Shown: positions 1 through 64,000 of the stretch, piece by piece
Numbering within the stretch: position 1 is the first letter of the stretch
Layout of the letters: the number at the start of each line of letters is the position of its first letter
Source of the DNA: a virus
Strand: one strand, 5' to 3'
Virus record (IMG/VR): IMGVR_UViG_3300034071_001262
Length of the DNA: 64,000 nucleotides
Notes under the pieces: generated by a model
The model's database searches: none
Seen by the model: only the letters and a program-made list of their open reading frames with translations
Told to the model about the DNA's origin: nothing
Program-made: the position numbers and the translations under genes

Positions 1-2747
1 GGTTCTCCTATTTCGTCATAAATAAGATTTATTGCTTGCACTTCGGAGTCTTCTGGATTTGGCTGTGGATGGGTTTGAGTAACTGTTACACTATTGCCCT
101 TTTTCCATGAACTATTGAAAGTACCAAATCTAGTAGATGGTTCATTATCGGCAGATATTAAATAATACTCATCATCTATTTTTGTAAAACTACACCAATG
201 CTGTTTAGTACCATCAATGCCTACTTCATTAAAAATTTTATTTAGCACAGTATAATCTGGTCCATCATCGCCCGGCTCTGGATATACCTGTGTTACTTCC
301 TTTTCTTCATTTATTCTCCATTTGTCACCAAAATATCCTATTCTTAATTCAGAACCAGTTTCTTCTGCTGCGACTAATAAATATTTATCTGATTCACCTT
401 GACCCAAATCATCTCCATGAGCGGGGGCTAGTCTAACAAAATGACAATAATTTGGTGTATTATTTCCAGAGGAACCAAGTTTTTCATAGATCAAATTTTC
501 AACATTGAATTCGGTATTTCCACCGATCTGTCTAGGAGTGGTAACTGTAACTGTTTTAAATTCATTTTTTTTCCACTCACCAGTGAATGTGCCAAAATAA
601 TTTTCATTTCTTGGCTGTATAGAAATAAGATCATATCTATCATCTATTTTAGTAAAACAACAATAATTACGAACACCACCAAATTCTCCAGCCCTATCAA
701 AAACTCCATTTCTAACTTCTACTGGTTGTTGATCTTGTGGATCTGGTTGTGGATATAATTGAAAAACTGCTAATGTTTGCCCACGTTTAGCTTCCCCTGT
801 AAAATAACCAAAAAATATTTGATTAGTTTGTTGTTCAACAGAAACTAAATAATAAGTATCTTCTATTTTAGTAAATGAACATGTAGTTTGTTGGTTATTT
901 GGTTTATGGATATCTGATTCATAGAGTAGATTTCTAACGGTTACCTCTTCCTTGCCTTCTTCTGGATCTGGCTTAGTTTGTCTTACTGTTTTATCTTCAT
1001 TTAATTTCCACTTACCACTAAAGTAGCCAAAAAATAATGGCGATGATTCTTCTTCTGCTGCTACTAATAAATATCGATCCGGTTCAGTAAGTCCAAGATT
1101 GCTTCCGTATGCTGGTGCTAATTTTATGAAATAACAATATCTAGGTTTATCATCTTGTGACGATCCTATTGTGGTATAAATAAGATTTTCTACTTCATAT
1201 GTATCATTTGCAGCGTCCGGTCTTGGTACAACAACTTTAACAGATTTTTTTTCCGTTTTTTTCCACTCTCCGGTAAATGTACCAAAGTAATGTTGATTAC
1301 GCTGCTGTATAGATATTAACTCATACTTATCACCTATTTTAGTATATGAGCAATAATTTTTGATTCCATCTACTTCACCTGCGCGATCAAAAAGATTATT
1401 TTCAACAGTAACAGATCCATCCTCTGGATCTGGCTCTGGATATAACTGAAAGACTTCTAATGGCACACCACGTTTAGCATCGTTAGTAAAATAACCAATA
1501 TACATTTCGGGTTGCTGTTCAACTGATACTAAATAATATTCATCTTCTATCTTTGTAAAGGAACATGTTGTTTGTTCGTTTTCGGGTTTGTGTATATCCT
1601 TTTCAAAAAGTATATTTTTTACTTCTACTTCTTCTTTGCCCGGTTCTGGCTCTGGCTTGGTTTGTCTAACAGTTTTGGTATCGTTTAATTCCCATTTACC
1701 ACTAAAATATCCATAAAGCACTTCAGACGCTTTTTGTTCTACGGAAATAAGATAATATCTTTCTTGTTCTGGAACATATATAAAAGAACAAGTGGTACGT
1801 TCTTCTTTTACTCCAACGCTCTCAAATAAGTTATTATATACTTGAACTTCTTCTTTACCCTGTTCTGGTTCTGGAATTGTTTGTCTAACAGTTTTTAAAT
1901 CCAGCTTTTTCCAATCATCATCAAAATATCCAAAATAAACCACAAATTTACTTGTGGCCCATAGAAGCACCCACTCATAGTTAATTCTTGCACAAATTAC
2001 AAATATTTTTTCTTCTTCTATTTCTTTATCTGATATGGTTAGTTCAAAATTTTTATCTCTATTTATACATTGAATTTCTTCTCCTAAGTCGCTAGTAAGT
2101 TGACCATTAATCCTTCTTAGAACTTTTACTTTAAATGTGGTGCCTGCTAATACACCATTAGGAGGTCTAATTCTTTGTTGTAATACACCATATACTAATT
2201 GATATCCACCGGTCCATATTTGTCTTTCATCATCCCACATTACGTGTAATGGTCCTGTTTTCCATGATGATCTTTGATTAACAAGGCTAGGATTAAAATC
2301 TGTACCATTAGTCGTGGGAACGGGCATACCGGCAATATCATATCCCCATCCAGAAAGAATTAATGGAGATCTTAGCCCCTGTGTCTTAATTTGACTTATT
2401 GAAGATCTATTTGAATTTTTTTTGATATTGAAATCAACCGATGGAGCATGAACAACTAAATTATAGTCACAATTAGCTATAAAATTACTACCATTATCAC
2501 CAAATATAACCGGAAAATAAGGATTTAGTTCTAATATAGTTGGACCAACTGACTCATTATTAAACATTCCTTTTTCGAAACTTGGAGTTAGTGGTTGTGC
2601 AAAACCGGGACCGGGAGCAGAACTACCTTTGATAATATTGATTGGAGTAAATATCTGCTCCATAGAGCATCCAGCAGAATATTCTAAATTTTGAGCCATT
2701 ACATATGACCCAGCTTTTGCTGTTGATGAATTAATCTCTATTGGCAT
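1..2747 (-). CDS. Tail-associated repeat protein (partial, runs off left edge, >=915 aa)
   Basis: Not in the ORF track. ATG at 2747 overlaps the upstream TAA (TAATG). My hand translation stays open to base 1: MPIEINSSTAK...GLRSPLILSGWGYD...GPLHVMWD, then ~70-aa repeats (GYF.G.WK...KTV.Q..P.P...V.N.L[FY]...C.FTKI.D.YYL.S.E). Confidence 0.8.
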   Translation of the reverse strand, partial: MPIEINSSTAKAGSYVMAQNLEYSAGCSMEQIFTPINIIKGSSAPGPGFAQPLTPSFEKGMFNNESVGPTILELNPYFPVIFGDNGSNFIANCDYNLVVHAPSVDFNIKKNSNRSSISQIKTQGLRSPLILSGWGYDIAGMPVPTTNGTDFNPSLVNQRSSWKTGPLHVMWDDERQIWTGGYQLVYGVLQQRIRPPNGVLAGTTFKVKVLRRINGQLTSDLGEEIQCINRDKNFELTISDKEIEEEKIFVICARINYEWVLLWATSKFVVYFGYFDDDWKKLDLKTVRQTIPEPEQGKEEVQVYNNLFESVGVKEERTTCSFIYVPEQERYYLISVEQKASEVLYGYFSGKWELNDTKTVRQTKPEPEPGKEEVEVKNILFEKDIHKPENEQTTCSFTKIEDEYYLVSVEQQPEMYIGYFTNDAKRGVPLEVFQLYPEPDPEDGSVTVENNLFDRAGEVDGIKNYCSYTKIGDKYELISIQQRNQHYFGTFTGEWKKTEKKSVKVVVPRPDAANDTYEVENLIYTTIGSSQDDKPRYCYFIKLAPAYGSNLGLTEPDRYLLVAAEEESSPLFFGYFSGKWKLNEDKTVRQTKPDPEEGKEEVTVRNLLYESDIHKPNNQQTTCSFTKIEDTYYLVSVEQQTNQIFFGYFTGEAKRGQTLAVFQLYPQPDPQDQQPVEVRNGVFDRAGEFGGVRNYCCFTKIDDRYDLISIQPRNENYFGTFTGEWKKNEFKTVTVTTPRQIGGNTEFNVENLIYEKLGSSGNNTPNYCHFVRLAPAHGDDLGQGESDKYLLVAAEETGSELRIGYFGDKWRINEEKEVTQVYPEPGDDGPDYTVLNKIFNEVGIDGTKQHWCSFTKIDDEYYLISADNEPSTRFGTFNSSWKKGNSVTVTQTHPQPNPEDSEVQAINLIYDEIGE

Positions 2748-5089
2748 TATATTCCTCCAAGCGTTTCATTCATGTAGCTGTGAATCATAACTGGAGATTC
2801 TGATTGTGCATTATCTCTGTTCTTAAAAGAATCCCCCAGTTCTGATTTTTCAAACTTTATTTTAGGTAATGGTCTTTTTTCTATTTGTGATCTATTGCGC
2901 TGAGATAAAGCTAAATTACCCTTATATATTTTAGCAATTCTATCAATATTTGCACTAGAAATTCTACCAAATTGACTAGTCCAACTACTGAATTTATATG
3001 TCACAGTTTCTCCACCGGGATCGGCCTTAATATCTATGCCAGAAATATATGCACTACCAGCTATTTGATCTGCAAGATTAAAAGTTGGCCGACCAACCAC
3101 TTGCACACTACCAGTTTCTAATGGTACTGCTTGACTTGTTCCAGTTGTGGCTTTAGCAAAACCAACTAAATCCAAAGTATCGTAACCACCAAATGTTTCT
3201 GGTTTTAATGACTCATCCATTACTATTTCCGACTTGCCCACTGCTCCACCTTCCCAAGCCCACCACGGACCCCAAGAATAAATATTACTTTGTTGTGGTA
3301 TGCCAATTAAAGTTGGATGCGCCATAGCTGGAGGAATAGACATATGTAAGTTGTTTCCTCCAGATGTCAAATATGAGTTTGGATTTAGCCATACCCCAAA
3401 AAATTTATATACTAATACTCCTATACCAAAATCAGCAGTAGTTAATCCATCATAATATGGCACTTGAGCGCCAGACTTGACTATAACATATGGATATCCA
3501 CCAATATAATATAATTCTTTTTCTGGCCCACCTTTTGTAGTAGCTATACCACCATCAAGAGATGATGCCCATTCTCCACCAAAACCGCTATAATCATATA
3601 AAGAATTTTGAGGCCATTCAGATACGCCCCTTAATCTTCCTTCTCCATCATAAAAAGCAATATCATTATATGGCACATCTGGATGAAAAGCGCTATCAAC
3701 TATATCCCAAGCGGCTTCATACTGTATATCATCCTGTATATATCTAATTTGTTGATCTAATCTTAAGGGCATAAGAAACATTTGACCATAAAAATTACTT
3801 GCTACTTTGCTAACAGCAGCAAATATTAAATCAGATTGTTCTTGTAAATCTCTAAGTAATCTTTTTTGGGTCGAAGATAAACTTGTTGGTTCAGCGTCAG
3901 AAGAAACAAATCGATTGCCTCTCATTAAGTTAACTATTTGGGCTGTGACTTCTGCCTTACCTATCCAAGGAGCAGATGAAACGGTGTTGTACCCATTGCG
4001 CTCTCTGCCGGAGATAGTTTCAAACATTTTGAATGTTTCCCAAGTCTCTTTGCCCCCTGTAGCCATTCTCAATTCAAATAAAGTTGCCATATAACCAGCC
4101 TCTCCACTGTATTCATCTAATGCTATTGGTATTGGAAAATCTGGATTACCATAGGCTGTTGGAGTAGTGACACCGGGAGTATATATATATTGTCCATTAG
4201 ACAACTTTCCCCATAATGGTATACTATTATACATATCATGTGGCACCCATCTAGAAACTGGGCCACCTATTACTAACTTCTGTGTAACTGGTAGTGCAAA
4301 TTCTTCACCTACATCACCAGACACAAGATTGGTGGCGTTTAAAACTAAGTCTGCTACTTCGCCACGACCAGAACTAGTAGATCTATTAATAGTTCTAAGA
4401 CGGATTTGTGGCTTAGAAATCACATTATTGGCACCAGTTCCAAGTAATTCTACAAAATAATCTAAACCGGCCGCTTCACAGCACTCAGTTATAATAGATG
4501 CTAAACTTTGTACTGGCCCTTTTATTCTATAGTTTACACCATCAAATGCACTTATTATTTGAGATATATCTAATCCATAAGAATAAGATCCAAATACTGC
4601 TTTATTCCTATTCATTAATTCTTGCAAAGTAGTTAACAAGCTATATGCTGGAAATCCAGAACTATTAACATAAGAATTACCAAATCCATTTCTAGACTCT
4701 ACTTCACCATAAACATTGTATACGTTGCGTATTTGATCAGTAAATAATTTACCATCTTCTGGTGCATATCTATTATTGGCCCCAACTACTCGGCCATTAA
4801 AGTCATCTAATATTACTTGAATACCATCTAGTAATTTTGCTGGAGACTCTATAATAACATCATAAAAACGACCAGAAATACTGCCTCTATATGTATATCT
4901 TTGAAATATTCCTCCAAAATAAAATGCACCATGTTGTATAAATACAGGTGTTCCCACTTCAGGTAAAGAAATAAAAATATGATTATCTGGATCTTCTACT
5001 ACTGTCATTTGACATGAACCACCCTCGCCGCCCCAAGCGACTGAAGAGCTTATCTCGCTAACTAATGCACCAAACATTGTTATAGCCAT
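2747..5089 (-). CDS. Putative tail tip / baseplate hub protein
   Basis: 780-aa ORF downstream of the tape measure in the tail module; function inferred from position. Confidence 0.55.
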   Translation of the reverse strand: MAITMFGALVSEISSSVAWGGEGGSCQMTVVEDPDNHIFISLPEVGTPVFIQHGAFYFGGIFQRYTYRGSISGRFYDVIIESPAKLLDGIQVILDDFNGRVVGANNRYAPEDGKLFTDQIRNVYNVYGEVESRNGFGNSYVNSSGFPAYSLLTTLQELMNRNKAVFGSYSYGLDISQIISAFDGVNYRIKGPVQSLASIITECCEAAGLDYFVELLGTGANNVISKPQIRLRTINRSTSSGRGEVADLVLNATNLVSGDVGEEFALPVTQKLVIGGPVSRWVPHDMYNSIPLWGKLSNGQYIYTPGVTTPTAYGNPDFPIPIALDEYSGEAGYMATLFELRMATGGKETWETFKMFETISGRERNGYNTVSSAPWIGKAEVTAQIVNLMRGNRFVSSDAEPTSLSSTQKRLLRDLQEQSDLIFAAVSKVASNFYGQMFLMPLRLDQQIRYIQDDIQYEAAWDIVDSAFHPDVPYNDIAFYDGEGRLRGVSEWPQNSLYDYSGFGGEWASSLDGGIATTKGGPEKELYYIGGYPYVIVKSGAQVPYYDGLTTADFGIGVLVYKFFGVWLNPNSYLTSGGNNLHMSIPPAMAHPTLIGIPQQSNIYSWGPWWAWEGGAVGKSEIVMDESLKPETFGGYDTLDLVGFAKATTGTSQAVPLETGSVQVVGRPTFNLADQIAGSAYISGIDIKADPGGETVTYKFSSWTSQFGRISSANIDRIAKIYKGNLALSQRNRSQIEKRPLPKIKFEKSELGDSFKNRDNAQSESPVMIHSYMNETLGGI

Positions 5090-5090
5090 A

Positions 5091-6680
5091 TTAACTTGTC
5101 CATTCTATATTTATACTGTATGCTCCAGTTATTGGATTAAATGATTCAGAATTTGTAGAAATTAATCCAACACCACTTAAAAAACCTTTCACTGCTAATC
5201 TTCCATTTGCAAGAGTTCTTTTATTCGGTTTTAATATTATATCTATAGTCACATTTTTTTTCATCTCTTTACCGGTAGTAAATGTTTGAATAACTGGACC
5301 ATTTGGTCTACCAATAATTGGTATAATCGCCACTGGTTTTGCTTCTCCGTATGGATTGTCATATGTTTCTGTAATATTTTCAGATTGAACATAGTCTGGA
5401 TCACATAAAAATTTATCAGCAATATATGTAACAGACCAAGTAATAGTTCCATTGTTTCTATTATGACTTACACTAGTTTGTTGTTTATTATTTTTTACCT
5501 CATAAGCACTTGGTATTAGATTGCCACTTATTCCACTATTATCGTAAGCAGATTGTGCCAAGTTAAATGCCTTACTCATATTTTTATTAATAATATTTTT
5601 CGCATTTAAATATGCATTATTTTTTTTCTCAGTAATATTGTATGTATTTAATCCAGTAATTTCTCCACTAACTTCTATAGTTGGAGCATTTGAATTTTGA
5701 TTAAAATCCACACTAGATTGAAACGACTGTAAGCATGTACTACTATCTAATGCTAATATCCAAGTGTCTGTAACTGTACATGAGCCATTTGGTATATCTG
5801 TATTAGAATTTCTAGAATGATTGAATGTTCTATATCTTTGTTGATTGTTTAAATCTGGTACAATTTTTTCTGAACTACCTTCAGAATTCATTTTAATTGG
5901 TTGAAATTTTATATCATCATTTTCTATTGTGATCGAATTAATATGTTCATCAATTTTAGTATCTGTTTCTATTATATTTAAAATTCTCTTTTCGATCCAG
6001 TTTGATGCACTCCTCCAAGAATCTTTGGATAAAATGCCATTAACATATTTTTTAATTCCTGTAGCAGATAATGTTCTAGATATTGTATATGTTTTACATG
6101 CTTGATTTGATATATCATCGTATTCATAAGAGAATTGACCTTCATTAAGATCAAATGTCCATGATTCACCGACGCTTGACAATGAGTCTGTTGGCAAAGC
6201 ATGGTCATTAAAATTATATGCCTCAAATGTAAAAGAATATTCTGTATAATGCAAACCAGAAGATTCTTCTGTCGCTTCTGGAATTTCTATATTGGTTAGT
6301 CTAGCATCATGAAATTGTAAAACATTATCAGTACCATCATATAATTCAATATCTAATGTACCCAATCCAGACATAGGCCATTTACTTCTATTAGATTGTA
6401 ACTTAATTACTTGTTCGCCTATAATCTTTGATTGTCTGCCTCCCTTTACTAATATATCTGTAGCATCACTGGGTTTCATAGTGGCATATCCAGTGATATT
6501 AATGGTGTATTTTGAATTCAAATATGATCCATCATCGGCAAAAATATCTTCTCTCGATATTGAATATGATGGAAATGGACCATATCCGCCAACCTCCATA
6601 GCACTAAAACTGGAATCTTTACCGCCTATCACTAATTCTTCATTAATATCTGGATGATGTGAATAAAATTTAATTGCCAT
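5091..6680 (-). CDS. Putative tail/baseplate protein (paralogue B)
   Basis: 529 aa; aligns by eye with 6690-8351 at both ends (GPFPSYSISREDIF...; ...ESFNPITGAYS). Confidence 0.55.
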   Translation of the reverse strand: MAIKFYSHHPDINEELVIGGKDSSFSAMEVGGYGPFPSYSISREDIFADDGSYLNSKYTINITGYATMKPSDATDILVKGGRQSKIIGEQVIKLQSNRSKWPMSGLGTLDIELYDGTDNVLQFHDARLTNIEIPEATEESSGLHYTEYSFTFEAYNFNDHALPTDSLSSVGESWTFDLNEGQFSYEYDDISNQACKTYTISRTLSATGIKKYVNGILSKDSWRSASNWIEKRILNIIETDTKIDEHINSITIENDDIKFQPIKMNSEGSSEKIVPDLNNQQRYRTFNHSRNSNTDIPNGSCTVTDTWILALDSSTCLQSFQSSVDFNQNSNAPTIEVSGEITGLNTYNITEKKNNAYLNAKNIINKNMSKAFNLAQSAYDNSGISGNLIPSAYEVKNNKQQTSVSHNRNNGTITWSVTYIADKFLCDPDYVQSENITETYDNPYGEAKPVAIIPIIGRPNGPVIQTFTTGKEMKKNVTIDIILKPNKRTLANGRLAVKGFLSGVGLISTNSESFNPITGAYSINIEWTS

Positions 6681-6689
6681 CTTGTATTC

Positions 6690-8351
6690 CTAAATATAGG
6701 TTTTTTCCAGTGTAAAATTATATGCACCAGTTTTTGGATTCCAAGATTCTGTAGATGCTGTTATCGTTGGAGGACTATTGCTAAGTTGTGTAATTGATGG
6801 CTCATCATACGCTGTTCTACCATCTGGTTTGTTTGCCCTGCTATTAAAATCCATTACTAAATCAACAGACACACTCCATTTGCGTTCTATGGTTGTATTT
6901 GGATTATAGATAAATGGACCGCCACTTACAATTTGTATCACGGATGGTGAATCATGATAACGCTCCCCCGCATCTCCTCCCCAATCATTTTGAAACGTAA
7001 ATTGTACATTTTTAGAAATTGCACCAGTAATTGTTTCAGCATCACTAAATGATAAATTCCAACTAATTACTCCATTAACTTTATCATGAGTAACTTGAAA
7101 AGATATTGGCTGAGTTTGTAATGTGCCTGTTTGAGTGCCAGCTGCATTAAAATCCCCATATTTCTCTTCTAGAAATTGACCAACCTTGCTTTGAAGAATA
7201 TTTCCAATTTGATCTGCAAGTATAGAATTATATTCTGATAGTGCATTATCATACTTATCACTATTTTGTATATTAGTGCTAGCAACCTCACTAAGACCAA
7301 CAATAGTTCCATTGGCATTAACAGTTACATTAATATCATCAATAGAATTATCTATACTGACACTAATATCAGAAATAGCTTTAATATTATCTAAGGATAC
7401 TAACCAAGTATCAGTAACAGAATAAGAACCAGCACCTATATCACTACTAACAGATCTGATATGATTTCTAGCTTTATATCCGCTTAAATCAAAAAAGGAT
7501 GTATTATTGTTTTCATTCATATAGAATGCATTAAATTGATTTATTATTGCATCTGATTTATTATTATCAAATATATCTCTAGTAATTGTTTTGTTTGGAT
7601 CTAGATCGTTGGTTAATGTTCTATCTAGTCTTTCTTTTACCCATAAAACAGCTTGACGCCAAGCATATCCATTATTTTTATCTAGATCATTACCATCATA
7701 TTTTGTAACACCAACAGCGCTCAAAGTATGAGTTAGCGTGTAAGTTGTATGCTGGTCATCTCCAATAAAATTTCTACCAAAAAATGCTACTTCACTACTA
7801 TTTGGAGATAATTCCCAAGTTTCTTCTGCCGATGTTAAACAGTATTCTGATTTAGCTGGCGATACCGGTGCATTAGAAGCACTTGATTGACTAGCATCTT
7901 CATATGCTTCAAAAACAAAATTATATTCTAGATATTGTGTGCCAGCACTTTCCTCATTTTGAACTGGTAATTCTATTGAAATTATTTTGGCATCATTAAA
8001 AATTAGACCACCAGATAAACCACCATATGGAGTAATTTGTAGTTTGCCATATCCCATCATTGGTGAATTCTTATTTGACAATAACAATTTTACCGCTTCA
8101 CCAGCTAAACTAGCTTGACGCGATCCTTTGGTTTGTAAATCTGACTTGCTATAAGATGCTAATGTGGCTGTTCCGGTAATATTGATATTGAATTTTGTAT
8201 TCATATATGTTCCATCACCAGTGAATAAATCTTCACGGGATATGGAATATTGTGGCATTGGGCCAATTACACCAGTTGATGCACCACCTAAAGCGGATTG
8301 TCCACCTATCAATATTGTTTGATTTGTATCATGCGATATAAATGTAATCAT
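6690..8351 (-). CDS. Putative tail/baseplate protein (paralogue A)
   Basis: 553 aa; GPMPQYSISREDLF...; ...ESWNPKTGAYN. Confidence 0.55.
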   Translation of the reverse strand: MITFISHDTNQTILIGGQSALGGASTGVIGPMPQYSISREDLFTGDGTYMNTKFNINITGTATLASYSKSDLQTKGSRQASLAGEAVKLLLSNKNSPMMGYGKLQITPYGGLSGGLIFNDAKIISIELPVQNEESAGTQYLEYNFVFEAYEDASQSSASNAPVSPAKSEYCLTSAEETWELSPNSSEVAFFGRNFIGDDQHTTYTLTHTLSAVGVTKYDGNDLDKNNGYAWRQAVLWVKERLDRTLTNDLDPNKTITRDIFDNNKSDAIINQFNAFYMNENNNTSFFDLSGYKARNHIRSVSSDIGAGSYSVTDTWLVSLDNIKAISDISVSIDNSIDDINVTVNANGTIVGLSEVASTNIQNSDKYDNALSEYNSILADQIGNILQSKVGQFLEEKYGDFNAAGTQTGTLQTQPISFQVTHDKVNGVISWNLSFSDAETITGAISKNVQFTFQNDWGGDAGERYHDSPSVIQIVSGGPFIYNPNTTIERKWSVSVDLVMDFNSRANKPDGRTAYDEPSITQLSNSPPTITASTESWNPKTGAYNFTLEKTYI

Positions 8352-8354
8352 ATA

Positions 8355-11300
8355 TTACTCTAAATAACCTCTAGTAGTTAGTGTGGTCAGATTGCTTTGT
8401 GGTTGTTCAATGTATAACGAAAAAGTTCCAGTAGATGGTGTTGGTCCTAATACACACAAATCAGTAGATCCACTACCATAAAATGCTCCACTAATTGCTG
8501 TAGTAATTGTAGAAGTTGGATTTAAATCCTTAATAAATAGTCCTAGCGCATTAGCAGTTGGTCTTTCCATATAAAGCGACATACCACTAGCATTCGCAAT
8601 ACTGCCAACAACATTTAGTGTTTGATATTTTTCAGAGGCAAAAAATGAGCCTGCATCATTGTTACCAGTAATTGTTGTTATTAAATATCCAGAATGTATG
8701 TATGCGCCATCTTCTGAGATTTCTGGAATTGGTGCAGAAATAAATATGGTGGCATCTGTGTTTAAGTATTCACGATCTGGACCGTTTATATATAACGAAT
8801 GAGAATCAAATGTGTCATAAACAGACGATGGTCTAGCGTTGATGTGCAGAGTATTGCCTACTGCCTTATATTCAGATCCAGAGGAAACTACAAAACTGTC
8901 AATAAATATTGATGTTGCATTATTGGCGTATGCGTCTTTGCCAATAAATAGTGGTGTTGTTCTATATATGTCGCCAAGTATAGCGCCGCTAGTACTAAAG
9001 AACATGCCGCTATTATTAATTATATCATATCCAACAATAACTGTATTTATACCAGTGGCTCTATTGATATGCCCGGTTACAATTAAACTAGCTGAATTAT
9101 TGTCCATAAATATTCCACTAGTTGTTAGTGTTGTATTTATGGTTGCGTTAGTATATCCTCTAGTATACAATTTAGCTGTATTAGTGCGTATATTTTGTCC
9201 ATAAGTATTTAAATTAATACCAGACGCGCTATTAATTGCTGATGATGTCCATAATGTAGTATTGATGTTATATATATCTTTACCAGTAATATTGGTTGTA
9301 AATTCATCAGAATTAATTTGTATTTGCGAACTAATATATAGGGTGGTTGCGTTGTCGTTGACATATTCTATATGTAATGGCATATCGCCCAAGCCAAAAT
9401 TACTAGCAGCTACTAAACTTAATCCACTAGATATAATTTCTTTACCATAAATGCTAGTTAATAAAGTATCATTTAGTATCTCATGTGATAGTGTTTGTAA
9501 TGTTAAAGTGTTGTTTTTTGCCGGTGGACCGCCAATAAATAATGTAAATCCAATTGGCTGAACATCCATTATAAATACTTTTTGTAAATCAAATGTGAAA
9601 TTAGAATTATCGCTACGTGTTCTAAATTCTCTTACTAGGCCCAGCTTTCTAGTTGAATTACCAAAATTTAGCCTCTTCATAGATAATACATGCTGAGATC
9701 TGGTTGTTATTGATGGGTTGATCAATACTGGATCATATGGTTTAGTTTCGTTTTCTATGTTGGCTCTAGCTTCATTAAGAGTAGTATATTCTGATTGAGT
9801 ATAAGCTAAACTAGCAACTAATGTTGAGCCATTTGACAAATTATGTATCAATCCATTGCCAGCAGAAGAATTGGAAAAAGTTATCGGTGTATTTTTATCT
9901 ATAAGTACTATATATGAGCCAAAATTATTTTGACTATTTAATGTATAACCAAGCGGCAAAGAAATATCATTAATAGAATACTGATCTAATAGAGCGATAT
10001 TAGAGCCTTCAATATTAAATAAATAAACTTTTCCACCATTAATCTCATTAGAGCCAGAGCCACCGGGTTCAGATATCGCGGTATTACCATCCATGTAATC
10101 AAAATCAAAACCAAATAAGCAATATTCTTTATCTTCGATTCCCGAACTAGTATAGTTATTTAGATTTGCTATCACATTGGAAGATGTATTGCCTTTACCA
10201 TACATGGCACCAACATAATTCCAAGTAGAAGATCCAGTTGGAAGACGATATATATAAACTGCACCAATCGCATTTGGATTATGTGGTTGTGTTAATGTAT
10301 TAAATACAAATGGGTCAAATAATTGTGCGCCAATCAACATAATATGACTGTCAGAACGATATTCATTATATATCTTTAATGGAATACCAAAACCAGCTTT
10401 CTTTCTAGAATCAGAAATATATGGTGAATTATTTGTATTTGTATAATATTGAACATCTGGATGTTCTGCATAATCTATAACTACTTGTAATGAACTATAA
10501 TTTTCGCTAGCTAACAATCTACAAATTTGCCCCCATTGTCCATTATGTCTTTCGAAATATAAATCATCTTGACAGAATGCAAGATTGTATGCTGCGGAAT
10601 ATTTGCTTTGATCGTTTCCACTTTCTTGTAGAATATAATAATGATAATGATCTACATAATAAGTTGTTTGACCTACAAATGATGTAACATTAGATGTTCC
10701 TGTCTGTAAATCAGACAGTTTGAATAATATAATTACATTGAACGTTTTTGTTTCATTCGTGGTTCCAACACTATAATACAGTCTTACTCGTAAAGAAATT
10801 GCACAAGTATTAAAATCAGAAATCTTCAAATCGTTAACGACTATAGAAGATAAAGAATCATCAATGTTAGAATTAGAAAACACACCAGAGAAATATGACT
10901 TTAATTGTCTTCTAATAGTAACAAATGAATCACCAAATGGTAAATCAGTTATACCATTTTTACCATATAATGAATCTGATGCTTCCGATGTGCCGGGAAC
11001 AACTTTTGCCAAGCCCATGCTAATTTTAGATATAAATTGTACATTCTTGTTATCTACTATTTTATAGATATCTATATCTGCGATATCTTCATTTTTACTT
11101 CCGAGAACAAAATATCTGCCATTAGAATCATATATATCGCGTTTTAATAAGTGATTCAACTGCCCAAAATTTGTTATAGATTCGTCACGATAAAATGCTC
11201 TTGTTGCATTATTATCAACATCACTGATCTGTGTAATGTATGCCGCATTATTACTTTCTAGTAACTTATTTTGTGAACCGAGATATACATTTGTCGCAGA

Positions 11301-14300
11301 AATCGATTTTGTTTTTTGTAAAAATTGATTACTACTAGTTAAAGAAACTCTGGTTAATGAGTTTGTAGTTGTAGAGCTATTATTATATGTTAAGGTTGTG
11401 GCATAGGTTTCTGGTAAATGGGAAATGTCTACAATAGATTCATTTCTTTGTAGATTAAAATTGTTTTCTCCATTATTAATATTGTTTGCAGAGTCTATAA
11501 AACCATCAATATATAATGTGGTTTGATGATTAATGGGTCTTTCAGTATCTATAATTGCTAATGTAGTGTGTTTAGATTCTGCTTCAAACTGTGTACCTAT
11601 AAACAGTGGTGCGTCTGTAGTTATAACCTCGATTGTTGGAGTAAATGATAAAGTAAATGATTGATTAACAAATTGCGCGCCCTCAACATTTAATGTATGA
11701 ATATCTGTTACTGGTCTATTCATAACCAAAGTTGTAGCATTATTTTGTGATGTAACACCATTAACAATTAAATTCGCAACACCAAAATCATAATCTAAAC
11801 CACGAGTCACAAGTCTAAATGTATTGTTGCTATACGCCAAACCGCGAGTATTTAAAGGTATACTTGATGGTGCTAAAACTGGTCCAAGAACCACTAATGG
11901 AATTTGTCCAGTGCCTAATGGTTGAAAAGTAAGCGTGAGACTATTATCAATGTCTGGAGTAGTAATTGATAATGGCATAATAGCCGATGGAGCAACTTCA
12001 TATGTAAATAATGACATAAACTCAAAATTTGGTGCCTCAATATTAAGAGTAATGCCAGTTTGTATAAATGGTTGACCAATAAATAATGAAAAGGCTGTTG
12101 GTGTATTAATTTTTTGCAAACCATTTACATATAATGTGGTTTCTAATCGCTTTGATTTATCTTTGATAAACAGAGTTGTCGCAGAAATCTCTTGTTTTAA
12201 TGCGCCAATATATAATGGTAAATAATCCAAGTCAAGAATATCCATAGACCCAAGTAAATTATTTGCACCAATATAAGCAGATCCAAGAACACCGCTGATG
12301 CTATTATAAGTTTGTACTTTGTCTTCATTTAAATCAATATAAGTTGACGTATTAATATTTTCGCCAATACCAGCTATACTATCAGATGATATAATCTGTA
12401 CTGATTTATTAAAGGTTCCTTTATCGTTAGAACTAAATCCTGTATTTGATTTAGCCACTCTAATTATTGGATTTTTACTTTGTCCAAATAGATGATTACT
12501 AATGCCCGGTTGGTTGTACTCAGTGAGAAGTAATTTACGATCTCTAGTTATACCAACCGGTAATGGCACAAATTCATATTTGCCAAAAGAATATCTATCA
12601 ATTCGTAAATTATTGTTTAGTATATTTCTTTGTACGTCATCATAAACCGCGTTATTATATTTAAAATATGCAATTTTATTGAATACACATTGCATTTTTC
12701 TTTTATCAATATTACGAGACTCTATATTTGCACTAATATCTAATATGGTAGCAGAAAAATCAAAATTGATCAAATTATTTAATACTGGATAAATTGATTT
12801 TTGTTCTATAGATGTAGTTGCCAAAACAGTATTATATGAATACTTATAATCATATATATTTAAGCGTTTATCTGGAACAGATCTAAAAAAGTTGAATAAT
12901 GGACCGTCTGCCGACTGTGAACCTATTGGACTAGAAGCAGCATAATTAACATTATCTACTGTGCCTAGTAGTATACCCAATGCAAGAGTTTTATTAGATG
13001 AGATATTGTCTACATCATAAGTCTCATGATTAATATCATTGATATAACCTTGCGACCATGTACCAGATATTGGATTTGATAAATTACTACTTGGTGTAGT
13101 AGAAGATATTGTACCATGATTAATATTTGTAAAATCATTAATAAATGGCCTATTGTCTTTGCTTGACTTAAGAAAATTACCTTGATATATATACTGTGAC
13201 CATATACTATATGGTATAGTGAATGTAATAGTATTATCATCTGTTGGAGCTATATTAGTATTGGCAATAATTGTACCATACATCGACACATTAGCAACAT
13301 CTTGTCCATCGTCTCGTAATAAGTTTATCACATCATTAGAAACATACGATATTAAACCTTGTTTAGTATTTACGTCATATGTTGCGTCATATAGCTGTCC
13401 AAGAGTAATTAAACCACCATAATAATGATTAAGTAATTCTGTTGGTATTGCTTCTATCAAGTTTGGAAAAGCGCCTAATAATGTAGCTTTATATTCTTTT
13501 ATAGATGATGCACTAAGATCACCATAAAAATGCAAATCATGCGCACCACCCCTAAACATTGGTGGACGTGTCACGGATTGTTTCCAAGTAATTGAGTCAT
13601 CATTTGGATTAGTTATTCTTCTGTGTGTTGAGCTATATACAAACTTGCCATCTTGCAAAGTGACAAAGCCAGTTGTTGGAGTTGTGGTGGTATTACCAAT
13701 TACACCATTTGGTATTATTGTTTGTCTAGGGTCTTTTTTATACAGAACAATACGTGGTAATAAATTATCAAATGCAAAACTATCGATTATAGTTTCTCTA
13801 TTACTAAAATTATTTACATTAATTGTTTCAAAAAATCTACGTGATAAATTATCAAAAACTAATGTAATATTTAAATTGCCATATACATCAATATTAGATT
13901 CTGGAATATTAAAGAAAAATACTGGAGTTACAGTTAAATTATTTTGTAATGATAAAGTATTACTACTGGTTTGATTGAAGATAGATGTATCTCTAATCAA
14001 GAAAGAACCATGATCTGAATAATCGTAATATATTTCTCCAGCCTTAAATATTTCAGAAAAATATAAGTATGGTGATATATCATATGAAGCACTACTATTT
14101 AAAGTAGAAAAACCAAATCTAGAACTATAAGAATAATCTATAGCAAATAAAGAGTATCCTACTGGATCCCTTAAGATAACTCTGCTATCTATAGCGTCAT
14201 AACTGTTTACAAGTCTAACATTCCAAGTTCTAGACTGTAAAGTAAAATTATCATAATGTATATTTCCAATATTTAATAGACTATCTTGATAATCAATCAA

Positions 14301-17300
14301 AAATTTGTCTGTATACTTTTCACTAACATCACCGGCATTAAAAGATGGAAAAATATTTTGTAGAAACTCAGCATTGTTTTGATTTGTAATCTTGAATACG
14401 GATAAAGAATCAACTCTATATGAGCCAATTGCAGAACCATCAAGAAGTGTTGCTATATCTTGACCAAATTCATTTTGTGTAACCATTGAGTTAGTTACAA
14501 GAATACCATCATTGTATCTAATATTCCATCCAAACCCATCTCCAACAAATTTTGCATCTGATCTACGCGGTGTAGTAAATTGTTTTGTTATTTGTCCAAT
14601 AGGAGTTAATGAATTATTATTGTAGTTGTATCTCAAAATATTAATCTTAGACTTGCTTTCTGATAGTATCTGATCACCCCAAATAAGTGTTCCATCTTTG
14701 AATAGAATTTTTTGAGCAGATAAAAACATACTAGACTTTACTTCATTAATCCCATCACCGGCATATGAACCGGTGCGTAATTTATAGTGCTGTGCGTCTG
14801 GTATTCTTTGAGTTGGATCATTGTCTACATTATATGAATCAACGCTACCACTGCTGTTAATTTCTAAAAGTTTTACTGTACGATAATCTGAACCAAGTAT
14901 AATACATGATATTTGACCAATTTCGCTTTTTGTATCAGCACTAGTTAAAGTAAATCCAATATTATAGCTATATCCTTGTGTAACATTAATATTAGATCTT
15001 ACTGTAGACGATGAAAAAATTGGTAGATTACCGTTGGTTGTTTTTTCTCCGATACATACGCTTTTACCAAAACTATCAACCCAAGGCACAATATGTAATT
15101 GTGATTTAGAGTTAGTACCAAGTCCAAATCTATCTATTATTGGATAAGCTGTATATGTTGAAGATATTGTGCTTTCACCGAAATAACTTCTATTTTTATT
15201 AAAAATTGGTTCGGTAGAAATATAGTTTCTGTTTAAATCTGGTATAAGATAATCACGATATAAAGTAGATAAATTTTCATTAATAGTACTATTGCTATAA
15301 TAGTCGTATATATTGGGACCAAACCAATTGGCTATTGCCGCTCTATACCAATAAAGTGTGGTTGATGGAACTGTGCCAATTTCATTAACAGTAATAATCT
15401 TGCCATCGATTCCATTAGCTTTATATGTTATAGTGTTTGCTATTCCTGCATGAAAATCTATATATGGACCCATAAACTGATCCATCATATATATTAATGG
15501 ATAATGAGACTTAAATGGAAAACTACCATTATATGATAGTAAACTATATCCATCTCCAAATATAGTATTTTTATGTGATATGTCGGTAATTCGGTTATAT
15601 TTATCAACCGTCATAGTTAATACATGAACTTTACCATGTGGAGCAAAATATGGCACAATACGCTGTTTAAAAATACTGAATATGTCGGCGTTGGTACTTT
15701 CTTGAGAGTATGGTATAACGCCACCATCTATCTTGATTTCGTTGGCTTGACATCCAAATAAATCAATAGAAACATCAGAACCCTTTTCTCCAACAACAAT
15801 ATTATATATTTTACTGTCGCCAATATTATGAGAGAACTTAACATCTAAAGAGCATCCAAACTTGTTACCAAGATATGGTCCAGATAGATCGTATGCACTT
15901 AAATATGGCCCACTATTAAGTTCAAAAGAATCACTATCTGTATTATATTTTCCAAGTTCTGTCTGTGAATGATATGGATATAGCTCTTGAGATCCCTTGT
16001 GTGGAACGCCAAAAGCGGATTTACCAAAAATTTTATTTGGGATGCTGGTAATAAACTCTGAAATTAATTTTCCAAATACAGTTTTATTAGATGTCAATGT
16101 AGGTATGAACCAGTTGCTTCCAGTTGTAAAAAACTCACTAACAATTTCTTCATAAATATCTATATCCTCAGACAAATCTAATACTATAGACTTTATAGAG
16201 TTTTCACGATCCCAAGATGTTAGATCGCTATTCAGTGAGGCGTCTGAAATACGCTTATCGGTTATAAACGAAGAAGGACCAATATTTAAATCAAGATTAG
16301 AAGCAAATCTAAAAGAGTAATCTCTATTAGTAAAAGACATATAACCATTTCTGCCAGTTGGCGAAAATAGTGTTTTATAATAAGACCATCCTTGACCAAA
16401 TGTGCCATTTACGTTTCCAATACAGCACCACTGAATACCATCTACAGATTTAAGATTGTTAGCACTAGATGGACTTTCTAAAAACTGATCGTCGTATAAT
16501 TCAAATGTATTATCATCTATATACTTTACAAATTTTTCTCCATTAAGTGGATGAATATCTATTGCTCCAGTTTGTTCACCATCAAATAAAGCAGAATCAA
16601 TTTTAATTATATCATGATTTTTTAATGAATGTGCTGGTGAGGTAAATCTATTACCAGTAAATCCAGATACTATTCCACTCTTTCTCACATATATATCTAC
16701 TTTGCCACATTTTCTTGCTGGTTGTAACTTAATTAGAGTCACTTTTGCTGAATGCGATGTATATACAATGCCCTCTATTAATCCAATATTTGTAAAAATT
16801 TGTGAAATAGTTTGTGGATCTAGATCGGGCAATGAAGTTCCAGAACCCTGTGTGTTTGATTGAAAATAATTTAGTAAAGCATTTACAGATAATTGAATTG
16901 TAGTTATAGCATTGTCGTCAACTTCAACAAAATCTGATTCATTAATATTTGAAGCTTCTCCAAACGCGCCGCCACCACTATATAATATATTTTTTCTTGT
17001 AGAATATGTTACAACAAAAAATTCTCCAGCATAATCTCCATCAGCAAAATTTAAATAATTTACTGGACAAAAGGTATTATCAAATCTCTCACCAGTGGAC
17101 AAATCATAGTTGTTGCAGTAGCGAATAGTATTCGCGGTAGGATAATCAGCAAAAGTCATTGTATTCCTAAGACAACCACCATATGTAAAATATAGTGTCT
17201 TTTTAGGTAATGACGGATCATTAAACTCTACTTTTAGTATTGTGTTATCATATGTGGCAAATCTATTAGATAATCTATAGTTTATATCTAAAGACTCAGT

Positions 17301-17918
17301 TGGACCATAAATAGATTTTACTTTATGCATCAATGGTAATTGATTATTCTGAAAAACCAAAGATGCATCATAGTCTCTAAAATAATTAGTGGTAATTGTA
17401 TCATAACCTAAACTCGATTGATATCTATATGGTTGATATAGTGTTATTTGACCAAGTTCTAAATCTTCTCGATTTAAATCAGAATAATCTTCATAAGAAA
17501 CAAAAGCTATATCGTCTACTATATTAATATCACTTACTGACCAACTATCAATAAATGATACTTTATTTTGTTTGTCATTAGTAATAGATTGAGCTAGCGG
17601 TATTTTAACGTCTGGACTAATTATACCATCATTTACACCAAGATTAATTCTATTAGTATATTCGTAGCTCGTAGCTATTCTATTTTTTACAGAATACAAA
17701 AGAGTGTTTGGTTGACTATCTTCAAATCTAATTCCTTTATTACTATCTATAGAATTAGAAATATGATTCCAGTTTGTTACTTGTTTTATTCCTTCACCAA
17801 TGGTTTTAATACCTAATGGTAAAGCTCTTTTTTCCTTATCAGTATTTCCATCAGAATCGGACTTCATAAAAAGAGAAGCACCGGTCTGAATTTTATCATA
17901 CTTGAAATAATCTTGCAT
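8355..17918 (-). CDS. Giant virion structural/adhesin-like protein
   Basis: 3187 aa. FG-GAP/propeller-like motifs (FGCSLDV, FGKSVCIG, GAVYIYR, GGKVYLF), an FCCH-like stretch (TSPAHSL...DDNTFELY) and C-terminal TTL[FY]I.G short repeats. Confidence 0.6.
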   Translation of the reverse strand: MQDYFKYDKIQTGASLFMKSDSDGNTDKEKRALPLGIKTIGEGIKQVTNWNHISNSIDSNKGIRFEDSQPNTLLYSVKNRIATSYEYTNRINLGVNDGIISPDVKIPLAQSITNDKQNKVSFIDSWSVSDINIVDDIAFVSYEDYSDLNREDLELGQITLYQPYRYQSSLGYDTITTNYFRDYDASLVFQNNQLPLMHKVKSIYGPTESLDINYRLSNRFATYDNTILKVEFNDPSLPKKTLYFTYGGCLRNTMTFADYPTANTIRYCNNYDLSTGERFDNTFCPVNYLNFADGDYAGEFFVVTYSTRKNILYSGGGAFGEASNINESDFVEVDDNAITTIQLSVNALLNYFQSNTQGSGTSLPDLDPQTISQIFTNIGLIEGIVYTSHSAKVTLIKLQPARKCGKVDIYVRKSGIVSGFTGNRFTSPAHSLKNHDIIKIDSALFDGEQTGAIDIHPLNGEKFVKYIDDNTFELYDDQFLESPSSANNLKSVDGIQWCCIGNVNGTFGQGWSYYKTLFSPTGRNGYMSFTNRDYSFRFASNLDLNIGPSSFITDKRISDASLNSDLTSWDRENSIKSIVLDLSEDIDIYEEIVSEFFTTGSNWFIPTLTSNKTVFGKLISEFITSIPNKIFGKSAFGVPHKGSQELYPYHSQTELGKYNTDSDSFELNSGPYLSAYDLSGPYLGNKFGCSLDVKFSHNIGDSKIYNIVVGEKGSDVSIDLFGCQANEIKIDGGVIPYSQESTNADIFSIFKQRIVPYFAPHGKVHVLTMTVDKYNRITDISHKNTIFGDGYSLLSYNGSFPFKSHYPLIYMMDQFMGPYIDFHAGIANTITYKANGIDGKIITVNEIGTVPSTTLYWYRAAIANWFGPNIYDYYSNSTINENLSTLYRDYLIPDLNRNYISTEPIFNKNRSYFGESTISSTYTAYPIIDRFGLGTNSKSQLHIVPWVDSFGKSVCIGEKTTNGNLPIFSSSTVRSNINVTQGYSYNIGFTLTSADTKSEIGQISCIILGSDYRTVKLLEINSSGSVDSYNVDNDPTQRIPDAQHYKLRTGSYAGDGINEVKSSMFLSAQKILFKDGTLIWGDQILSESKSKINILRYNYNNNSLTPIGQITKQFTTPRRSDAKFVGDGFGWNIRYNDGILVTNSMVTQNEFGQDIATLLDGSAIGSYRVDSLSVFKITNQNNAEFLQNIFPSFNAGDVSEKYTDKFLIDYQDSLLNIGNIHYDNFTLQSRTWNVRLVNSYDAIDSRVILRDPVGYSLFAIDYSYSSRFGFSTLNSSASYDISPYLYFSEIFKAGEIYYDYSDHGSFLIRDTSIFNQTSSNTLSLQNNLTVTPVFFFNIPESNIDVYGNLNITLVFDNLSRRFFETINVNNFSNRETIIDSFAFDNLLPRIVLYKKDPRQTIIPNGVIGNTTTTPTTGFVTLQDGKFVYSSTHRRITNPNDDSITWKQSVTRPPMFRGGAHDLHFYGDLSASSIKEYKATLLGAFPNLIEAIPTELLNHYYGGLITLGQLYDATYDVNTKQGLISYVSNDVINLLRDDGQDVANVSMYGTIIANTNIAPTDDNTITFTIPYSIWSQYIYQGNFLKSSKDNRPFINDFTNINHGTISSTTPSSNLSNPISGTWSQGYINDINHETYDVDNISSNKTLALGILLGTVDNVNYAASSPIGSQSADGPLFNFFRSVPDKRLNIYDYKYSYNTVLATTSIEQKSIYPVLNNLINFDFSATILDISANIESRNIDKRKMQCVFNKIAYFKYNNAVYDDVQRNILNNNLRIDRYSFGKYEFVPLPVGITRDRKLLLTEYNQPGISNHLFGQSKNPIIRVAKSNTGFSSNDKGTFNKSVQIISSDSIAGIGENINTSTYIDLNEDKVQTYNSISGVLGSAYIGANNLLGSMDILDLDYLPLYIGALKQEISATTLFIKDKSKRLETTLYVNGLQKINTPTAFSLFIGQPFIQTGITLNIEAPNFEFMSLFTYEVAPSAIMPLSITTPDIDNSLTLTFQPLGTGQIPLVVLGPVLAPSSIPLNTRGLAYSNNTFRLVTRGLDYDFGVANLIVNGVTSQNNATTLVMNRPVTDIHTLNVEGAQFVNQSFTLSFTPTIEVITTDAPLFIGTQFEAESKHTTLAIIDTERPINHQTTLYIDGFIDSANNINNGENNFNLQRNESIVDISHLPETYATTLTYNNSSTTTNSLTRVSLTSSNQFLQKTKSISATNVYLGSQNKLLESNNAAYITQISDVDNNATRAFYRDESITNFGQLNHLLKRDIYDSNGRYFVLGSKNEDIADIDIYKIVDNKNVQFISKISMGLAKVVPGTSEASDSLYGKNGITDLPFGDSFVTIRRQLKSYFSGVFSNSNIDDSLSSIVVNDLKISDFNTCAISLRVRLYYSVGTTNETKTFNVIILFKLSDLQTGTSNVTSFVGQTTYYVDHYHYYILQESGNDQSKYSAAYNLAFCQDDLYFERHNGQWGQICRLLASENYSSLQVVIDYAEHPDVQYYTNTNNSPYISDSRKKAGFGIPLKIYNEYRSDSHIMLIGAQLFDPFVFNTLTQPHNPNAIGAVYIYRLPTGSSTWNYVGAMYGKGNTSSNVIANLNNYTSSGIEDKEYCLFGFDFDYMDGNTAISEPGGSGSNEINGGKVYLFNIEGSNIALLDQYSINDISLPLGYTLNSQNNFGSYIVLIDKNTPITFSNSSAGNGLIHNLSNGSTLVASLAYTQSEYTTLNEARANIENETKPYDPVLINPSITTRSQHVLSMKRLNFGNSTRKLGLVREFRTRSDNSNFTFDLQKVFIMDVQPIGFTLFIGGPPAKNNTLTLQTLSHEILNDTLLTSIYGKEIISSGLSLVAASNFGLGDMPLHIEYVNDNATTLYISSQIQINSDEFTTNITGKDIYNINTTLWTSSAINSASGINLNTYGQNIRTNTAKLYTRGYTNATINTTLTTSGIFMDNNSASLIVTGHINRATGINTVIVGYDIINNSGMFFSTSGAILGDIYRTTPLFIGKDAYANNATSIFIDSFVVSSGSEYKAVGNTLHINARPSSVYDTFDSHSLYINGPDREYLNTDATIFISAPIPEISEDGAYIHSGYLITTITGNNDAGSFFASEKYQTLNVVGSIANASGMSLYMERPTANALGLFIKDLNPTSTITTAISGAFYGSGSTDLCVLGPTPSTGTFSLYIEQPQSNLTTLTTRGYLE

Positions 17919-20900
17919 TATATTCTGAACCTTCTACTTTCAGCATCCATCTGATTTGTAATCTCTTGAGCAACCATTTGCCCAATAGAAGAAGACAATT
18001 CCTGTTTAATTGATTCTAAATTCAAGCCACCTAAAGATATTAATCCCTCAACAGTGACAGTATGTTCCATAGTTATTCCAGTTAGCGATTGTGCTAATGA
18101 GCCAAATGCAGTTTCGATGCCACTAAACTTCTGTACAATATTATCAAGAGAACTACTGAAATTTCCCACAAACGCATTAAATACGTTACTTAATCCGCTA
18201 GTATCAATGGGTATTGGTCCCATTGCTGCTGTTGGCGATGTAGGTGCTGTAGGAGTAGCAGCAACCGCAGCTGGCGCAACTGGACTATCAGAAGTACCAT
18301 ATCGGGCAGAATATCGGGCAGCGGCATTGTATGCTGCGGCGTTTTCTGGCTGTGCTACGAATGCTGATTGTGGTGCAGAAATAGTATAGGATTCATTACC
18401 AGACATCCTTATCTGATATTCCTGCCGTGGTTCGGCAGCAACTTGAGGTAATTGCGCTGGTGCGGCAGCAACTTGAGGTAATTGCGCTGGTGCGGCAGCA
18501 ACTTGAGGTAATTGCGCTGGTGCGGCAGCAACTTCAATTCCCTTTTTACGACGTAATTCTTCTTGTTGTTGTTGCTGCTGTTGTTTTAATTGGTTAAAAA
18601 CTCTTTCTTCTTCTTTGTTTTTTTCTTCTTTGGTTCCTTTAAATCTTTTCGCTGCTCCAGATGCTCTCGCTCCTATTGTTTTATCACTTAGTCCTTGTCT
18701 TTGAAGAGATTGTTGCACTTGATATTCAGCTATTTCTTTGGCCCTATCTTGTGCTGCTTGTTTTTTCCTAGCTTTATCTTCTTCAAATCGTTTTTTATTC
18801 GCGGCAATCATTTCTTCTCTTGTTTGTGGAGCAGCAGGGGCTTGTGCTGTAGCTGGTTTTTGTGGTATATTTACTGCTTGAACTGCTGCTGCTCCAGCCG
18901 CTACAGCTGCTTGTCCTGCCACCACTTGATCGATACCGGCGGCTGGCTGACCGGGTGGGACCGCTGGCAATGGCGCACCGGGTCTTGCTGTTCCAGTGGC
19001 ACCTAATTCTCTAGCTCCTGCATTCACTCTTTGTTGTGCTGCCTTAGTTTTTTGCTCTTCAAATGCAACATTAGCTCCACCAGCTTCACGAATTGTATTT
19101 GTTAAATTATCTAGTGCATTTATCAATTCTTTTTCTTTATCTGTCTGACCATATAACGCTCTTAATACTTTAGGATCTAGTCCTAATCTTACTGCATCGC
19201 GTTGAATGATTTCTTCTTTTACTTGAGCGCCTTTAAGTGTACGACCTCCACCAATATTAAAATCAAAGTCTTTCAGCTTATCTAGAAGATCAAAAGTAGA
19301 CTTTCTTTGTTCTGGTGTTTGATTTTGTATAGTGCCAGTTTTAATTGCTGCTTGTACACCAGCAAATGCTTGATTAATAGCCTTACGTTGATCAGCACCA
19401 CCAACAACAAACTCTTCTACTAAACCCTTACCTGTTTCTCTTTTTTGTCTTTCTTTATCTATTTCACCTAATATATCAGCAGCTTTATCACTTTGATCAG
19501 TAAGACGATTTAACTCTGCTGTGGTTTTCTCTATTATATTGTTTAGTTCTATTTCTCGTTTAGCCCTATCAGCTGTAACTTTACCAGCCTTGATATCCGC
19601 CTCTATTGAAGCTCTTTCTTCAAAAGCTGCGGCTCTTGTAGCGGATAATTGCTGAACATTTCCAGCTTGTAATTGATTGCCACGAACATCTTTTAGTCCA
19701 CGTAATCCGACTTGTGCCTCTTGTACTCTAAATGACTCTTTTTGATCAGAAGTTAATTCTGTGCCTCTTGCCTTTGCTCTTAATTCTTCAGTCTTAGCAA
19801 CTAAACTAACTAATTTTTGTCGAGCCTCAATTTCTTTATCTGTTTGATCTTTTAGTTGTTGAACAAAATTTTGATATATAGAAATAGCTTTATTTTGTTG
19901 TTCATTAAATCTATTTAGTTGTTCAGCTGACGCTTTACCCTGTTCTACTAATGGCTGTATGAGTGATTGTGCTTCATCAGCCTGTAATATACCATCTTCA
20001 AGATTTTTATTGAAATCTTTTTTAAAGTTTTCTAATGCTGGCCCTAAAAAGTCTGGTTGTAAACCAATCTCTGCTAAAAATTGTTCTGGTGTTGGTTGTT
20101 TCTCTTTGGTTGTAAATTTTACACCAACTAGTTGTGACTGTGCTGTCTTTTTGATAATCTCTGCTGCCGTTTTTACGTTTTCAGCTAGTCTCGCGCCCTC
20201 TGCACCAAGTCCAGCCGCTATATTATCTACAGCAGCACCGAAGGCAGCGGAATCACCAACATTTTCTAAACTTGTTAATCCTTCTGGAGCATCAAGAGAA
20301 AAGTCAAAATTTGCACCAGATAATAAAGAATCTAAATTAGATGCTGATTTGGCTAGTTTATTGAGAGCATTATCTACATTTGTTAAAGAATTAGCTACAG
20401 CATTTATCTCAAGTAGTTTTCTTCTAAATTCTGCATTAGCTGCCGTAGTAGCGGCTAATTCTTCTTTAAATCTTTTTTGCTCGTCTACTAATGATTCTAG
20501 ACCAGCCTTTTGATCAGATAAACGCTGTTGTAATCTTTGTTGTTCGCTATTGATTGCTTTTTGTAGTGATGCTCTTGTTTCATCTGTGGTCGCGCTATCT
20601 TTTTGAGCCTTTAATACTGCAATTCTAGCCTCTGATTCTGCCCTAATTGCAGATTGTGAAAGAGTAAATGCTTGTGCTAATTGTCCACCATTTTTTAAGA
20701 GATCATCTAATGATTCATCACCAGTGATTTCTACTTTAGCGGCTTCTTCCAATGTCTTTCTGGATTCTGCTACGCTTTGTGATAAAAACTCTAAATTTTT
20801 GGCTAAACTTTGTTGTGCATTATTAAATATTTGTCGCAATTCTGGATCATTTTCAAAGTCTGATTCTTGTAATTCTCCAATGCTTTTTCCTTTTTCTCCT

Positions 20901-23900
20901 GCTAATCTCTGTAACTGTCTATTAGATTCAGAAATAGCTAGAGATGGTAATGTGCTTACACCTGTTTGAGCAGTAATTCTTCTTTGTATTCTAGTTTCTG
21001 GTGTGAGATTTTTTTCTATATCAATATCTTGCAATGATTGTTTAAATTTTGCTTGTGCCTCTGTAGATTCTGCTAGTAATTTGCTACTTAATTCTAATTC
21101 GCCAGCATATTTTCTAGATATTTCAGCCAAGCGCTCTCGTTCTTTTGCTTCTGCTGTTGCTGCGCCAAGCCATGCACCTAATGCTGCACCAATAATGATT
21201 CCAAATGGGCCAAATATACCCAATATAGCAGCACCTAATACGCCACCTATTAATGCTCCAATACTACCAGCATCTTTTGCTGATGCTTCATTTTGTTTAG
21301 CTACTTGTTCTTTTTGTAATCTAATAAATTCTTCTGTTGATCCTGTAAGATTTGCTATTGCGTTTAATTGTGCATCTGATGCTTTTTTAAGTTCTTCTGC
21401 TTGAGCGCGAGCTACTGCTGCTTGATATTTAAAAACAGCTGCAATGGCGATTACGGCAGCTAGAGCAATAAATATTGCGGCAGCGAGTCCTATTAATGCT
21501 GCACTAGCTGCACCAGATGCCCCAGCTTCAGCAGTATCTGCGGCAGCTGCCACAGTAGATCCTGTGGCTTCTATGCCATCTGCTACAGCCGAAACACTAG
21601 AAAGAACAGCTTCACTACCATCAGCTACTCCAGCACCAACACTAGCAACACTTTCAGTAGTATCAGCAGCAGCACTTAAACCAGAAGCAGTAGTTTCAAT
21701 TGCATCGGCAGCAGAACTAGCAGTTGAAGCAGCAGTTTGGGCAAACATAGAAGTAATTAATTGACCAATAGTACCAACAATACCAACAATACCAGTAACA
21801 AATCCAGCAGTTTCTGTAATGGCTTGTTTTTGTACATCGCTTAATCCAGACATTTGAGTCGCTAAAGCGGCTGCTGCCGCACCAAGAAATACGAATTGTT
21901 GTGCCGCACCAAAACCAGCGTCTAATTTTTCAACAGTAGAACGTCCACCACCACTTCTACCGCCGTTGCCCCTATTAGCTGCGCCACCACCACCGCCACC
22001 ACCACTACCGCCACGATTAGCATTTGCTGCCAAGACAGACTGTTTAGCAACTTGATATTCGGCTGTGGCTTGTTGGGCGAGTGCCTGCCTTATTCTTTGT
22101 TTTTCTTGATTAATATCTGCATCAGTTTTAAATCCTCTTTTTTGTAGGGCTTCTTGGCTTGCGAGAACATTTAATTGTGCTTGATATTTAGCTGTTATAT
22201 ATTGTTTCAATTTAATCAAAGTTTGATCTTGCTGGGTACTTCCAGTAGCGGCTGGAGCAGTAGGAGTTGCAGTAGTGGCGCTGGATTGATTTGTGGCTGT
22301 CGCACTTTTAATTTTTGCTGCTGTGTCTTTTTCAAGGGCGTCAATATATTCGTCAACCTTACTCTTTATTTGATCGTCTGTGGCGCCAGATTCTTGAAGT
22401 TTTTTAATACGTTCCGCATAAGCTCCTGCTAATAATTCTTGCTGTCTATCAGATCTTTTATTTGCGGAGTCATTCTTATCAATTGATACTTTCAATTTTT
22501 CACCAGCATCTCCAAGCATATCCATTATGCTACGATTAATATTTATGGCATTACCCAAGGAAGTTACACCAGTAACCAATTGTCTAAGGGCTACTCCACC
22601 AAAATCTAATAAACCAAAAGTAGCCTTATCCAAAGCGGCCATAAACTTATTACTACTTCCACCCAATGGCACGAAAGAAGAGAATATAGTATCTTCACTT
22701 TTACCACCCTTCGCAAATCTCTGAACTATGCCACCGTTTGCATATTTACCAACTTTATTCATTCGGCCAAGATTGCCATATCCTATTGATTGTGCTGATT
22801 TTTTGTTGATAACAAATTCGCCGGGTGTCAATAAAGCTGGAACTGTGTCAGTCCCAACCCCACCACCTAAAGCAAATCTTTGCACCCTGTCTGCCCTTGG
22901 ACCTTTACTTCTCATGGCATCTAGCGCCGGTTGCTTACTACCACCTTGAGTAAATATCATATTTGCTCTTGGTATACCAAATAGATTACTAAGATAATCT
23001 TCAGCACCCTTTACTCTTCTAGATTTGCTGATAATACTGATTTTGCGTGGATCAATTTGTCCACTTTTGATGGCGTTTTGTAGCTCTTGACCAAATTGAG
23101 TTAATGAAGAAGATTTTAGGTCTTGTAATCTTTTTGCTTCATCCCTAAAATATGTTTGAAGAACTGATTGTTGGGCTTCTGGAGTTTTAGCTTTAGCATA
23201 AGCTATGTCACCAACTGTTCGTTTTAGAGTACGATCAATATCTACAGCGCCGCCGCCAGACTTTATTAACGCTTGAATAGCAGAACTTGGTTTTGGTAAT
23301 ATAGAACCAGTGGCCTGTAATATATCATCAACCATTGGGGCTGTTGCCAAACCACCGGCAGCAAATTTTCGAATTATTCCTCCTAAGAATTTTTTTTGTT
23401 TTCTAGCAGATACTCTTTGTTCAGCGGTTGATGCCTTTTTTCTATTTTCTATATCTGAAGTAAATCCACCAACATTTTGTGATATTAGTTCATTGGCTAG
23501 TGTAGATCTAAATCCTTCTACAAGTTTATTTGTACCTTTTTTTGCTAAACTTCCAAGAGAATCTTCAGAAAAAGTTCTTTTGGCGTCTGATATTAAAGAT
23601 GAATCTAAATTAAATATTTGACCAGCAGACCCAATACCAGAAGGAAAATCGAAAGTGTCATTTGGATTAATTTTATTTTCAGTAAATGGAGAATTAGACA
23701 AACCATTAACAAAAGCTTCAAAAATTCCACCTTCTATTTGTTCAATATTAGCTCTATTTAAAGCAGCACTAAACTTACCAGAATCAAATGGTGGATTATT
23801 TTTAAATGTCTGAGAAGCAAAAGTATTTGAAAAATTTGCTAACGCTGTATTGATACCATTTTTATATTGTTCAGAAACTGTTTTAGATAATGAGCCAGAT

Positions 23901-25777
23901 GTTATACCTATGGACACACTGTTAAATTTTCCAATTAATTCTTGAGTTAAAGTTTTAGTGGCAGATTTTCCAAGACCAGAAGTAACGGAGTTTAGCATAG
24001 AATTAATGCCAGATTTATCTATTCCTGCTACAGTTTTTCTCATTATCCCTTCTGGTTGTAAAAACACACCACCAATATCTAATTCTTTGTCTTGAGGATC
24101 TTTATCTCCAGCGGCACGAATAACAGCTTGAATTTGTTGATCATTTATCTTGAATGTAGAACTGACACCATCTGATTCTAATTTTTCCTGTAAATTTTTT
24201 CTCGTTCCCTGTTTTCCACCCTTTTGGAATCTATTCTCATTCATAGCAGCAAGATTACTTGCTCCAATTTTATTAACACTACTTTTTCTGATTACAAATT
24301 CGCCCGGCTGTAACATTGCTGGAACAGTATCTCTATTTCCAGTACCCGGAACAAAACCACCGCGAGCAAACTGTCTTATCACGCCACCACTAGCACGACG
24401 ACGAACACCACCACTAAAACCAAGTAATGCGGTTAGGCCGGGTGCCAACCCCTGACCAACTTTAAGTGCTAACAGGCTTGTCAATAATGGTAATACTGGC
24501 TCTAATGCAGATCCTATTTTAATTAGTGCGCTAGCCAGATCCAAGGCACCAGTAGCTATTTCTCTAAAAGTTGAACTATTTGCTAATTGACGAATCAATG
24601 CAGAAAATTCTTCACGTACTTTTTGTGCCTGAACAGCTAATGCTTGTTGTGCTGTAATAGCATCTTCCGCCACTGAACCCGAAGCGCCTTGCGCGACATT
24701 TAAAGCATCTTGTGCAACGGTAAATTGTTGGATAAGTGGAATAACCTTACCAATTTGTCTAAATCCACCAAGTTCTTCAACAATAGATGAGAATCTAATA
24801 TCTCTTGGATCTAGTGCTGAAAGTCCAGCAGATAATCTTTTTACAGCCTCAAAAGCGCCAACGAATCTTCCTTCGGCATCTCTAAGCGAGATCCCCAATG
24901 ATTCAAGTTGTTGTACTGTTTCTGTTCTTTGAATTCTTGTAAAAATAGTTCTTAAACCAGTAGCAATTGTTTCTGCCGATTCTCTCGTTGTAGCGCGTAC
25001 TGATGTAAATAGAGCAATTAATTCGTTTACACTACCGCCAGCAGCAGCAAACACGCCACCTGTACGACGAATAACTGTAATTAAGTCGGATGATTCTACA
25101 GCAAACGCTTTTGATACAGAGTTAATAGCATCTAATGTGGATTCAAGAAATTTAACATTGCCACCAGCAGCAACAGCCTCATCACCAAACTGTCTAATGA
25201 CAGCAATTGCGCCTTCTACTGTTTCTGTGACATCTTCAAATGATGGACCTAGTGTTGTTTTAGCAAGAATATCTAAAGACTTTCTTGTTTCCTCGGCAGA
25301 GAAACCTGCCTGTGCTAATGTAATAGCAACATTTAATAATTCTTTAGAAGATGCGCCCAAGGATGTAGAGAGTCTGGTGACTTCTTGACTGACACCCTCA
25401 AGTTGTTTTACAGTATTTCCAGTAACCTGAGACAATGTGACCATTTGTCTTTCAAATGCGATGGCATCACCAACAGCACGTTTAACAGCTTGTGCAAATG
25501 AAAGCATTGTGCCAGTAGCTAATGTAATCACACCAAATCTACGGGCGGCTTCAGAAAGGTTTCTATTTAAAAAGCCAAAACTAGTAGCAGCATTTCTAGC
25601 GCTACCATTTATATCAGATAATGATCTATTAACTTGAGATAGGGTTCTAGTATTAGCTTCTACGCGAACATCTACAGTCACACCCTGCAATTGACTACGA
25701 ATTTGTGATATTACTTGGCGAGTATTGGTTGGTGCTTGTAGCTGTAGCTGTGCTGTAAGATTAAACCTTTCTCCCAT
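17918..25777 (-). CDS. Tail tape measure protein with inserted domains
   Basis: 2619 aa, Ala/Gln-rich and helical. TP901-like core (LAQAGFS...ATGLRTIFTRI), hydrophobic segments and FAxGG/DTVPAxLxPGEFV motifs; lies downstream of tail tube and chaperones. Confidence 0.9.
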   Translation of the reverse strand: MGERFNLTAQLQLQAPTNTRQVISQIRSQLQGVTVDVRVEANTRTLSQVNRSLSDINGSARNAATSFGFLNRNLSEAARRFGVITLATGTMLSFAQAVKRAVGDAIAFERQMVTLSQVTGNTVKQLEGVSQEVTRLSTSLGASSKELLNVAITLAQAGFSAEETRKSLDILAKTTLGPSFEDVTETVEGAIAVIRQFGDEAVAAGGNVKFLESTLDAINSVSKAFAVESSDLITVIRRTGGVFAAAGGSVNELIALFTSVRATTRESAETIATGLRTIFTRIQRTETVQQLESLGISLRDAEGRFVGAFEAVKRLSAGLSALDPRDIRFSSIVEELGGFRQIGKVIPLIQQFTVAQDALNVAQGASGSVAEDAITAQQALAVQAQKVREEFSALIRQLANSSTFREIATGALDLASALIKIGSALEPVLPLLTSLLALKVGQGLAPGLTALLGFSGGVRRRASGGVIRQFARGGFVPGTGNRDTVPAMLQPGEFVIRKSSVNKIGASNLAAMNENRFQKGGKQGTRKNLQEKLESDGVSSTFKINDQQIQAVIRAAGDKDPQDKELDIGGVFLQPEGIMRKTVAGIDKSGINSMLNSVTSGLGKSATKTLTQELIGKFNSVSIGITSGSLSKTVSEQYKNGINTALANFSNTFASQTFKNNPPFDSGKFSAALNRANIEQIEGGIFEAFVNGLSNSPFTENKINPNDTFDFPSGIGSAGQIFNLDSSLISDAKRTFSEDSLGSLAKKGTNKLVEGFRSTLANELISQNVGGFTSDIENRKKASTAEQRVSARKQKKFLGGIIRKFAAGGLATAPMVDDILQATGSILPKPSSAIQALIKSGGGAVDIDRTLKRTVGDIAYAKAKTPEAQQSVLQTYFRDEAKRLQDLKSSSLTQFGQELQNAIKSGQIDPRKISIISKSRRVKGAEDYLSNLFGIPRANMIFTQGGSKQPALDAMRSKGPRADRVQRFALGGGVGTDTVPALLTPGEFVINKKSAQSIGYGNLGRMNKVGKYANGGIVQRFAKGGKSEDTIFSSFVPLGGSSNKFMAALDKATFGLLDFGGVALRQLVTGVTSLGNAININRSIMDMLGDAGEKLKVSIDKNDSANKRSDRQQELLAGAYAERIKKLQESGATDDQIKSKVDEYIDALEKDTAAKIKSATATNQSSATTATPTAPAATGSTQQDQTLIKLKQYITAKYQAQLNVLASQEALQKRGFKTDADINQEKQRIRQALAQQATAEYQVAKQSVLAANANRGGSGGGGGGGAANRGNGGRSGGGRSTVEKLDAGFGAAQQFVFLGAAAAALATQMSGLSDVQKQAITETAGFVTGIVGIVGTIGQLITSMFAQTAASTASSAADAIETTASGLSAAADTTESVASVGAGVADGSEAVLSSVSAVADGIEATGSTVAAAADTAEAGASGAASAALIGLAAAIFIALAAVIAIAAVFKYQAAVARAQAEELKKASDAQLNAIANLTGSTEEFIRLQKEQVAKQNEASAKDAGSIGALIGGVLGAAILGIFGPFGIIIGAALGAWLGAATAEAKERERLAEISRKYAGELELSSKLLAESTEAQAKFKQSLQDIDIEKNLTPETRIQRRITAQTGVSTLPSLAISESNRQLQRLAGEKGKSIGELQESDFENDPELRQIFNNAQQSLAKNLEFLSQSVAESRKTLEEAAKVEITGDESLDDLLKNGGQLAQAFTLSQSAIRAESEARIAVLKAQKDSATTDETRASLQKAINSEQQRLQQRLSDQKAGLESLVDEQKRFKEELAATTAANAEFRRKLLEINAVANSLTNVDNALNKLAKSASNLDSLLSGANFDFSLDAPEGLTSLENVGDSAAFGAAVDNIAAGLGAEGARLAENVKTAAEIIKKTAQSQLVGVKFTTKEKQPTPEQFLAEIGLQPDFLGPALENFKKDFNKNLEDGILQADEAQSLIQPLVEQGKASAEQLNRFNEQQNKAISIYQNFVQQLKDQTDKEIEARQKLVSLVAKTEELRAKARGTELTSDQKESFRVQEAQVGLRGLKDVRGNQLQAGNVQQLSATRAAAFEERASIEADIKAGKVTADRAKREIELNNIIEKTTAELNRLTDQSDKAADILGEIDKERQKRETGKGLVEEFVVGGADQRKAINQAFAGVQAAIKTGTIQNQTPEQRKSTFDLLDKLKDFDFNIGGGRTLKGAQVKEEIIQRDAVRLGLDPKVLRALYGQTDKEKELINALDNLTNTIREAGGANVAFEEQKTKAAQQRVNAGARELGATGTARPGAPLPAVPPGQPAAGIDQVVAGQAAVAAGAAAVQAVNIPQKPATAQAPAAPQTREEMIAANKKRFEEDKARKKQAAQDRAKEIAEYQVQQSLQRQGLSDKTIGARASGAAKRFKGTKEEKNKEEERVFNQLKQQQQQQQEELRRKKGIEVAAAPAQLPQVAAAPAQLPQVAAAPAQLPQVAAEPRQEYQIRMSGNESYTISAPQSAFVAQPENAAAYNAAARYSARYGTSDSPVAPAAVAATPTAPTSPTAAMGPIPIDTSGLSNVFNAFVGNFSSSLDNIVQKFSGIETAFGSLAQSLTGITMEHTVTVEGLISLGGLNLESIKQELSSSIGQMVAQEITNQMDAESRRFRI
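18433..18534. repeat. Perfect 30-bp tandem repeat (~3.4 copies) encoding VAAAPAQLPQ
   Basis: tgcggcagcaacttgaggtaattgcgctgg repeated directly. Confidence 0.95.
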
Positions 25778-25790
25778 CTTTGCTCCATAA

Positions 25791-25824
25791 TAAAAGGAGG
25801 GGGAAGGTGCGAATTTCCCCCCTT
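25791..25824 (-). terminator. Rho-independent terminator-like hairpin upstream of tape measure
   Basis: Minus strand AAGGGGGGAA-ATTCGCACC-TTCCCCCTCCTTTT. Confidence 0.5.
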
Positions 25825-25849
25825 AGTCGGTTTAGTCCTTTGTATTTAA

Positions 25850-25856
25850 TACACAA
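25850..25856 (-). promoter_or_regulatory. Candidate late-promoter motif TTGTGTA
   Basis: Same intergenic motif at 29336, 32988, 43383 and 45562, with a variant at 40272. Confidence 0.55.
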
Positions 25857-26822
25857 TCAAGCCGGTTCGGCTTCTGTTTTTACCGACCTTTTTTTCCTCT
25901 TATTTTGAACATTATTATCGTCATCTTCTTCGCTAGAATCTGATGTGGCAATCGGGCTTCCATCATCGTCTAGGAATGGTTTACGCTCTTTAAGATCTAT
26001 TCTGACCCATTCTTCTTCGCCATCAGCATTGGTAACAGCAACAACTTCTTTGCCATCACGATTTACGAAGTAAACCTGAGATTGATCTTTATTTTTCTTG
26101 CCATCTTCTGTTCTATAGGCAATAAAGCGACCATCTTCATTAATTAATCTTCCATCAATGTCAACTAAGTTACCATCTTTGTCGATCAATTTTAGATCAT
26201 CATTTACAAACTTAAATTCCTTTAAGAATTTATTTTCTTCAAGATTATTTACATAATTAGGATCAAGATTGTAAAGCATGTTCGCTAAAGCAGAAGAAGC
26301 TTCTATAACCCAAGGCTGTGTAGCATTAGCATCATAAGATTCTTGATCTGGAAAGTATTTCTGTTTTGTGTCTGGATTTAACAAACACAGTCTTACTAGT
26401 TCAGCAAATCTAGCATTGTCTGCTTGACCTTCAACAGAATTAGTTTCTAATGCATTTTTTTCTGCAAGAAATATTTGAAAGTCTCCTCTTAAAGAGCGTA
26501 ACTCTAAAGCAATTTGTTTTGCTTCTGATAATTTAATACCACCACCCTTTAATAGATCTTCTTTATTTCTAATATTATCAATATAGTCATCATATTGTTT
26601 TTGCTTGCTCTCACTCCATATGCCCTGTTCTGTCATATAGTCATTGAGCTTTTGTTTAAGCAAACCACCAGAATCTAGTGCCTTTCTAAAGGCTTTATTA
26701 TAGGCAATTTGAGAATCTCTATAGTCCTCTGGTGTTGGCCTTCTAACTAGTACCTTTACGGGTTGATTATTATCATCCACACTTTCGACTAGTCTTTCTT
26801 TGTCTTGAATCTTATCCTTCAT
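25857..26822 (-). CDS. Putative tail assembly chaperone
   Basis: 321 aa, charged; lies between tail tube and tape measure. Confidence 0.45.
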   Translation of the reverse strand: MKDKIQDKERLVESVDDNNQPVKVLVRRPTPEDYRDSQIAYNKAFRKALDSGGLLKQKLNDYMTEQGIWSESKQKQYDDYIDNIRNKEDLLKGGGIKLSEAKQIALELRSLRGDFQIFLAEKNALETNSVEGQADNARFAELVRLCLLNPDTKQKYFPDQESYDANATQPWVIEASSALANMLYNLDPNYVNNLEENKFLKEFKFVNDDLKLIDKDGNLVDIDGRLINEDGRFIAYRTEDGKKNKDQSQVYFVNRDGKEVVAVTNADGEEEWVRIDLKERKPFLDDDGSPIATSDSSEEDDDNNVQNKRKKRSVKTEAEPA

Positions 26823-27198
26823 TTTTATCGTCTCCTTCTTGTTTTAATTGCGATACTGGTAGATTGATCAAGTATTTTTTCCTTGTAATATCATAATTTA
26901 TGAACTCAGATTCTAAGTTTCTAATCTGAGTATTTCCACGATCCAATATTTTGGCGCGAGCGTCTTCATATAATTCTTGTATCTTTTTTTGTTCCTCGCT
27001 ACGTTCACCCTCTGAAATAGATAAGCCCCATAGAAATCCAAAATTTTCCTCTATGGTAGATAGAGCGCCGATCATAGTAGTTTGTATTTTCTTTTTAGAC
27101 ATTTTGAATAATTTATCTCTAGACACTTCTTTATTGCGAGATTCTCTAGCAGCTTTTAAGTCTAGTGATTTTTTTAGAAAATTGTTATAGTCATCCAT
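26812..27198 (-). CDS. Hypothetical protein (tail module)
   Basis: 128 aa, overlaps both neighbouring ORFs. Confidence 0.6.
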   Translation of the reverse strand: MDDYNNFLKKSLDLKAARESRNKEVSRDKLFKMSKKKIQTTMIGALSTIEENFGFLWGLSISEGERSEEQKKIQELYEDARAKILDRGNTQIRNLESEFINYDITRKKYLINLPVSQLKQEGDDKNEG

Positions 27199-28253
27199 TA
27201 TCTACTACCCTTTCCTTTTATGCTATTAATTGCCTGTTGATTACGCTGTATAGCAATGTCTTGTTTAATATCGTCAAACTCTGTAAACTTAATTTGACCA
27301 TTAGCGTTAACTATTTTTTCTGCTCTAGATTTAACCACGTTTCTCGCTATTGGATTATTTAAACCATATATTTCTTGGGCGGCTTCTTGATCTCTAGCAA
27401 CTAAAAATACTTCTTGTGAATTGGCTATTTTGGGGTTTTTCAACATCGAATTTACTTCTTGTTCTTTTCTGTGCTTATCATGCTCTCTTCTTCTTATTAT
27501 CATCCAACCATCTAAACAATCATCATCATCTATGACTTTTTCATTTGGGCATTCACTACTCTCATAGATATTATCATACATACAGGAATAAGAACACAAA
27601 TATAATTGCTCTTTAGTATATTCTATGGATGGCTTATTAAACAAATTACCATGTTTTTTAGAAGCGGCCCACATAGATCTCCAAGGTTCGCTTCTAGCTA
27701 TTTTTCTAAATTGTTCTACGGTAATTGTTGACTCATTATATTTATCCATAATATATGATATACCATATTTATTCCAATCATATAAATTGCCAGATCCATC
27801 ATATGTAGTTTTAGAAATAAGCCATACAGATCTAGCAAAATTAGCAACTCCTTCACAGGAAGTATAGTCTAGACAGGATTTTTTTGAACGATATTTAAGC
27901 ATTCTTTTTTCATTAAATTGAATATTTCTTTTGATACTATTCAATGTTTTTGAGCTAAAGAAATTTTTAAATGCTTGTATTTTTAGTTCTTCAATTTGAT
28001 TTTCAATTTTATCTGCTTCTTTGTCATCAAATGGTGTCCAAAGATTATTTTCTACTAATATTGGCAACAATTCACTTTTTAATGGGATATTATCAAAATA
28101 TGCTTTATTATAAGCGTCAGTATAAATATCTACTGATTCCTCTAGTAATTCTCTACATGGCTCATGTATATATAGAACAAGGTCGCCTAGTCTGATACGT
28201 AAGCGACCTTGTATTATTCTATATAATATTTGCTCTAGTATTATACTATCCAT
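27198..28253 (-). CDS. Hypothetical protein, possible tail assembly chaperone
   Basis: 351 aa directly after the tail tube gene. Confidence 0.5.
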   Translation of the reverse strand: MDSIILEQILYRIIQGRLRIRLGDLVLYIHEPCRELLEESVDIYTDAYNKAYFDNIPLKSELLPILVENNLWTPFDDKEADKIENQIEELKIQAFKNFFSSKTLNSIKRNIQFNEKRMLKYRSKKSCLDYTSCEGVANFARSVWLISKTTYDGSGNLYDWNKYGISYIMDKYNESTITVEQFRKIARSEPWRSMWAASKKHGNLFNKPSIEYTKEQLYLCSYSCMYDNIYESSECPNEKVIDDDDCLDGWMIIRRREHDKHRKEQEVNSMLKNPKIANSQEVFLVARDQEAAQEIYGLNNPIARNVVKSRAEKIVNANGQIKFTEFDDIKQDIAIQRNQQAINSIKGKGSR

Positions 28254-28274
28254 CCATTATCCAAACTAACAAAA

Positions 28275-29285
28275 TTAAGTGGAACCACCCTGTACTGTTA
28301 ATACATTGTAGTTAGAATAACTGTAGGTAATAGTAGCATTACCACCACCAGTATCTCCACCAGAATATGATACAGAGGTTAGTTTATTCTTTGTGCCAAG
28401 ATTTAAAACTGTACCAGCGGTATCTTTGATTGTAATTGCTCTATCTATTAAGTTTGGAGCATTGCCAGAAACATTTATTAAATCACCAGAAGTGGCAATA
28501 ACTTCAAATTCAGATGTAACTTCGATTGGGAATGTGGCATATCTTGTATATGGCCCAAATCGACCTAGTTCTTGAATATTCTCTTGACCAAAGTCAGTAC
28601 TTACTGTAATACTTTGAACGTGATAACCACCACCAAGGCCAACTGGATCATCATTCATTTGTGACTTAACTTCAGCTGGTAAAGTAGAGCCTTCTAAATC
28701 GACATTGACTCTACGAACAACGCCGGATTTTGGCACATCTTCACCATCAAAATTGGAAGTTGGATTACTAGTCCAAATAGCGTTTGGTGCAGAAGCAATA
28801 ACACCAGCAGTTGTACCATTCCAGAATCTATCATTACCAACTAGTGTAACAGACTCTGTGGCATTTCCATCTACTGAATAACTATAGCTTACAGAGCTAA
28901 CGAACATACCAGAGTTCATACATACATTTCTAGGAACACCAGTTCCATTAGATAAGCCATCATCAAATACAGCAACATATACGTCTGATCTAGCCTTAGA
29001 TGCTGCTACTAAGTCAGTTTTACAAGCGCCGCTAGTAGCAAGATCAAATATAAGCTTGTAACCATCGATTACTTTTTCCAAAGTAACCTCAATATCAGCA
29101 ACTTCTTCTACGTTTTCATAAATTGCTAATTGACCCATTTCAAAAATTTGCTCAAGAGTAAATGTCGATGTCATACCCACGCTTTGTAGACCGTGTACAA
29201 TATGCGAAGAAGTAACTGTACCAGTACCTCTTGGGGCTACTGCCACTGCCTGACAGGCATAGAAAATGCGTTGATTAAAAGCCAT
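28275..29285 (-). CDS. Major tail tube protein
   Basis: 336 aa, beta-rich, two similar halves (EQIFEMGQ / ENIQELGR), strong RBS (AGGAGAG), position after neck genes. Confidence 0.7.
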   Translation of the reverse strand: MAFNQRIFYACQAVAVAPRGTGTVTSSHIVHGLQSVGMTSTFTLEQIFEMGQLAIYENVEEVADIEVTLEKVIDGYKLIFDLATSGACKTDLVAASKARSDVYVAVFDDGLSNGTGVPRNVCMNSGMFVSSVSYSYSVDGNATESVTLVGNDRFWNGTTAGVIASAPNAIWTSNPTSNFDGEDVPKSGVVRRVNVDLEGSTLPAEVKSQMNDDPVGLGGGYHVQSITVSTDFGQENIQELGRFGPYTRYATFPIEVTSEFEVIATSGDLINVSGNAPNLIDRAITIKDTAGTVLNLGTKNKLTSVSYSGGDTGGGNATITYSYSNYNVLTVQGGST

Positions 29286-29335
29286 TATATCTCTCCTATT
29301 TTTGTATTATTCCTCTGGTAAAGGTCATATGTATA

Positions 29336-29342
29336 TACACAA
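29336..29342 (-). promoter_or_regulatory. Candidate late-promoter motif TTGTGTA
   Basis: Intergenic, ~50 nt upstream of tail tube ATG. Confidence 0.55.
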
Positions 29343-29350
29343 AAATTTCT

Positions 29351-30310
29351 TTATATTGCTTTAACTTGAGTTCTACAGCGACTAGTACCCATATATAGAC
29401 CCGGAGAAAGTTGCGTGATCGCGCTACCTTTAGAGTCATAAATATAACATTGTCTATAGAAAAAATTATCTATTAAATTAGGATACATTCCGCTTGGCAC
29501 TGCGTTCGTATTTAATTCATTTCTATAATTAAATGGAAATGTTCCAGATATAGCAACAGATGTGGGGTTAAATAAATGTATAGTTCTATCATTTTGATAT
29601 AAAATACTATCCATAATATTCATACACTCCCAATGATTTTCTGTGAGTACATAAAATACTATGTCATTATTAACCCATTGACCACCACCCAATTGATAGC
29701 CTTGCAGCGATTGTGGAGTTAATACTTCTACAGCTATTGTTGGTAATTGTACTCTAGTTTCCCCCAACTGCGCCCATCCACCAGAATTACTGACTTGAAA
29801 GCCATCGTCGTTTCTAAATGAGCCAAGTTGAATTTCTCTAAAAAATGGTATACCTTGCGCTGGAACCACCTCTACCCACTTATGTGAATATTCTAACTGT
29901 ACATTACTTGTAGTAGAAATAGCTGTATTAAATATTATTTTACCATTTGTATAATCTATATAATATGGCTTAGATACATTACCAGTAGCATAAAAGGTGT
30001 TATTAATAAATAAACCAGAAATTGAAATTGGTTGCTGTGTGGTGGCAGATATTCCACTTTCCCAAACCCAATTTTTTCTATATGCCTCCCACACTTTGCC
30101 ATCACTATAGTTGGGATCATCAACCGGTCTTAATTTATGCCTATTGCCACCATATATGCCAGAATGTGGGATCTTAATATTAAAAAATGAGCCACGATCT
30201 AAAAATCCCCAATCATAAAAATAAACAAAGTTATCTAATAAGATATTAGACAGTGTGGAGTCTTGTGCATTGTTTAAATTAGCTAATTTGGTATGAGGAC
30301 CACCAGCCAT
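29351..30310 (-). CDS. Putative tail terminator/neck protein
   Basis: 319 aa; position immediately upstream of tail tube; RVQLPTIAVE motif. Confidence 0.5.
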   Translation of the reverse strand: MAGGPHTKLANLNNAQDSTLSNILLDNFVYFYDWGFLDRGSFFNIKIPHSGIYGGNRHKLRPVDDPNYSDGKVWEAYRKNWVWESGISATTQQPISISGLFINNTFYATGNVSKPYYIDYTNGKIIFNTAISTTSNVQLEYSHKWVEVVPAQGIPFFREIQLGSFRNDDGFQVSNSGGWAQLGETRVQLPTIAVEVLTPQSLQGYQLGGGQWVNNDIVFYVLTENHWECMNIMDSILYQNDRTIHLFNPTSVAISGTFPFNYRNELNTNAVPSGMYPNLIDNFFYRQCYIYDSKGSAITQLSPGLYMGTSRCRTQVKAI

Positions 30311-30918
30311 TATAATACCCTCTTAATACTTTGTAAAATAGCCTGTTCATTTCGCTTTAAAGCTCTAGTAATAAAATTATCATCAACAGTTCCAGAAAAA
30401 GCGCTATTTACTTTAAATGGCCCACCTCTAGTCATTTTTGCTAAACCGGTTCTTCCATATGGGCCATATTCTACTTTTGAATTAACAATAATAACAGTAT
30501 CCCCAAACGTTAATAACCACTCCAGCCAAGGTAATGATCCATTAATAATTTTTTGATTAGCTTGTGGCAAATTAAATAAATTACTATAGTTATTTGGTTG
30601 CATGGTGATCAAAAAACCACCCGTCATTTTATTTGAATTAGTAATCACTTTTTGAGTTTTAAGATTTAATGTTGATACAATACTATCAACTATAACACTA
30701 ACTGGACTAGATGTTAATCCAAAATCTGCTTTCAATAAGCCACCCTCTACAGATTGCATTTCTGGACTAGATGTTATAGCAGAAACAATGGTTGGTTTTA
30801 ACGAATTCAATACTTTGCTACTAGCATCATTTAGATATTTTTGAACTGCTGCCCCATATGCGGCATGTATTCTTTTTGCAATCTGTGTATCTGTTTCAGC
30901 AATGTTAATTCTAACCAT
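30310..30918 (-). CDS. Putative tail completion/neck protein
   Basis: 202 aa; position; C-terminal NFITRAL. Confidence 0.45.
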   Translation of the reverse strand: MVRINIAETDTQIAKRIHAAYGAAVQKYLNDASSKVLNSLKPTIVSAITSSPEMQSVEGGLLKADFGLTSSPVSVIVDSIVSTLNLKTQKVITNSNKMTGGFLITMQPNNYSNLFNLPQANQKIINGSLPWLEWLLTFGDTVIIVNSKVEYGPYGRTGLAKMTRGGPFKVNSAFSGTVDDNFITRALKRNEQAILQSIKRVL

Positions 30919-31423
30919 TGATTCGCTTCCAAAAAGTTACTACATATTTAGTATTATTTTGTTTAAAGCCCTGTGGAAAAGATGGCCCAGTTCTTTGATA
31001 TTTAGATTTATCGTACTTTTCTATTCCATCATAATTTGGTATAAGGTATTTACATTTTTCTATCTTTGGTAAATCTACCATATAAGCAATAGTCTGAATA
31101 GACCCATCTGGTACGTCTAGAGGAAATCCAACATTAACCCAAAATCTTTTATCCCAATATATTCTTAGTACAATTTCGTCTGTTGATTCCACAGCTTTAA
31201 AGCCTTGTCCATTGCAATATGGGCATGGCATACCGCGCTCAAATGGATATGGTCCATTAGCAACATATACGCTAACTGATCGTGTTTTAGTTCCTAATGT
31301 ATCAGAACGGCAATTTGGACAATCTTCTTTTTTTTCTGGATATACCAATGTGGCTGTTCTAGTAAATAATAATACAGCTTCATTATATGTATCAAATACT
31401 GAACTTGGTATATTTATTGCCAT
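30911..31423 (-). CDS. Putative head closure protein
   Basis: 170 aa with CPNC...CPYCNGQG Zn motif; neck region. Confidence 0.5.
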   Translation of the reverse strand: MAINIPSSVFDTYNEAVLLFTRTATLVYPEKKEDCPNCRSDTLGTKTRSVSVYVANGPYPFERGMPCPYCNGQGFKAVESTDEIVLRIYWDKRFWVNVGFPLDVPDGSIQTIAYMVDLPKIEKCKYLIPNYDGIEKYDKSKYQRTGPSFPQGFKQNNTKYVVTFWKRING

Positions 31424-31425
31424 AA

Positions 31426-31560
31426 TTACCCGTTTTCATTTGTTAAATCGGCTATTTCTGTTTCACCTACTTTGATAATTTTGAGTAAAACTTCTCCAAA
31501 CGCAATAGAGACAACTGGCTGTGGACCAATATATATTGTAGATTCTGGTATAAATGTCAT
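31426..31560 (-). CDS. Small hypothetical protein (44 aa)
   Basis: Hand translation MTFIPESTIYIGPQPVVSIAFGEV...; fills the intergenic gap. Confidence 0.5.
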   Translation of the reverse strand: MTFIPESTIYIGPQPVVSIAFGEVLLKIIKVGETEIADLTNENG

Positions 31561-31581
31561 ATATCACCATATATCACCATT

Positions 31582-31863
31582 TCAATAAACAAAATATATG
31601 GTATTAGGATCATATGATCCTAACGCGCTATAATTACCAGAAGAAATAGATACAATGTTGTATATTCCGCTTGCTCCAGTGATACCAGTAGTATCTGATT
31701 TAATTATTGCTGGCAAAGCAGTCCATGCTGTGGAATTATCTCCAATTTTGAGCATCTTAGTATCCATAGCAAATATTGGTTCACCACTTGCCAATATAGG
31801 ATTATTGGCTACTAAATTAGTACTAGTGTCTCTTCTTAATCTAATCTTTGGTGGGCGACTCAT
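31582..31863 (-). CDS. Small fibre protein with Mtd-N/hyaluronidase-N-like domain
   Basis: IRLRRDT...NPILASGE...DT..LKIGD..TAW..LP followed by YDPNTIYFV. Confidence 0.7.
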   Translation of the reverse strand: MSRPPKIRLRRDTSTNLVANNPILASGEPIFAMDTKMLKIGDNSTAWTALPAIIKSDTTGITGASGIYNIVSISSGNYSALGSYDPNTIYFVY

Positions 31864-32117
31864 CCTACCCCTCCATCTACACCAAAGTAATATGCAACAT
31901 CATCGAATCTAGTATCTAGTTTATTATTTATTACACTAACTGTTTGATCTAGTTGGCTTGCTTCGTATGGTGGAAATGGTGATACTATATTTTTATTAGC
32001 AATATCTGAAATGGGATTATTGCTAGAGTATAAACCTTTTGCGCCAGCTATACTAACTACACCCTTTCCACCAGATGGTTGAGAGTTAGCAGAAACAATT
32101 TTCTGACATATTGCCAT
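31860..32117 (-). CDS. Hypothetical protein
   Basis: 85 aa; RBS AGGAG; ATGA overlap with the next gene. Confidence 0.6.
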   Translation of the reverse strand: MAICQKIVSANSQPSGGKGVVSIAGAKGLYSSNNPISDIANKNIVSPFPPYEASQLDQTVSVINNKLDTRFDDVAYYFGVDGGVG

Positions 32118-32126
32118 AATAATCTC

Positions 32127-32627
32127 CTATTGAAAAACATTACCTCTATAATCGAATTGATTTGCGCCAAGTATCATACTGCCGGGACTATATGGACCAA
32201 GAATAGCTTGACCAACAAGTGTATTGTTGTATCGATAATCGGTTAACATATCTTCATATTTTTTGCAAAGATCGTTATACAAAACTATTAAGCTCTGTGT
32301 AACGCCTCTTAAATCAATAGCCGATGGCCCATCTTTAATAGATATAGAATTGGCTGATTCTGTTTTAACTTCACTACCAACTAATATACATGCAGATTTA
32401 TATACTGTCATTATAGAGAAATCATAATCATTAATCTCTATCGGATCTGGACTTATTGAAACCGATCCTATATCTATGGTATATTCATTTACAAAATCAG
32501 CATCATTTAATACATTAAAAGCTCCGATGACTAGAATCTGTTTTAATCTTTCGTCAGTAAATTTTGCGGCGTCAAGATCTCCTATAATAGATCTTAACAT
32601 TAAAACTAAATCTAGTTTCCATGACAT
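32127..32627 (-). CDS. Head-tail adaptor/connector
   Basis: LR.IIGD....FTDE.L motif; ISIKDGPSAIDL. Confidence 0.6.
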   Translation of the reverse strand: MSWKLDLVLMLRSIIGDLDAAKFTDERLKQILVIGAFNVLNDADFVNEYTIDIGSVSISPDPIEINDYDFSIMTVYKSACILVGSEVKTESANSISIKDGPSAIDLRGVTQSLIVLYNDLCKKYEDMLTDYRYNNTLVGQAILGPYSPGSMILGANQFDYRGNVFQ

Positions 32628-32638
32628 TTATTGACCCC

Positions 32639-32965
32639 TTATAAATTTTCGAACACTCTAAAAGTTCCAGTATTTGTTTTATGTGATCCATTTGGTGTTA
32701 CTACATAAGCCTGTATAGACCATGTACCAGCAACATTTAGATCTCCATTTACAGTAACATATTGAATTTGACCATCTGTTCCAGTATTGGTGAAATTTGC
32801 ATTTTTGGTATAAGTAGTACCATCTGGTCTTTTAAATGTAAAGGTCAAAGAAGTTGCAGCACTAATATCAGCAATTTCAGTAGTACCAGTTGACGTAGTA
32901 TCGTAAACGGTCACACGAAAAATTGTACCGATATCATTAATATGTGCTTCTTCTACAAATGCCAT
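32639..32965 (-). CDS. BppU-N-like virion protein
   Basis: DIGT.FRVTV...DIS.AT...FKRPDG...DG.IQY....DL..AGTW..Q. Confidence 0.6.
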   Translation of the reverse strand: MAFVEEAHINDIGTIFRVTVYDTTSTGTTEIADISAATSLTFTFKRPDGTTYTKNANFTNTGTDGQIQYVTVNGDLNVAGTWSIQAYVVTPNGSHKTNTGTFRVFENL

Positions 32966-32994
32966 TTTTTTTGCCTCCGTAGAATACTACACAA

Positions 32995-33159
32995 TTATTT
33001 TTCAACTTCTTTATTTGTATTAGCAGTATCTACTAAAGATTTTAATTTCTCATAAAGTTGACCAACTGGAGCTAAATCAGCACCTTTAAAGACACCTCTT
33101 TGTGTTGCCATATCTATTATGGCTAATAGATTAGTAATATCTGTTTGATTCAATTCCAT
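32995..33159 (-). CDS. Small phage protein (54 aa)
   Basis: Hand translation MELNQTDITNLLAIIDMATQRGVFKGADLAPVGQLYEKLK...; RBS AGGAG. Confidence 0.7.
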   Translation of the reverse strand: MELNQTDITNLLAIIDMATQRGVFKGADLAPVGQLYEKLKSLVDTANTNKEVEK

Positions 33160-33173
33160 AATTTTCTCCTAAT

Positions 33174-33506
33174 TTAATCTTCTGAAGGTGTTGGCGATTC
33201 GGCTACAATACCCTTTTCGATACCAACCTTCTGTATATATAATAGTAACGATTGAATGATATTTGCAAGATCATTATCTTCTACGCTTTTTGCAAGGATG
33301 CCCTCAATATTCATCCATATACCATTATTGCCCGGTTCTAACTCTGGAACACCATCAAAAACACCAAATTTGACCATTCTAACAGAGCATGTGGCATCTT
33401 GGGCCGGATGAGGCGCACTAATCATCACATCTTGAATCCACAATTTATCGTAGGTTTTTGCTGGAATTACGCTTGGCTCTACTGGTGCTAATACTGGTAA
33501 ACTCAT
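33174..33506 (-). CDS. Hypothetical protein (fibre-associated)
   Basis: 110-aa ORF after the fibre chaperone. Confidence 0.55.
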   Translation of the reverse strand: MSLPVLAPVEPSVIPAKTYDKLWIQDVMISAPHPAQDATCSVRMVKFGVFDGVPELEPGNNGIWMNIEGILAKSVEDNDLANIIQSLLLYIQKVGIEKGIVAESPTPSED

Positions 33507-33510
33507 AAAA

Positions 33511-34083
33511 TTACTCCTCTATAAAATTTGGTGGAATAGTTACTTCTTTTAAATCATCTGTATTTTCTGCGTTTTCTATTCGCGGGTCTTGTATAATATC
33601 TCTTAGAAATTCTTTTTTCTTAACAATTTTTTGTATAGTTTCTGTTTGTCCTCGCTCTAGCGCTCTAATATACTGAACATCAAGAGTTTCTAGTAGTGGT
33701 TTTCTTTGTTCTCTTAGTTTATTTTTCCAAATATTTTTAGCTATATCTATATTTATAGATATTTTTTTTATCTTAGGTTTTTCGAATTGTATGAGAGCAT
33801 CTCTATAAAAAGTTGTATTATTATTTTTTTCTTCTATTAATTCTTCTAATGTTTTATCTGATCCGTATCCATCTGGATTATTAAAGTCACAACTCCAAGA
33901 TTCAAAAAAATCAAATTCTTTATTAAAAAAACTAATATCATCTAAATTAGTATCTATATAAAAAAATGGAATATTTTTTTCTATTCTATACATTCCAAAA
34001 ATTATAGGATCTATATTTTCTATTGGTACAATAAATTTTTGTGCTATATGATTTTCATATGGATATATAAAAAATTTTGACAT
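33511..34083 (-). CDS. Tail fibre assembly chaperone
   Basis: LREQRKPLLETLDVQYIRALE...KEFLRDI motif; directly after the fibre gene. Confidence 0.65.
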   Translation of the reverse strand: MSKFFIYPYENHIAQKFIVPIENIDPIIFGMYRIEKNIPFFYIDTNLDDISFFNKEFDFFESWSCDFNNPDGYGSDKTLEELIEEKNNNTTFYRDALIQFEKPKIKKISINIDIAKNIWKNKLREQRKPLLETLDVQYIRALERGQTETIQKIVKKKEFLRDIIQDPRIENAENTDDLKEVTIPPNFIEE

Positions 34084-34097
34084 AATAATCTCCTAAT

Positions 34098-37000
34098 TTA
34101 CCATGCTAATATTAAATCTATTATATTGCCATTAATAGGACTTCCTGCTGAATTTATGGCATAACAGTAAAATCCCCATGTATATTTTTGTGTTCCATCT
34201 ATATATACTGTTCTAAAACCAGTTGATGCCACAGCGTATTGAGCGTGTGGCGCATCTTGATCTATATAAATTATATATTGTCCAGTACCTATACGATCCA
34301 CTGTTACAATATTATAACTATTTGCTGGATTATTAATTGGGTCTGTTGCTGAATCACCAGCAAAAGATACATAGGCTTTAACAGAAACTCCGGGTGTAGT
34401 TTTGCCTACATCTGCGGAAAGTCTTGTAGCACTTGCACAACTACCAGTAATGCTGATTCCCCATGTTCCACTAGCATTGCCTCCTGTAAGAGTAGGAGCA
34501 TAACTATTATAGTTACTGCTATCAAGTACAGTGGCTATTGTACCACCACCGTAGGTTTGTTTACTAATGTAGAATGCTCCACCGGCCCAATACCACTGCC
34601 AACCAACTCCATTAATATGGATGCCTGTATTATTAGAATTAATCATTAAACTAGCATTATATGGACTTCCAGAATATGAATCAAATTCTAAACCAGCCCA
34701 GCCATTTCTTGTTCCTGCTATTCTCCAAGGCCCATAACTAGCATTATTAGGATAAAAATGCGCCCCATTTAATGCAGAATACAATCCACTATAATTCGTA
34801 AATTCTATCCATTCTCTACTATAATTTCTACCAGTTGTATCCCAACCAATAGCATTTACTCTATTGAGATTAGAAGTACTATCTGGATCTAAATAATATC
34901 CCGTATTATTACTATCATAAAATATTGGCGCTCTAACACTAGCATTAGATTGTACAATACTAGCTGTTGTTGTTCCTCTTCCTGTAACGGTTCCTAAAGT
35001 TTCTCCACCTGCTGTTCCAGAACAGTTTCCACTCAATGTAGCAGTAATTGTTCCGGCGCTAAAATTACCAGAAGCATCACGCGCCACAATTGTTGAACCG
35101 GTATTTGCGCTCGTAGCATTAGAAGTTACTGTAAAAGTAGTATTTCCACTTTGATTAGCGGTAAAAGAAGCTGATCCACTCAAACCGGTTCCAGAAACAT
35201 TCAAAGTGAGTGTTCCATTACCAACATCTGTAATTCCATAACCAGATATTGTTGTAGGATTAGTTCCACCAGTAATTCTACCCTTCGCATCTACTGTAAC
35301 ACTTCTATATGTTCCAGCAACTACCGTAGTATTGGTTAGTGTAGGATTAGGATATGTTCCAGTTAAATCACCGCCAGCAGCTCCTGTTGGAGCGCGAGAA
35401 TCACTTAGTCTACTATCATTTCCTTGACAAAAAGTATTGGCAGTAGTGCCGAATGAACCAACAGTAATAGCGCCCCCTGTGGTTGTTATCAAAGGCAAAT
35501 TAGCCGTAGAACCTATGGCTCCAGCATTTGTTATATTACCGTGAACATGACTAGAAGAACTTTTACCATCAATCTGAGTTTGGATTGCACTTGTTACGCC
35601 TTTTACATAAGTTAATTCTGTAAGACTAGGATAAGTTGCTGTACTTAAAGATATAATATTTTTATTACTATCAAAACTTGCTATGGTACTAGCCGTTTGA
35701 CCACTTAGATTCAATGCAGCAGTAAATAGTCCATTGCCAACAACATGCAATTTGGCAGATGGAGTACTGGTTCCTATTCCAACATTCCCAGCAGAGGTTA
35801 TTCTAGCCACTTCCGTTAAAGAACCGCCAGTACCAGTTGGTGTTGTTCTAATCTGTATATCTGTTCCGTGATTTGTAGATGACCAGTTTTCTGCTGCTCT
35901 AAAATTAATTGTGCTTCCAGCAAAATTTAATGAACCGTCATATCCATAAGCCCCTATGCCAGCAATAGAATTACCGCTAGATGGCGTTGATGTTATTCCT
36001 ATGGCGATACCGGGAGTGGCTGATCTAGAAACTTGCAATCCATCTGATGAACTAAATGATGTTGACCCAACTAATAAAATACCACTAGTGTTATTAAAAG
36101 ATAGATCACTTTCAGCATTAATACCAGTAGTTGTTCCATCGCTAGTTAATAATCTATTATCACCATAATTTGAAATAACGGTTCCACCACTAACGCCGGT
36201 ATGTGCTATTGTTAAAGTATTAGCATTATCATCATAACTAATATTAATACCACTAGTTCCAACTAATAAATTGTTTACTCTGTCATCAACAGCTTCATTC
36301 CAATTAGTAATATCGGTATTTAAATGAGTATGACCAGATAAACTTACTCCAGTATTGTTAACGCTTAATGATGTAAAGTTACCACTAGTAGCAGATAATA
36401 GTCCATTATTAATGGTTAATCCATTTGTAAATGTATGATTAGCACTAATAGTTCTGGCTTCATTTATATGAACATATTGAGCATGATCATCGTCACCCAA
36501 GCCGAATAAATTACCGTGATCATTTTGTGGTACACCATAAGTAGTTGTAAGAACGCTTCGTCTTAAGTCTAATATGCTTTGTAAACTACTTTTTGGAGTA
36601 TTGGTAAAAGTATTATTTGTTAAGAAAATTAATCTGTATAATGGTCGTAGCTCATTTGTTGGAATATTTGTTAAATCAATGTCGGTCCAGTTATTATGAT
36701 TTTCCGCACTACCCAAGCTGCTATCTTCTCTTTGTCCCATAATTGACAATATAGGATCATTAATATCATTTGTGGCAACAAGCCACATTGCAAAATATCT
36801 ATTATTTGGAACATTAATAACTGACCAAGTTCCACCAGAATATAAATTATATAATGCCCTTGTAGCATCGTATTTAACTGGATATGGTGTTGAAGAATCT
36901 CTTACCCACTGACCAGTAACACCACTATGATAATATACTGGAAAGTATCCAGTTGGATATAATTGTTGGGTAAATTCAACACCGTTGTCGCCGTCCATTA

Positions 37001-38024
37001 TATTAATAACTATATCTTCTTGGTATAGAGTACCATCGCTAACACTTATTTGCGCATGACTATTTGAACTACCATTGCCTAATAAAACATAATTACCAAT
37101 ACTGAGGCCGTTGATATATTGCATACCAAAAGTATTGTGAATCCACTTATGAGTGGAACTATCCATTCTTATACCATGACGTTCTTCTCCAAAAAACGTA
37201 CTTTGGTTAATATTAGCATTCCAATGAATATAGGCAATTGGTACATCTGTATCAAAATTAAATTCTGTAGTTTTATTGTGTAGTTGCTTAGTTGCTACAT
37301 CAAAATGTAAATAATTTAATGCTGTACCACTACCAATGACAACTGTCTCAGGTGCTGTCTTAGTAAATTTTACTCCCTCGATATAAACATCATAACTAGA
37401 ACCACTTGGTTGAATGGTAAAAGTTCTAGTAGAGTCATTAAAACTTAAAATACTATCAAGTCTATTAACAAATCCTTGAGGCTCAAGACTTAATTCGTTA
37501 ATCTCAGTATGAAGATTATTTATTATCAAAGCATTTCCGCTATCATTATATGATAATTGAACGCCGGTTCCTTCTATTAATAAATTATTAACTCTATCAT
37601 CTACGGCTTCAGAAAAATCAATAATATCAGAAGACATATGCATATGACCACTAAAACTTACGCTGACGCCACTAATATTTAAATTATCAAAATTACCATT
37701 TTCAATATAGCAATTTCTAAACTTTAAATTAGAAGCACCTATATCATAGACTCCACTCATTAGTGGCAAGAAATGACCATCGGAAGATATTTTTAATACA
37801 CCAGTAGCGGGATATGGATCAGCTGATGATACGCCAAAAACTAATCCAGCTGGATTTGAGCCACTACTAAATGGACCCTCTGCTTCAGAGTTAATAAATG
37901 AAGAAATATAAGTTGCTGAATATCCATCAGATTCTGCTGGAACAGCAAAATTTACTCTTCCTATAATATCTCCACTAGTAATTATACTATCACCAGCAGC
38001 ATTTTGTAATGTTAAGCTATACAT
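34098..38024 (-). CDS. Tail fibre protein
   Basis: 1308 aa, G/S/T-rich; GNVGIGTSTP, HxH motifs, VTVDAKGRIT, IVARDASGNFSAG, RAPIFYDSNNTGYY. Confidence 0.8.
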   Translation of the reverse strand: MYSLTLQNAAGDSIITSGDIIGRVNFAVPAESDGYSATYISSFINSEAEGPFSSGSNPAGLVFGVSSADPYPATGVLKISSDGHFLPLMSGVYDIGASNLKFRNCYIENGNFDNLNISGVSVSFSGHMHMSSDIIDFSEAVDDRVNNLLIEGTGVQLSYNDSGNALIINNLHTEINELSLEPQGFVNRLDSILSFNDSTRTFTIQPSGSSYDVYIEGVKFTKTAPETVVIGSGTALNYLHFDVATKQLHNKTTEFNFDTDVPIAYIHWNANINQSTFFGEERHGIRMDSSTHKWIHNTFGMQYINGLSIGNYVLLGNGSSNSHAQISVSDGTLYQEDIVINIMDGDNGVEFTQQLYPTGYFPVYYHSGVTGQWVRDSSTPYPVKYDATRALYNLYSGGTWSVINVPNNRYFAMWLVATNDINDPILSIMGQREDSSLGSAENHNNWTDIDLTNIPTNELRPLYRLIFLTNNTFTNTPKSSLQSILDLRRSVLTTTYGVPQNDHGNLFGLGDDDHAQYVHINEARTISANHTFTNGLTINNGLLSATSGNFTSLSVNNTGVSLSGHTHLNTDITNWNEAVDDRVNNLLVGTSGINISYDDNANTLTIAHTGVSGGTVISNYGDNRLLTSDGTTTGINAESDLSFNNTSGILLVGSTSFSSSDGLQVSRSATPGIAIGITSTPSSGNSIAGIGAYGYDGSLNFAGSTINFRAAENWSSTNHGTDIQIRTTPTGTGGSLTEVARITSAGNVGIGTSTPSAKLHVVGNGLFTAALNLSGQTASTIASFDSNKNIISLSTATYPSLTELTYVKGVTSAIQTQIDGKSSSSHVHGNITNAGAIGSTANLPLITTTGGAITVGSFGTTANTFCQGNDSRLSDSRAPTGAAGGDLTGTYPNPTLTNTTVVAGTYRSVTVDAKGRITGGTNPTTISGYGITDVGNGTLTLNVSGTGLSGSASFTANQSGNTTFTVTSNATSANTGSTIVARDASGNFSAGTITATLSGNCSGTAGGETLGTVTGRGTTTASIVQSNASVRAPIFYDSNNTGYYLDPDSTSNLNRVNAIGWDTTGRNYSREWIEFTNYSGLYSALNGAHFYPNNASYGPWRIAGTRNGWAGLEFDSYSGSPYNASLMINSNNTGIHINGVGWQWYWAGGAFYISKQTYGGGTIATVLDSSNYNSYAPTLTGGNASGTWGISITGSCASATRLSADVGKTTPGVSVKAYVSFAGDSATDPINNPANSYNIVTVDRIGTGQYIIYIDQDAPHAQYAVASTGFRTVYIDGTQKYTWGFYCYAINSAGSPINGNIIDLILAW

Positions 38025-38025
38025 G

Positions 38026-39165
38026 TTATATTATATACCAGTTGGCTCCGTTACTTACGACTGTTAATGTTTCATATATATGATATAGTCTAAATTCTGT
38101 AGATCCATCAATTGTATCAGATCCAGTTCTTGAAATGATAACATTATTAGCAGAACTATCGATTCTTTTTACTACTACAATTTTACCAGCTGTATCATTT
38201 TCTGGTAAAGATAGTGTTAAATTACCAGAAGTGCAGTCAGCCAAAGTAATATCTTTATCTATAGTTTTGCTTGATGTTACTGTTTCAACTGTTCTACTTC
38301 GTTTAGATTCGGTAATGCTATTATTTTTTACAACGCCACTTACAAAATTAGTTGCAGCAACAGTGAAATCTATTGTATCGCTATCTATAAAATAGATACC
38401 TTCACCATTATCGATTTGTTGAGATGTGGTGCCATCGGTAATAGTGAAATTACTCATAGCCAAATTAGCAAAATTAGATTTACTTATCTTTCTGAGCGAT
38501 GTTCCACTAGCAACTAAGAAATAGTGATCGTCATATGCTACAGTTGCTTCAGTTTGATCTGTAATAGCATCTGCTGTTAATGCGACAGATATGTTGAGAT
38601 CCGAAGAACCATCAAACATACCAGATCCAGAAATCTGATTTGAAACTTGTATATATCTACCATTAGTTAATGATGCGGCACTCCCATCTATATCTGCTAC
38701 AATTATACCCTTTGTGCCAGATACAATCTCATTAACAATCGATGCCCCAGTTACGAAAATGAATTTACTAATACTATCATCGTAACCAAAAAATCCCTTT
38801 TTGGCAGTTCCATCATAATAATTAAAAGATATACCACGATCTTTATTGTCATCAGTAGATGGTGAACCACTACCTAACAATATAATAGGATCTTCAACAA
38901 GAACAGTAGTGGAATTTACCGTAGTTGTTGTGCCATTGACAGTTAAATTTCCATATATACTAACATCACCGTCTGAAGCAATAGTAATAGCATTGGGGGT
39001 TCCATTACTGCCCAATGTACCATTATTTTGTAATTTAATATTTGATGCTGACAAATAACCGCCACCAATGGTAAAACTGGAATCTGATTCATATAAAGAA
39101 TCTGATGACGGCGTTCCAAAATAAACTATGCCGCTTGGTATTCTAGAATAAGGCTGAAATGACAT
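38026..39165 (-). CDS. Fibre-like virion protein
   Basis: GNLTVNGTTTTVNST...DPIILL; C-terminal DTIDG...SNGANWYII. Confidence 0.65.
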   Translation of the reverse strand: MSFQPYSRIPSGIVYFGTPSSDSLYESDSSFTIGGGYLSASNIKLQNNGTLGSNGTPNAITIASDGDVSIYGNLTVNGTTTTVNSTTVLVEDPIILLGSGSPSTDDNKDRGISFNYYDGTAKKGFFGYDDSISKFIFVTGASIVNEIVSGTKGIIVADIDGSAASLTNGRYIQVSNQISGSGMFDGSSDLNISVALTADAITDQTEATVAYDDHYFLVASGTSLRKISKSNFANLAMSNFTITDGTTSQQIDNGEGIYFIDSDTIDFTVAATNFVSGVVKNNSITESKRSRTVETVTSSKTIDKDITLADCTSGNLTLSLPENDTAGKIVVVKRIDSSANNVIISRTGSDTIDGSTEFRLYHIYETLTVVSNGANWYII

Positions 39166-39185
39166 AATGCTTCCTTTATATGATA

Positions 39186-39905
39186 TTAAGTGATAAACCA
39201 GTTATTATTATTAGAAGTAATATTTATACTTTCATATGCGTGAAATACTGTATATGGATTCTGACCATCTACAGTTTCCATACCAGTGGCCCTAATATAT
39301 AAGTCATTATTGCCAGTAATTTTTTTGATAGTAAAACCTTTGCCACCTAATCCAGATGCTGTAGGTATATACACATTTATATTTGATGATGAACAATCAA
39401 CAAAAATTTTGTTATTAGATTTAGACACAGTATAGTCAGAATTTATATTAACATAATTATTATTGATTTCTCCAGAACTATAAATGGCAATTCCAGATAT
39501 ATATGATATATCTTGAGTAACAGACGATGACAAAGCCGAAGTCTGTATAGATCCATCATTGAATCTAATACCAGACGGCCCAATTAATGTTTGATCTTCT
39601 TGATTTTTATATACAGCTTTATCTGCTGGATATGTTAAAAATACTACGCCACTACCACCAAGATTAATTTTTGATCCAGACTGAGTGCTTTGTAGTATAT
39701 AATCTCTAGATATGCTATTGTTTTGATAAGTGCCAATACCAATCTCAAATTTATCATTTTCTTCTATACAATAATAGGTTATATCTCCGCTAGCCAATAC
39801 ATTATCAAACCTTCTAAATCCATCTGTATTACCGACTAATGATAAAATACCAGAACCAACAGTAGTAGTATTTTCTCTTACTCTATCTGATAATTTTAAT
39901 GGCAT
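39186..39905 (-). CDS. Virion structural protein
   Basis: DRVRE.TTT.G.G...EIGIGTY...VFLTYPA; C-terminal domain like that of 38026-39165. Confidence 0.6.
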   Translation of the reverse strand: MPLKLSDRVRENTTTVGSGILSLVGNTDGFRRFDNVLASGDITYYCIEENDKFEIGIGTYQNNSISRDYILQSTQSGSKINLGGSGVVFLTYPADKAVYKNQEDQTLIGPSGIRFNDGSIQTSALSSSVTQDISYISGIAIYSSGEINNNYVNINSDYTVSKSNNKIFVDCSSSNINVYIPTASGLGGKGFTIKKITGNNDLYIRATGMETVDGQNPYTVFHAYESINITSNNNNWFIT

Positions 39906-39907
39906 AG

Positions 39908-40252
39908 TTATCTTCTCTGTGAAAAATCTATTAACTTATTAATCTGCAATGTAAAATTAATTTGTTTATTTATATTTGATTTACTTAATGTGAAGGATAA
40001 AATTTTATTCACATTTAAATTCTTGTATATTGTAGCATTCATAGCAACTATAAATTCGTGTAGGATATTTCTACTTAATGAGAGCGAGTTTACTAAATTC
40101 ATACTCAAAGAAAAATTCTGTATTCTATTGAAATAAAGTGGAAATGTTAATGTAGCTTTATTTAAAAATAGTTTTACAGAACCAAAAAATGTTCTTGGTT
40201 TTTTCCCATCATCAGATATTGGCAAGCTTGACATAGAGTTTGCGCTGAACAT
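39908..40252 (-). CDS. Hypothetical virion protein
   Basis: Start moved to ATG 40252 (GGAGG RBS); MFSANSMSSLPISD. Confidence 0.55.
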   Translation of the reverse strand: MFSANSMSSLPISDDGKKPRTFFGSVKLFLNKATLTFPLYFNRIQNFSLSMNLVNSLSLSRNILHEFIVAMNATIYKNLNVNKILSFTLSKSNINKQINFTLQINKLIDFSQRR

Positions 40253-40281
40253 GTTGTCCTCCAATATCTCATACACATAAA

Positions 40282-40325
40282 TAAGAGAAGGCTACCCCGA
40301 ATAACGAGGTAGCCTTATTCTCTTT
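40282..40325 (-). terminator. Terminator after major capsid gene
   Basis: Stem aaggctacc/ggtagcctt with outer aagag/ctctt. Confidence 0.65.
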
Positions 40326-40340
40326 AGATGTTATAAGACA

Positions 40341-41339
40341 TCAGAACGAGCCAGCGAGAACTCGTCTGTTATCTAGCACACCAAAACCAATTTCAGCCCA
40401 GCCATAGTAACCCTGACGCTGATGACGATGAAGACTTTCATCTTCATAGACTTCAACTTCTTTCTTAACAGGCATTACAAAGCTATCGTTTTGATTCTGA
40501 TCAAGACCAATCACAAGTTCAACGTCGCTGGACTCAAGTGAGCCACCGAGATCGCTTGTGAAATATGTTTGATATTCTTGACCATCACCAAACTCAAACA
40601 CATCGTGTAGATTTACACCGAAGATGCGTGTTATAGCTGGGCCATTGTCGGCGGCTACATAAATTTCTCTACGAGAAACTTCATCTAGCTGATCAACACC
40701 CCAGTTACGAATATCTTCGACAGCTTCTGGAGAGCAGTATAGATCTGTAAGACGGCCGGGAGCAGTAACACTGTTACCACCACCATTCCTTCTCATAACT
40801 GTCTTCATTAAGCTGACAAGACGCTTTGTAAATTGACCACCAGCTGCATCATTGTCGAACACTAAAATATTACGGTCAACAGCAGCAGCGAGTAGTGTGT
40901 GCCAACCGTCATCATTGATCTTCTTAACAAATGATGCTTCTAGAACCTGCATAGCGCGAGCTACTACGTTCCAGTTAGCTTCACGGGCATACTTTAAAAG
41001 AAAGTCGATTGAGCTACTAATGCCATAAGTATTTACCATGACATAATCACCTTCGACATGTCTTTCTGGAATTCTACCATTGCCGGGATTGGTATAGGCA
41101 ACATGATCTGCCTCAGTACCGGGGGCAAGTAGATCCAATGGGAACTCAGGTGTAGCACCCGGCTCTAGTGGCATAGCTTCGAAAATCGAAGTTACAACAT
41201 CACCAAATAAAACACCCTTACGAATTGGTGTTTCAAGGGCTTTGGCGATTTCCCTTTGAGCGGCCATTGCGACTACCTTATCAGAGCTTCCCGAACGCTT
41301 TAGCAATTCGATAAACTCAGGTGTTGGTCTTGTTTTCAT
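40341..41339 (-). CDS. Major capsid protein
   Basis: 332 aa; follows portal-protease-decoration genes; strongly biased codons, own terminator, C-terminal GYYGWAEIGFGVLD. Confidence 0.85.
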   Translation of the reverse strand: MKTRPTPEFIELLKRSGSSDKVVAMAAQREIAKALETPIRKGVLFGDVVTSIFEAMPLEPGATPEFPLDLLAPGTEADHVAYTNPGNGRIPERHVEGDYVMVNTYGISSSIDFLLKYAREANWNVVARAMQVLEASFVKKINDDGWHTLLAAAVDRNILVFDNDAAGGQFTKRLVSLMKTVMRRNGGGNSVTAPGRLTDLYCSPEAVEDIRNWGVDQLDEVSRREIYVAADNGPAITRIFGVNLHDVFEFGDGQEYQTYFTSDLGGSLESSDVELVIGLDQNQNDSFVMPVKKEVEVYEDESLHRHQRQGYYGWAEIGFGVLDNRRVLAGSF

Positions 41340-41364
41340 CTTTTACATCTCCTTTTTAATTAAC

Positions 41365-41853
41365 TCAGGTATTTGTATTTGGAAGGTCGATATAGACTTT
41401 AGCATAGCCATCTTCATCAGCGGCTGATAGAAAACGACCAACAAGTCTTGTTGAACCGTCTGCATCAGTATTATCTGTCGAAACATTTGTAGTAGCAAGT
41501 CTACCACTATGGGCAAGATAAGCAGGAGCGCCTGCTGTTACTGTACCCAATAGATTGTTTGTAACAACATAACCCTTTTGGAGTAGTGTTACCTTGCCAC
41601 CCTTTTGTACCTCGTCCTTATGCTGGTTAAGATGCTGTCTTGTTAGATCAATATCTACCATGTCATTTATAAGAAGACCAACAGGAATTTTACCCGATGG
41701 ATTAGCTGCGTATGTTACTAGAGCAGCACCGTTATCCATAGCGGCACCAGATGCGCCAGTGCTAAGAGAAACAACGCCACCGCGAGTAGCAGATTCGTTC
41801 ATGAAAAACGAAATATCTGTCTGCAAGACACTTCTATCAGTTTTTAGAGCCAT
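41365..41853 (-). CDS. Head decoration/cement protein
   Basis: 162 aa between protease and capsid; AG..AYL...G.L...VGRFLSA.D.DG motif. Confidence 0.65.
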   Translation of the reverse strand: MALKTDRSVLQTDISFFMNESATRGGVVSLSTGASGAAMDNGAALVTYAANPSGKIPVGLLINDMVDIDLTRQHLNQHKDEVQKGGKVTLLQKGYVVTNNLLGTVTAGAPAYLAHSGRLATTNVSTDNTDADGSTRLVGRFLSAADEDGYAKVYIDLPNTNT

Positions 41854-41881
41854 TATTCATTCTCCTTAGTAAAAGTAATTC

Positions 41882-43357
41882 TCAGTTGTCTTTGGTTTTT
41901 GGTGTCGATCTTAAAATAGAACCAAGCCACTCGCTTGCAACGGCGCGAAGTGATTCAGATTCATTTTCTTCAGCAGCTTCAGCAATAGAAACTTCTACTG
42001 ATTCTTCTACTGAATCTAGATCTTTTTCTGAAGCCTGAGAAGCATCAACTTCTTCGTCTTCTGATTGAGCCATAGTTGTATCCTTCTTATCTTTCTTGAC
42101 TGACTTTTCTTCAGTCATATACTTTGCCTTCTTCTTCATTAAAGCTACAACCTTGGCAAAAGTTTCATCATCTGAATTTTCAAAATCAGAAACTGTCGCT
42201 GAAGCTTCTTCTGCATCAAGACCAACTTCCTCTAGTTCAGCCTTACGCTTCATCATTGCCTCTTTCTTTTTCATAACAGCCATTTCTTCTTTCATTTCTT
42301 TCATCTTTTTTTCCATAGCTGTCATTTCTTCTTCTTTTTTCTTCATATCTGTAGAATAATGCTCTTTAGCTTCTGTGAGTATATTAACTTCCTCGACTTT
42401 TGAAGCTAAAGAAGATTGTAATTCTTTGATTGTTTCTTCGTATTCTGTGGTCTTGCTTGTTGTTAATTCAGCCTTTAGAGCTTCATTAGCAGACTTGACC
42501 TCGGCTAATTCCTTTTGCAAATCAATAATTTGCTGGGTCATATTATCGGGCATTTCATTCTCCTTGATTACGTGTATTTCTAAGGCACAAGCCTTGGATT
42601 CATCGAAAAATTGATTTCCTTCCAATATTATGCTACGAGGATTAGCTGGCTTTGAAACTAAGCCTTTACCAGAGAACGATAAGTTTCTTAAAAGCCTGCC
42701 AACTTGGTAGTTTTGATATGTTCCAGTTCCTCCATAAGCTTTAAGGTGTTTTGTTAAAAATGCTGAACTTTCATTTCGTGGTATAACGCTTGCTTTTCGA
42801 TTGCTATCTATAACAGCATAGTCAAAAGCTGGAAATAAACATTCCATAGATACAAACCATTTGCCTTCTTCTATTTCGGCAACGATTTTATCCATGCGTT
42901 CTTTTTGCTCTGCGTCTGTCCACGATGTATAAATTACAGAAGTTGTAAGAATATTAAACTGACTTGGAACTTGAACATTGTTTTCATTTATTGGATTGCC
43001 TTCAAAATCAACTACAGCATTTCCAGTAATATGACCAATAATATCCTTTTCATTATGCATAAAATTAAATGGCTTGTCTTCTGGTGTATTTCTAGCATTC
43101 CACAGTTCTTGTGGATCGAATACATCATCATTTTTATTCCAGCCAGTACTTACCAGAATTGATTTTAAATAGAAAAGATCTATTTGATCTTTATTACCGG
43201 CTTCTAAGGCTTGTGTTGAGTTAAGCTTATCTATAGTATCTGTTTTTTGTTGTGCGTTTGGTGTATACTTTTCTGCCAATGAACAATATGCAATTGTATT
43301 ACTCGATGATAGAGCTTGCTCTAAACCATCTAATATTTCTTGTTTATATATTTTCAT
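41882..43357 (-). CDS. Prohead protease fused to scaffold
   Basis: N-terminal H....IIG / VSME / F.G.GLV.KPA; acidic coiled-coil C-terminus. Confidence 0.8.
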   Translation of the reverse strand: MKIYKQEILDGLEQALSSSNTIAYCSLAEKYTPNAQQKTDTIDKLNSTQALEAGNKDQIDLFYLKSILVSTGWNKNDDVFDPQELWNARNTPEDKPFNFMHNEKDIIGHITGNAVVDFEGNPINENNVQVPSQFNILTTSVIYTSWTDAEQKERMDKIVAEIEEGKWFVSMECLFPAFDYAVIDSNRKASVIPRNESSAFLTKHLKAYGGTGTYQNYQVGRLLRNLSFSGKGLVSKPANPRSIILEGNQFFDESKACALEIHVIKENEMPDNMTQQIIDLQKELAEVKSANEALKAELTTSKTTEYEETIKELQSSLASKVEEVNILTEAKEHYSTDMKKKEEEMTAMEKKMKEMKEEMAVMKKKEAMMKRKAELEEVGLDAEEASATVSDFENSDDETFAKVVALMKKKAKYMTEEKSVKKDKKDTTMAQSEDEEVDASQASEKDLDSVEESVEVSIAEAAEENESESLRAVASEWLGSILRSTPKTKDN

Positions 43358-43382
43358 TCAGTAAGTACCTCCAAAAAAATAC

Positions 43383-43389
43383 TACACAA
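43383..43389 (-). promoter_or_regulatory. Candidate late-promoter motif TTGTGTA
   Basis: Intergenic, upstream of the protease RBS. Confidence 0.55.
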
Positions 43390-43408
43390 AAAAAACCATT
43401 AGTGGAGT

Positions 43409-45511
43409 TTATTCATTATTTTTATCATATTCACACAATGCAGAAGCATAAATAAATTTCAATTCATTAGTTGTTGCATGTCTATTATTGTGGGTATTGA
43501 ATGCCTTAATTTGTAAATTAATCTCATTCATACATTGTGTTGGTATATTTTGCTTACTATCAAGTATAGTCTTAATACCATCTTCGGTAACTGATTCAAA
43601 TATTTGCATATTAGAAAATACTCGTAGTTTTAAATGATCCAATTGATTAAGTTCGTCTTTATTTAAACTACGTATATTTGGTTTATTAAAATGTTTTAAA
43701 GCTACTGGATTTAAAATATCAGCAATTTGGTTTTGGGCGTCAATACCCCATAATAATGCTGTAGATGCTTCACCAGTTTTTGGCAAGACACGCTTTTGTT
43801 TACGTTTTTGGGTATCCCTAGTAAATGGTGGTCTACCGGGGGTTTTTACTTCTGTATTTTGCTTTTGTTGTGGAACATTAGGTATTGAATTTTCGGTAAC
43901 TACAACAGCATCTTTAATTGGTAAATCAATTTCTTCAAAATATTCATCAGACAACATATCTTTATTAAGAGCGATTTTTTCAATCTCGTTTTTATGTTGA
44001 GGATTATGAAAAGGACTAGCTTTTTCTGGAATAATATCTGCTTTTCTATCTCGCTCTTCTCGCCTCACTCTTACTCTTTCTATTGATGGCAGTTCTCTAA
44101 ATCTCTCTAATAATGTTTCTTGAGAAATTATGTCTCTATCAGCTAACTGAATAAGTAATTGTTTTTGTGCAGCTTCGTCAGATAGAACTATTGAATCAAA
44201 ATGAATTTCTGCTGGAAATCTAAAATTCATAGCCTTACGAACTATTTCAATTTCTTTACGCCAAAATTGCGCAAGTATTTCTCTACCATATTCTAGTCTT
44301 TCAATCAATGTTTTTAAAGAAACATAATTATTAGTATATCCGCCATTACTAGTTGCCCCAGTTAATGTTGGTGGGATACCCAATCCCGCATATATGCTAG
44401 TTAATACTGGTTGATATTTTTCTGATCCTAAAAATCTATAAACTTGCGATTGACTTTCTGTAAACTTTAATTCTGGACCCCATACTAAATCCATAGTTCC
44501 GCCACCAACGTTGCTTGCTAAAATATCTCTTAATTTATTAATAGCGGCTTTAGTTGGTATAATTTTATTATCTAAATCTCCAATAGTCCATAATCTGACA
44601 TTAGAAATTGCGCCATCTAAAGCGGCTAGATCTGCAAGTTTCATTTTTTCTAACATGATAATATCGTCTAATATTGCATATATCATAGGATTGGCCCATA
44701 ATAACCAATCATCTTTTTTATAATGATAAAACGATACTTCATCTAAATTAAGTGGTATTCTTCTGTCGCCACCTTCTATTCTTTTTTGTAGATCATTTGG
44801 CAAAGTCTTGAAAATTGCTTTATTGCCTTCTGTACTTTTAGTCAAAGACTCATATGTATACTTTGAAATATTTAATACATATTCTGGTTTACCAACTATG
44901 TATCCACCATAATTTACAACATCAATAGCAATCGGATTGAGAAAGTCATATACCCAAGGTATCTCTCTTCTTTTTACCTTCGTTATAGACAAATCTATAT
45001 CTGCACCACTGGTCTTTAGTATCTCTTGTTCATTTTCTCTATTTAATTTAGCTGTTCTTCTTTTTACAACTACGTTACCACATCTATAAAGATAATTCAA
45101 AAACCTTTCAGATCGATCAACACCACCTATTTGAACAAACCATTTTCTATAAAATCTTTCAACATTTTTATTAGGATGAACAATTGTTAATCCTTGAGCC
45201 GCAAAATCGCTCATTAAATCAATAACATTTCTAACGATGCCAACTTTATCATAAGCCTGCATACACATCTTAATGATGCGTTTTTGATAATTTGAAACAT
45301 GTTCACCGGGCCTAAAATTATCATAGTCTTCTCTAAGAAAAGAAGTTCTAACAGATCGATTTGGCTCAATGTCTAAATAACTAGTACGCCTGCCATAGGC
45401 TACAGCTTTTTGTATACCATCATACGCTTCAATATTGTCATGGGTTTGGTCATACGCTGCTTGTTTTTGAGTTTCACTTTCCCATGTCTTGTATAATGGT
45501 TCTTTTGACAT
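43409..45511 (-). CDS. Portal protein
   Basis: 700 aa after terminase; IYAGLGIPPTL motif; basic GRP tail. Confidence 0.85.
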   Translation of the reverse strand: MSKEPLYKTWESETQKQAAYDQTHDNIEAYDGIQKAVAYGRRTSYLDIEPNRSVRTSFLREDYDNFRPGEHVSNYQKRIIKMCMQAYDKVGIVRNVIDLMSDFAAQGLTIVHPNKNVERFYRKWFVQIGGVDRSERFLNYLYRCGNVVVKRRTAKLNRENEQEILKTSGADIDLSITKVKRREIPWVYDFLNPIAIDVVNYGGYIVGKPEYVLNISKYTYESLTKSTEGNKAIFKTLPNDLQKRIEGGDRRIPLNLDEVSFYHYKKDDWLLWANPMIYAILDDIIMLEKMKLADLAALDGAISNVRLWTIGDLDNKIIPTKAAINKLRDILASNVGGGTMDLVWGPELKFTESQSQVYRFLGSEKYQPVLTSIYAGLGIPPTLTGATSNGGYTNNYVSLKTLIERLEYGREILAQFWRKEIEIVRKAMNFRFPAEIHFDSIVLSDEAAQKQLLIQLADRDIISQETLLERFRELPSIERVRVRREERDRKADIIPEKASPFHNPQHKNEIEKIALNKDMLSDEYFEEIDLPIKDAVVVTENSIPNVPQQKQNTEVKTPGRPPFTRDTQKRKQKRVLPKTGEASTALLWGIDAQNQIADILNPVALKHFNKPNIRSLNKDELNQLDHLKLRVFSNMQIFESVTEDGIKTILDSKQNIPTQCMNEINLQIKAFNTHNNRHATTNELKFIYASALCEYDKNNE

Positions 45512-45561
45512 TAGTATTGATCTCCGATTAATGGTATTGTCAATTGTATTATATTATATTT

Positions 45562-45568
45562 TACACAA
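45562..45568 (-). promoter_or_regulatory. Candidate late-promoter motif TTGTGTA
   Basis: Intergenic, upstream of portal. Confidence 0.55.
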
Positions 45569-47548
45569 TCAATATAGATTTTGCGTTTTTTCAGTAAACC
45601 AATTTGGTCCATAAAATAATTTTTCATTGTTAAATTTTGATGCTTTATCAGTCATAGCAAAACCGCCTATAGCACCATACTCAATATTTTGCTTATATAT
45701 GACATAAGATCTTGCAGACATATTAGCCATTAATAATGCTGAATATCTATCTTTTCTAAGTCTGCTTTTTTTTCCTGCTGCTAATTTTACCTCTGGTGTG
45801 TCCCATCTTTCTCTGCCATTTGTAGTTTGTGTCATAACAATCATAGATAATTCATCTTTTAATTCTTCAATTTCCATTACGCAGTCTTCCAATGTATCAT
45901 ATAATCTATTAGCAATTTTATCTTCTTCTATAGATAATCCAATACTAGCTGAATCAAAAAATGGGAATAATAATACTTTATCTTCAAAGTCTTTTCTCAT
46001 GCCGTGATTAGCTTCTGCTAGCCAATCAGCCCTAGCAAACTGACATATACGCAATATATGTAATCCATTATTATCATCAGTATCTTTTGGTTTATCTTCT
46101 TCAATTGTCGGCCAAATAGCCACTTCGTCTGATTGCATTTTATCTCTATCGTGCAACGCCTCCATTACGGCAATACCACCGCCCTGCGCATCAATGGCTA
46201 TTTCAACACATGGAAATGTACGCATTAGAGAGCGAATTTTTTTAGCACAATAGGCATAAAAATCGTCTTCATCTGTAATTTTAGATTTAATCTGATTTTT
46301 ATGTTGCTGTCTAGTCGTGGTCCAAGAATATACTATTCTTCTATGGTCGGCATTTAATTCAACTACAATAATACTAAAATTATCCACTTCAGAAGCTGGG
46401 TCTACACCAAATATATACTTTTTATTTGGATCGCCTTTTAGCATTGCACCAAAATGTATTTCACCAGATGGTAAAGTAATTGGATTGGTCATTGATGCAG
46501 TACATGATTCTAGCAAGCTTCTTTTAAAGAAACCTTGACTATCAGTAGTAAAACATGCACCATATTCCATATTATATATACCAGAGTGTATTGTGGCTTT
46601 AGCTCTTGCTATTTGGCCTTCATCCATAAATCCATCTGGTAGTTTAGTTACTGGCATACGTATAATAGAATATTCTTTCCAATCAAATTCACTTGGTATT
46701 TCATCGCCAAAAATTTCCTTTAACGCATGTGGATCGCCTTTGCTTTGTATAATTGATTTATATCTTTTCCAATAATCTGAAAAATGATTAAAATCATAAT
46801 AAGCAGTTCCAGATAAAACAATTTGATTAGATTTTTCTATTGAATTATTTACATCTACATCAATATTAATTCCTAACTCTTGAGCCTTTTTAGCCCTTGC
46901 TTTACTTTTTACTTTATCTATTGGAGATGCGGATACGGCAGCGAAACCAGCAACAACATTTTCAAATATATCTCTAGGAATACTAGCAAACTCATCAGCA
47001 ATAATATCATTTGCTCTTTGGCCTCTAATTTTACTGCCATCCCCAAGTGGTAAGCACGTAATAGTACTTTGATTAATATGCATAACACATCTATCCACAT
47101 CTCTACGTGGACCACTATTATTGTCACATAAGTCGCGCAATATAGGAGCATTCTTCCAGATTGTATCCATGTATTCAAAAAGAACTTTAGACTGTCTAAA
47201 TGCAGCACCAACTACTACTATTTTTCTTGCTGGCATAAACATGGCTCTTAAAAGTGGGTATATAGATAATAAGAAAGATTTACCCATGCCACGACTTCCA
47301 ATAAGCATTGGAAATTTTCTATGCCATAATTCATGCAAGAAAAGAGCTTGAAATGGAGAGATTTCAATATTCAGTATATATTTACAGACAAATGAAAAAT
47401 ACTCTGGCCGCATCATTAGCCAAGCTATTCTTTCTAATAGATTGTCGCTGTCAGAGACATCTACAACAAAATCCATAGGATTAAATAACTTAGATTCATT
47501 TACATGAATACCAAGCCAAGCATCATTAATTATCTGTTGTTGTTGCAT
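45569..47548 (-). CDS. terL: Terminase large subunit
   Basis: Walker A SRGMGKS, IRGQRA..IIADE Walker B, nuclease GVDPA...D, KDRYSA. Confidence 0.92.
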   Translation of the reverse strand: MQQQQIINDAWLGIHVNESKLFNPMDFVVDVSDSDNLLERIAWLMMRPEYFSFVCKYILNIEISPFQALFLHELWHRKFPMLIGSRGMGKSFLLSIYPLLRAMFMPARKIVVVGAAFRQSKVLFEYMDTIWKNAPILRDLCDNNSGPRRDVDRCVMHINQSTITCLPLGDGSKIRGQRANDIIADEFASIPRDIFENVVAGFAAVSASPIDKVKSKARAKKAQELGINIDVDVNNSIEKSNQIVLSGTAYYDFNHFSDYWKRYKSIIQSKGDPHALKEIFGDEIPSEFDWKEYSIIRMPVTKLPDGFMDEGQIARAKATIHSGIYNMEYGACFTTDSQGFFKRSLLESCTASMTNPITLPSGEIHFGAMLKGDPNKKYIFGVDPASEVDNFSIIVVELNADHRRIVYSWTTTRQQHKNQIKSKITDEDDFYAYCAKKIRSLMRTFPCVEIAIDAQGGGIAVMEALHDRDKMQSDEVAIWPTIEEDKPKDTDDNNGLHILRICQFARADWLAEANHGMRKDFEDKVLLFPFFDSASIGLSIEEDKIANRLYDTLEDCVMEIEELKDELSMIVMTQTTNGRERWDTPEVKLAAGKKSRLRKDRYSALLMANMSARSYVIYKQNIEYGAIGGFAMTDKASKFNNEKLFYGPNWFTEKTQNLY

Positions 47549-47861
47549 TATTTATTAGAAAATCTATAACTTCTTTATTTCGTGGATCATCAATACATCC
47601 AATAAGTAAAGTAGCCATAGAGTTTACAGCCTTTTCCTCTTCTTCCCTTTTTTCCAGCCCCAGTAGTGACCAAACCCCATGTAATATTTCATGCAATAAA
47701 GTATCCCTCATTACTGATAAATGCGTCTCACAATATACTCTTATTACTCTTTTATCAGTGCAACAATCTCCATATGTGTCAGTATAATCAAATAATTCTT
47801 TTGGAAGAGGTTCAATAACAAACTCATGCCCCATAATAAATACCCTGCTAGGTAGTTCCAT
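47526..47861 (-). CDS. Small zincin-like metalloprotein
   Basis: DTLLHEILH (HExxH) plus downstream EEEKAV; start chosen at the internal ATG. Confidence 0.7.
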   Translation of the reverse strand: MELPSRVFIMGHEFVIEPLPKELFDYTDTYGDCCTDKRVIRVYCETHLSVMRDTLLHEILHGVWSLLGLEKREEEEKAVNSMATLLIGCIDDPRNKEVIDFLINNATTTDN

Positions 47862-48351
47862 GTGCATTATTATTTTCCTTATGAAAAAGTTCATTGAGCC
47901 TTTTAAATAAACTATTACAGACTAAAAATGCATTGTTTTTATTTCCACAAAAAATAATTTTTGTATTATACCATATTTGAAATTCTAGTAAGCATTTAAG
48001 AAGATATTTACCAGTAACTTTAACTTGACTTCTAGAAGTTCTTGGCACCCGTGATCCTTCTGGATATTTTAATATATCATCAACATTGAATTCACAAATT
48101 ATGAAAGAAAATGCATAATCTTTCATACGCTCTATTTCTGCATTAAATGCGCCCTTTTTTCTGCCTAGATTCATTGCTATTTCTGAAACACAAGCTTTAC
48201 GCTCCACGCAAACTACATCTTCAAAACCTTCTAATGTATAATCTCCTGTATGTAATGTTTTAATCTCCATACCTATACAAGCATCGTATGGAGAAAAAAA
48301 CCATCCATCCTGCTCTCTAGTATCTTTAATTACTTTATAGCTCGGTGGCAT
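47848..48351 (-). CDS. ERCC4-domain nuclease
   Basis: DTREQ...L.TGDY...VERK motif. Confidence 0.85.
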   Translation of the reverse strand: MPPSYKVIKDTREQDGWFFSPYDACIGMEIKTLHTGDYTLEGFEDVVCVERKACVSEIAMNLGRKKGAFNAEIERMKDYAFSFIICEFNVDDILKYPEGSRVPRTSRSQVKVTGKYLLKCLLEFQIWYNTKIIFCGNKNNAFLVCNSLFKRLNELFHKENNNAHGTT

Positions 48352-48613
48352 TACTTTTGAGGTTTCTTATTGTTGCTAAATTTTTATCTGAGTCAAATGC
48401 AAATGATAAAACACCAGACCTTCTCTGCGGCTTGAATTGATCATATAACTGATTATAGGTCGCTCCATCCATCGATACTGTAAGCAATCCACCAGCTTTA
48501 AGATTTTGAATTTGCTCTTGTGTGGTTAGTTGTTTTACAACAGGCTTTGGCGAAACTGAAACATCTATAGGAAATTCGACTTTTTTAATGTTTGTATCTA
48601 ATTTGTTATCCAT
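48335..48613 (-). CDS. Hypothetical protein
   Basis: 92 aa, overlaps both neighbours. Confidence 0.55.
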   Translation of the reverse strand: MDNKLDTNIKKVEFPIDVSVSPKPVVKQLTTQEQIQNLKAGGLLTVSMDGATYNQLYDQFKPQRRSGVLSFAFDSDKNLATIRNLKSNATEL

Positions 48614-48869
48614 CTGCGTTTCTCCTTATAATTTCGTTGAAATAAGAGATATAACACGATTCTTTGCCACTTATCTCCTCATGACAGTTTTTGCATAATG
48701 TAATTCCATTAGAGACATCGAATCGTAGTGAAGAAGCAGATGACCACTTTATAATATGATGGACATGAAGCTTCTTCTTTTGTCTACACATTTGACATGT
48801 AGATTTATCTCTCTTCAGTACCTCTTTTCTAAATGCTTCATATGCTGGGTCTTTATAATTTCGCTTCAT
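48606..48869 (-). CDS. HNH endonuclease
   Basis: RD..TCQMC...LHVHHI...NGITLCKNCH. Confidence 0.9.
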   Translation of the reverse strand: MKRNYKDPAYEAFRKEVLKRDKSTCQMCRQKKKLHVHHIIKWSSASSLRFDVSNGITLCKNCHEEISGKESCYISYFNEIIRRNADG

Positions 48870-49851
48870 TTATATCGTTATTTACCATTCTTTGAACGAG
48901 TTTTTTGAAGCTGATATTTGGAATCCAGCCAAGCATTGTATTTGCTTTAGTAGCTTTTCCTAAAAGATAATCAACCTCGGATGGTCTATAAAACTCTGGA
49001 TCTTGTACGACAAGATTATTCCAATCATTAATTCCTATATAATTAAATGCCTCATTTAAAAAGTCCCTAATACTATGTGTCTCATTTGTAGCAATAACAT
49101 AGTCTGAAGCATTTGGCTGTTGTAACATAAGCCACATCGCCCTTACGTAATCTTCAGCATGACCCCAATCCCTATGCGCCTCTAAATTGCCCAATCTCAA
49201 TGCTGGAAAAGTCGGCTTATTATTAGAATTATACCACCTGCCAATCCACTTAGTAATCTTACGTGTTACGAATTGTTCTCCGCGTCTTTCAGATTCATGA
49301 TTGAATAATATGCCACTACACGCATAAAGCCCATAAGAATTACGATAATTATCTACTAGATGGTGTGCAGCAAGTTTAGCAATAGCGTATGGACTTTGTG
49401 GTTGAAACTTGGTATTTTCATCTTGATATTTAAGACCATTGTTAGTATCATAATTTCTACCAAACATTTCGCTAGAAGATGCTTGATAGTATTTTACATG
49501 CTGGGTAAGATTTAAACATCGTATTGATTCTAGAATATTTAGACATCCACCAGCGGTTATTTCCCAAGTTAAAGATGGCTGTTTAAAAGAAGTACCAACA
49601 TGCGATTGAGCCGCCAGATTATAGATTTCATCTGGAGTATTTGACTTTATAATATTTGAGACACAGAATTGATCACTAATATCGCCCTCAATAATATCTA
49701 GCCTATTGTTATCAATATGCTTTAATCTCTGTGTTGTATCTACCGACACTCTTCTTGCCACGCCTGTAACATGATAGTTCTGTTTTAATAAAAACTCAGC
49801 TAAATAACTTCCATCTTGTCCAGTAATCCCAAATACTAAAGCTCTTTTCAT
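48853..49851 (-). CDS. gmd: GDP-mannose 4,6-dehydratase
   Basis: GITGQDGSYLAE, YNLAAQSHV, QASSSEMFG, SPYAIAK, GILFNHES, RDWGHA. Confidence 0.95.
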   Translation of the reverse strand: MKRALVFGITGQDGSYLAEFLLKQNYHVTGVARRVSVDTTQRLKHIDNNRLDIIEGDISDQFCVSNIIKSNTPDEIYNLAAQSHVGTSFKQPSLTWEITAGGCLNILESIRCLNLTQHVKYYQASSSEMFGRNYDTNNGLKYQDENTKFQPQSPYAIAKLAAHHLVDNYRNSYGLYACSGILFNHESERRGEQFVTRKITKWIGRWYNSNNKPTFPALRLGNLEAHRDWGHAEDYVRAMWLMLQQPNASDYVIATNETHSIRDFLNEAFNYIGINDWNNLVVQDPEFYRPSEVDYLLGKATKANTMLGWIPNISFKKLVQRMVNNDINEAKL

Positions 49852-49863
49852 AACCTATGTTCC

Positions 49864-50664
49864 TTATTCTTGTATGGTGTCCGATGTTAAAAATGGCTGG
49901 TCTACTTGTCCGTCCTCATAGGTGTGATATTCTGATAAGCGTTCTTTTTCGTATTCCATTGCCAATCGCATTTTTTCCATTTCTATTCCTATCGTAGTTC
50001 TATATTGTGGATCAGTAGCTATTTTTTTTACTAGTGAAGCAAATGTTTGCTTAGAATCTTCAATCGCTTTAATTCTTTGTTCGCGTGTTCCTTTAAGATC
50101 CTTTAACATTGTTGCTTTACGTGACTGTAGATCTTTATAGTCTCTAGATAATGTTTCTTGTGATGCGCGTAACATTGCCACCTGACGCTCTAAATTGACT
50201 ATTAGATCTACGTCGCGCATATCTTTATCTTTTGCTTTTTCATCCTGTATTAGACGCTCATTGAGAACAATTTCCCGTTGGGTATCTTGTTGGCCCCTTA
50301 GAATTCTATTCATCAATATTTCTAATTTAATAGTATCCACTATTTGCATTTCTTCAGTATGGAACACATCGTCTTTAAACTGACTCCACATTTTCTTAAA
50401 ATGAAACTCAAACATTTCTAATTCTTCTGGAGAGAATTGTGAAAATAGCTCTTTATAGTAAGGCTTAGTTTTTAATTCATTTGCAACTTCAGCTTCTTTT
50501 TTTTGCTTAGTAGAAAATCCGATCTTCAGACCGATCCAATTACGAATAGATTCTGGATCTCTATCTAATGCTTTGGCTATTTCAATACTCGAAAGAACCT
50601 CGGCATTCGCCTCGATAAATTTCATTTCATCAGTAGTAAATCTACCCTTTTTCATTATCTTCAC
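49864..50664 (-). CDS. HTH/coiled-coil protein (possible terminase small subunit)
   Basis: N-terminal IAKALDRDPESIR HTH-like stretch and long coiled coil; function is a positional guess. Confidence 0.35.
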   Translation of the reverse strand: MKIMKKGRFTTDEMKFIEANAEVLSSIEIAKALDRDPESIRNWIGLKIGFSTKQKKEAEVANELKTKPYYKELFSQFSPEELEMFEFHFKKMWSQFKDDVFHTEEMQIVDTIKLEILMNRILRGQQDTQREIVLNERLIQDEKAKDKDMRDVDLIVNLERQVAMLRASQETLSRDYKDLQSRKATMLKDLKGTREQRIKAIEDSKQTFASLVKKIATDPQYRTTIGIEMEKMRLAMEYEKERLSEYHTYEDGQVDQPFLTSDTIQE

Positions 50665-51169
50665 CTTCGTTTAATATTTCTTTGATGATGTTAAGAATTA
50701 TAGCCTTACGGCTTTTAGGCAAAGGAGAGTTTGTCTTGAGTTTAAGATAGTCGCGGCGATATTTGGCGGGAAGTTTCTCATCGATATATTTTAAGATCTC
50801 AGTTATGTGAATATTATTTGGGGCGTCTTCTTTAGAAGATACAGCATATATATTATCTATACCAATAGGTTCAAGAAGGTGTTTTTTGCGATCTTGTATT
50901 TGTTGGGCGCTACCAATATCTAATCTATAGTAATTATCGCGTTTAAAATTCTTTAATCTATTTGAGATGTGGGTAAATAAGAAATTTGACAATGGGCGAG
51001 ATTCATCATACTTTTCCATTCCGTCTATTCCTATAATTACGGCCTCTTGGAATATATCGTCAACCTCATATGATGCAAAAACAAATTTGGGGGCCAGTTG
51101 TCGGGCGATCTTAGTTATAGTATCTATGACTTCTTGTTCTGTGAGATTTTTAGGAATTTTCATCTTCAA
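50642..51169 (-). CDS. Phage sigma70-family sigma factor
   Basis: Region-2 motif DDIFQEA.IIG....EKYD.SR.LSNFL...I.NRL. Confidence 0.75.
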   Translation of the reverse strand: MKMKIPKNLTEQEVIDTITKIARQLAPKFVFASYEVDDIFQEAVIIGIDGMEKYDESRPLSNFLFTHISNRLKNFKRDNYYRLDIGSAQQIQDRKKHLLEPIGIDNIYAVSSKEDAPNNIHITEILKYIDEKLPAKYRRDYLKLKTNSPLPKSRKAIILNIIKEILNEGEDNEKG

Positions 51170-51380
51170 GCCTTAATTTTTCCTCTAGGGCTTGTTCGTA
51201 TGGAATTCCATGAATAGTGTGTGGTGGCGAGTATGATGTATAGTTCCCACTGGCGAATAAATCAGACATATCTACATCTGGAACGGGCTTACTTAATATC
51301 TCACGAATTTCCCTATCTAGCTGGGCCATACTTTTAGTTTTAAGTTGGGCCTCTATATTCTGTGTTTTTTTCTTTGGCAT
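51150..51380 (-). CDS. Hypothetical protein, first gene of leftward arm
   Basis: 76 aa; GGAGG RBS. Confidence 0.65.
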   Translation of the reverse strand: MPKKKTQNIEAQLKTKSMAQLDREIREILSKPVPDVDMSDLFASGNYTSYSPPHTIHGIPYEQALEEKLRLEDENS

Positions 51381-51563
51381 TTTTGGTTTCCTCCGTAGCT
51401 ATTATATGCAGTGTGGTTCAATAGATGCACAATATTCGTATCATTGGCACAATCTGAAACTATTAGGTTAGACATATTTGATATCATGTTGTATTGCGAG
51501 TGAACCACCCCGGTGTTTTACCTAGATTACCAGACTTACCTATTTGAACAGAAAACCCCCTAT

Positions 51564-51606
51564 GGCCCCCCATTTTTATCCTAAGTCTATATGTGGTAAG
51601 GACTTA
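51564..51606 (-). repeat. Half copy of the 78-bp element
   Basis: GGCCCCCC core in register, 10 nt before TAAGTCTAT-N7-AAGGACTTA. Confidence 0.65.
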
Positions 51607-51647
51607 TGTCATGCAAGAAAAATTCTCAAAAAAACGTTTGTTCAGTG

Positions 51648-51683
51648 TTGACGACTCAAGAATCTTTGGTATAATGTCGATAT
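51648..51683 (+). promoter_or_regulatory. sigma70 promoter with overlapping sigma28-like promoter
   Basis: TTGACG-16-TATAAT; TCAAG-15-GTCGATAT. Confidence 0.7.
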
Positions 51684-51699
51684 GAGAAATGAGGGACAA

Positions 51700-51819
51700 A
51701 TGACTTACTGGACAAGCAGAACGAGCGACCGATACGTTGTATACCACAATGGAAAGATTGTCGGAGACTACTTGACATTTGATCAGTGCTTCGCCCTTGT
51801 GTGTTCGCTTCGATCCTAA
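51700..51819 (+). CDS. Small hypothetical protein (39 aa)
   Basis: MTYWTSRTSDRYVVYHNGKIVGDY...; GAGG RBS after the promoter. Confidence 0.55.
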   Translation: MTYWTSRTSDRYVVYHNGKIVGDYLTFDQCFALVCSLRS

Positions 51820-51861
51820 ATAAAAGATTCTGTAGAATAGAGACAACACGAAAGGAAAAAG

Positions 51862-52077
51862 ATGTTTGCAACAGCAAATAAGCCAATTACCAACAGTCTC
51901 GATAAGATTTTCGCCGCTATGCGAACTGGTAAGTATCATGCCGTGATCGATTCGAATGGAAATACCCACATAGGTATCATCAATGGCGTGATGCGTGAAG
52001 ATGGTAGTGGAAAGAATTGGATTGTGACGGTAACTAAGCGTATACTTAGTGAGAAGGTATTCATTTACGCCAATTAG
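51862..52077 (+). CDS. Hypothetical protein
   Basis: 71 aa; AAAGGA RBS; REDGSGKNW. Confidence 0.7.
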   Translation: MFATANKPITNSLDKIFAAMRTGKYHAVIDSNGNTHIGIINGVMREDGSGKNWIVTVTKRILSEKVFIYAN

Positions 52078-52082
52078 CGATT

Positions 52083-52160
52083 CAAACCCTTGCTGCGTAA
52101 GGACTTAGGTCAACGTAGGCCCGCCGTTTTTGTCGTAAACCCTTATGCCACAAGGACTTA
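52083..52160 (-). repeat. 78-bp element copy 1 (core inverted)
   Basis: CAAACCCTT-7-AAGGACTTA, 28-nt linker with centred GGCCCGCC, TAAACCCTT-7-AAGGACTTA. Confidence 0.95.
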
Positions 52161-52178
52161 CGTTGACACCAAAGGTAG

Positions 52179-52329
52179 TGTAGCAAAATGCTGTAGCAAA
52201 ATGCAACACCTGTAGCAAAATGCCACACCTTGGCACGACGCGATCTCAAAATGAGAATGACGTAAAGTATTGTGGCGTAAGGACTTAGGAAGAAAAAAAT
52301 ATTTTTTGGTGAATGGCACAGGAAGTGCA
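52179..52329 (+). promoter_or_regulatory. sigma54 promoter with upstream enhancer-like repeats
   Basis: 3x TGTAGCAAAATGC, TCTCA-3-TGAGA, palindrome 52263-52287, TGGCAC-5-GTGCA at 52314-52329. Confidence 0.7.
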
Positions 52330-52372
52330 TATATATAGGACAACAAAGAAAGAAAGAAAGAGAGAAAGAAAA

Positions 52373-52603
52373 ATGGAAAACCTTATCGTCCTCAATACCG
52401 TTTCTGAACTTCGTGATCTGATCAATACCACTGAGATGACCACGTTTGTTGGTCGTGTTGCTTTTGCAATGGACCTTCTGGAAAGGGTTCGCCATAATGA
52501 CAACATGATCGAAATCAATCATGAGTTGGGATTCTGTGATGATGGTGGATTCATCCAGATTGATGAAATGGGTTATGTGGTCGATGATTATGCGATCCAG
52601 TGA
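52373..52603 (+). CDS. Hypothetical acidic protein
   Basis: MENLIVLNTV...; purine-rich leader. Confidence 0.7.
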   Translation: MENLIVLNTVSELRDLINTTEMTTFVGRVAFAMDLLERVRHNDNMIEINHELGFCDDGGFIQIDEMGYVVDDYAIQ

Positions 52604-52672
52604 TTCCCTATAAGGGGGGTTGTGGCGGAAGAAAAGTTTGGTAGACTCACAGAATCACTAGGAGAAAAAGAG

Positions 52673-52990
52673 ATGGAAAAGTTTCGAATCGTTGAAGAAT
52701 ACAAGCGTACAGTTCGTGGTATCTTCTACGGCATTGCGATCCCTTGCGATAAGCGTACCGCTGATGGTGGTACGATTCGCAGTGAGAAGGTATTGAAGTT
52801 CAATCGTTCCGCCCTTCGAAAGATTGGCAAGCATAAGGTCGAGAAGGTCGATCCTCGCATGGTAGGCGGTGAGGATCGTATGCGTTTCCCAGTTGGCAAG
52901 CCCGGTTCCCCCGAAAGGGTGGTTGCTCTTGCAGAGCAATATGCTAGTCTTAGTGAAGATGAGATGTCGCCCTTTACTGGAGATGAGTGA
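52673..52990 (+). CDS. Hypothetical protein
   Basis: AGGAG RBS; GKPGSPERV. Confidence 0.7.
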   Translation: MEKFRIVEEYKRTVRGIFYGIAIPCDKRTADGGTIRSEKVLKFNRSALRKIGKHKVEKVDPRMVGGEDRMRFPVGKPGSPERVVALAEQYASLSEDEMSPFTGDE

Positions 52991-52994
52991 GAAC

Positions 52995-53144
52995 ATGACC
53001 ATTCAAGTACAAAATACGCTCCGTCGCCTTGTTGCTCATCATGGTTATTCGGCTACATTTGTACAGCATATGGGAGAGGGTATATGTATGTACAGTATCG
53101 GCGGCATCATGTACCGCATTAGAGGGGATGGTACGATTCTCTAA
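52995..53144 (+). CDS. Small hypothetical protein (49 aa)
   Basis: MTIQVQNTLRRLV...YRIRGDGTIL. Confidence 0.6.
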   Translation: MTIQVQNTLRRLVAHHGYSATFVQHMGEGICMYSIGGIMYRIRGDGTIL

Positions 53145-53154
53145 GAACTCGACG

Positions 53155-53232
53155 CAAACCCTTGTGGCGTAAGGACTTACGGCAAGGGCGGCGGGCCAAA
53201 TTCGTCGTAAGTCCTTATGTGGCAACGACTTA
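53155..53232 (+). repeat. 78-bp element copy 2
   Basis: 25-28-25 structure, centred GGCGGGCC. Confidence 0.95.
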
Positions 53233-53250
53233 TGGCGACCCCAAAGGTGG

Positions 53251-53400
53251 TGTAGCAAAATGCTGTGCAAAATGCTACAGTGTGTAGCAAAATGCTACAG
53301 TGCCACGAACCGCGTCTCAAATTGAGAAAATCGTAAACCCTTATCGCATAACGACTTATGATCGCAAAAATAATTTTCGGACTTTGGCACGGGAAGTGCA
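53251..53400 (+). promoter_or_regulatory. sigma54 promoter with upstream enhancer-like repeats (second copy)
   Basis: TGTAGCA-AAA-TGCTACA at 53283-53299, TCTCA-3-TGAGA, palindrome 53334-53358, TGGCAC-5-GTGCA at 53385-53400. Confidence 0.7.
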
Positions 53401-53431
53401 TTATATAGAGGCATAAGAAAGAGAGTGAAAG

Positions 53432-53554
53432 ATGGAAAAGATGGTTGTGATTTACGTTTCCGATTGTTGTGGTTGTGAGAGTAATGTGGATTATGAAATG
53501 TGTTCTAGTTGTGGTGAACACTGTGAGATCATAAAGGAAGAATATTCCGTTTGA
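53432..53554 (+). CDS. Small Zn-finger protein (40 aa)
   Basis: SDCCG...CSSCGEHC. Confidence 0.65.
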   Translation: MEKMVVIYVSDCCGCESNVDYEMCSSCGEHCEIIKEEYSV

Positions 53555-53616
53555 TACCTCACTTTGGGGGTTGCGGCGGCGGAAACGTTTGGTAAGATTG
53601 AAGAAAAGGATTAGAA

Positions 53617-53802
53617 ATGACTGATAGTGAAAAGCAAGTTTTAGATTTTATTAGAAAGATGGAAACGAATATACTTGGAAGATGGATGGTAAACATGCAG
53701 AATATTTCCAGTAATGTTTCCGTCCATGCTAGAGAGTTTCCTAACATGTGCGTTAGTTTCGCTGCTAGTGAGTTGCTTCGACGTTATCGTCTTACTAAGT
53801 AA
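53617..53802 (+). CDS. Hypothetical protein
   Basis: AAAGGA RBS; 61 aa. Confidence 0.55.
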   Translation: MTDSEKQVLDFIRKMETNILGRWMVNMQNISSNVSVHAREFPNMCVSFAASELLRRYRLTK

Positions 53803-54054
53803 AGGATTATATGCAAGATAATATCATATTTCTAATCGGATGTTTTATTGTCGCCGGTCTGATGTGCGAGGTAGTGTGGAGCGTGTTTCTATATGTCGTC
53901 TCCCGCTTGGAATACTATTTTTACCACCGATACCTTGACAAGGTTTCCAAGTCTGGTACAATCGAGGAATGATAGCACTAATGACAGCGTTTCATGCGTT
54001 TATCGTTTTAGCCGCGTGTGCGATTGGTATTTTCTCCCTATTTAGTGAAGAAGT

Positions 54055-54360
54055 ATGAATCACGAAACTAAACTTGTTATGATGTGGATTGACAACAGCG
54101 AAGCAATGCATTATTTCTGGCGTAATCGTGCGTATTGTACATATCTAAAAGCAGAAGAAACTAAGACGTTTTCTAAGTATGAGTCGGCCAAGTACGATCT
54201 GGCTACATACATGAAGGAAAAGTTTACTACTGATATGTATGATATGTGTGAATCAAACAATGTAAATGGATTGTGGGCCGATTTGCTTTGGTCTGCTTTG
54301 CAAGATGTAAACTGGTCCGAAATTGCAGAATGTTATCTTGAAGGTCAACTCGTCTCTTGA
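54055..54360 (+). CDS. Hypothetical protein
   Basis: 101 aa; DLL.SAL.DVNW.EIAE motif. Confidence 0.7.
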   Translation: MNHETKLVMMWIDNSEAMHYFWRNRAYCTYLKAEETKTFSKYESAKYDLATYMKEKFTTDMYDMCESNNVNGLWADLLWSALQDVNWSEIAECYLEGQLVS

Positions 54361-54402
54361 CAAACCCAACTCACACGTTATAATAGAAAAAAAGGAAAAA
54401 AC

Positions 54403-54819
54403 ATGGATACGTTCAACGTCGCCCTCGCTATTGCATTTCTTGTTCTGGTTGCTTGTATTGTTTTACTTCTTATTACGGGAGGTACATACGATAGTCTTTC
54501 TAATGCTCGTATTGGTAATGTGTACAATTTCTATTATCTCCAACCGTTAAATGGTACGAATAATCGTTATCTCGTCAAGGTACTAAACATTCGCACACTT
54601 GATAAAGAGGAAATTAATTCTCTTAACTGTTTTAGTTTGTACCGTCGATGGGATGATATATTCTTTCGCACTGGCACACTTGTGACATGTGAACTTGCAG
54701 ATGGTAGCATTCGCAATTTCTATGGAGAACGTGCCACGAACTGTGTACGTATGAACACTCCTGTACTTTTGTACATGTCAAGACTGTTCGCCGTAAGTCC
54801 TTCTCCCGTAAGGGTTTAG
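54403..54819 (+). CDS. Membrane-anchored hypothetical protein
   Basis: N-terminal TM helix; own promoter at 54357-54384. Confidence 0.65.
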   Translation: MDTFNVALAIAFLVLVACIVLLLITGGTYDSLSNARIGNVYNFYYLQPLNGTNNRYLVKVLNIRTLDKEEINSLNCFSLYRRWDDIFFRTGTLVTCELADGSIRNFYGERATNCVRMNTPVLLYMSRLFAVSPSPVRV

Positions 54820-54871
54820 GACGCGGCGGGCGGGCCGCGTTTTTCGTAAGTCCTTATCCCACAACGACTTA
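54794..54871 (+). repeat. 78-bp element copy 3
   Basis: 25-28-25 structure, centred GGCGGGCC. Confidence 0.95.
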
Positions 54872-54988
54872 GGACAAGCTCGCATAGCACACGCCGTGCC
54901 ACAAAAAATAATTCTTTTTCTCAGATTTTCTGCTTGACATGGCCGATACATAGTGTAGAATCCCAGCATCACCACAACGGAGGTTCTC

Positions 54989-55180
54989 ATGTACGACTTG
55001 GATACGATCAATTCGATTCTTACTGATATGGCCGATGCTGGTATCGTAGAGCCGATGGTCGAGCCGATTGACGAACTCGACTGCCACCCCCTCGATTGGG
55101 CGGAAGTGGTCGGTTGTGCGGACGATATTTTTGACGAAGTGTATCTTGACGAAGTGGGCGATCCGTGGTATCTTGTTTGA
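54989..55180 (+). CDS. Acidic hypothetical protein
   Basis: GGAGG RBS; promoter at 54934-54961. Confidence 0.7.
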   Translation: MYDLDTINSILTDMADAGIVEPMVEPIDELDCHPLDWAEVVGCADDIFDEVYLDEVGDPWYLV

Positions 55181-55190
55181 AAAGGAAAAA

Positions 55191-55454
55191 ATGATGAGTC
55201 ACCCCGATCCCTTGTTCGATTACGATAACTCTGAGGATGATAAGATGGCAACTAACTACAGCGATTATCATTACGATTATCACGACGATTTCTATCAAGA
55301 GGTCGAAGATTACAACGATTATTACATCGAGGAAAATAGTGTGGACGATGACGAAGACTACGATGATAGCATGGATGGCGACCACGATAGTGCTATGCGT
55401 GATGCTGGATTCGGAACTGACGAAGATTATGGTTATTATGGGGAGGATTTCTGA
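55191..55454 (+). CDS. Extremely acidic D/Y-rich protein
   Basis: AAAGGA RBS; DDSMDGDHDSAMRDAGFGTDEDYG. Confidence 0.7.
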   Translation: MMSHPDPLFDYDNSEDDKMATNYSDYHYDYHDDFYQEVEDYNDYYIEENSVDDDEDYDDSMDGDHDSAMRDAGFGTDEDYGYYGEDF

Positions 55455-55456
55455 AC

Positions 55457-55663
55457 ATGATCAATTACATGTGCGATAACATCACGGTTGACAATGATTC
55501 GGAAGATGGTATTTTTCTTGGTGATAAGATGGTTGTGATTTCTGTTCCAGAGTGTGGTGGTACTGATCCTTTGGACAGGTACGATCACCTTGTGGCAGTA
55601 TCTGGAGCGTTGGAAAATGCTCTGGACTGCGGTGTACGCTCGTTCAGTTACAGTAAGATTTGA
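55457..55663 (+). CDS. Hypothetical protein
   Basis: 68 aa; GGAGG RBS. Confidence 0.6.
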   Translation: MINYMCDNITVDNDSEDGIFLGDKMVVISVPECGGTDPLDRYDHLVAVSGALENALDCGVRSFSYSKI

Positions 55664-55665
55664 TG

Positions 55666-55743
55666 CAAACCCTTGCCGCGTAAGGACTTACGACGCGGCG
55701 GGCGGGCCGGATTTGGCGTAAGTCTATATCTGATAAGGACTTA
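55666..55743 (+). repeat. 78-bp element copy 4
   Basis: 25-28-25 structure, centred GGCGGGCC. Confidence 0.95.
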
Positions 55744-55816
55744 GGAAAAATTCAAGTTTCGCTTGACAAGTGTCGATATATGTGGTAAGTTATGGTAGTG
55801 TAAGGAGTTACGTCTA

Positions 55817-55948
55817 ATGTCAAAATATGATGATTACGTACAACCGGCAGAAGAGACAGAATGTCAAATTGAGGAAGAACGGGAAAGATGGGAGGATTGG
55901 GTAAGATGGGAAGAATGGATCAACGCCCACATGCCCACCACCGACTAG
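55817..55948 (+). CDS. Small acidic protein (43 aa)
   Basis: TAAGGAG RBS; MSKYDDYVQPAEETECQIEEE... Confidence 0.6.
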   Translation: MSKYDDYVQPAEETECQIEEERERWEDWVRWEEWINAHMPTTD

Positions 55949-56050
55949 GGGGGGATTAGTGTCTAATCTAAAGAATTCAGATAGCGGGTTGTGAGGGTAG
56001 TCAGCCAAAATGCCAGTTGACAAATCTTTTTTGCATGATAGAATGAAAGT

Positions 56051-56572
56051 ATGAACATATTCGTATTAGATGAAGATCCAGTAGTCGCAGCAGAGATGTA
56101 TTGCGACAAGCACGTTCCAAAGATGGTCGTGGAACTATACCAGCAGTTGGGCAGTGCATTACGTAGGCATGGTGCCACAGACGATATGATGCCCGTTACG
56201 CAGGCTGGGAAGCCCCTTAAAGGCGGATACCACAATCATCCATGTACCAAGTGGGTTGGTGACTCTACGATTAATTATACGTGGGCAAGCAATCATGCCA
56301 AACAACTTTGTAAAGAATATACATTGAGATTTAAAAAGAGGCATTTCTGTGAAGATGGTATAGATAAGATGTATTGGATAGATGTGTTGAAGATGCCGTT
56401 TCCCGGTGTTGCTATGACACACTTTGCCCTTGCTATGCCAGACGAATACAAATCTTCTAATGCTGTTGACTCTTACCGCCGATACTATATAATGGAAAAG
56501 GCACGTTTTGCAAAATGGGAAAAGGGGCGAGATGCTCCGTACTGGTGGAATAAGGAGGAATGTCATGTCTAA
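56051..56572 (+). CDS. Pyrimidine-dimer DNA glycosylase (DenV-like) family protein
   Basis: MNIFVLD.DP..AA...CDKHV.KM..E..Q.L, NHPCTKW, AMPDEYK...V.SYRRYY. Confidence 0.8.
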   Translation: MNIFVLDEDPVVAAEMYCDKHVPKMVVELYQQLGSALRRHGATDDMMPVTQAGKPLKGGYHNHPCTKWVGDSTINYTWASNHAKQLCKEYTLRFKKRHFCEDGIDKMYWIDVLKMPFPGVAMTHFALAMPDEYKSSNAVDSYRRYYIMEKARFAKWEKGRDAPYWWNKEECHV

Positions 56573-56813
56573 TATTTTTGATACATATACTGCCGCACAA
56601 TTGCGTGAGATATATACTAACACGCCCCAAGAGAATTGGCCGGAAGATTTCCTACACTTTATTCATGATGAAATTGCAAGTGAATTACTGGATAACTGGC
56701 TAGAGCAGTCTGATATGGATGAGTATATGGAAAAGGCTAGAGAAATTGTAGAAGATGTGACGTATGGCTATCAAGATGAAGATGGAAATGAAATGCTAGA
56801 ATTTAATGCTTGA
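56565..56813 (+). CDS. Acidic hypothetical protein
   Basis: AGGAGG RBS; 82 aa. Confidence 0.65.
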   Translation: MSNIFDTYTAAQLREIYTNTPQENWPEDFLHFIHDEIASELLDNWLEQSDMDEYMEKAREIVEDVTYGYQDEDGNEMLEFNA

Positions 56814-56894
56814 CAACACACGGGTCTATGGTAGAATAACGTTAAAATAGCCATAGATAAAAGATAGTCTGGTATGGCCGACACCCGTGTTAAT

Positions 56895-56967
56895 GCCTTC
56901 GTAGCTCAATTGGCAGAGCAAGGAGCTTTTAACTCTTAGGTTCTAGGTTCGATTCCTAGCGAAGGCA
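56895..56967 (+). tRNA. tRNA-Lys(UUU)
   Basis: Full cloverleaf; anticodon loop CTTTTAA; GTTCGATTC T-arm. Confidence 0.92.
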
Positions 56968-57115
56968 CTATTATGCCCATGAGAAAATGTCATAAATATG
57001 AAATCCGTCGCATGTACGGGTCAACAAAATCTCTAAAACCAGAGCGAAAATCTACTTTTGTGTATATCATAAATATGGTGCGAAGTGTCTTACTCGGTAA
57101 AAAGGAGATGTAGTC

Positions 57116-57277
57116 ATGGTTCGTGATGATGATGTTGATGATGTTGGCTACCTTTGCATGGATAATTTCACTTATAATGAAAATGTTATGAGTTATGCTA
57201 GTTACGAACCTGACGACTATATCGTTGATGACGAAGATGCTTGGTACAATTTCTTATATGATGGAGACGGAGGCTGA
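57116..57277 (+). CDS. Small acidic protein (53 aa)
   Basis: AAGGAG RBS; MVRDDDVDDVGY... Confidence 0.65.
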   Translation: MVRDDDVDDVGYLCMDNFTYNENVMSYASYEPDDYIVDDEDAWYNFLYDGDGG

Positions 57278-57294
57278 CGCTGAGTTGCGTGGCT

Positions 57295-57367
57295 GGCCCC
57301 ATCGTCTAACGGTTTAGGACAACGGATTTTCGTTCCGTTTATCGGGGTTCGAATCCCCGTGGGGTCA
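57295..57367 (+). tRNA. tRNA-Glu(UUC)
   Basis: Cloverleaf; anticodon loop TTTTCGT; GGTTCGAATCC. Confidence 0.9.
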
Positions 57368-57374
57368 TTTTTTC

Positions 57375-57402
57375 TAAAGAATCCTTTTGTCGTTGCCGAT
57401 AA
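57375..57402 (+). promoter_or_regulatory. sigma28 (FliA)-like promoter
   Basis: TAAAG-15-GCCGATAA with no nested TTGACA. Confidence 0.6.
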
Positions 57403-57439
57403 GTAATATGTGGCAAGGCAACTACGAAAGGAAAGTAAG

Positions 57440-57784
57440 ATGATTCAGTGGGTTACAATCGTTATTGGCGTTATTGGTTTGATTTATAACGGATATAAGG
57501 ATTATTCAACTGGGCAAATAAAATCGCCCTTGACAATCCAGCAACAGCAGGTAGAATCAAAACCAAGGATGCCAATCATGTATTGGCAAGTAGCGTTCGA
57601 TCCTAATACTGGTAAACTTTATCACCTAAATAGAGATGGGAAATGGTATGACGGCCCGCCACAAGTACGAGAATATCAAAATCAAAGTCAAGAAGCGTTG
57701 GGAACTGTCCACGGGTCACCGGGAACACAGGGATACGCTTATGGACAATCGTCCCAAGCGTATGCGTACACGCAAGGATATTGA
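57440..57784 (+). CDS. Membrane-anchored hypothetical protein
   Basis: AAAGGA RBS; MIQWVTIVIGVIGLIY. Confidence 0.55.
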   Translation: MIQWVTIVIGVIGLIYNGYKDYSTGQIKSPLTIQQQQVESKPRMPIMYWQVAFDPNTGKLYHLNRDGKWYDGPPQVREYQNQSQEALGTVHGSPGTQGYAYGQSSQAYAYTQGY

Positions 57785-57815
57785 GCGTGGATGGAGACAG
57801 GAGTACGATTCGTGA
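57648..57815 (+). CDS. Small basic protein (55 aa), overlapping reading frame
   Basis: MTARHKYENIKIKVKKRW...DNRPKRMRTR; GTGA-coupled to the next gene; promoter at 57530. Confidence 0.6.
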   Translation: MTARHKYENIKIKVKKRWELSTGHREHRDTLMDNRPKRMRTRKDIERGWRQEYDS

Positions 57816-57970
57816 CTGTTATATGTAAAGACTGTGGCAGTGATAGAATTGGTTTTGATGCTTGGGTTGATAAGGATGGTAACGTAATTGGCGGTCCATA
57901 CGACAACTCTCTATGTATGGATTGTGGGTGCGAAGAAATTGTGGAAAAAGAGGTATTGACAAGTCAATAA
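57812..57970 (+). CDS. Zn-ribbon protein (52 aa)
   Basis: CKDCGS...CMDCG; AGGAG RBS. Confidence 0.65.
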   Translation: MTVICKDCGSDRIGFDAWVDKDGNVIGGPYDNSLCMDCGCEEIVEKEVLTSQ

Positions 57971-57991
57971 TAGAGTGTAGAATACAAACTT

Positions 57992-58128
57992 GCGTGGGTC
58001 TAGCGACTAGATTGGGATAACCTGTACGATAAACCTACGGCTGTTATGCAGCGTGGGGTTGCCTAACGGGGTTATACGTTAGGATAGTATACCAATCTAA
58101 CGGGGTGCGATTCCCTGTCCACGCTCCA
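57992..58128 (+). ncRNA. tRNA-like structured RNA (137 nt, CCA end)
   Basis: Acceptor GCGTGGG/TCCACGC-T-CCA, T-arm, large internal structured domain, own promoter at 57956-57983. Confidence 0.7.
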
Positions 58129-58131
58129 TAC

Positions 58132-58290
58132 AACCAGTAACCGTTCCCAAGAGCCAGACGATATGAGTCATGAACATATCTAGGGAGGATTTCCGTGGAC
58201 GGTTTCTACCAGTGTTTACCTTGCTCCAAGGGTTCATAATATCGGGGTATTGGTGGGTTATAGAATCGGGGCGTAAACGATTCGCTGGTT
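58132..58290 (+). ncRNA. Structured RNA (~159 nt)
   Basis: Closing stem AACCAGT/GCTGGTT enclosing three further stem domains; no ORF. Confidence 0.6.
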
Positions 58291-58309
58291 ATAATACAAG
58301 GAAAATGAA

Positions 58310-58447
58310 ATGAAGGTTTATGTTGTATTTGATATTCCCGGTATTGATCCAGACGATGAAGATGCTGACGAGATTATCGCAGTATTAGAAGATACTATTG
58401 ACGAACTAGGATACGAGTGGTATATTGATGATGCTACTGAGGACTAA
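58310..58447 (+). CDS. Small acidic protein (45 aa)
   Basis: AAGGA RBS; MKVYVVFDIPGIDPDDEDADE. Confidence 0.6.
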   Translation: MKVYVVFDIPGIDPDDEDADEIIAVLEDTIDELGYEWYIDDATED

Positions 58448-58481
58448 GCATGAGAATCTTTCGTAAAATTATTGTGAGAGT

Positions 58482-58676
58482 ATGAAGATGACATGGCGAA
58501 GTGGACAACCTATTGATATGGGCTACTATCTTTGTGCTATTGTTGGTATCAATAAGCCTAGTGAATTATATTGGGATGGTGCTTCTTGGAGTTATCAAGA
58601 TTGGGAAACTCTTGATAGTAATGAAGTTGCATATTATATGTATCTTGGTGATATTCCTATGCCGGAGGGTTGGTAA
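58482..58676 (+). CDS. Hypothetical protein (DUF551-like)
   Basis: W..G.P...GYYL...YWDG..W...V.YYM. Confidence 0.55.
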   Translation: MKMTWRSGQPIDMGYYLCAIVGINKPSELYWDGASWSYQDWETLDSNEVAYYMYLGDIPMPEGW

Positions 58677-58930
58677 TGGAATGGATTAGTTTCTTCGGTC
58701 CTCGACGCCCTATTAACGGGCAGAAGGTTTATTACTTTGGCGAGTATATCGGAGTGTGGCAGGGAAGGTATGAGATTCATAGGGATGATCCTGTGAGTGA
58801 ACATATCTTGATTTGTGAAGAAAGTCCCGGCATTGTAGATCGTATGGATGCTCCGTGGTGGATGCCATATGAGGGACAGCCCAAACCAGTACGACCAGAA
58901 AACGATTATCCAAAGGATTATCCTTCATAA
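58676..58930 (+). CDS. Hypothetical protein (DUF551-like)
   Basis: MEWIS...RP..GQ.V...WWMP; TAATG coupling. Confidence 0.6.
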   Translation: MEWISFFGPRRPINGQKVYYFGEYIGVWQGRYEIHRDDPVSEHILICEESPGIVDRMDAPWWMPYEGQPKPVRPENDYPKDYPS

Positions 58931-58933
58931 AAT

Positions 58934-59104
58934 ATGAATAAAGAACAAGAACAAGCAATTAAAATGACCATCAACTTTCTAAGAAATAGATTATTGGGGG
59001 TCAATAAACATTATTACGATGCGGTCTTGACAGCAGTAAAGATGCATGATATAACTCTTGAAGACGTATTAGAATATTGGAGAAAGGAAGCAGGAAACGT
59101 ATGA
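58934..59104 (+). CDS. Hypothetical protein (56 aa)
   Basis: Hand translation MNKEQEQAIKMTINFLRNR...; ATGA overlap with the next gene. Confidence 0.55.
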   Translation: MNKEQEQAIKMTINFLRNRLLGVNKHYYDAVLTAVKMHDITLEDVLEYWRKEAGNV

Positions 59105-59472
59105 TCAAGATTGATTTGACGGTTCGTGAAGCGGTGGATTTGGCGATCTACTGCCCAGCAGAAATGCGCGAAAAGATCGTGGCCGCACTGGAAAGTGCTA
59201 TTGACGGAAAAGAGCAGTATCATGTTACGATCACTAGTGGCATGACCACGAACAATCGTATTCCTTGTATCAAGGCTGTGCGTCAGCACACCGGGTGGGG
59301 ATTGAAGGAAGCGAAGGATTGGACCGATGGTATGATCGGACACTGGGACGCTTATGGCGTGTGGCACAAGGGCGACCTGAACCAGATATCGGTGCGTCTG
59401 AAAACCAAAGAGGCGGCTGAAAATCTGCTTCGTGACCTGAAGAATATTGGTTGCGAAGGTTACTTGTCCTAA
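59101..59472 (+). CDS. Ribosomal L7/L12 C-terminal-domain-like protein
   Basis: IPCIKAVRQHTGWGLKEAKDW...EAAE.L...L...G. Confidence 0.75.
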   Translation: MIKIDLTVREAVDLAIYCPAEMREKIVAALESAIDGKEQYHVTITSGMTTNNRIPCIKAVRQHTGWGLKEAKDWTDGMIGHWDAYGVWHKGDLNQISVRLKTKEAAENLLRDLKNIGCEGYLS

Positions 59473-59547
59473 ACCCTTACACCGCAAGCATTTACGCTGC
59501 GGCGGGCGGGCCGCGTTCGCCGTAAGTCCTTATCTGACAAAGCTTTA
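59470..59547 (+). repeat. 78-bp element copy 5
   Basis: 25-28-25 structure, centred GGCGGGCC; begins with the TAA stop of the upstream gene. Confidence 0.95.
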
Positions 59548-59573
59548 CGAACAACCTAAGATTTTTCGGTAGT

Positions 59574-59633
59574 TGGCATACGCTTTGCTCTCTAAAGTTT
59601 TCCCCTTGACTGTGCCGATATATATGCTAAGAT
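59574..59633 (+). promoter_or_regulatory. Stacked sigma54 / sigma28 / sigma70-like promoters
   Basis: TGGCAT-5-TTGCT; TAAAG-16-GCCGATAT; TTGACT-16-TAAGAT. Confidence 0.65.
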
Positions 59634-59654
59634 AGCAGGACACAGGAGAAAATC

Positions 59655-60359
59655 ATGAAAGTCGCAAACGGTAATGATAAGTTGGGTAAGGGTTGTATTG
59701 TTGTTTCTCGTCCCGTTGGAGATACTTGTCCGTCTGATTGTGAGTTTCTCGACAATGGATGTTATGCAGAGCAGACCGAGAAGATGTATCCCGGTGTTCG
59801 TCCCGCTGGTATGCAGAATCTTATTACTGAAAAGAATCGCATTAGGTCGATGATCCTCGACGCCGTTTCTAAAAACAAGTCTATCCGTTGGCATGAGCGT
59901 GGCGATTGGTTTCTCAATGGTGAACTGGATACGGACTATGTTGAGAATGTAACGTGGGCTTGTGAGAGTATTCTTGCAGAGGGTAAGACTCTCCCAGATA
60001 TGTGGTTTTATACTCATATCTACGATAGTCGCCTTGTGGCTTTCAGTAAGTATATGGCGGTATATGCTAGTATCCACAACGCTGAAGATAAGAAACAAGC
60101 CGAAGCCGCTGGTTTCAAACTGTTCGCATGGTGCGACAGCGACCAGAAGATTGCTAAGAAACGCCCCAAGCGTAAGAATCTCGCGGATGCTTGGCGGGCT
60201 TCACTTCCTAAGTTAGTTATTATTGACGATACGAAGTATATTACTTGCCCCGAGATTCGTCGTGGTCGCGGTGTTGTTACTTGCACTCCGACGAAGGGTA
60301 GTGTATCATGCGATCTGTGCGTTCGCGGCCTTGCAAACGTTCTCTTTCCCTCTCACTGA
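59655..60359 (+). CDS. GP88-like Cys-rich protein
   Basis: N.KLG...TCP..C....CYA, IRWHE.GD, WFYT, TCPE...C..C. Confidence 0.65.
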   Translation: MKVANGNDKLGKGCIVVSRPVGDTCPSDCEFLDNGCYAEQTEKMYPGVRPAGMQNLITEKNRIRSMILDAVSKNKSIRWHERGDWFLNGELDTDYVENVTWACESILAEGKTLPDMWFYTHIYDSRLVAFSKYMAVYASIHNAEDKKQAEAAGFKLFAWCDSDQKIAKKRPKRKNLADAWRASLPKLVIIDDTKYITCPEIRRGRGVVTCTPTKGSVSCDLCVRGLANVLFPSH

Positions 60360-60370
60360 GATTATATACT

Positions 60371-60865
60371 ATGCCCAAACCTTTATTTGCTGACGCTGGT
60401 AGTCGCTCATCGTTTTTTATTATTGACGAAAAGAGTGGCTTCAAGACTTTTAGTTCCTATGATGATGCAGAATATGCACACTATGCACAGTCTAAACTTG
60501 CAGAGCATAATCTAGCCCCTAGAGTATTGAGCGAAGTAAAGAAAATGATTGTGGGCGGTTATAAAGAGTGGGGATTTGTAACAGAAAAAGCAGAAGTTAT
60601 GGGGTGTGGCGGTAATGAGTGTGCGTGTGGTGAGTGTGAAGATATATGGGAATCTAAACTTAGGTATATAAACAACCTATGTAATAAGATAGAAGAATTA
60701 GGTTTTCATTTCGCGGATAATCATATTGGTAACCTTGGATATGTAAAACGTAAGGGTCGCCGCAAGTTAGTTTGTATTGATACTGGGGCTGAAAGTGTTA
60801 GTGCTGAATACGATCCGTATGAAGATGAAGAATGTTCGTGTACTGGATGTAGGAGACTATCATGA
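60371..60865 (+). CDS. Protein kinase-like (APH/RIO-type fold) protein
   Basis: LAPRV, D.H.GN.G catalytic loop (DNHIGNLG), LVCIDTG. Confidence 0.6.
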   Translation: MPKPLFADAGSRSSFFIIDEKSGFKTFSSYDDAEYAHYAQSKLAEHNLAPRVLSEVKKMIVGGYKEWGFVTEKAEVMGCGGNECACGECEDIWESKLRYINNLCNKIEELGFHFADNHIGNLGYVKRKGRRKLVCIDTGAESVSAEYDPYEDEECSCTGCRRLS

Positions 60866-61098
60866 AATACTATATCTCTTGCGGAAGTCTAAACATTATC
60901 TATAGTACTAGCAAAAATGCTAGAGATGCTTGTAAGACTGCTATATGGGAATGTAATGAGAATGACGTACTAGATGAATATTTTTATGTTGACGAGCGTG
61001 GATATAGGGGCTATACTACAGCAGACAAGCATACAACCGTTATACCTACGGATGAGATCATGCAAGAAGAGGGGTGGGAACTAAATGGAAATGACTGA
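60862..61098 (+). CDS. Hypothetical protein
   Basis: 78 aa; ATGA coupling. Confidence 0.65.
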   Translation: MKYYISCGSLNIIYSTSKNARDACKTAIWECNENDVLDEYFYVDERGYRGYTTADKHTTVIPTDEIMQEEGWELNGND

Positions 61099-61418
61099 GC
61101 GTGAGAAAGAAATAATGTTGTGGGCCTTGAGTTCATATCATACGTTTATCATATCACAAATAGTAAGCAGGGAAAAGTCTGGTAAGATAGAACATAATTT
61201 TAGAAGTATAGAACAGGATATTGCACAATTACTCAAGAGGTTTGACGAATAATATGTACCACTACATCACTGTTAGTATTGTAATGCGTGACTGTGAATC
61301 CAAAACGGATGCACGAAGAAAGTGTGTGAAACTATTACCATGCGATCCAGATGCCACTACTAAATACATGGAATCTTGGGCGATTGCAGAAATAAGAGCC
61401 GCAGATTCAAACGAGTCG

Positions 61419-61496
61419 CAAGTCCTTGACCCGTAAGGGTTTAGGGCCGACGCGGCGGGCCGCCCTCGCCATAAGTCCTTACGCCACAACGAGTTA
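61419..61496 (+). repeat. 78-bp element copy 6
   Basis: 25-28-25 structure, centred GGCGGGCC. Confidence 0.95.
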
Positions 61497-61515
61497 TGTC
61501 AAAAGAAAAATTTTT

Positions 61516-61555
61516 TCAAGATTGTGGTTGACAGAGCCGATAATAGTGATATACT
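61516..61555 (+). promoter_or_regulatory. Nested sigma28-like / sigma70 promoter
   Basis: TCAAG-15-GCCGATAA overlapping TTGACA-16-TATACT. Confidence 0.7.
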
Positions 61556-61598
61556 TAGGGCATGATGGTTGATTGAGTGTAACACAAAGATAGGAGTT

Positions 61599-61865
61599 AT
61601 GAATATGAAAACGTTTGATTTTGTTGTGACTGTTGCGAGTGATAATCTTGATACCGAGGTAATCGAGGATACGCTTCGTGCGTCTCTTGTTGATAGCCTT
61701 CCAGAAAATGTGCCTTCGCTGGTCAAGTTTTCTGGCGTGAAGGAGTATAGCGAACAGGGCTGGAAGGTTGCCCGTAATCGTAAGTTTGGAATCAGTGTCG
61801 AGCAGGCTGGTGATGGTGTTAGCAAGGCAAAGGCCAAGTCTGAGATTGCTGATGCCACTGCTTGA
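61599..61865 (+). CDS. Hypothetical protein
   Basis: AGGAG RBS; host-like codon bias. Confidence 0.7.
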   Translation: MNMKTFDFVVTVASDNLDTEVIEDTLRASLVDSLPENVPSLVKFSGVKEYSEQGWKVARNRKFGISVEQAGDGVSKAKAKSEIADATA

Positions 61866-61912
61866 CAAATGGTCACTAGGTCGTTACAATTGGGTATCGG
61901 CCTAGTGACTAT

Positions 61913-61984
61913 GGCCCCGTAGTTCAATGGATAGAACGGGTGACTTCTAATCTCCAGATGGGAGTTCGATTCTCTCCGGGGCTA
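61913..61984 (+). tRNA. tRNA-Arg(UCU)
   Basis: Cloverleaf; anticodon loop CTTCTAA; one T-T mismatch in the anticodon stem. Confidence 0.85.
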
Positions 61985-62013
61985 TCGGGAATTGTAATGT
62001 TTAGGAGAATGTT

Positions 62014-62154
62014 ATGAAGATTGTTGGAATTGGTACTAAGTTGCAGTTGGGTACTGTGGTTAGTATCACACGCGAAGGCGTGGTGGTTGATCGTCAAGGG
62101 AAGAGGGTCACTGTGACTTTCTCGCAAGTTGAAACTGAAGTTTTTGGAGGTTGA
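62014..62154 (+). CDS. Small hypothetical protein (46 aa)
   Basis: AGGAG RBS; MKIVGIGTKLQLGTVVSITREGV. Confidence 0.65.
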   Translation: MKIVGIGTKLQLGTVVSITREGVVVDRQGKRVTVTFSQVETEVFGG

Positions 62155-62159
62155 TTATT

Positions 62160-62375
62160 ATGGGTTACATTACGTTGAGCAACGCTATCGCTGTCGGTAA
62201 GGTTCTTCGCTGCAAGTATCCGAAGCATGGTAGCATGAATGTTTTGAAGTGGCATGAGGGTGTGATCGAGAAGGCGAGTTTCGGGCCGCATGGTGCCTAC
62301 GCTCTCGTTCGCTCCAATAACGGCCAGTATCGTACCCTGCGTTGCGATAAGATGCTTGACGCATCGGTGTCGTGA
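62160..62375 (+). CDS. Small SH3/WYL-like protein
   Basis: GGAGG RBS; C-terminal GQYRTLRCDKM resembles WYL 'R.FR.DRI'. Confidence 0.45.
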   Translation: MGYITLSNAIAVGKVLRCKYPKHGSMNVLKWHEGVIEKASFGPHGAYALVRSNNGQYRTLRCDKMLDASVS

Positions 62376-62428
62376 TCCCTTGACGGGGCGAGTGGCCCGT
62401 GCTATAATGGTGCGGGTCACTCGTTCAT

Positions 62429-62504
62429 GGGGCGTAAGGTAAGCCGGTAGCATCCGACACTCTTATAAGGTGTTCATAGGTACGTTCGACTCGTACACGC
62501 CCTA
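62429..62504 (+). tRNA. tRNA-Ile(UAU)
   Basis: Acceptor GGGGCGT/ACGCCCT, anticodon loop CTTATAA, T-arm GTACG-TTCGACT-CGTAC; promoter at 62380. Confidence 0.85.
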
Positions 62505-62627
62505 CTGTCCATTTGTGTGGGGTGATCATGATGTATATTTTTCTTATGGTGATAACGTGTGTTATACATAGTATTATGAATAAAAGTAAGATATTTATCT
62601 ACTAAATAAAGATGTAGTCATCACACA

Positions 62628-62664
62628 AGCAAACCTCGCTCATAATAATGGGCGGGGTTTTGCT
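62628..62664 (+). terminator. Rho-independent terminator
   Basis: aaacctcgctcat-aata-atgggcggggtttt. Confidence 0.6.
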
Positions 62665-62683
62665 ATTATATAGACAGTCGCCA

Positions 62684-62761
62684 TAAGTCCTTTGCCAGTA
62701 AGGGTTTAGGAACGGGGCGGCGGGCCGCGTTCGCCATAAGTCCTTATGCCACAAGCATTTA
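62684..62761 (+). repeat. 78-bp element copy 7
   Basis: 25-28-25 structure, centred GGCGGGCC. Confidence 0.95.
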
Positions 62762-62837
62762 CGTCTAAGAGAAATTTCTAATGCTCACCCCTTGACACTG
62801 ACGATATACATGGTATGATCGTGGAAAAGGAGTCGTT

Positions 62838-63077
62838 ATGGTTGCTGCAAATACTGCTGTTTTTGACATGGTTTTGGAAGCGGATTGTCGTCTATGTTAT
62901 AAGACATATCTTATCTTCCTTTGTCGTGAAGATTATACGTCATGGATGTCTGGTTCTGGATTTGTTCAAGATATTCTTCCGTATCTTACTGCGGGTGAGC
63001 GTGAATTGCTCATCAGTAACACTTGTTCCGACTGCTTCGATAAACTTTTTCCGCCTGACGTTGACAACAACGCCTGA
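62838..63077 (+). CDS. Zn-binding hypothetical protein
   Basis: C..C...VQD.LPYLT..ERELLIS.TC..CFD. Confidence 0.7.
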   Translation: MVAANTAVFDMVLEADCRLCYKTYLIFLCREDYTSWMSGSGFVQDILPYLTAGERELLISNTCSDCFDKLFPPDVDNNA

Positions 63078-63123
63078 CGCTGTATAATAAGAGAAACCTT
63101 CCCACTACTAGGAGATGATGATA

Positions 63124-64000
63124 ATGAGCGATTATAACCGTTTGACGATTGATTCCGACAAGAACGCTGGTGCGTTTGTTCGCAATTTGCAGGGTGTTAC
63201 TGGCACCGGTTTTGCAGAGGGTACGCATGTTCATAAGGATTGGTGGTCGAAAACCAAGTCTTACGAAGATGTCATGCAGGAAGCACAGACTGCCGTCGAT
63301 AATCGTGAGGATATTCTGACTGAAATCAAGAATATTTCTTGCGTTGTTCACAATGGTGAGTTTCGTTTCCGCGTTGCGGATGGTCGAACGTTTCGTCCTA
63401 CTGACCACTGCATCGAGCAGTTCAGCGTTCGAACGGGCGTGACTTCCTCGTCGTTCCTTCGTGAGATGCGAAACATCGAGGGATTCGATGATAGTGATGC
63501 TTCTACGATGGTCGCCGTTGGAAACAATGCCATGCGTCGAATTGAATCTGATAAGAAGTTCCGCATCCGTACCTATACCGATGGTACTGCTAGAGCGTTC
63601 GTGACTGAGCAATACGCCCCAGTTGATAATCGTTGGTATCTCGACGTTGTTCGTGAGTTTATTCCAGATGGTCGATTCAGCCATTGGAAGGGCGACGAGG
63701 ATACCATCTATGGTAACGTTCTTATTCCCGATACCATTATGGACTACGGGCAGGATGACGATACGGATTATGGTGGGATGATTAGTGTCGGAAATTGTGA
63801 GGTTGGCACTCGCCGTATCTCGCAGGTTCCTAGCCTGTTTCGTGCCATCTGCTTGAACGGTTGCATTTGGGGCCAGACTGCGGGCGAAAAGATTCGTCGT
63901 GTTCATCGTGGCAATATTGATCTCGCCAAACTGAAGTTGGAAATCGCTGAGAATATTCAGCAGCAGATTCCTCTTCTGTCGCCGGGTATCAAGCAGTTCC
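63124..64000 (+). CDS. DUF932-like protein (partial, runs off right edge)
   Basis: Hand translation MSDYNRLTIDS...YAPVDN...GNCEVG...LFRAICLNG...RRVHRG; promoter TTGACA-16-TATAAT at 63061. Confidence 0.7.
   Translation, partial: MSDYNRLTIDSDKNAGAFVRNLQGVTGTGFAEGTHVHKDWWSKTKSYEDVMQEAQTAVDNREDILTEIKNISCVVHNGEFRFRVADGRTFRPTDHCIEQFSVRTGVTSSSFLREMRNIEGFDDSDASTMVAVGNNAMRRIESDKKFRIRTYTDGTARAFVTEQYAPVDNRWYLDVVREFIPDGRFSHWKGDEDTIYGNVLIPDTIMDYGQDDDTDYGGMISVGNCEVGTRRISQVPSLFRAICLNGCIWGQTAGEKIRRVHRGNIDLAKLKLEIAENIQQQIPLLSPGIKQF

Follow-up and report, generated by a model that had tools for sequence, protein, structure and literature searches.

Can a phage tape measure protein carry folded domains of its own, and can these domains be exchanged between phages? 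The question is raised by a single gene in a 64,000-nt stretch of viral DNA (IMG/VR record IMGVR_UViG_3300034071_001262), referred to here as the window. An earlier note, written from the sequence alone, had read this gene as a tape measure with enzyme-like cargo domains in its middle, bracketed by repeated [FY]AxGG motifs.

The product of the gene, P0001, scores 84.5 bits against the Pfam family PF10145 (gathering cut-off 33.2 bits, E 1.2e-23), and seven of the eight PHROG families that it matches are tape-measure families, which bears out the tape measure identity. The identical protein is found on five contigs, the longest of 147,684 bp. Judged by its family matches, P0001 serves as tail tape measure in an uncultured phage of ~148 kb. 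The terminase large subunit (PF03237) and a weak match to a major head protein share its strand, as parts of a virion module. Its length, its hydrophobic segments and this location fit what characterizes a tape measure, a very long and mostly helical protein encoded upstream of the distal tail genes. ORFs of 128 and 321 aa on the upstream side are candidate chaperones, and a protein of 3,187 aa is encoded downstream. For nearly all other neighboring genes, including the adjoining tail genes, Pfam and PHROG gave no family match. A search with this region matches more than 1,700 giant tape measures at E <= 0.001, and the architecture described below was inspected in about 180 of these. The features of the gene are collected in Table 1. 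The hydrophobic segments listed there match EI24/CysZ weakly, and a Gly-zipper Pfam domain is annotated in near-identical relatives. The slot that holds the two inserted domains (cassettes A and B) sits between the N-terminal PhageMin_Tail domain and these membrane-like helices.

Table 1. Features of the P0001 gene and protein, with residue numbers in P0001 and nucleotide positions in the window.
Feature	Residues (aa)	Window (nt)	Strand	Basis or remark
Tape measure protein gene P0001	2,619 aa	17918..25777	-	ORF list and translation
PhageMin_Tail domain	131-324	24806..25387	-	Pfam PF10145
Module 1 (gpH-type): RRASGG, QFARGG, DTVPAMLQPGEFV core, RFQKGG	458-525	24203..24406	-	module HMM, 87 bits
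RRASGG	460-465			module 1
QFARGG	469-474			module 1
First DTVPAxLxPGEFV core	483-495	24293-24331	-	
RFQKGG	516-521			module 1
Cassette A, exchanged block	517-807	23357..24229	-	nucleotide comparison with L067
Segment A (G.IFE / FDFP / DAK)	523-803	23369-24211	-	
Cassette A, folded core	547-767	23477-24139	-	AF2
Cassette A, signature residue E687	687	23717-23719	-	
Cassette A, signature residue D710	710	23648-23650	-	
Cassette A, signature D731-A-K733	731-733	23579-23587	-	
Double joint KFLGGIIRKFAAGG between cassettes A and B	796-809	23351..23392	-	sequence
KFLGG	796-800			double joint
KFAAGG	804-809			double joint
Cassette B = segment B (AVDIDRTL / ISIISKS)	811-965	22883..23347	-	Rossmann-like
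Cassette B, DIDRT	846-850	23228-23242	-	
Cassette B, SKS	917-919			FTQGGSK also present
Module 2 (gpH-type): RFALGG, DTVPALLTPGEFV core, KYANGG, RFAKGG	961-1026	22700..22897	-	module HMM, 84.6 bits
RFALGG	967-972			module 2
Second DTVPAxLxPGEFV core	977-989	22811-22849	-	
KYANGG	1011-1016			module 2
RFAKGG	1020-1025			module 2
Three hydrophobic glycine-zipper-like segments	1319-1346, 1418-1457, 1502-1542	21152..21823	-	Kyte-Doolittle scan
Conserved C-terminal ~100 aa	2520-2619	17921..18220	-	BLASTP against relatives, module maps

The eight xGG motifs that the earlier note had described are all present, as are the two DTVPAxLxPGEFV cores. Within aa 458-1030, seven copies of [FYW]xxGG are observed; 5,000 shuffles of this stretch give an expectation of 0.43, and none of them came to seven. 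The motifs are not independent of each other, being parts of two copies of a ~65-aa module. Each copy is laid out as FAxGG, a short Gly-rich turn, DTVPAxLxPGEFV and a helix-like stretch that leads to MN and then to a further [FY]AxGG. The repeat is too short for a BLASTP self-comparison of P0001, which missed it. A module profile was built from 67 modules of the window and 30 IMG/VR loci (alignment A1); module 2 is supported by this alignment and also by PHROG tape-measure families. On its own, the module matches upward of 25 PHROG families, the majority of which are tape-measure families, and these matches mostly fall close to the profile's C-terminal end. Between the two cassettes lies a double joint (KFLGGIIRKFAAGG), which is kept at the protein level in alternative cassette A alleles.

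When the modules are aligned, three positional types can be distinguished, each of which is conserved across phages. Module 1 occupies aa ~440-525 in almost every related locus. Most relatives carry a third module directly before the conserved C-terminal ~100 aa, as in lambda gpH; this near-C-terminal copy is absent from P0001 and its closest kin by module HMM, motif scan and C-terminal BLASTP. Such positions could be explained if the modules were assembly elements that dock the tail chaperone, the tube lumen or the hub, and if the segments between them were neutral spacers that set length or packing. The single module that most tape-measure families carry near the C-terminus, adjoining the hub-docking helix, fits this idea, and so does the conservation of the three positional types. 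The segments themselves do not behave as a neutral spacer, however: they are predicted as globular with high confidence, contain invariant polar residues and show a low dN/dS, and cassette B is 55-90% identical in 35 viral loci. A role in assembly with mere spacer in between is thus considered very unlikely.

The exchange of cassette A can be followed at the nucleotide level in the window itself. Over the 4,549 nt that lead up to codon 516, the window and the ENA contig L067 are 99.98% identical; identity resumes at codon 808, with 99.0% over 8,439 nt. The 872-nt stretch in between (aa 517-807) has no detectable nucleotide similarity, and L067 carries a 902-nt alternative at this site that encodes a ~25%-identical cassette A allele with the signature residues kept. 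The match of the window's own cassette A is found in L001, a divergent IMG/VR phage, with two mismatches in ~900 nt (99.8% nucleotide identity, dS = 0). Elsewhere in the same comparison, dS amounts to 0.95 in module 1, 0.66 in cassette B and 1.25 in module 2, while the N-terminal part of the tape measure is 54-64% and the C-terminal part 48% identical at the nucleotide level. The gene of the window is a recent recombinant, consisting of an L067-like backbone with an L001-like cassette A. A third cassette A allele (P0003) occurs on the same backbone, and the three alleles are 23-33% identical to each other on backbones that are 98-100% identical. An assembly chimera of the window and L067 contigs is unlikely, because P0001 is present on five contigs.

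Mismatch profiles place the left crossover between N515 and R516, at the last joint of module 1. On the right side, the L001-identical tract continues to ~aa 820 and is followed by a mixed stretch, after which the sequence is L067-like again from ~aa 860. The right crossover falls in the conserved joint and the beginning of cassette B, reaching as far as ~50 aa into the latter. Since the crossovers map to the end of module 1 and to the joint and start of cassette B, the conserved flanks act as homology arms, and the pattern is that of homologous recombination. As the right crossover lies off the GG itself, the joints may matter only as homology edges.

The same behavior is seen across the family. 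The architectures and state changes were computed with the HMMER filters off (the filters miss divergent cassette A alleles). Among about 180 full-length relatives, the slot orders U-A-B-U (85), U-A-U (41) and U-B-A-U (27) were found, together with rarer ones. A tree of 151 N-terminal domains requires at least 31 changes in the state of the first slot, whereas the mean with shuffled labels is 66.5. An [FYW]xxGG joint lies close to either end of cassette B, at median distances of 4 and 3 residues, irrespective of what follows the cassette. In the relative P0041 the slot holds an ADP-ribosyltransferase (PF03496, aa 966-1182, 30.2 bits at a cut-off of 23.4), which exactly fills the interval from the joint at 962 to the joint at 1183. 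While the intervening domains swap, the modules and the short [FY]AxGG joints remain conserved. The shuffling at the motifs that the earlier note had suspected is therefore borne out, both by the nucleotide-level swap in the window and by the exchange across about 150 relatives; in the alignment of homologous tape measures that it had proposed as a check, the cargo varies between the motifs and is not invariant.

Segments A and B were both found where the earlier note had placed them. They are not plain helical tape, as globular folds are predicted for both with a pLDDT of about 90. In the AF2 model of cassette A, the pLDDT is 80-96 over model residues 90-310. Its signature consists of G-x-x-F-E on a helix, F-D-F-P, and then (D/E)-A-K on a strand. 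In the model, helix 221-236 contains E687 and strand 273-278 contains D731-A-K733, with D710 being a bridge residue. Across 147 instances that are otherwise 20-45% identical, the E is conserved in 146, the D in 145, the D/E in 144 and the K in 129. A likeness to PD-(D/E)xK nucleases had been claimed for this segment. The ordered, near-invariant E...D...(D/E)xK signature speaks for it, while no convincing structural match was obtained, and Foldseek against BFVD returned nothing for cassette A. At the level of the residue pattern, it is plausible that the signature represents a PD-(D/E)xK site.

Cassette B (model pLDDT about 90) was compared to the HAD phosphatases, whose DxDxT motif had been pointed out in this segment. 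The predicted order of elements is a strand, D846-I-D848-R-T850, four helices, a strand leading to S-K-S, a helix, a strand with FTQGGSK behind it and finally two helices. HAD phosphatases, such as AphA and phosphoserine phosphatase, account for all ten of the best Foldseek matches (E 0.013-0.045, probability 0.82-0.93). The counterpart of HAD motif I, D846-x-D848-x-T850, directly follows model strand 47-49 and is invariant in 122-123 of the 125 instances. Candidates for motifs II and III are S917-K-S919, which ends strand 117-121, and the K after strand 144-146 (FTQGGSK); both are conserved, with positions taken from the model. Overall, the 125 instances show little or no variation in DxDRT, SKS and N-M-x-F-T-x-G-x-x-K-x-P. 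HAD motif IV (DD or GDxxxD after strand 4), the acidic residues of which bind Mg2+, is absent: the cassette stops after its third strand and two helices at the RFAxGG joint, and a conserved acidic motif at its end was not found in the 125 instances. The class B/C HAD (DDDD) acid phosphatases, such as AphA, are the best Foldseek matches, sharing with cassette B the DxDxT after strand 1, the helical insert that follows and, putatively, the S/T that ends strand 2. They differ in that cassette B ends past the third strand and lacks motif IV (DxxxD there). AphA and cassette B also share a colinear F-x-I-P-x-x-N-M stretch; as a sign of relationship this match (F.IP..NM) was rejected as not significant. 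No relationship was detected at the sequence level: hhalign gave a probability of 1.7% when E. coli AphA was compared with the profile of cassette B, and the 125-member HMM scored 1.2 bits. Of the HAD likeness, motif I is borne out; motif IV and a match to any sequence model are missing.

Searches of Pfam, PHROG, NCBIfam and PDB sequences, with single sequences and with profiles, gave no match for either cassette. Nothing was found in member-by-member Pfam scans of 26 and 45 cassette homologues, the 45 aligned members of cassette A being likewise without a match in NCBIfam, PHROG and PDB sequences (PD-(D/E)xK families are notoriously divergent), and the ESM Atlas yielded no usable lead. In an exhaustive search of 1.84 billion representatives, cassettes A and B were found in only 95 clusters; those that allowed a judgment are, without exception, giant tape measures or pieces of them. 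Free-standing homologues were considered and rejected, as the short matches that could be judged are fragments of tape measures from contig ends or wrong gene calls, many of them carrying modules. P0161 (599 aa) and P0170 (168 aa) are short cassette B-like matches without a module. An enzyme identity of cassettes A and B is plausible from their residue patterns and models, and the invariant E/D/(D/E)xK and DxDxT residues suggest a metal-dependent chemistry on nucleic acids or phosphoryl groups.

Alternatively, the cassettes may be non-catalytic domains for host interaction or immunity escape, whose alleles change specificity or evade recognition. They would contact the envelope or injection factors, or be recognized by superinfection-exclusion or defense proteins, with the acidic and Lys residues being structural or metal-binding. 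Three alleles of 23-33% identity on a nearly identical backbone are typical of specificity determinants, and this explanation also agrees with the lack of a detectable enzyme family at the sequence level and of HAD motif IV in cassette B. Moreover, tape measures are known to be targeted by host factors and sensed by Avs18 (PMC13581612). Avs18, however, was modeled on a central alpha-helical segment of ~130 residues, the most conserved region of the tape measure, and this segment was not mapped onto P0001 (PMC13581612). On the other hand, near-absolute conservation of E...D...(D/E)xK and DxDxT amid ~20-40% identity resembles catalytic sites, strong purifying selection acts on cassette B (dN 0.07 at the dS of 0.66 in the comparison with L001), and relatives hold a bona fide enzyme family, the ADP-ribosyltransferase, in the same slot. 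A purely non-catalytic role is therefore regarded as rather unlikely, if the most credible of the alternatives.

The origin of the module leads to lambda. When A1 was searched against PDB sequences with hmmsearch, lambda gpH (8iyk_H) was matched at residues 723-785 of 853 (E 9.4e-6), and gp16 of mycobacteriophage Douge (8zdo_S) was matched at two sites (E 1.6e-9). The ~65-aa module, with its FAxGG, GEFV core and YAxGG, aligns to this stretch of gpH. In addition, the relatives of P0001 place a module before the C-terminal ~100 aa, as gpH does. There are also clear differences. Lambda gpH contains a single module and lacks inserted globular domains, whereas P0001 has two internal modules that flank the cassettes; the single lambda copy lies ahead of the hub-docking helix, at ~60-130 aa from the C-terminus, a position at which P0001 has none. 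It is known that gpH matures to gpH* and gpHC (PDB 8IYK; PMC10721106, PMC12617516) and that the cleavage lies in a glycine-rich region, estimated near residue ~710 (PMC12617516). Only gpH residues 818-849 are resolved in the lambda tail (PMC12617516, PMC10721106). Because the match covers 723-785 and only 818-849 is resolved, the module corresponds to the start of gpHC that is absent from the structures. Likewise, only residues 1658-1699 of the Douge tape measure are resolved, and the module lies outside the resolved part in every solved tail.

This homology bears on the proposal of the earlier note that the protein is a polyprotein, in which the GG joints or modules would be cut at maturation or ejection to free cassettes A and B as effectors. 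In its favor, the module is homologous to a stretch of gpH that starts ~10-30 residues past the estimated gpH*/gpHC cut, and every cassette border carries an [FY]AxGG joint. The module regions are also of low confidence in the predicted monomers (pLDDT <50 in module 2, about 40-65 in module 1), which would make them accessible. Several observations argue against such cleavage. With lambda gpK as a lead, a JAB/MPN or NlpC/P60 protease was sought in the 20 neighboring ORFs by Pfam and PHROG scans; neither these nor any other protease domain was recognized there. The conservation of the joints is explained equally well by a role as homology arm or docking element. Natural gene splits at the module were rejected as candidates: the break in L070 is a 1-nt indel inside the GEFV core, and P0130 and P0072 are both truncated by contig ends. 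All in all, release of the cassettes from a polyprotein is judged unlikely. In a broader form of this proposal, the joints and modules would be recombination arms and maturation cleavage sites at once, the polyprotein would free nuclease-like and phosphatase-like effectors ahead of the DNA, and cassette A would be engaged in an arms race; taken as a whole, this combination is less likely still.

The reading that we consider probable is a tape measure with an exchangeable slot, the passenger domains of which are delivered at the start of infection. The ejection of the tape measure before the DNA and into the host's envelope is established for lambda and T5. Because tape measures leave the tail before the DNA, the cassettes would be passenger domains that travel inside the tape measure into the host at the earliest stage of infection. 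Once delivered, they may perform metal-dependent chemistry, to judge by their invariant residues. The turnover of cassette A alleles may reflect an arms race with a host target or host defense, as is suggested by three very different alleles that share one backbone. Three to six folded domains of 150-220 aa in register would not fit a tail lumen of ~4 nm, so the cassettes must be unfolded, staggered or housed elsewhere. Besides this geometric constraint, the lack of any family match for the cassettes, the position of the right crossover off the GG, the missing near-C-terminal module and the failure to recognize a protease domain in the 20 neighboring ORFs weigh against the probable reading.

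Embedded enzymes have been described in tape measures before, namely the peptidoglycan-hydrolase motif of mycobacteriophage TM4 (PMC1796659) and the C-terminal peptidase of T5 pb2 (PMC10038345). These resemble P0001 in having enzyme-like domains as part of a tape measure that is ejected. In TM4 and T5, however, they are cell-wall hydrolases at fixed positions, whereas P0001 has domains of other kinds in an exchangeable slot with repeated joints. A second parallel is offered by the polyvalent proteins that phages and conjugative elements encode (Iyer et al. 2017, PMC5512222), giant multidomain proteins that are delivered together with DNA and carry variable enzyme domains, including ADP-ribosyltransferases. 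P0001 contains two candidate effector domains, with an ADP-ribosyltransferase in the same slot of relatives, and its delivery would follow from tape-measure biology. Tape measure proteins are not mentioned by Iyer et al. 2017 (PMC5512222), where the MPTase processing peptidase is stressed, and gpH-type joints lie outside that description. An MPTase or other peptidase domain was not found in P0001 or the 20 neighboring ORFs with Pfam and PHROG, scans that a divergent peptidase could escape. A third parallel is formed by the Sle1-type tape-measure-related effectors of actinobacterial contractile injection systems, described in 2026, which in the available part of that account likewise have a tape-measure-derived scaffold with swappable functional domains (PMC13277306). 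There, the part in question describes a single C-terminal domain in a cargo protein of the injection system and reports no gpH-type joints (PMC13277306), while P0001 is a bona fide phage tape measure with an internal slot. In the literature searched, no description of repeated gpH-type modules as cassette borders was found.

Since tape measures enter before the DNA, their cargo acts at the earliest moment of infection. The window also provides a natural experiment, with three cassette A alleles on an otherwise identical backbone and a known donor lineage for one of them, which makes an isogenic comparison of cassette function feasible. The homology of the module to the cleavage-adjacent region of lambda gpH offers a concrete conserved sequence to examine in lambda. 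If the joints were indeed both recombination arms and cleavage sites of a polyprotein, the effectors released in relatives would include ADP-ribosyltransferases, and the modules would point to the site and surrounding sequence of the gpH cut. If the reading of a swappable tape measure slot with enzyme-like cassettes is true, large environmental phages would have in this slot a general means of varying the content that they inject.

The tape measure gene is bordered on both sides by ORFs that are conserved in related contigs. The two overlapping upstream ORFs (128 and 321 aa) did not match any family; they sit in the position of tail assembly chaperones and are also kept in the related loci L067, L068 and L070. 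The 3,187-aa downstream ORF, the start of which shares one base with the tape measure stop codon, gave no matches in Pfam and PHROG; L067 and L068, two near-identical contigs, have its counterpart at the same position and at conserved size (3,186-3,187 aa).

Further along the window, a GDP-mannose 4,6-dehydratase gene lies ~1.3 kb from the terminase gene, on the same strand, which fits the presence of glycan-synthesis genes at other places in this genome. From ~52000 to 64000 the G+C content rises from ~0.33 to ~0.43-0.47 and the GC skew changes sign, thereby setting off this part of the phage genome as a region of different orientation and composition.

Near the tape measure C-terminus, the window contains three tandem copies of AAAPAQLPQV, whereas the 99%-identical contig L067 has only one. 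Near-identical genomes thus differ in how many copies of the 30-nt unit they have, a difference that explains the identity dip between the window and L067 at aa 2401-2460. The third gpH-type module, which directly precedes the conserved last ~100 aa in most family members and in lambda, is absent from the window tape measure and its closest relatives (aa ~2450-2619, window 17921-18400 (-)). In the ENA contig L070 the gene annotation splits the tape measure in two, at a 1-nt indel in a run of Gs within the PGEFV core of module 1; this probably reflects either a misassembly or a pseudogene.

Coordinates of the features discussed
Feature	Location	Strand	Remark
AAAPAQLPQV repeat	window 18440-18529; aa 2417-2446	(-)	
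ORF, 3,187 aa	window 8355-17918	(-)	directly downstream of tape measure
ORFs, 128 and 321 aa	window 25857-27198	(-)	directly upstream of tape measure
GDP-mannose 4,6-dehydratase	window 48853-49851	(-)	Pfam E 7e-115
Terminase	window 45569-47548	(-)	
Break in tape measure	L070:3960-4040		
PF03496 domain	P0041 aa 966-1182		30.2 bits, above gathering score
PF03496 domain	P0036 aa 1067-1276		28.5 bits, above gathering score
PF03496 domain	L030:7463-9985		22.6 bits, slightly under gathering score

In some relatives, the corresponding slot of the tape measure holds an ADP-ribosyltransferase exoenzyme domain (PF03496, gathering score 23.4), as seen in the tape measure proteins P0041 and P0036 and at the related locus L030.

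Follow-up and report, generated by a model that had tools for sequence, protein, structure and literature searches.

Paired palindromes in helical phase with downstream promoters head the early gene modules of an uncultured jumbo-phage clade

Introduction

What is a repeat of fixed length doing at one gene end after another in the early region of a virus? We analysed a 64,000-nucleotide stretch of viral DNA (IMGVR_UViG_3300034071_001262; hereafter the window) from an uncultured jumbo-phage clade whose complete relatives measure ~230 kb. A first-pass annotation of this DNA had described seven 78-bp bipartite palindromic elements and had read them either as directional recombination sites for gene cassettes or as phased nucleoprotein sites. 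We consider it somewhat probable that the elements are docking modules on duplex DNA for a symmetric (dimeric) architectural or regulatory protein, phased upstream of early promoters.

Results

Architecture of the elements in the window

All seven elements were found where they had been annotated, and they align without gaps (Table 1). Each consists of a 25-bp palindrome (TAARYCCTT-N7-AAGGRYTTA), a 28-bp linker and a second palindrome. The window contains 16 palindromes with at most two mismatches, compared to 0.06 expected from shuffled sequence, and all of them lie within 51582-62761. Additional single palindromes occur 127 and 126 bp past the right-hand palindromes of copies 1 and 2, respectively, as the annotation had indicated. 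The 25-bp unit holds as a core, but conservation reaches outwards to ~37 bp (TTGaCG-TAA...TTA-CGnCAA). The annotated gene context was also borne out: six of the seven copies abut or contain the stop codon of the upstream ORF, and promoter-like sites lie downstream of all seven.

Table 1. Elements, single palindromes and promoter-like sites in the window.
Feature	Coordinates	Strand	Context
Half-element: GC-rich core (GGCCCCCC) and one right-type palindrome (51582-51606)	51564..51606	.	42 bp before first rightward promoter
Element 1: palindromes 52083-52107 and 52136-52160; core GGCCCGCC, inverted	52083..52160	.	upstream ORF ends at 52077
Single degenerate palindrome	52263..52287	.	between GTAGCAAAATGC repeats and sigma54-type box; centre 39 bp before TGGCAC
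Sigma54-type box, TGGCAC-N5-GTGCA	52314..52330	+	after element 1
Element 2	53155..53232	.	upstream ORF ends at 53144
Single palindrome	53334..53358	.	centre 39 bp before sigma54-type box at 53385
Second sigma54-type box	53385..53401	+	after element 2
Element 3	54794..54871	.	holds stop codon of ORF 54403-54819; -35 box at 54934, 63 bp on
Downstream promoter class, example: TTGACA, GCCGATA-bearing spacer, TAGAAT	54934..54961	+	others at 51648, 55763, 59606, 61528, 62792
Element 4	55666..55743	.	stop of ORF 55457-55663 lies 2 bp upstream; TTGACA at 55763, 20 bp on
Element 5	59470..59547	.	first TAA is stop codon of ORF 59077-59472; -35 box at 59606
Element 6	61419..61496	.	holds stop of ORF 61221-61436; -35 box at 61528, 32 bp on
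Element 7	62684..62761	.	after tRNA-Ile (62429-62505); -35 box at 62792, 31 bp on

Conservation and spacing in related phages

The element is confined to the early region: in the complete relatives, 23 of 24 matches fall inside 18.5 kb in one genome and 15 of 15 inside 19.4 kb in the other. Genomes carry 7-17 copies, each heading a separate module. The rigid repeat noted in the window is a property of the family, since a distance of 53 bp separates neighbouring palindromes in 128 pairs (39 loci), as against 52 bp in 28 pairs and 54 bp in 3, with minor classes at 40-42 and 124-128 bp. Because 53 bp corresponds to five helical turns, both dyad sites lie on the same face of the DNA.

The conservation pattern is equally fixed. 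Across 75 oriented copies the TAA, TT, AA and TTA positions are 93-100% invariant and the N7 spacer is free, differing among all copies in the window and in relatives. Half-site variants distinguish sub-clades (TAAGTCCTT, TAAGTGCTT, TAAGTTGTT). The central 8-mer had been annotated as invariant and inverted in copy 1. This is true inside the window, where GGCGGGCC occupies six of seven copies and GGCCCGCC copy 1, but in relatives the 8-mer is G/C-only yet variable (GGCGGGCC 23, GGCCCGCC 16, and many others). Oriented copies carry GGCGGGCC 18 times versus GGCCCGCC 4 times, a mild strand bias of the G/C core. No described RNA or repeat family was recovered: the elements have no match in Rfam or in 50,697 cultured-phage records, and their sequences are not described as a phage or bacterial motif among the literature matches listed.

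Helical phasing to downstream promoters

Distances from the element end to the -35 box of the downstream promoter cluster near 21, 31, 42, 53 and 63 bp, and a phasing test gave a Rayleigh R of 0.60 at a period of ~10.7-11 (p ~6e-12; 0/2000 null). When one module was retained per homology cluster (51 clusters), R was ~0.65, again with 0/2000 in the null. Homologous modules differ in their element-promoter distance by steps of ~10-11 bp. At the sigma54-type promoters, palindrome centres lie 38-39, 49-50 or 60-65 bp upstream of the TGGCAC box, placing the palindromes at ~-66/-77/-87. These data show that the element is in helical phase with downstream promoters. One copy in the window, element 5, with 59 bp to its -35 box, is off-phase. 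In the early region of the window, the majority of strong promoter-like sites lack an element, so the element is dispensable for promoter function as such.

The second reading in the first-pass annotation, phased nucleoprotein sites, agrees with this helical register, with the fixed 53 bp and with arms that are conserved without covariation (see below). The same phasing and duplex-site evidence is shared by an alternative that we regard as unlikely, though as the likeliest of those considered, in which the elements are operators or roadblocks for a phage-encoded regulator. Here an early or middle protein would bind the four half-sites and silence the early promoter beside them through looping or wrapping, in the manner of phi29 p4 at A2b/A2c, and might also block upstream read-through, like mycobacteriophage stoperators or the MrpR-bound SPBRE in SPbeta. 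SPBRE sets the precedent of a phage master regulator that binds an intergenic repeat (PMC10516654). The upstream stop codon abuts the element in a region that shows no sign of intrinsic terminators (8 in the scan versus 8.4 expected), and the sub-clade variants of the half-site would be expected if a phage protein co-evolves with its own sites. Against operators, the sites centre at ~-69 to -164, upstream of the promoter and not over it, no second operator was seen downstream, and nothing ties any candidate protein to the sites.

Supercoiling insulation has been proposed for E. coli BIME/REP elements, and an element of ~90 bp standing between tandem, very strong promoters could similarly be a topological insulator or gyrase site, at which a topoisomerase or nucleoid protein isolates supercoiling between close promoters. 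The rigid build, with palindromic units on both sides of a linker as in a BIME, fits this idea. However, BIMEs have the reverse layout, with GC-rich hairpins around an IHF linker, and phasing to the -35 box points to a promoter-directed role; we regard insulation as very unlikely.

The element looks like a duplex-DNA protein site

The sequences of the 75 copies look like those of a protein site on duplex DNA and not like those of a hairpin. In a fold with two local hairpins, 75.4% of cells are paired versus 75.7% in shuffles, with covariation of 0.121 versus 0.124; in the long left-right hairpin, 67.3% are paired versus 68.8%. Base-pair covariation is absent. Columns 14/32, 15/31 and 70/82 are systematically non-complementary and fail to pair in 45-51 of the 75 copies. 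Folded as RNA, each of the seven window copies is predicted to adopt a structure of its own (z from -0.1 to -3.6). Surplus hairpin potential is close to nil in the GC core (mean z -0.43), with a mean of 1.7 T in the next five bases. An RNA hairpin or intrinsic terminator was considered as a candidate and rejected: covariation equals that of shuffled controls in both candidate folds, none of the terminators in the region scan lies at an element, and neither palindrome is followed by a U-tract that would accompany a GC stem.

A wider version of this idea, in which the element would act at the level of RNA or single-stranded DNA (a terminator, RNase processing site, mRNA stabiliser or hairpin promoter), appears very unlikely to us. 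The position directly after stop codons would suit it, the palindromes are foldable (z = -3.6 in copy 2), similar palindromes are tRNA-gene terminator hairpins in some bacteria, and the stem-loops of PeSLs are terminators (PMC2839356). In contrast, mismatches are conserved within the stems, and an invariant stem with a variable loop is the opposite of what protein-bound RNA hairpins present. The folds are inconsistent, Rfam holds no match, and phasing to a downstream promoter is a property of duplex DNA.

Elements mark the boundaries of shuffled gene modules

Homology blocks between relatives start at the upstream edge of the element 97 times per 107 elements, compared to 0.19 per ordinary gene end, and only 13 end at the downstream edge; the window, too, gives examples of blocks starting at the element edge. 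Module boundaries are thus at the element edge, and because the blocks start at the upstream edge, the element travels together with its promoter and its genes as a single module. Relatives differ in the order of genes between elements. The cassette shuffling suggested by the first-pass annotation therefore stands as an evolutionary pattern, with elements at the edges of variable gene order, but not as a directional site-specific recombination system. As the element is the sole sequence common to all modules, the modules are probably swapped by homologous recombination. By analogy with the PeSLs of T4-type phages (PMC2839356), recombination between conserved elements would explain the shuffling.

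Least probable of all, in our judgement, is that the elements are site-specific recombination sites whose palindrome is a tyrosine-recombinase core, serving cassette excision, inversion or exchange like integron attC or pdif: the 9-7-9 arm-spacer-arm layout fits (15-7-15 with flanks), cassette order varies among relatives with breakpoints at elements, and look-alike palindromes in some bacterial genomes adjoin tyrosine integrase genes at tRNA genes, but N7 spacers differ inside one genome, which would prevent strand exchange between copies, the supposedly directional 8-mer is not conserved in relatives, helical phasing to promoters has no role in recombination, and breakpoints lie at the element edge, as homologous exchange predicts, and not at a fixed crossover point. 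A PF00589 recombinase was found in none of two complete and three partial relatives, in searches whose positive controls worked; the recombinase may instead be a host Xer-type enzyme.

Candidate binding proteins

We return to the reading of the elements as docking modules and to the protein that might occupy them. The IHF consensus is WATCAANNNNTTR, and the two halves of a classical IHF site differ, one matching the consensus and the other often bearing an A-tract. In the elements, each of the four half-sites carries an invariant AA-N4-TTA, which matches the IHF core CAAnnnnTTR. A C completes the CAA in 44-56% of left-outer halves and in 62-68% of right-outer ones, and the WAT positions are unconserved. 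IHF kinks DNA at points 9 bp apart; WATCAR lies between these two points and TTR in the flanking DNA (bioRxiv 10.1101/382655). The invariant steps T8-T9 and A17-A18 of the palindrome likewise lie 9 bp apart within a conserved span of ~37 bp, a spacing and span compatible, as geometry, with a DNABII-type bending site. Unlike asymmetric IHF sites, both palindrome halves bear the conserved motif and neither is an A-tract half.

No PF00216 (HU/IHF) gene was found in five relatives, two of them complete. The resemblance to the IHF core in the first-pass annotation holds for geometry, and is opposed by the symmetry of the site and by the lack of an HU/IHF gene in the complete relatives, in which no integrase gene was found either. 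No convincing candidate for an enhancer-binding protein was found in complete relatives, and no MrpR-like or integrase-fold gene was detected at Pfam sensitivity. The most conserved early protein yielded a low-confidence structure model (pLDDT 66.7). A conserved neighbouring protein of 266 aa has an N-terminal putative helix-turn-helix, read by eye, followed by a coiled coil.

Discussion

In the docking-module reading, each module would comprise two ~37-bp dyad sites with centres 53 bp apart and a G/C-only core between them, separated by an integral number of helical turns from a downstream early promoter of sigma70 or sigma54 type, and would act on transcription initiation. We infer protein binding, DNA bending, the direction of the effect (to activate or to shut off) and the maker of the protein. 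The most likely mechanism is that upstream DNA is sharply bent or wrapped, which would form an enhancer-like or insulating nucleoprotein knob heading each transcription module. Recombination between element copies would then allow modules of element, promoter and genes to be exchanged among related phages. The position of the element at the upstream stop codon speaks against docking sites in that it also suits an end-of-unit role, as a roadblock or terminator.

Among possible binders we tentatively favour a host-supplied U-turn bender of IHF/HU type. Supply by the host is favoured because transcription from early promoters has to begin before phage proteins are present, and the IHF/HU type because the TT (8-9) and AA (17-18) steps show the 9-bp spacing and AA-N4-TTA fits the IHF core. 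It is possible, at a similar level of confidence, that an architectural protein, host-encoded or virion-delivered, wraps the ~90-bp double dyad into a nucleoprotein knob of fixed shape, and that the double dyad would serve both as a portable enhancer or insulator for early promoters of two sigma classes and as a recombination linker. The element would then be a standardised plug for accessory genes, letting a large uncultured jumbo-phage clade swap ready-to-express modules.

If the docking-module reading is correct, a standard, portable control module (docking site, phased spacer and promoter) heads each early cassette in a widespread group of uncultured giant phages. This would be a mechanism beyond T4-type PeSLs for the exchange of accessory genes as expression-ready units. 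Helical-phase-dependent control could also be put to the test in a phage here, with promoters of both the sigma70 and the sigma54 type. The element could serve as DNA bait for its reader protein, possibly for the host too, and its rigid geometry and strong promoters might make engineering parts.

Phased upstream sites and PeSL-like shuffling are, by analogy, already known in kind. BIME-1/RIB of enterobacteria and integron attC are likewise composite palindromic elements directly after gene ends; BIME-1 joins palindromic units to an architectural-protein site, and attC sites delimit cassettes. In BIME-1, however, GC-rich hairpin units flank a central IHF site, the reverse layout, and attC needs IntI, folded single strands and conserved R''/R' cores, features that the elements do not have.

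In phi29, p4 binds inverted-repeat sites in the regions between A2c, A2b and A3, bends the DNA and forms a multi-site complex that switches early transcription, with one control region per genome. The likeness, which is one of description, lies in several inverted-repeat regulator sites in phase upstream of promoters; the present elements occur in 7-17 copies heading separate modules, and the sequences are unrelated. Stoperators are 13-bp asymmetric sites and, to our knowledge, neither they nor SPBRE form rigid double dyads or have been reported to stand in helical phase with promoters some way off. SPBRE, a 15-bp motif bound by MrpR in the Bacillus phage SPbeta (PMC10516654), and the stoperators of cluster A mycobacteriophages are similar in being short conserved repeats in many intergenic or promoter regions that are read by one phage regulator.

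Closer in geometry are the IHF sites upstream of sigma54 promoters, lambda PL and Mu Pe. The present sites likewise centre near -66 of sigma54-type boxes and are phased with sigma70-type promoters, and they are alike in AA-N4-TTA versus CAAnnnnTTR, in the 9-bp steps (10.1101/382655) and in a span of ~35-37 bp. They differ in being near-symmetric, with two consensus-like halves, unconserved WAT and a C mainly in outer halves (44-68%), and in always being paired five turns apart.

The PeSL cassettes of T4-type phages (Arbiol et al. 2010, PMC2839356) are also intergenic regulatory cassettes; they start with the stop codon of the preceding gene, bear a strong early promoter of sigma70 type along with A/T-rich upstream DNA, and are repeated across a region of small accessory genes where copies recombine to shuffle modules. 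The elements share this feature of a promoter-bearing, repeated intergenic cassette at the borders of shuffled modules; no conserved stem-loop was found in the elements. The PeSL repeat is a promoter with a G/C-tract hairpin of variable position and terminator function, whereas the repeat described here is a rigid dyad pair free of pairing constraint, with a fixed 53 bp between centres and a helical phase to its promoter.

Anatomy of the element

The seven copies reported in the first-pass annotation are real and form a single gapless repeat family. Each is laid out as two palindromes, TAARYCCTT-N7-AAGGRYTTA (25 bp, with a 7-nt centre, N7), joined by a 28-bp linker. A consensus scan of the window found 16 palindromes with at most two mismatches, against 0.06 expected, and all were confined to 51582-62761. 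Fourteen are paired and two are single; the single palindrome at 51582 has a G/C-rich core (GC core) directly before it and thus forms a half-element.

Alignment of 75 element copies oriented by transcription (A2) showed that TAA, TT, AA and TTA are invariant at 93-100%, that N7 is free, and that conservation extends outward to TTGaCG...CGnCAA, giving dyads of ~37 bp. The central GGCGGGCC, initially described as invariant, is so within the window; in relatives the centre is made of G/C only but is variable. The four half-sites are not equivalent, since the outer left one is mostly TAAACCCTT, both inner ones are TAAGTCCTT and the outer right one is mostly TAAGTCGTT in bottom-strand reading, and the arms are therefore systematically non-complementary. 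Neighbouring palindromes are spaced at 53 bp in 128 cases (39 loci), at 52 bp in 28 and at 54 bp in 3, and the minor spacing classes of 40-42 and 124-128 bp likewise fall near whole helical turns.

Features of the window relevant to the palindromic elements
Feature	Position	Strand	Remark
3187-aa ORF	8355-17918	-	late block, beside tape-measure gene
Tape-measure protein, 2619 aa		-	late block
Major head protein	40341-41339	-	late block
Large terminase	45569-47548	-	late block
Conserved leftward trio	49864-51380	-	adjoins early region
Small sigma-like protein, 175 aa	50642-51169	-	Sigma70_r2
Half-element	51564-51606		single palindrome at 51582
Three GTAGCAAAATGC copies after elements 1 and 2	52180-52223; 53252-53295		upstream of single palindrome
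Single palindromes	52263; 53334		52263 more degenerate
sigma54-type boxes	52314-52330; 53385-53401	+
Most conserved early protein	52673-52987
Reverse sigma54-like box	54886-54901	-
Promoters with GCCGATA	54934-54961; 59606-59633; 61528-61555; 62792-62819
Acidic overlapping ORFs	54989-55180; 55068-55454	+
ORF with L7/L12 match	59077-59472	+
Homology-block starts	52084; 53146-53153; 54845; 59475-59504; 62671-62680

Genome context

The window is divided into a minus-strand late block (~1-51400) and a plus-strand region of small genes from ~51600 that carries four tRNAs. Composition shifts sharply between the two, from ~33% G+C with negative GC skew (1-51000) to ~43% with a skew of +0.2 (51600-64000). 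In the small-gene region ~20 sigma70-type promoters come close to consensus, and intrinsic terminators are no more frequent than expected by chance. An N4-type hairpin promoter or virion RNA polymerase was set aside as a reading: sigma70-type promoters are abundant, and neither Pfam nor PHROG gave any match for the 3187-aa protein of the virion module.

Several neighbouring genes were noted in passing. The leftward trio encodes 76-aa, 175-aa sigma-like and 266-aa proteins, which may regulate late or middle transcription. Two overlapping ORFs, conserved in 11-12 related loci, have very acidic, D/E/Y-rich products that look like DNA-mimic or host-takeover proteins, and the product of an early ORF matches the C-terminal domain of ribosomal protein L7/L12 over a short stretch (E = 3e-8).

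Distribution in phages and bacteria

Megablast and blastn searches of cultured phage records returned no relative, either for the region or for one element, and terminase identity to Bacillus and Microcystis phages does not exceed 27%. An exact-pattern scan of IMG/VR recovered at least 119 contigs, at least 36 of which hold 120 paired elements between them. In common with the window, the contigs have the sigma-like gene and a terminase of 53-83% identity, and two relatives are complete at 230.7 and 232.7 kb; we therefore assign them to a clade of uncultured jumbo phages. One complete relative has 23 of its 24 palindromes inside a stretch of 18.5 kb, and the other has all 15 inside 19.4 kb, so the element belongs to one region, presumed early, and not to the whole genome. 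The element is real and widespread. Searches with motif words returned nothing relevant to it, and it is undescribed in the literature searched.

The same palindrome also occurs in many bacterial genome contigs, mostly as single copies, and 23 of 128 exact matches follow a tRNA gene at a distance of 1-27 bp. Some of these look-alikes are ordinary terminator hairpins, and others are flanked by a tRNA gene on one side and by the 3' end of a tyrosine integrase gene on the other. In several Planctomycetota and other genomes (loci L183, L167, L213, L198, L144 and L127, and contigs L240-L255 of bacterial genomes G006/G007), a tRNA gene is followed at 1-7 bp by the 9-7-9 palindrome, which is placed at, or overlaps, the 3' end of a convergent tyrosine integrase gene; about ten copies of this kind, at different tRNA genes, are present in G007 and suggest a family of integrative elements in multiple copies. 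Among 301 Planctomycetota genomes, 61 were matched, usually once each, with ~20 in a reversed control. These low, single-copy counts led us to discard the idea of a high-copy host motif, and the palindrome does not identify the host. We treat the bacterial look-alikes as hairpins and att-side features with a simple dyad, which are no proof of host or homology.

Duplex DNA versus folded strand

Two local hairpins left 75.4% of cells paired in A2 compared with 75.7% in shuffles, with covariation of 0.121 versus 0.124, and a single long hairpin left 67.3% paired versus 68.8%. Minimum-energy RNA folds differed for all seven window copies (z -0.1 to -3.6), and Rfam at a permissive threshold matched tRNAs only, leaving the elements unmatched. 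The GC core, whose hairpin potential is barely in excess, was ruled out as an intrinsic terminator, as it has neither a conserved hairpin nor a U-tract. Judged from the aligned copies, the element appears to be a duplex-DNA site and not a folded strand; such a pattern, with the arms invariant and the centre free, is characteristic of duplex DNA read by a symmetric protein.

Phasing to promoters

A strong sigma70-type promoter lies within 250 bp downstream of 84 of 128 elements, and the distances from element end to -35 box cluster near 21, 31, 42, 53 and 63 bp. A Rayleigh test gave R = 0.60 at a period of 10.7-11 (p ~6e-12), matched by 0 of 2000 random sets; when each of 51 homology clusters was represented by a single module, R was ~0.65, again with 0 of 2000. 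Distances in homologous modules differ in steps of ~10-11 bp. Those in the window are 42, 63, 20, 59, 32 and 31 bp, of which 59 is off-phase.

A second promoter class is also associated with the palindromes. Boxes of sigma54 type (TGGCAC-N5-TTGCW) are frequent in the family loci L001-L119, with 78 found versus ~3 expected, a figure that we estimated from how much information the pattern contains. A palindrome centre precedes the box by 38-39, 49-50 or 60-65 bp, placing it at about -66, -77 or -87 by our own arithmetic, with the T of TGGCAC set at about -27. The window's single palindromes at 52263 and 53334 are placed in just this way, with three GTAGCAAAATGC repeats on one side and the box on the other. 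Single GTAGCAAAATGC copies recur in the relatives' 56-66 bp spacer class, and the repeats look like candidate enhancer (UAS) sites.

Other motifs accompany these promoters. Reverse-oriented sigma54-like boxes occur between an element and a forward sigma70-type promoter in the window and, in seven copies, at locus L044; these boxes may not be promoters but a protein site in their own right, because at L044 they are part of a TGCCAAA...TTTGGCA inverted repeat. GCCGATA, which we take to resemble a sigma28 -10 box, lies within the -35/-10 spacer of nearly all element-linked promoters in the window and relatives, often with CTAAAGATTT upstream.

Candidate reader proteins

Five relatives, including two complete ones, yielded neither a tyrosine recombinase nor an HU/IHF-family gene. 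The sigma54-activator AAA+ family gave only a weak match in the same five, and the complete relatives showed no convincing gene for an enhancer-binding protein. The most conserved early protein was set aside as a candidate binder, having a poor model and no PDB relative. The 266-aa neighbour is conserved and belongs to an uncharacterised viral family; read by eye, it has a putative N-terminal helix-turn-helix followed by a coiled coil.

We infer that the reader would be an architectural, bending protein, possibly host-encoded, because early promoters have to be active at a time when no phage protein has yet been made. Bending is also suggested because the sites serve two sigma classes and sit at the classical sigma54 bend position. 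In IHF sites the two kinks are 9 bp apart and enclose WATCAR, and TTR is flanking (10.1101/382655). The element shares this spacing in its invariant TT/AA steps, and its AA-N4-TTA reproduces the CAAnnnnTTR core, which likewise points to a bending protein; however, it is symmetric and lacks WAT, which argues against strict membership.

Movement of gene modules

Early-gene content is mosaic among relatives. When relatives were compared in pairs, oriented by transcription, the starts of homology blocks clustered at the upstream edge of the element, with 97 within -20 to +19 of 107 elements, compared with 0.19 block starts at each ordinary gene end; only 13 block ends lie at the downstream edge. 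The element therefore moves with its downstream promoter and genes. The upstream gene ends at the element or a few bases from it, and in many cases the TAA of the element itself serves as the stop codon of that gene. At locus L013 a homologue of 51892-52082 is placed in another cassette. A fixed gene order between elements, at odds with the cassettes of the first-pass annotation, was not what we saw: order varies among relatives and breaks at the element edge. The directional recombination sites proposed there did not hold up: the spacers are not identical, and the five relatives lacked a match to a tyrosine recombinase.

Comparison with known systems

Among described systems, PeSL cassettes of T4-type phages (PMC2839356) come closest in evolutionary behaviour. 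SPBRE of SPbeta is different, being a 15-bp motif, and serves as a useful precedent. In mechanism, the closest are phased upstream sites for architectural proteins or regulators, such as IHF sites and the p4 regions of phi29. The rigid double-dyad design of the element sets it apart from PeSLs, IHF sites and p4 regions alike.
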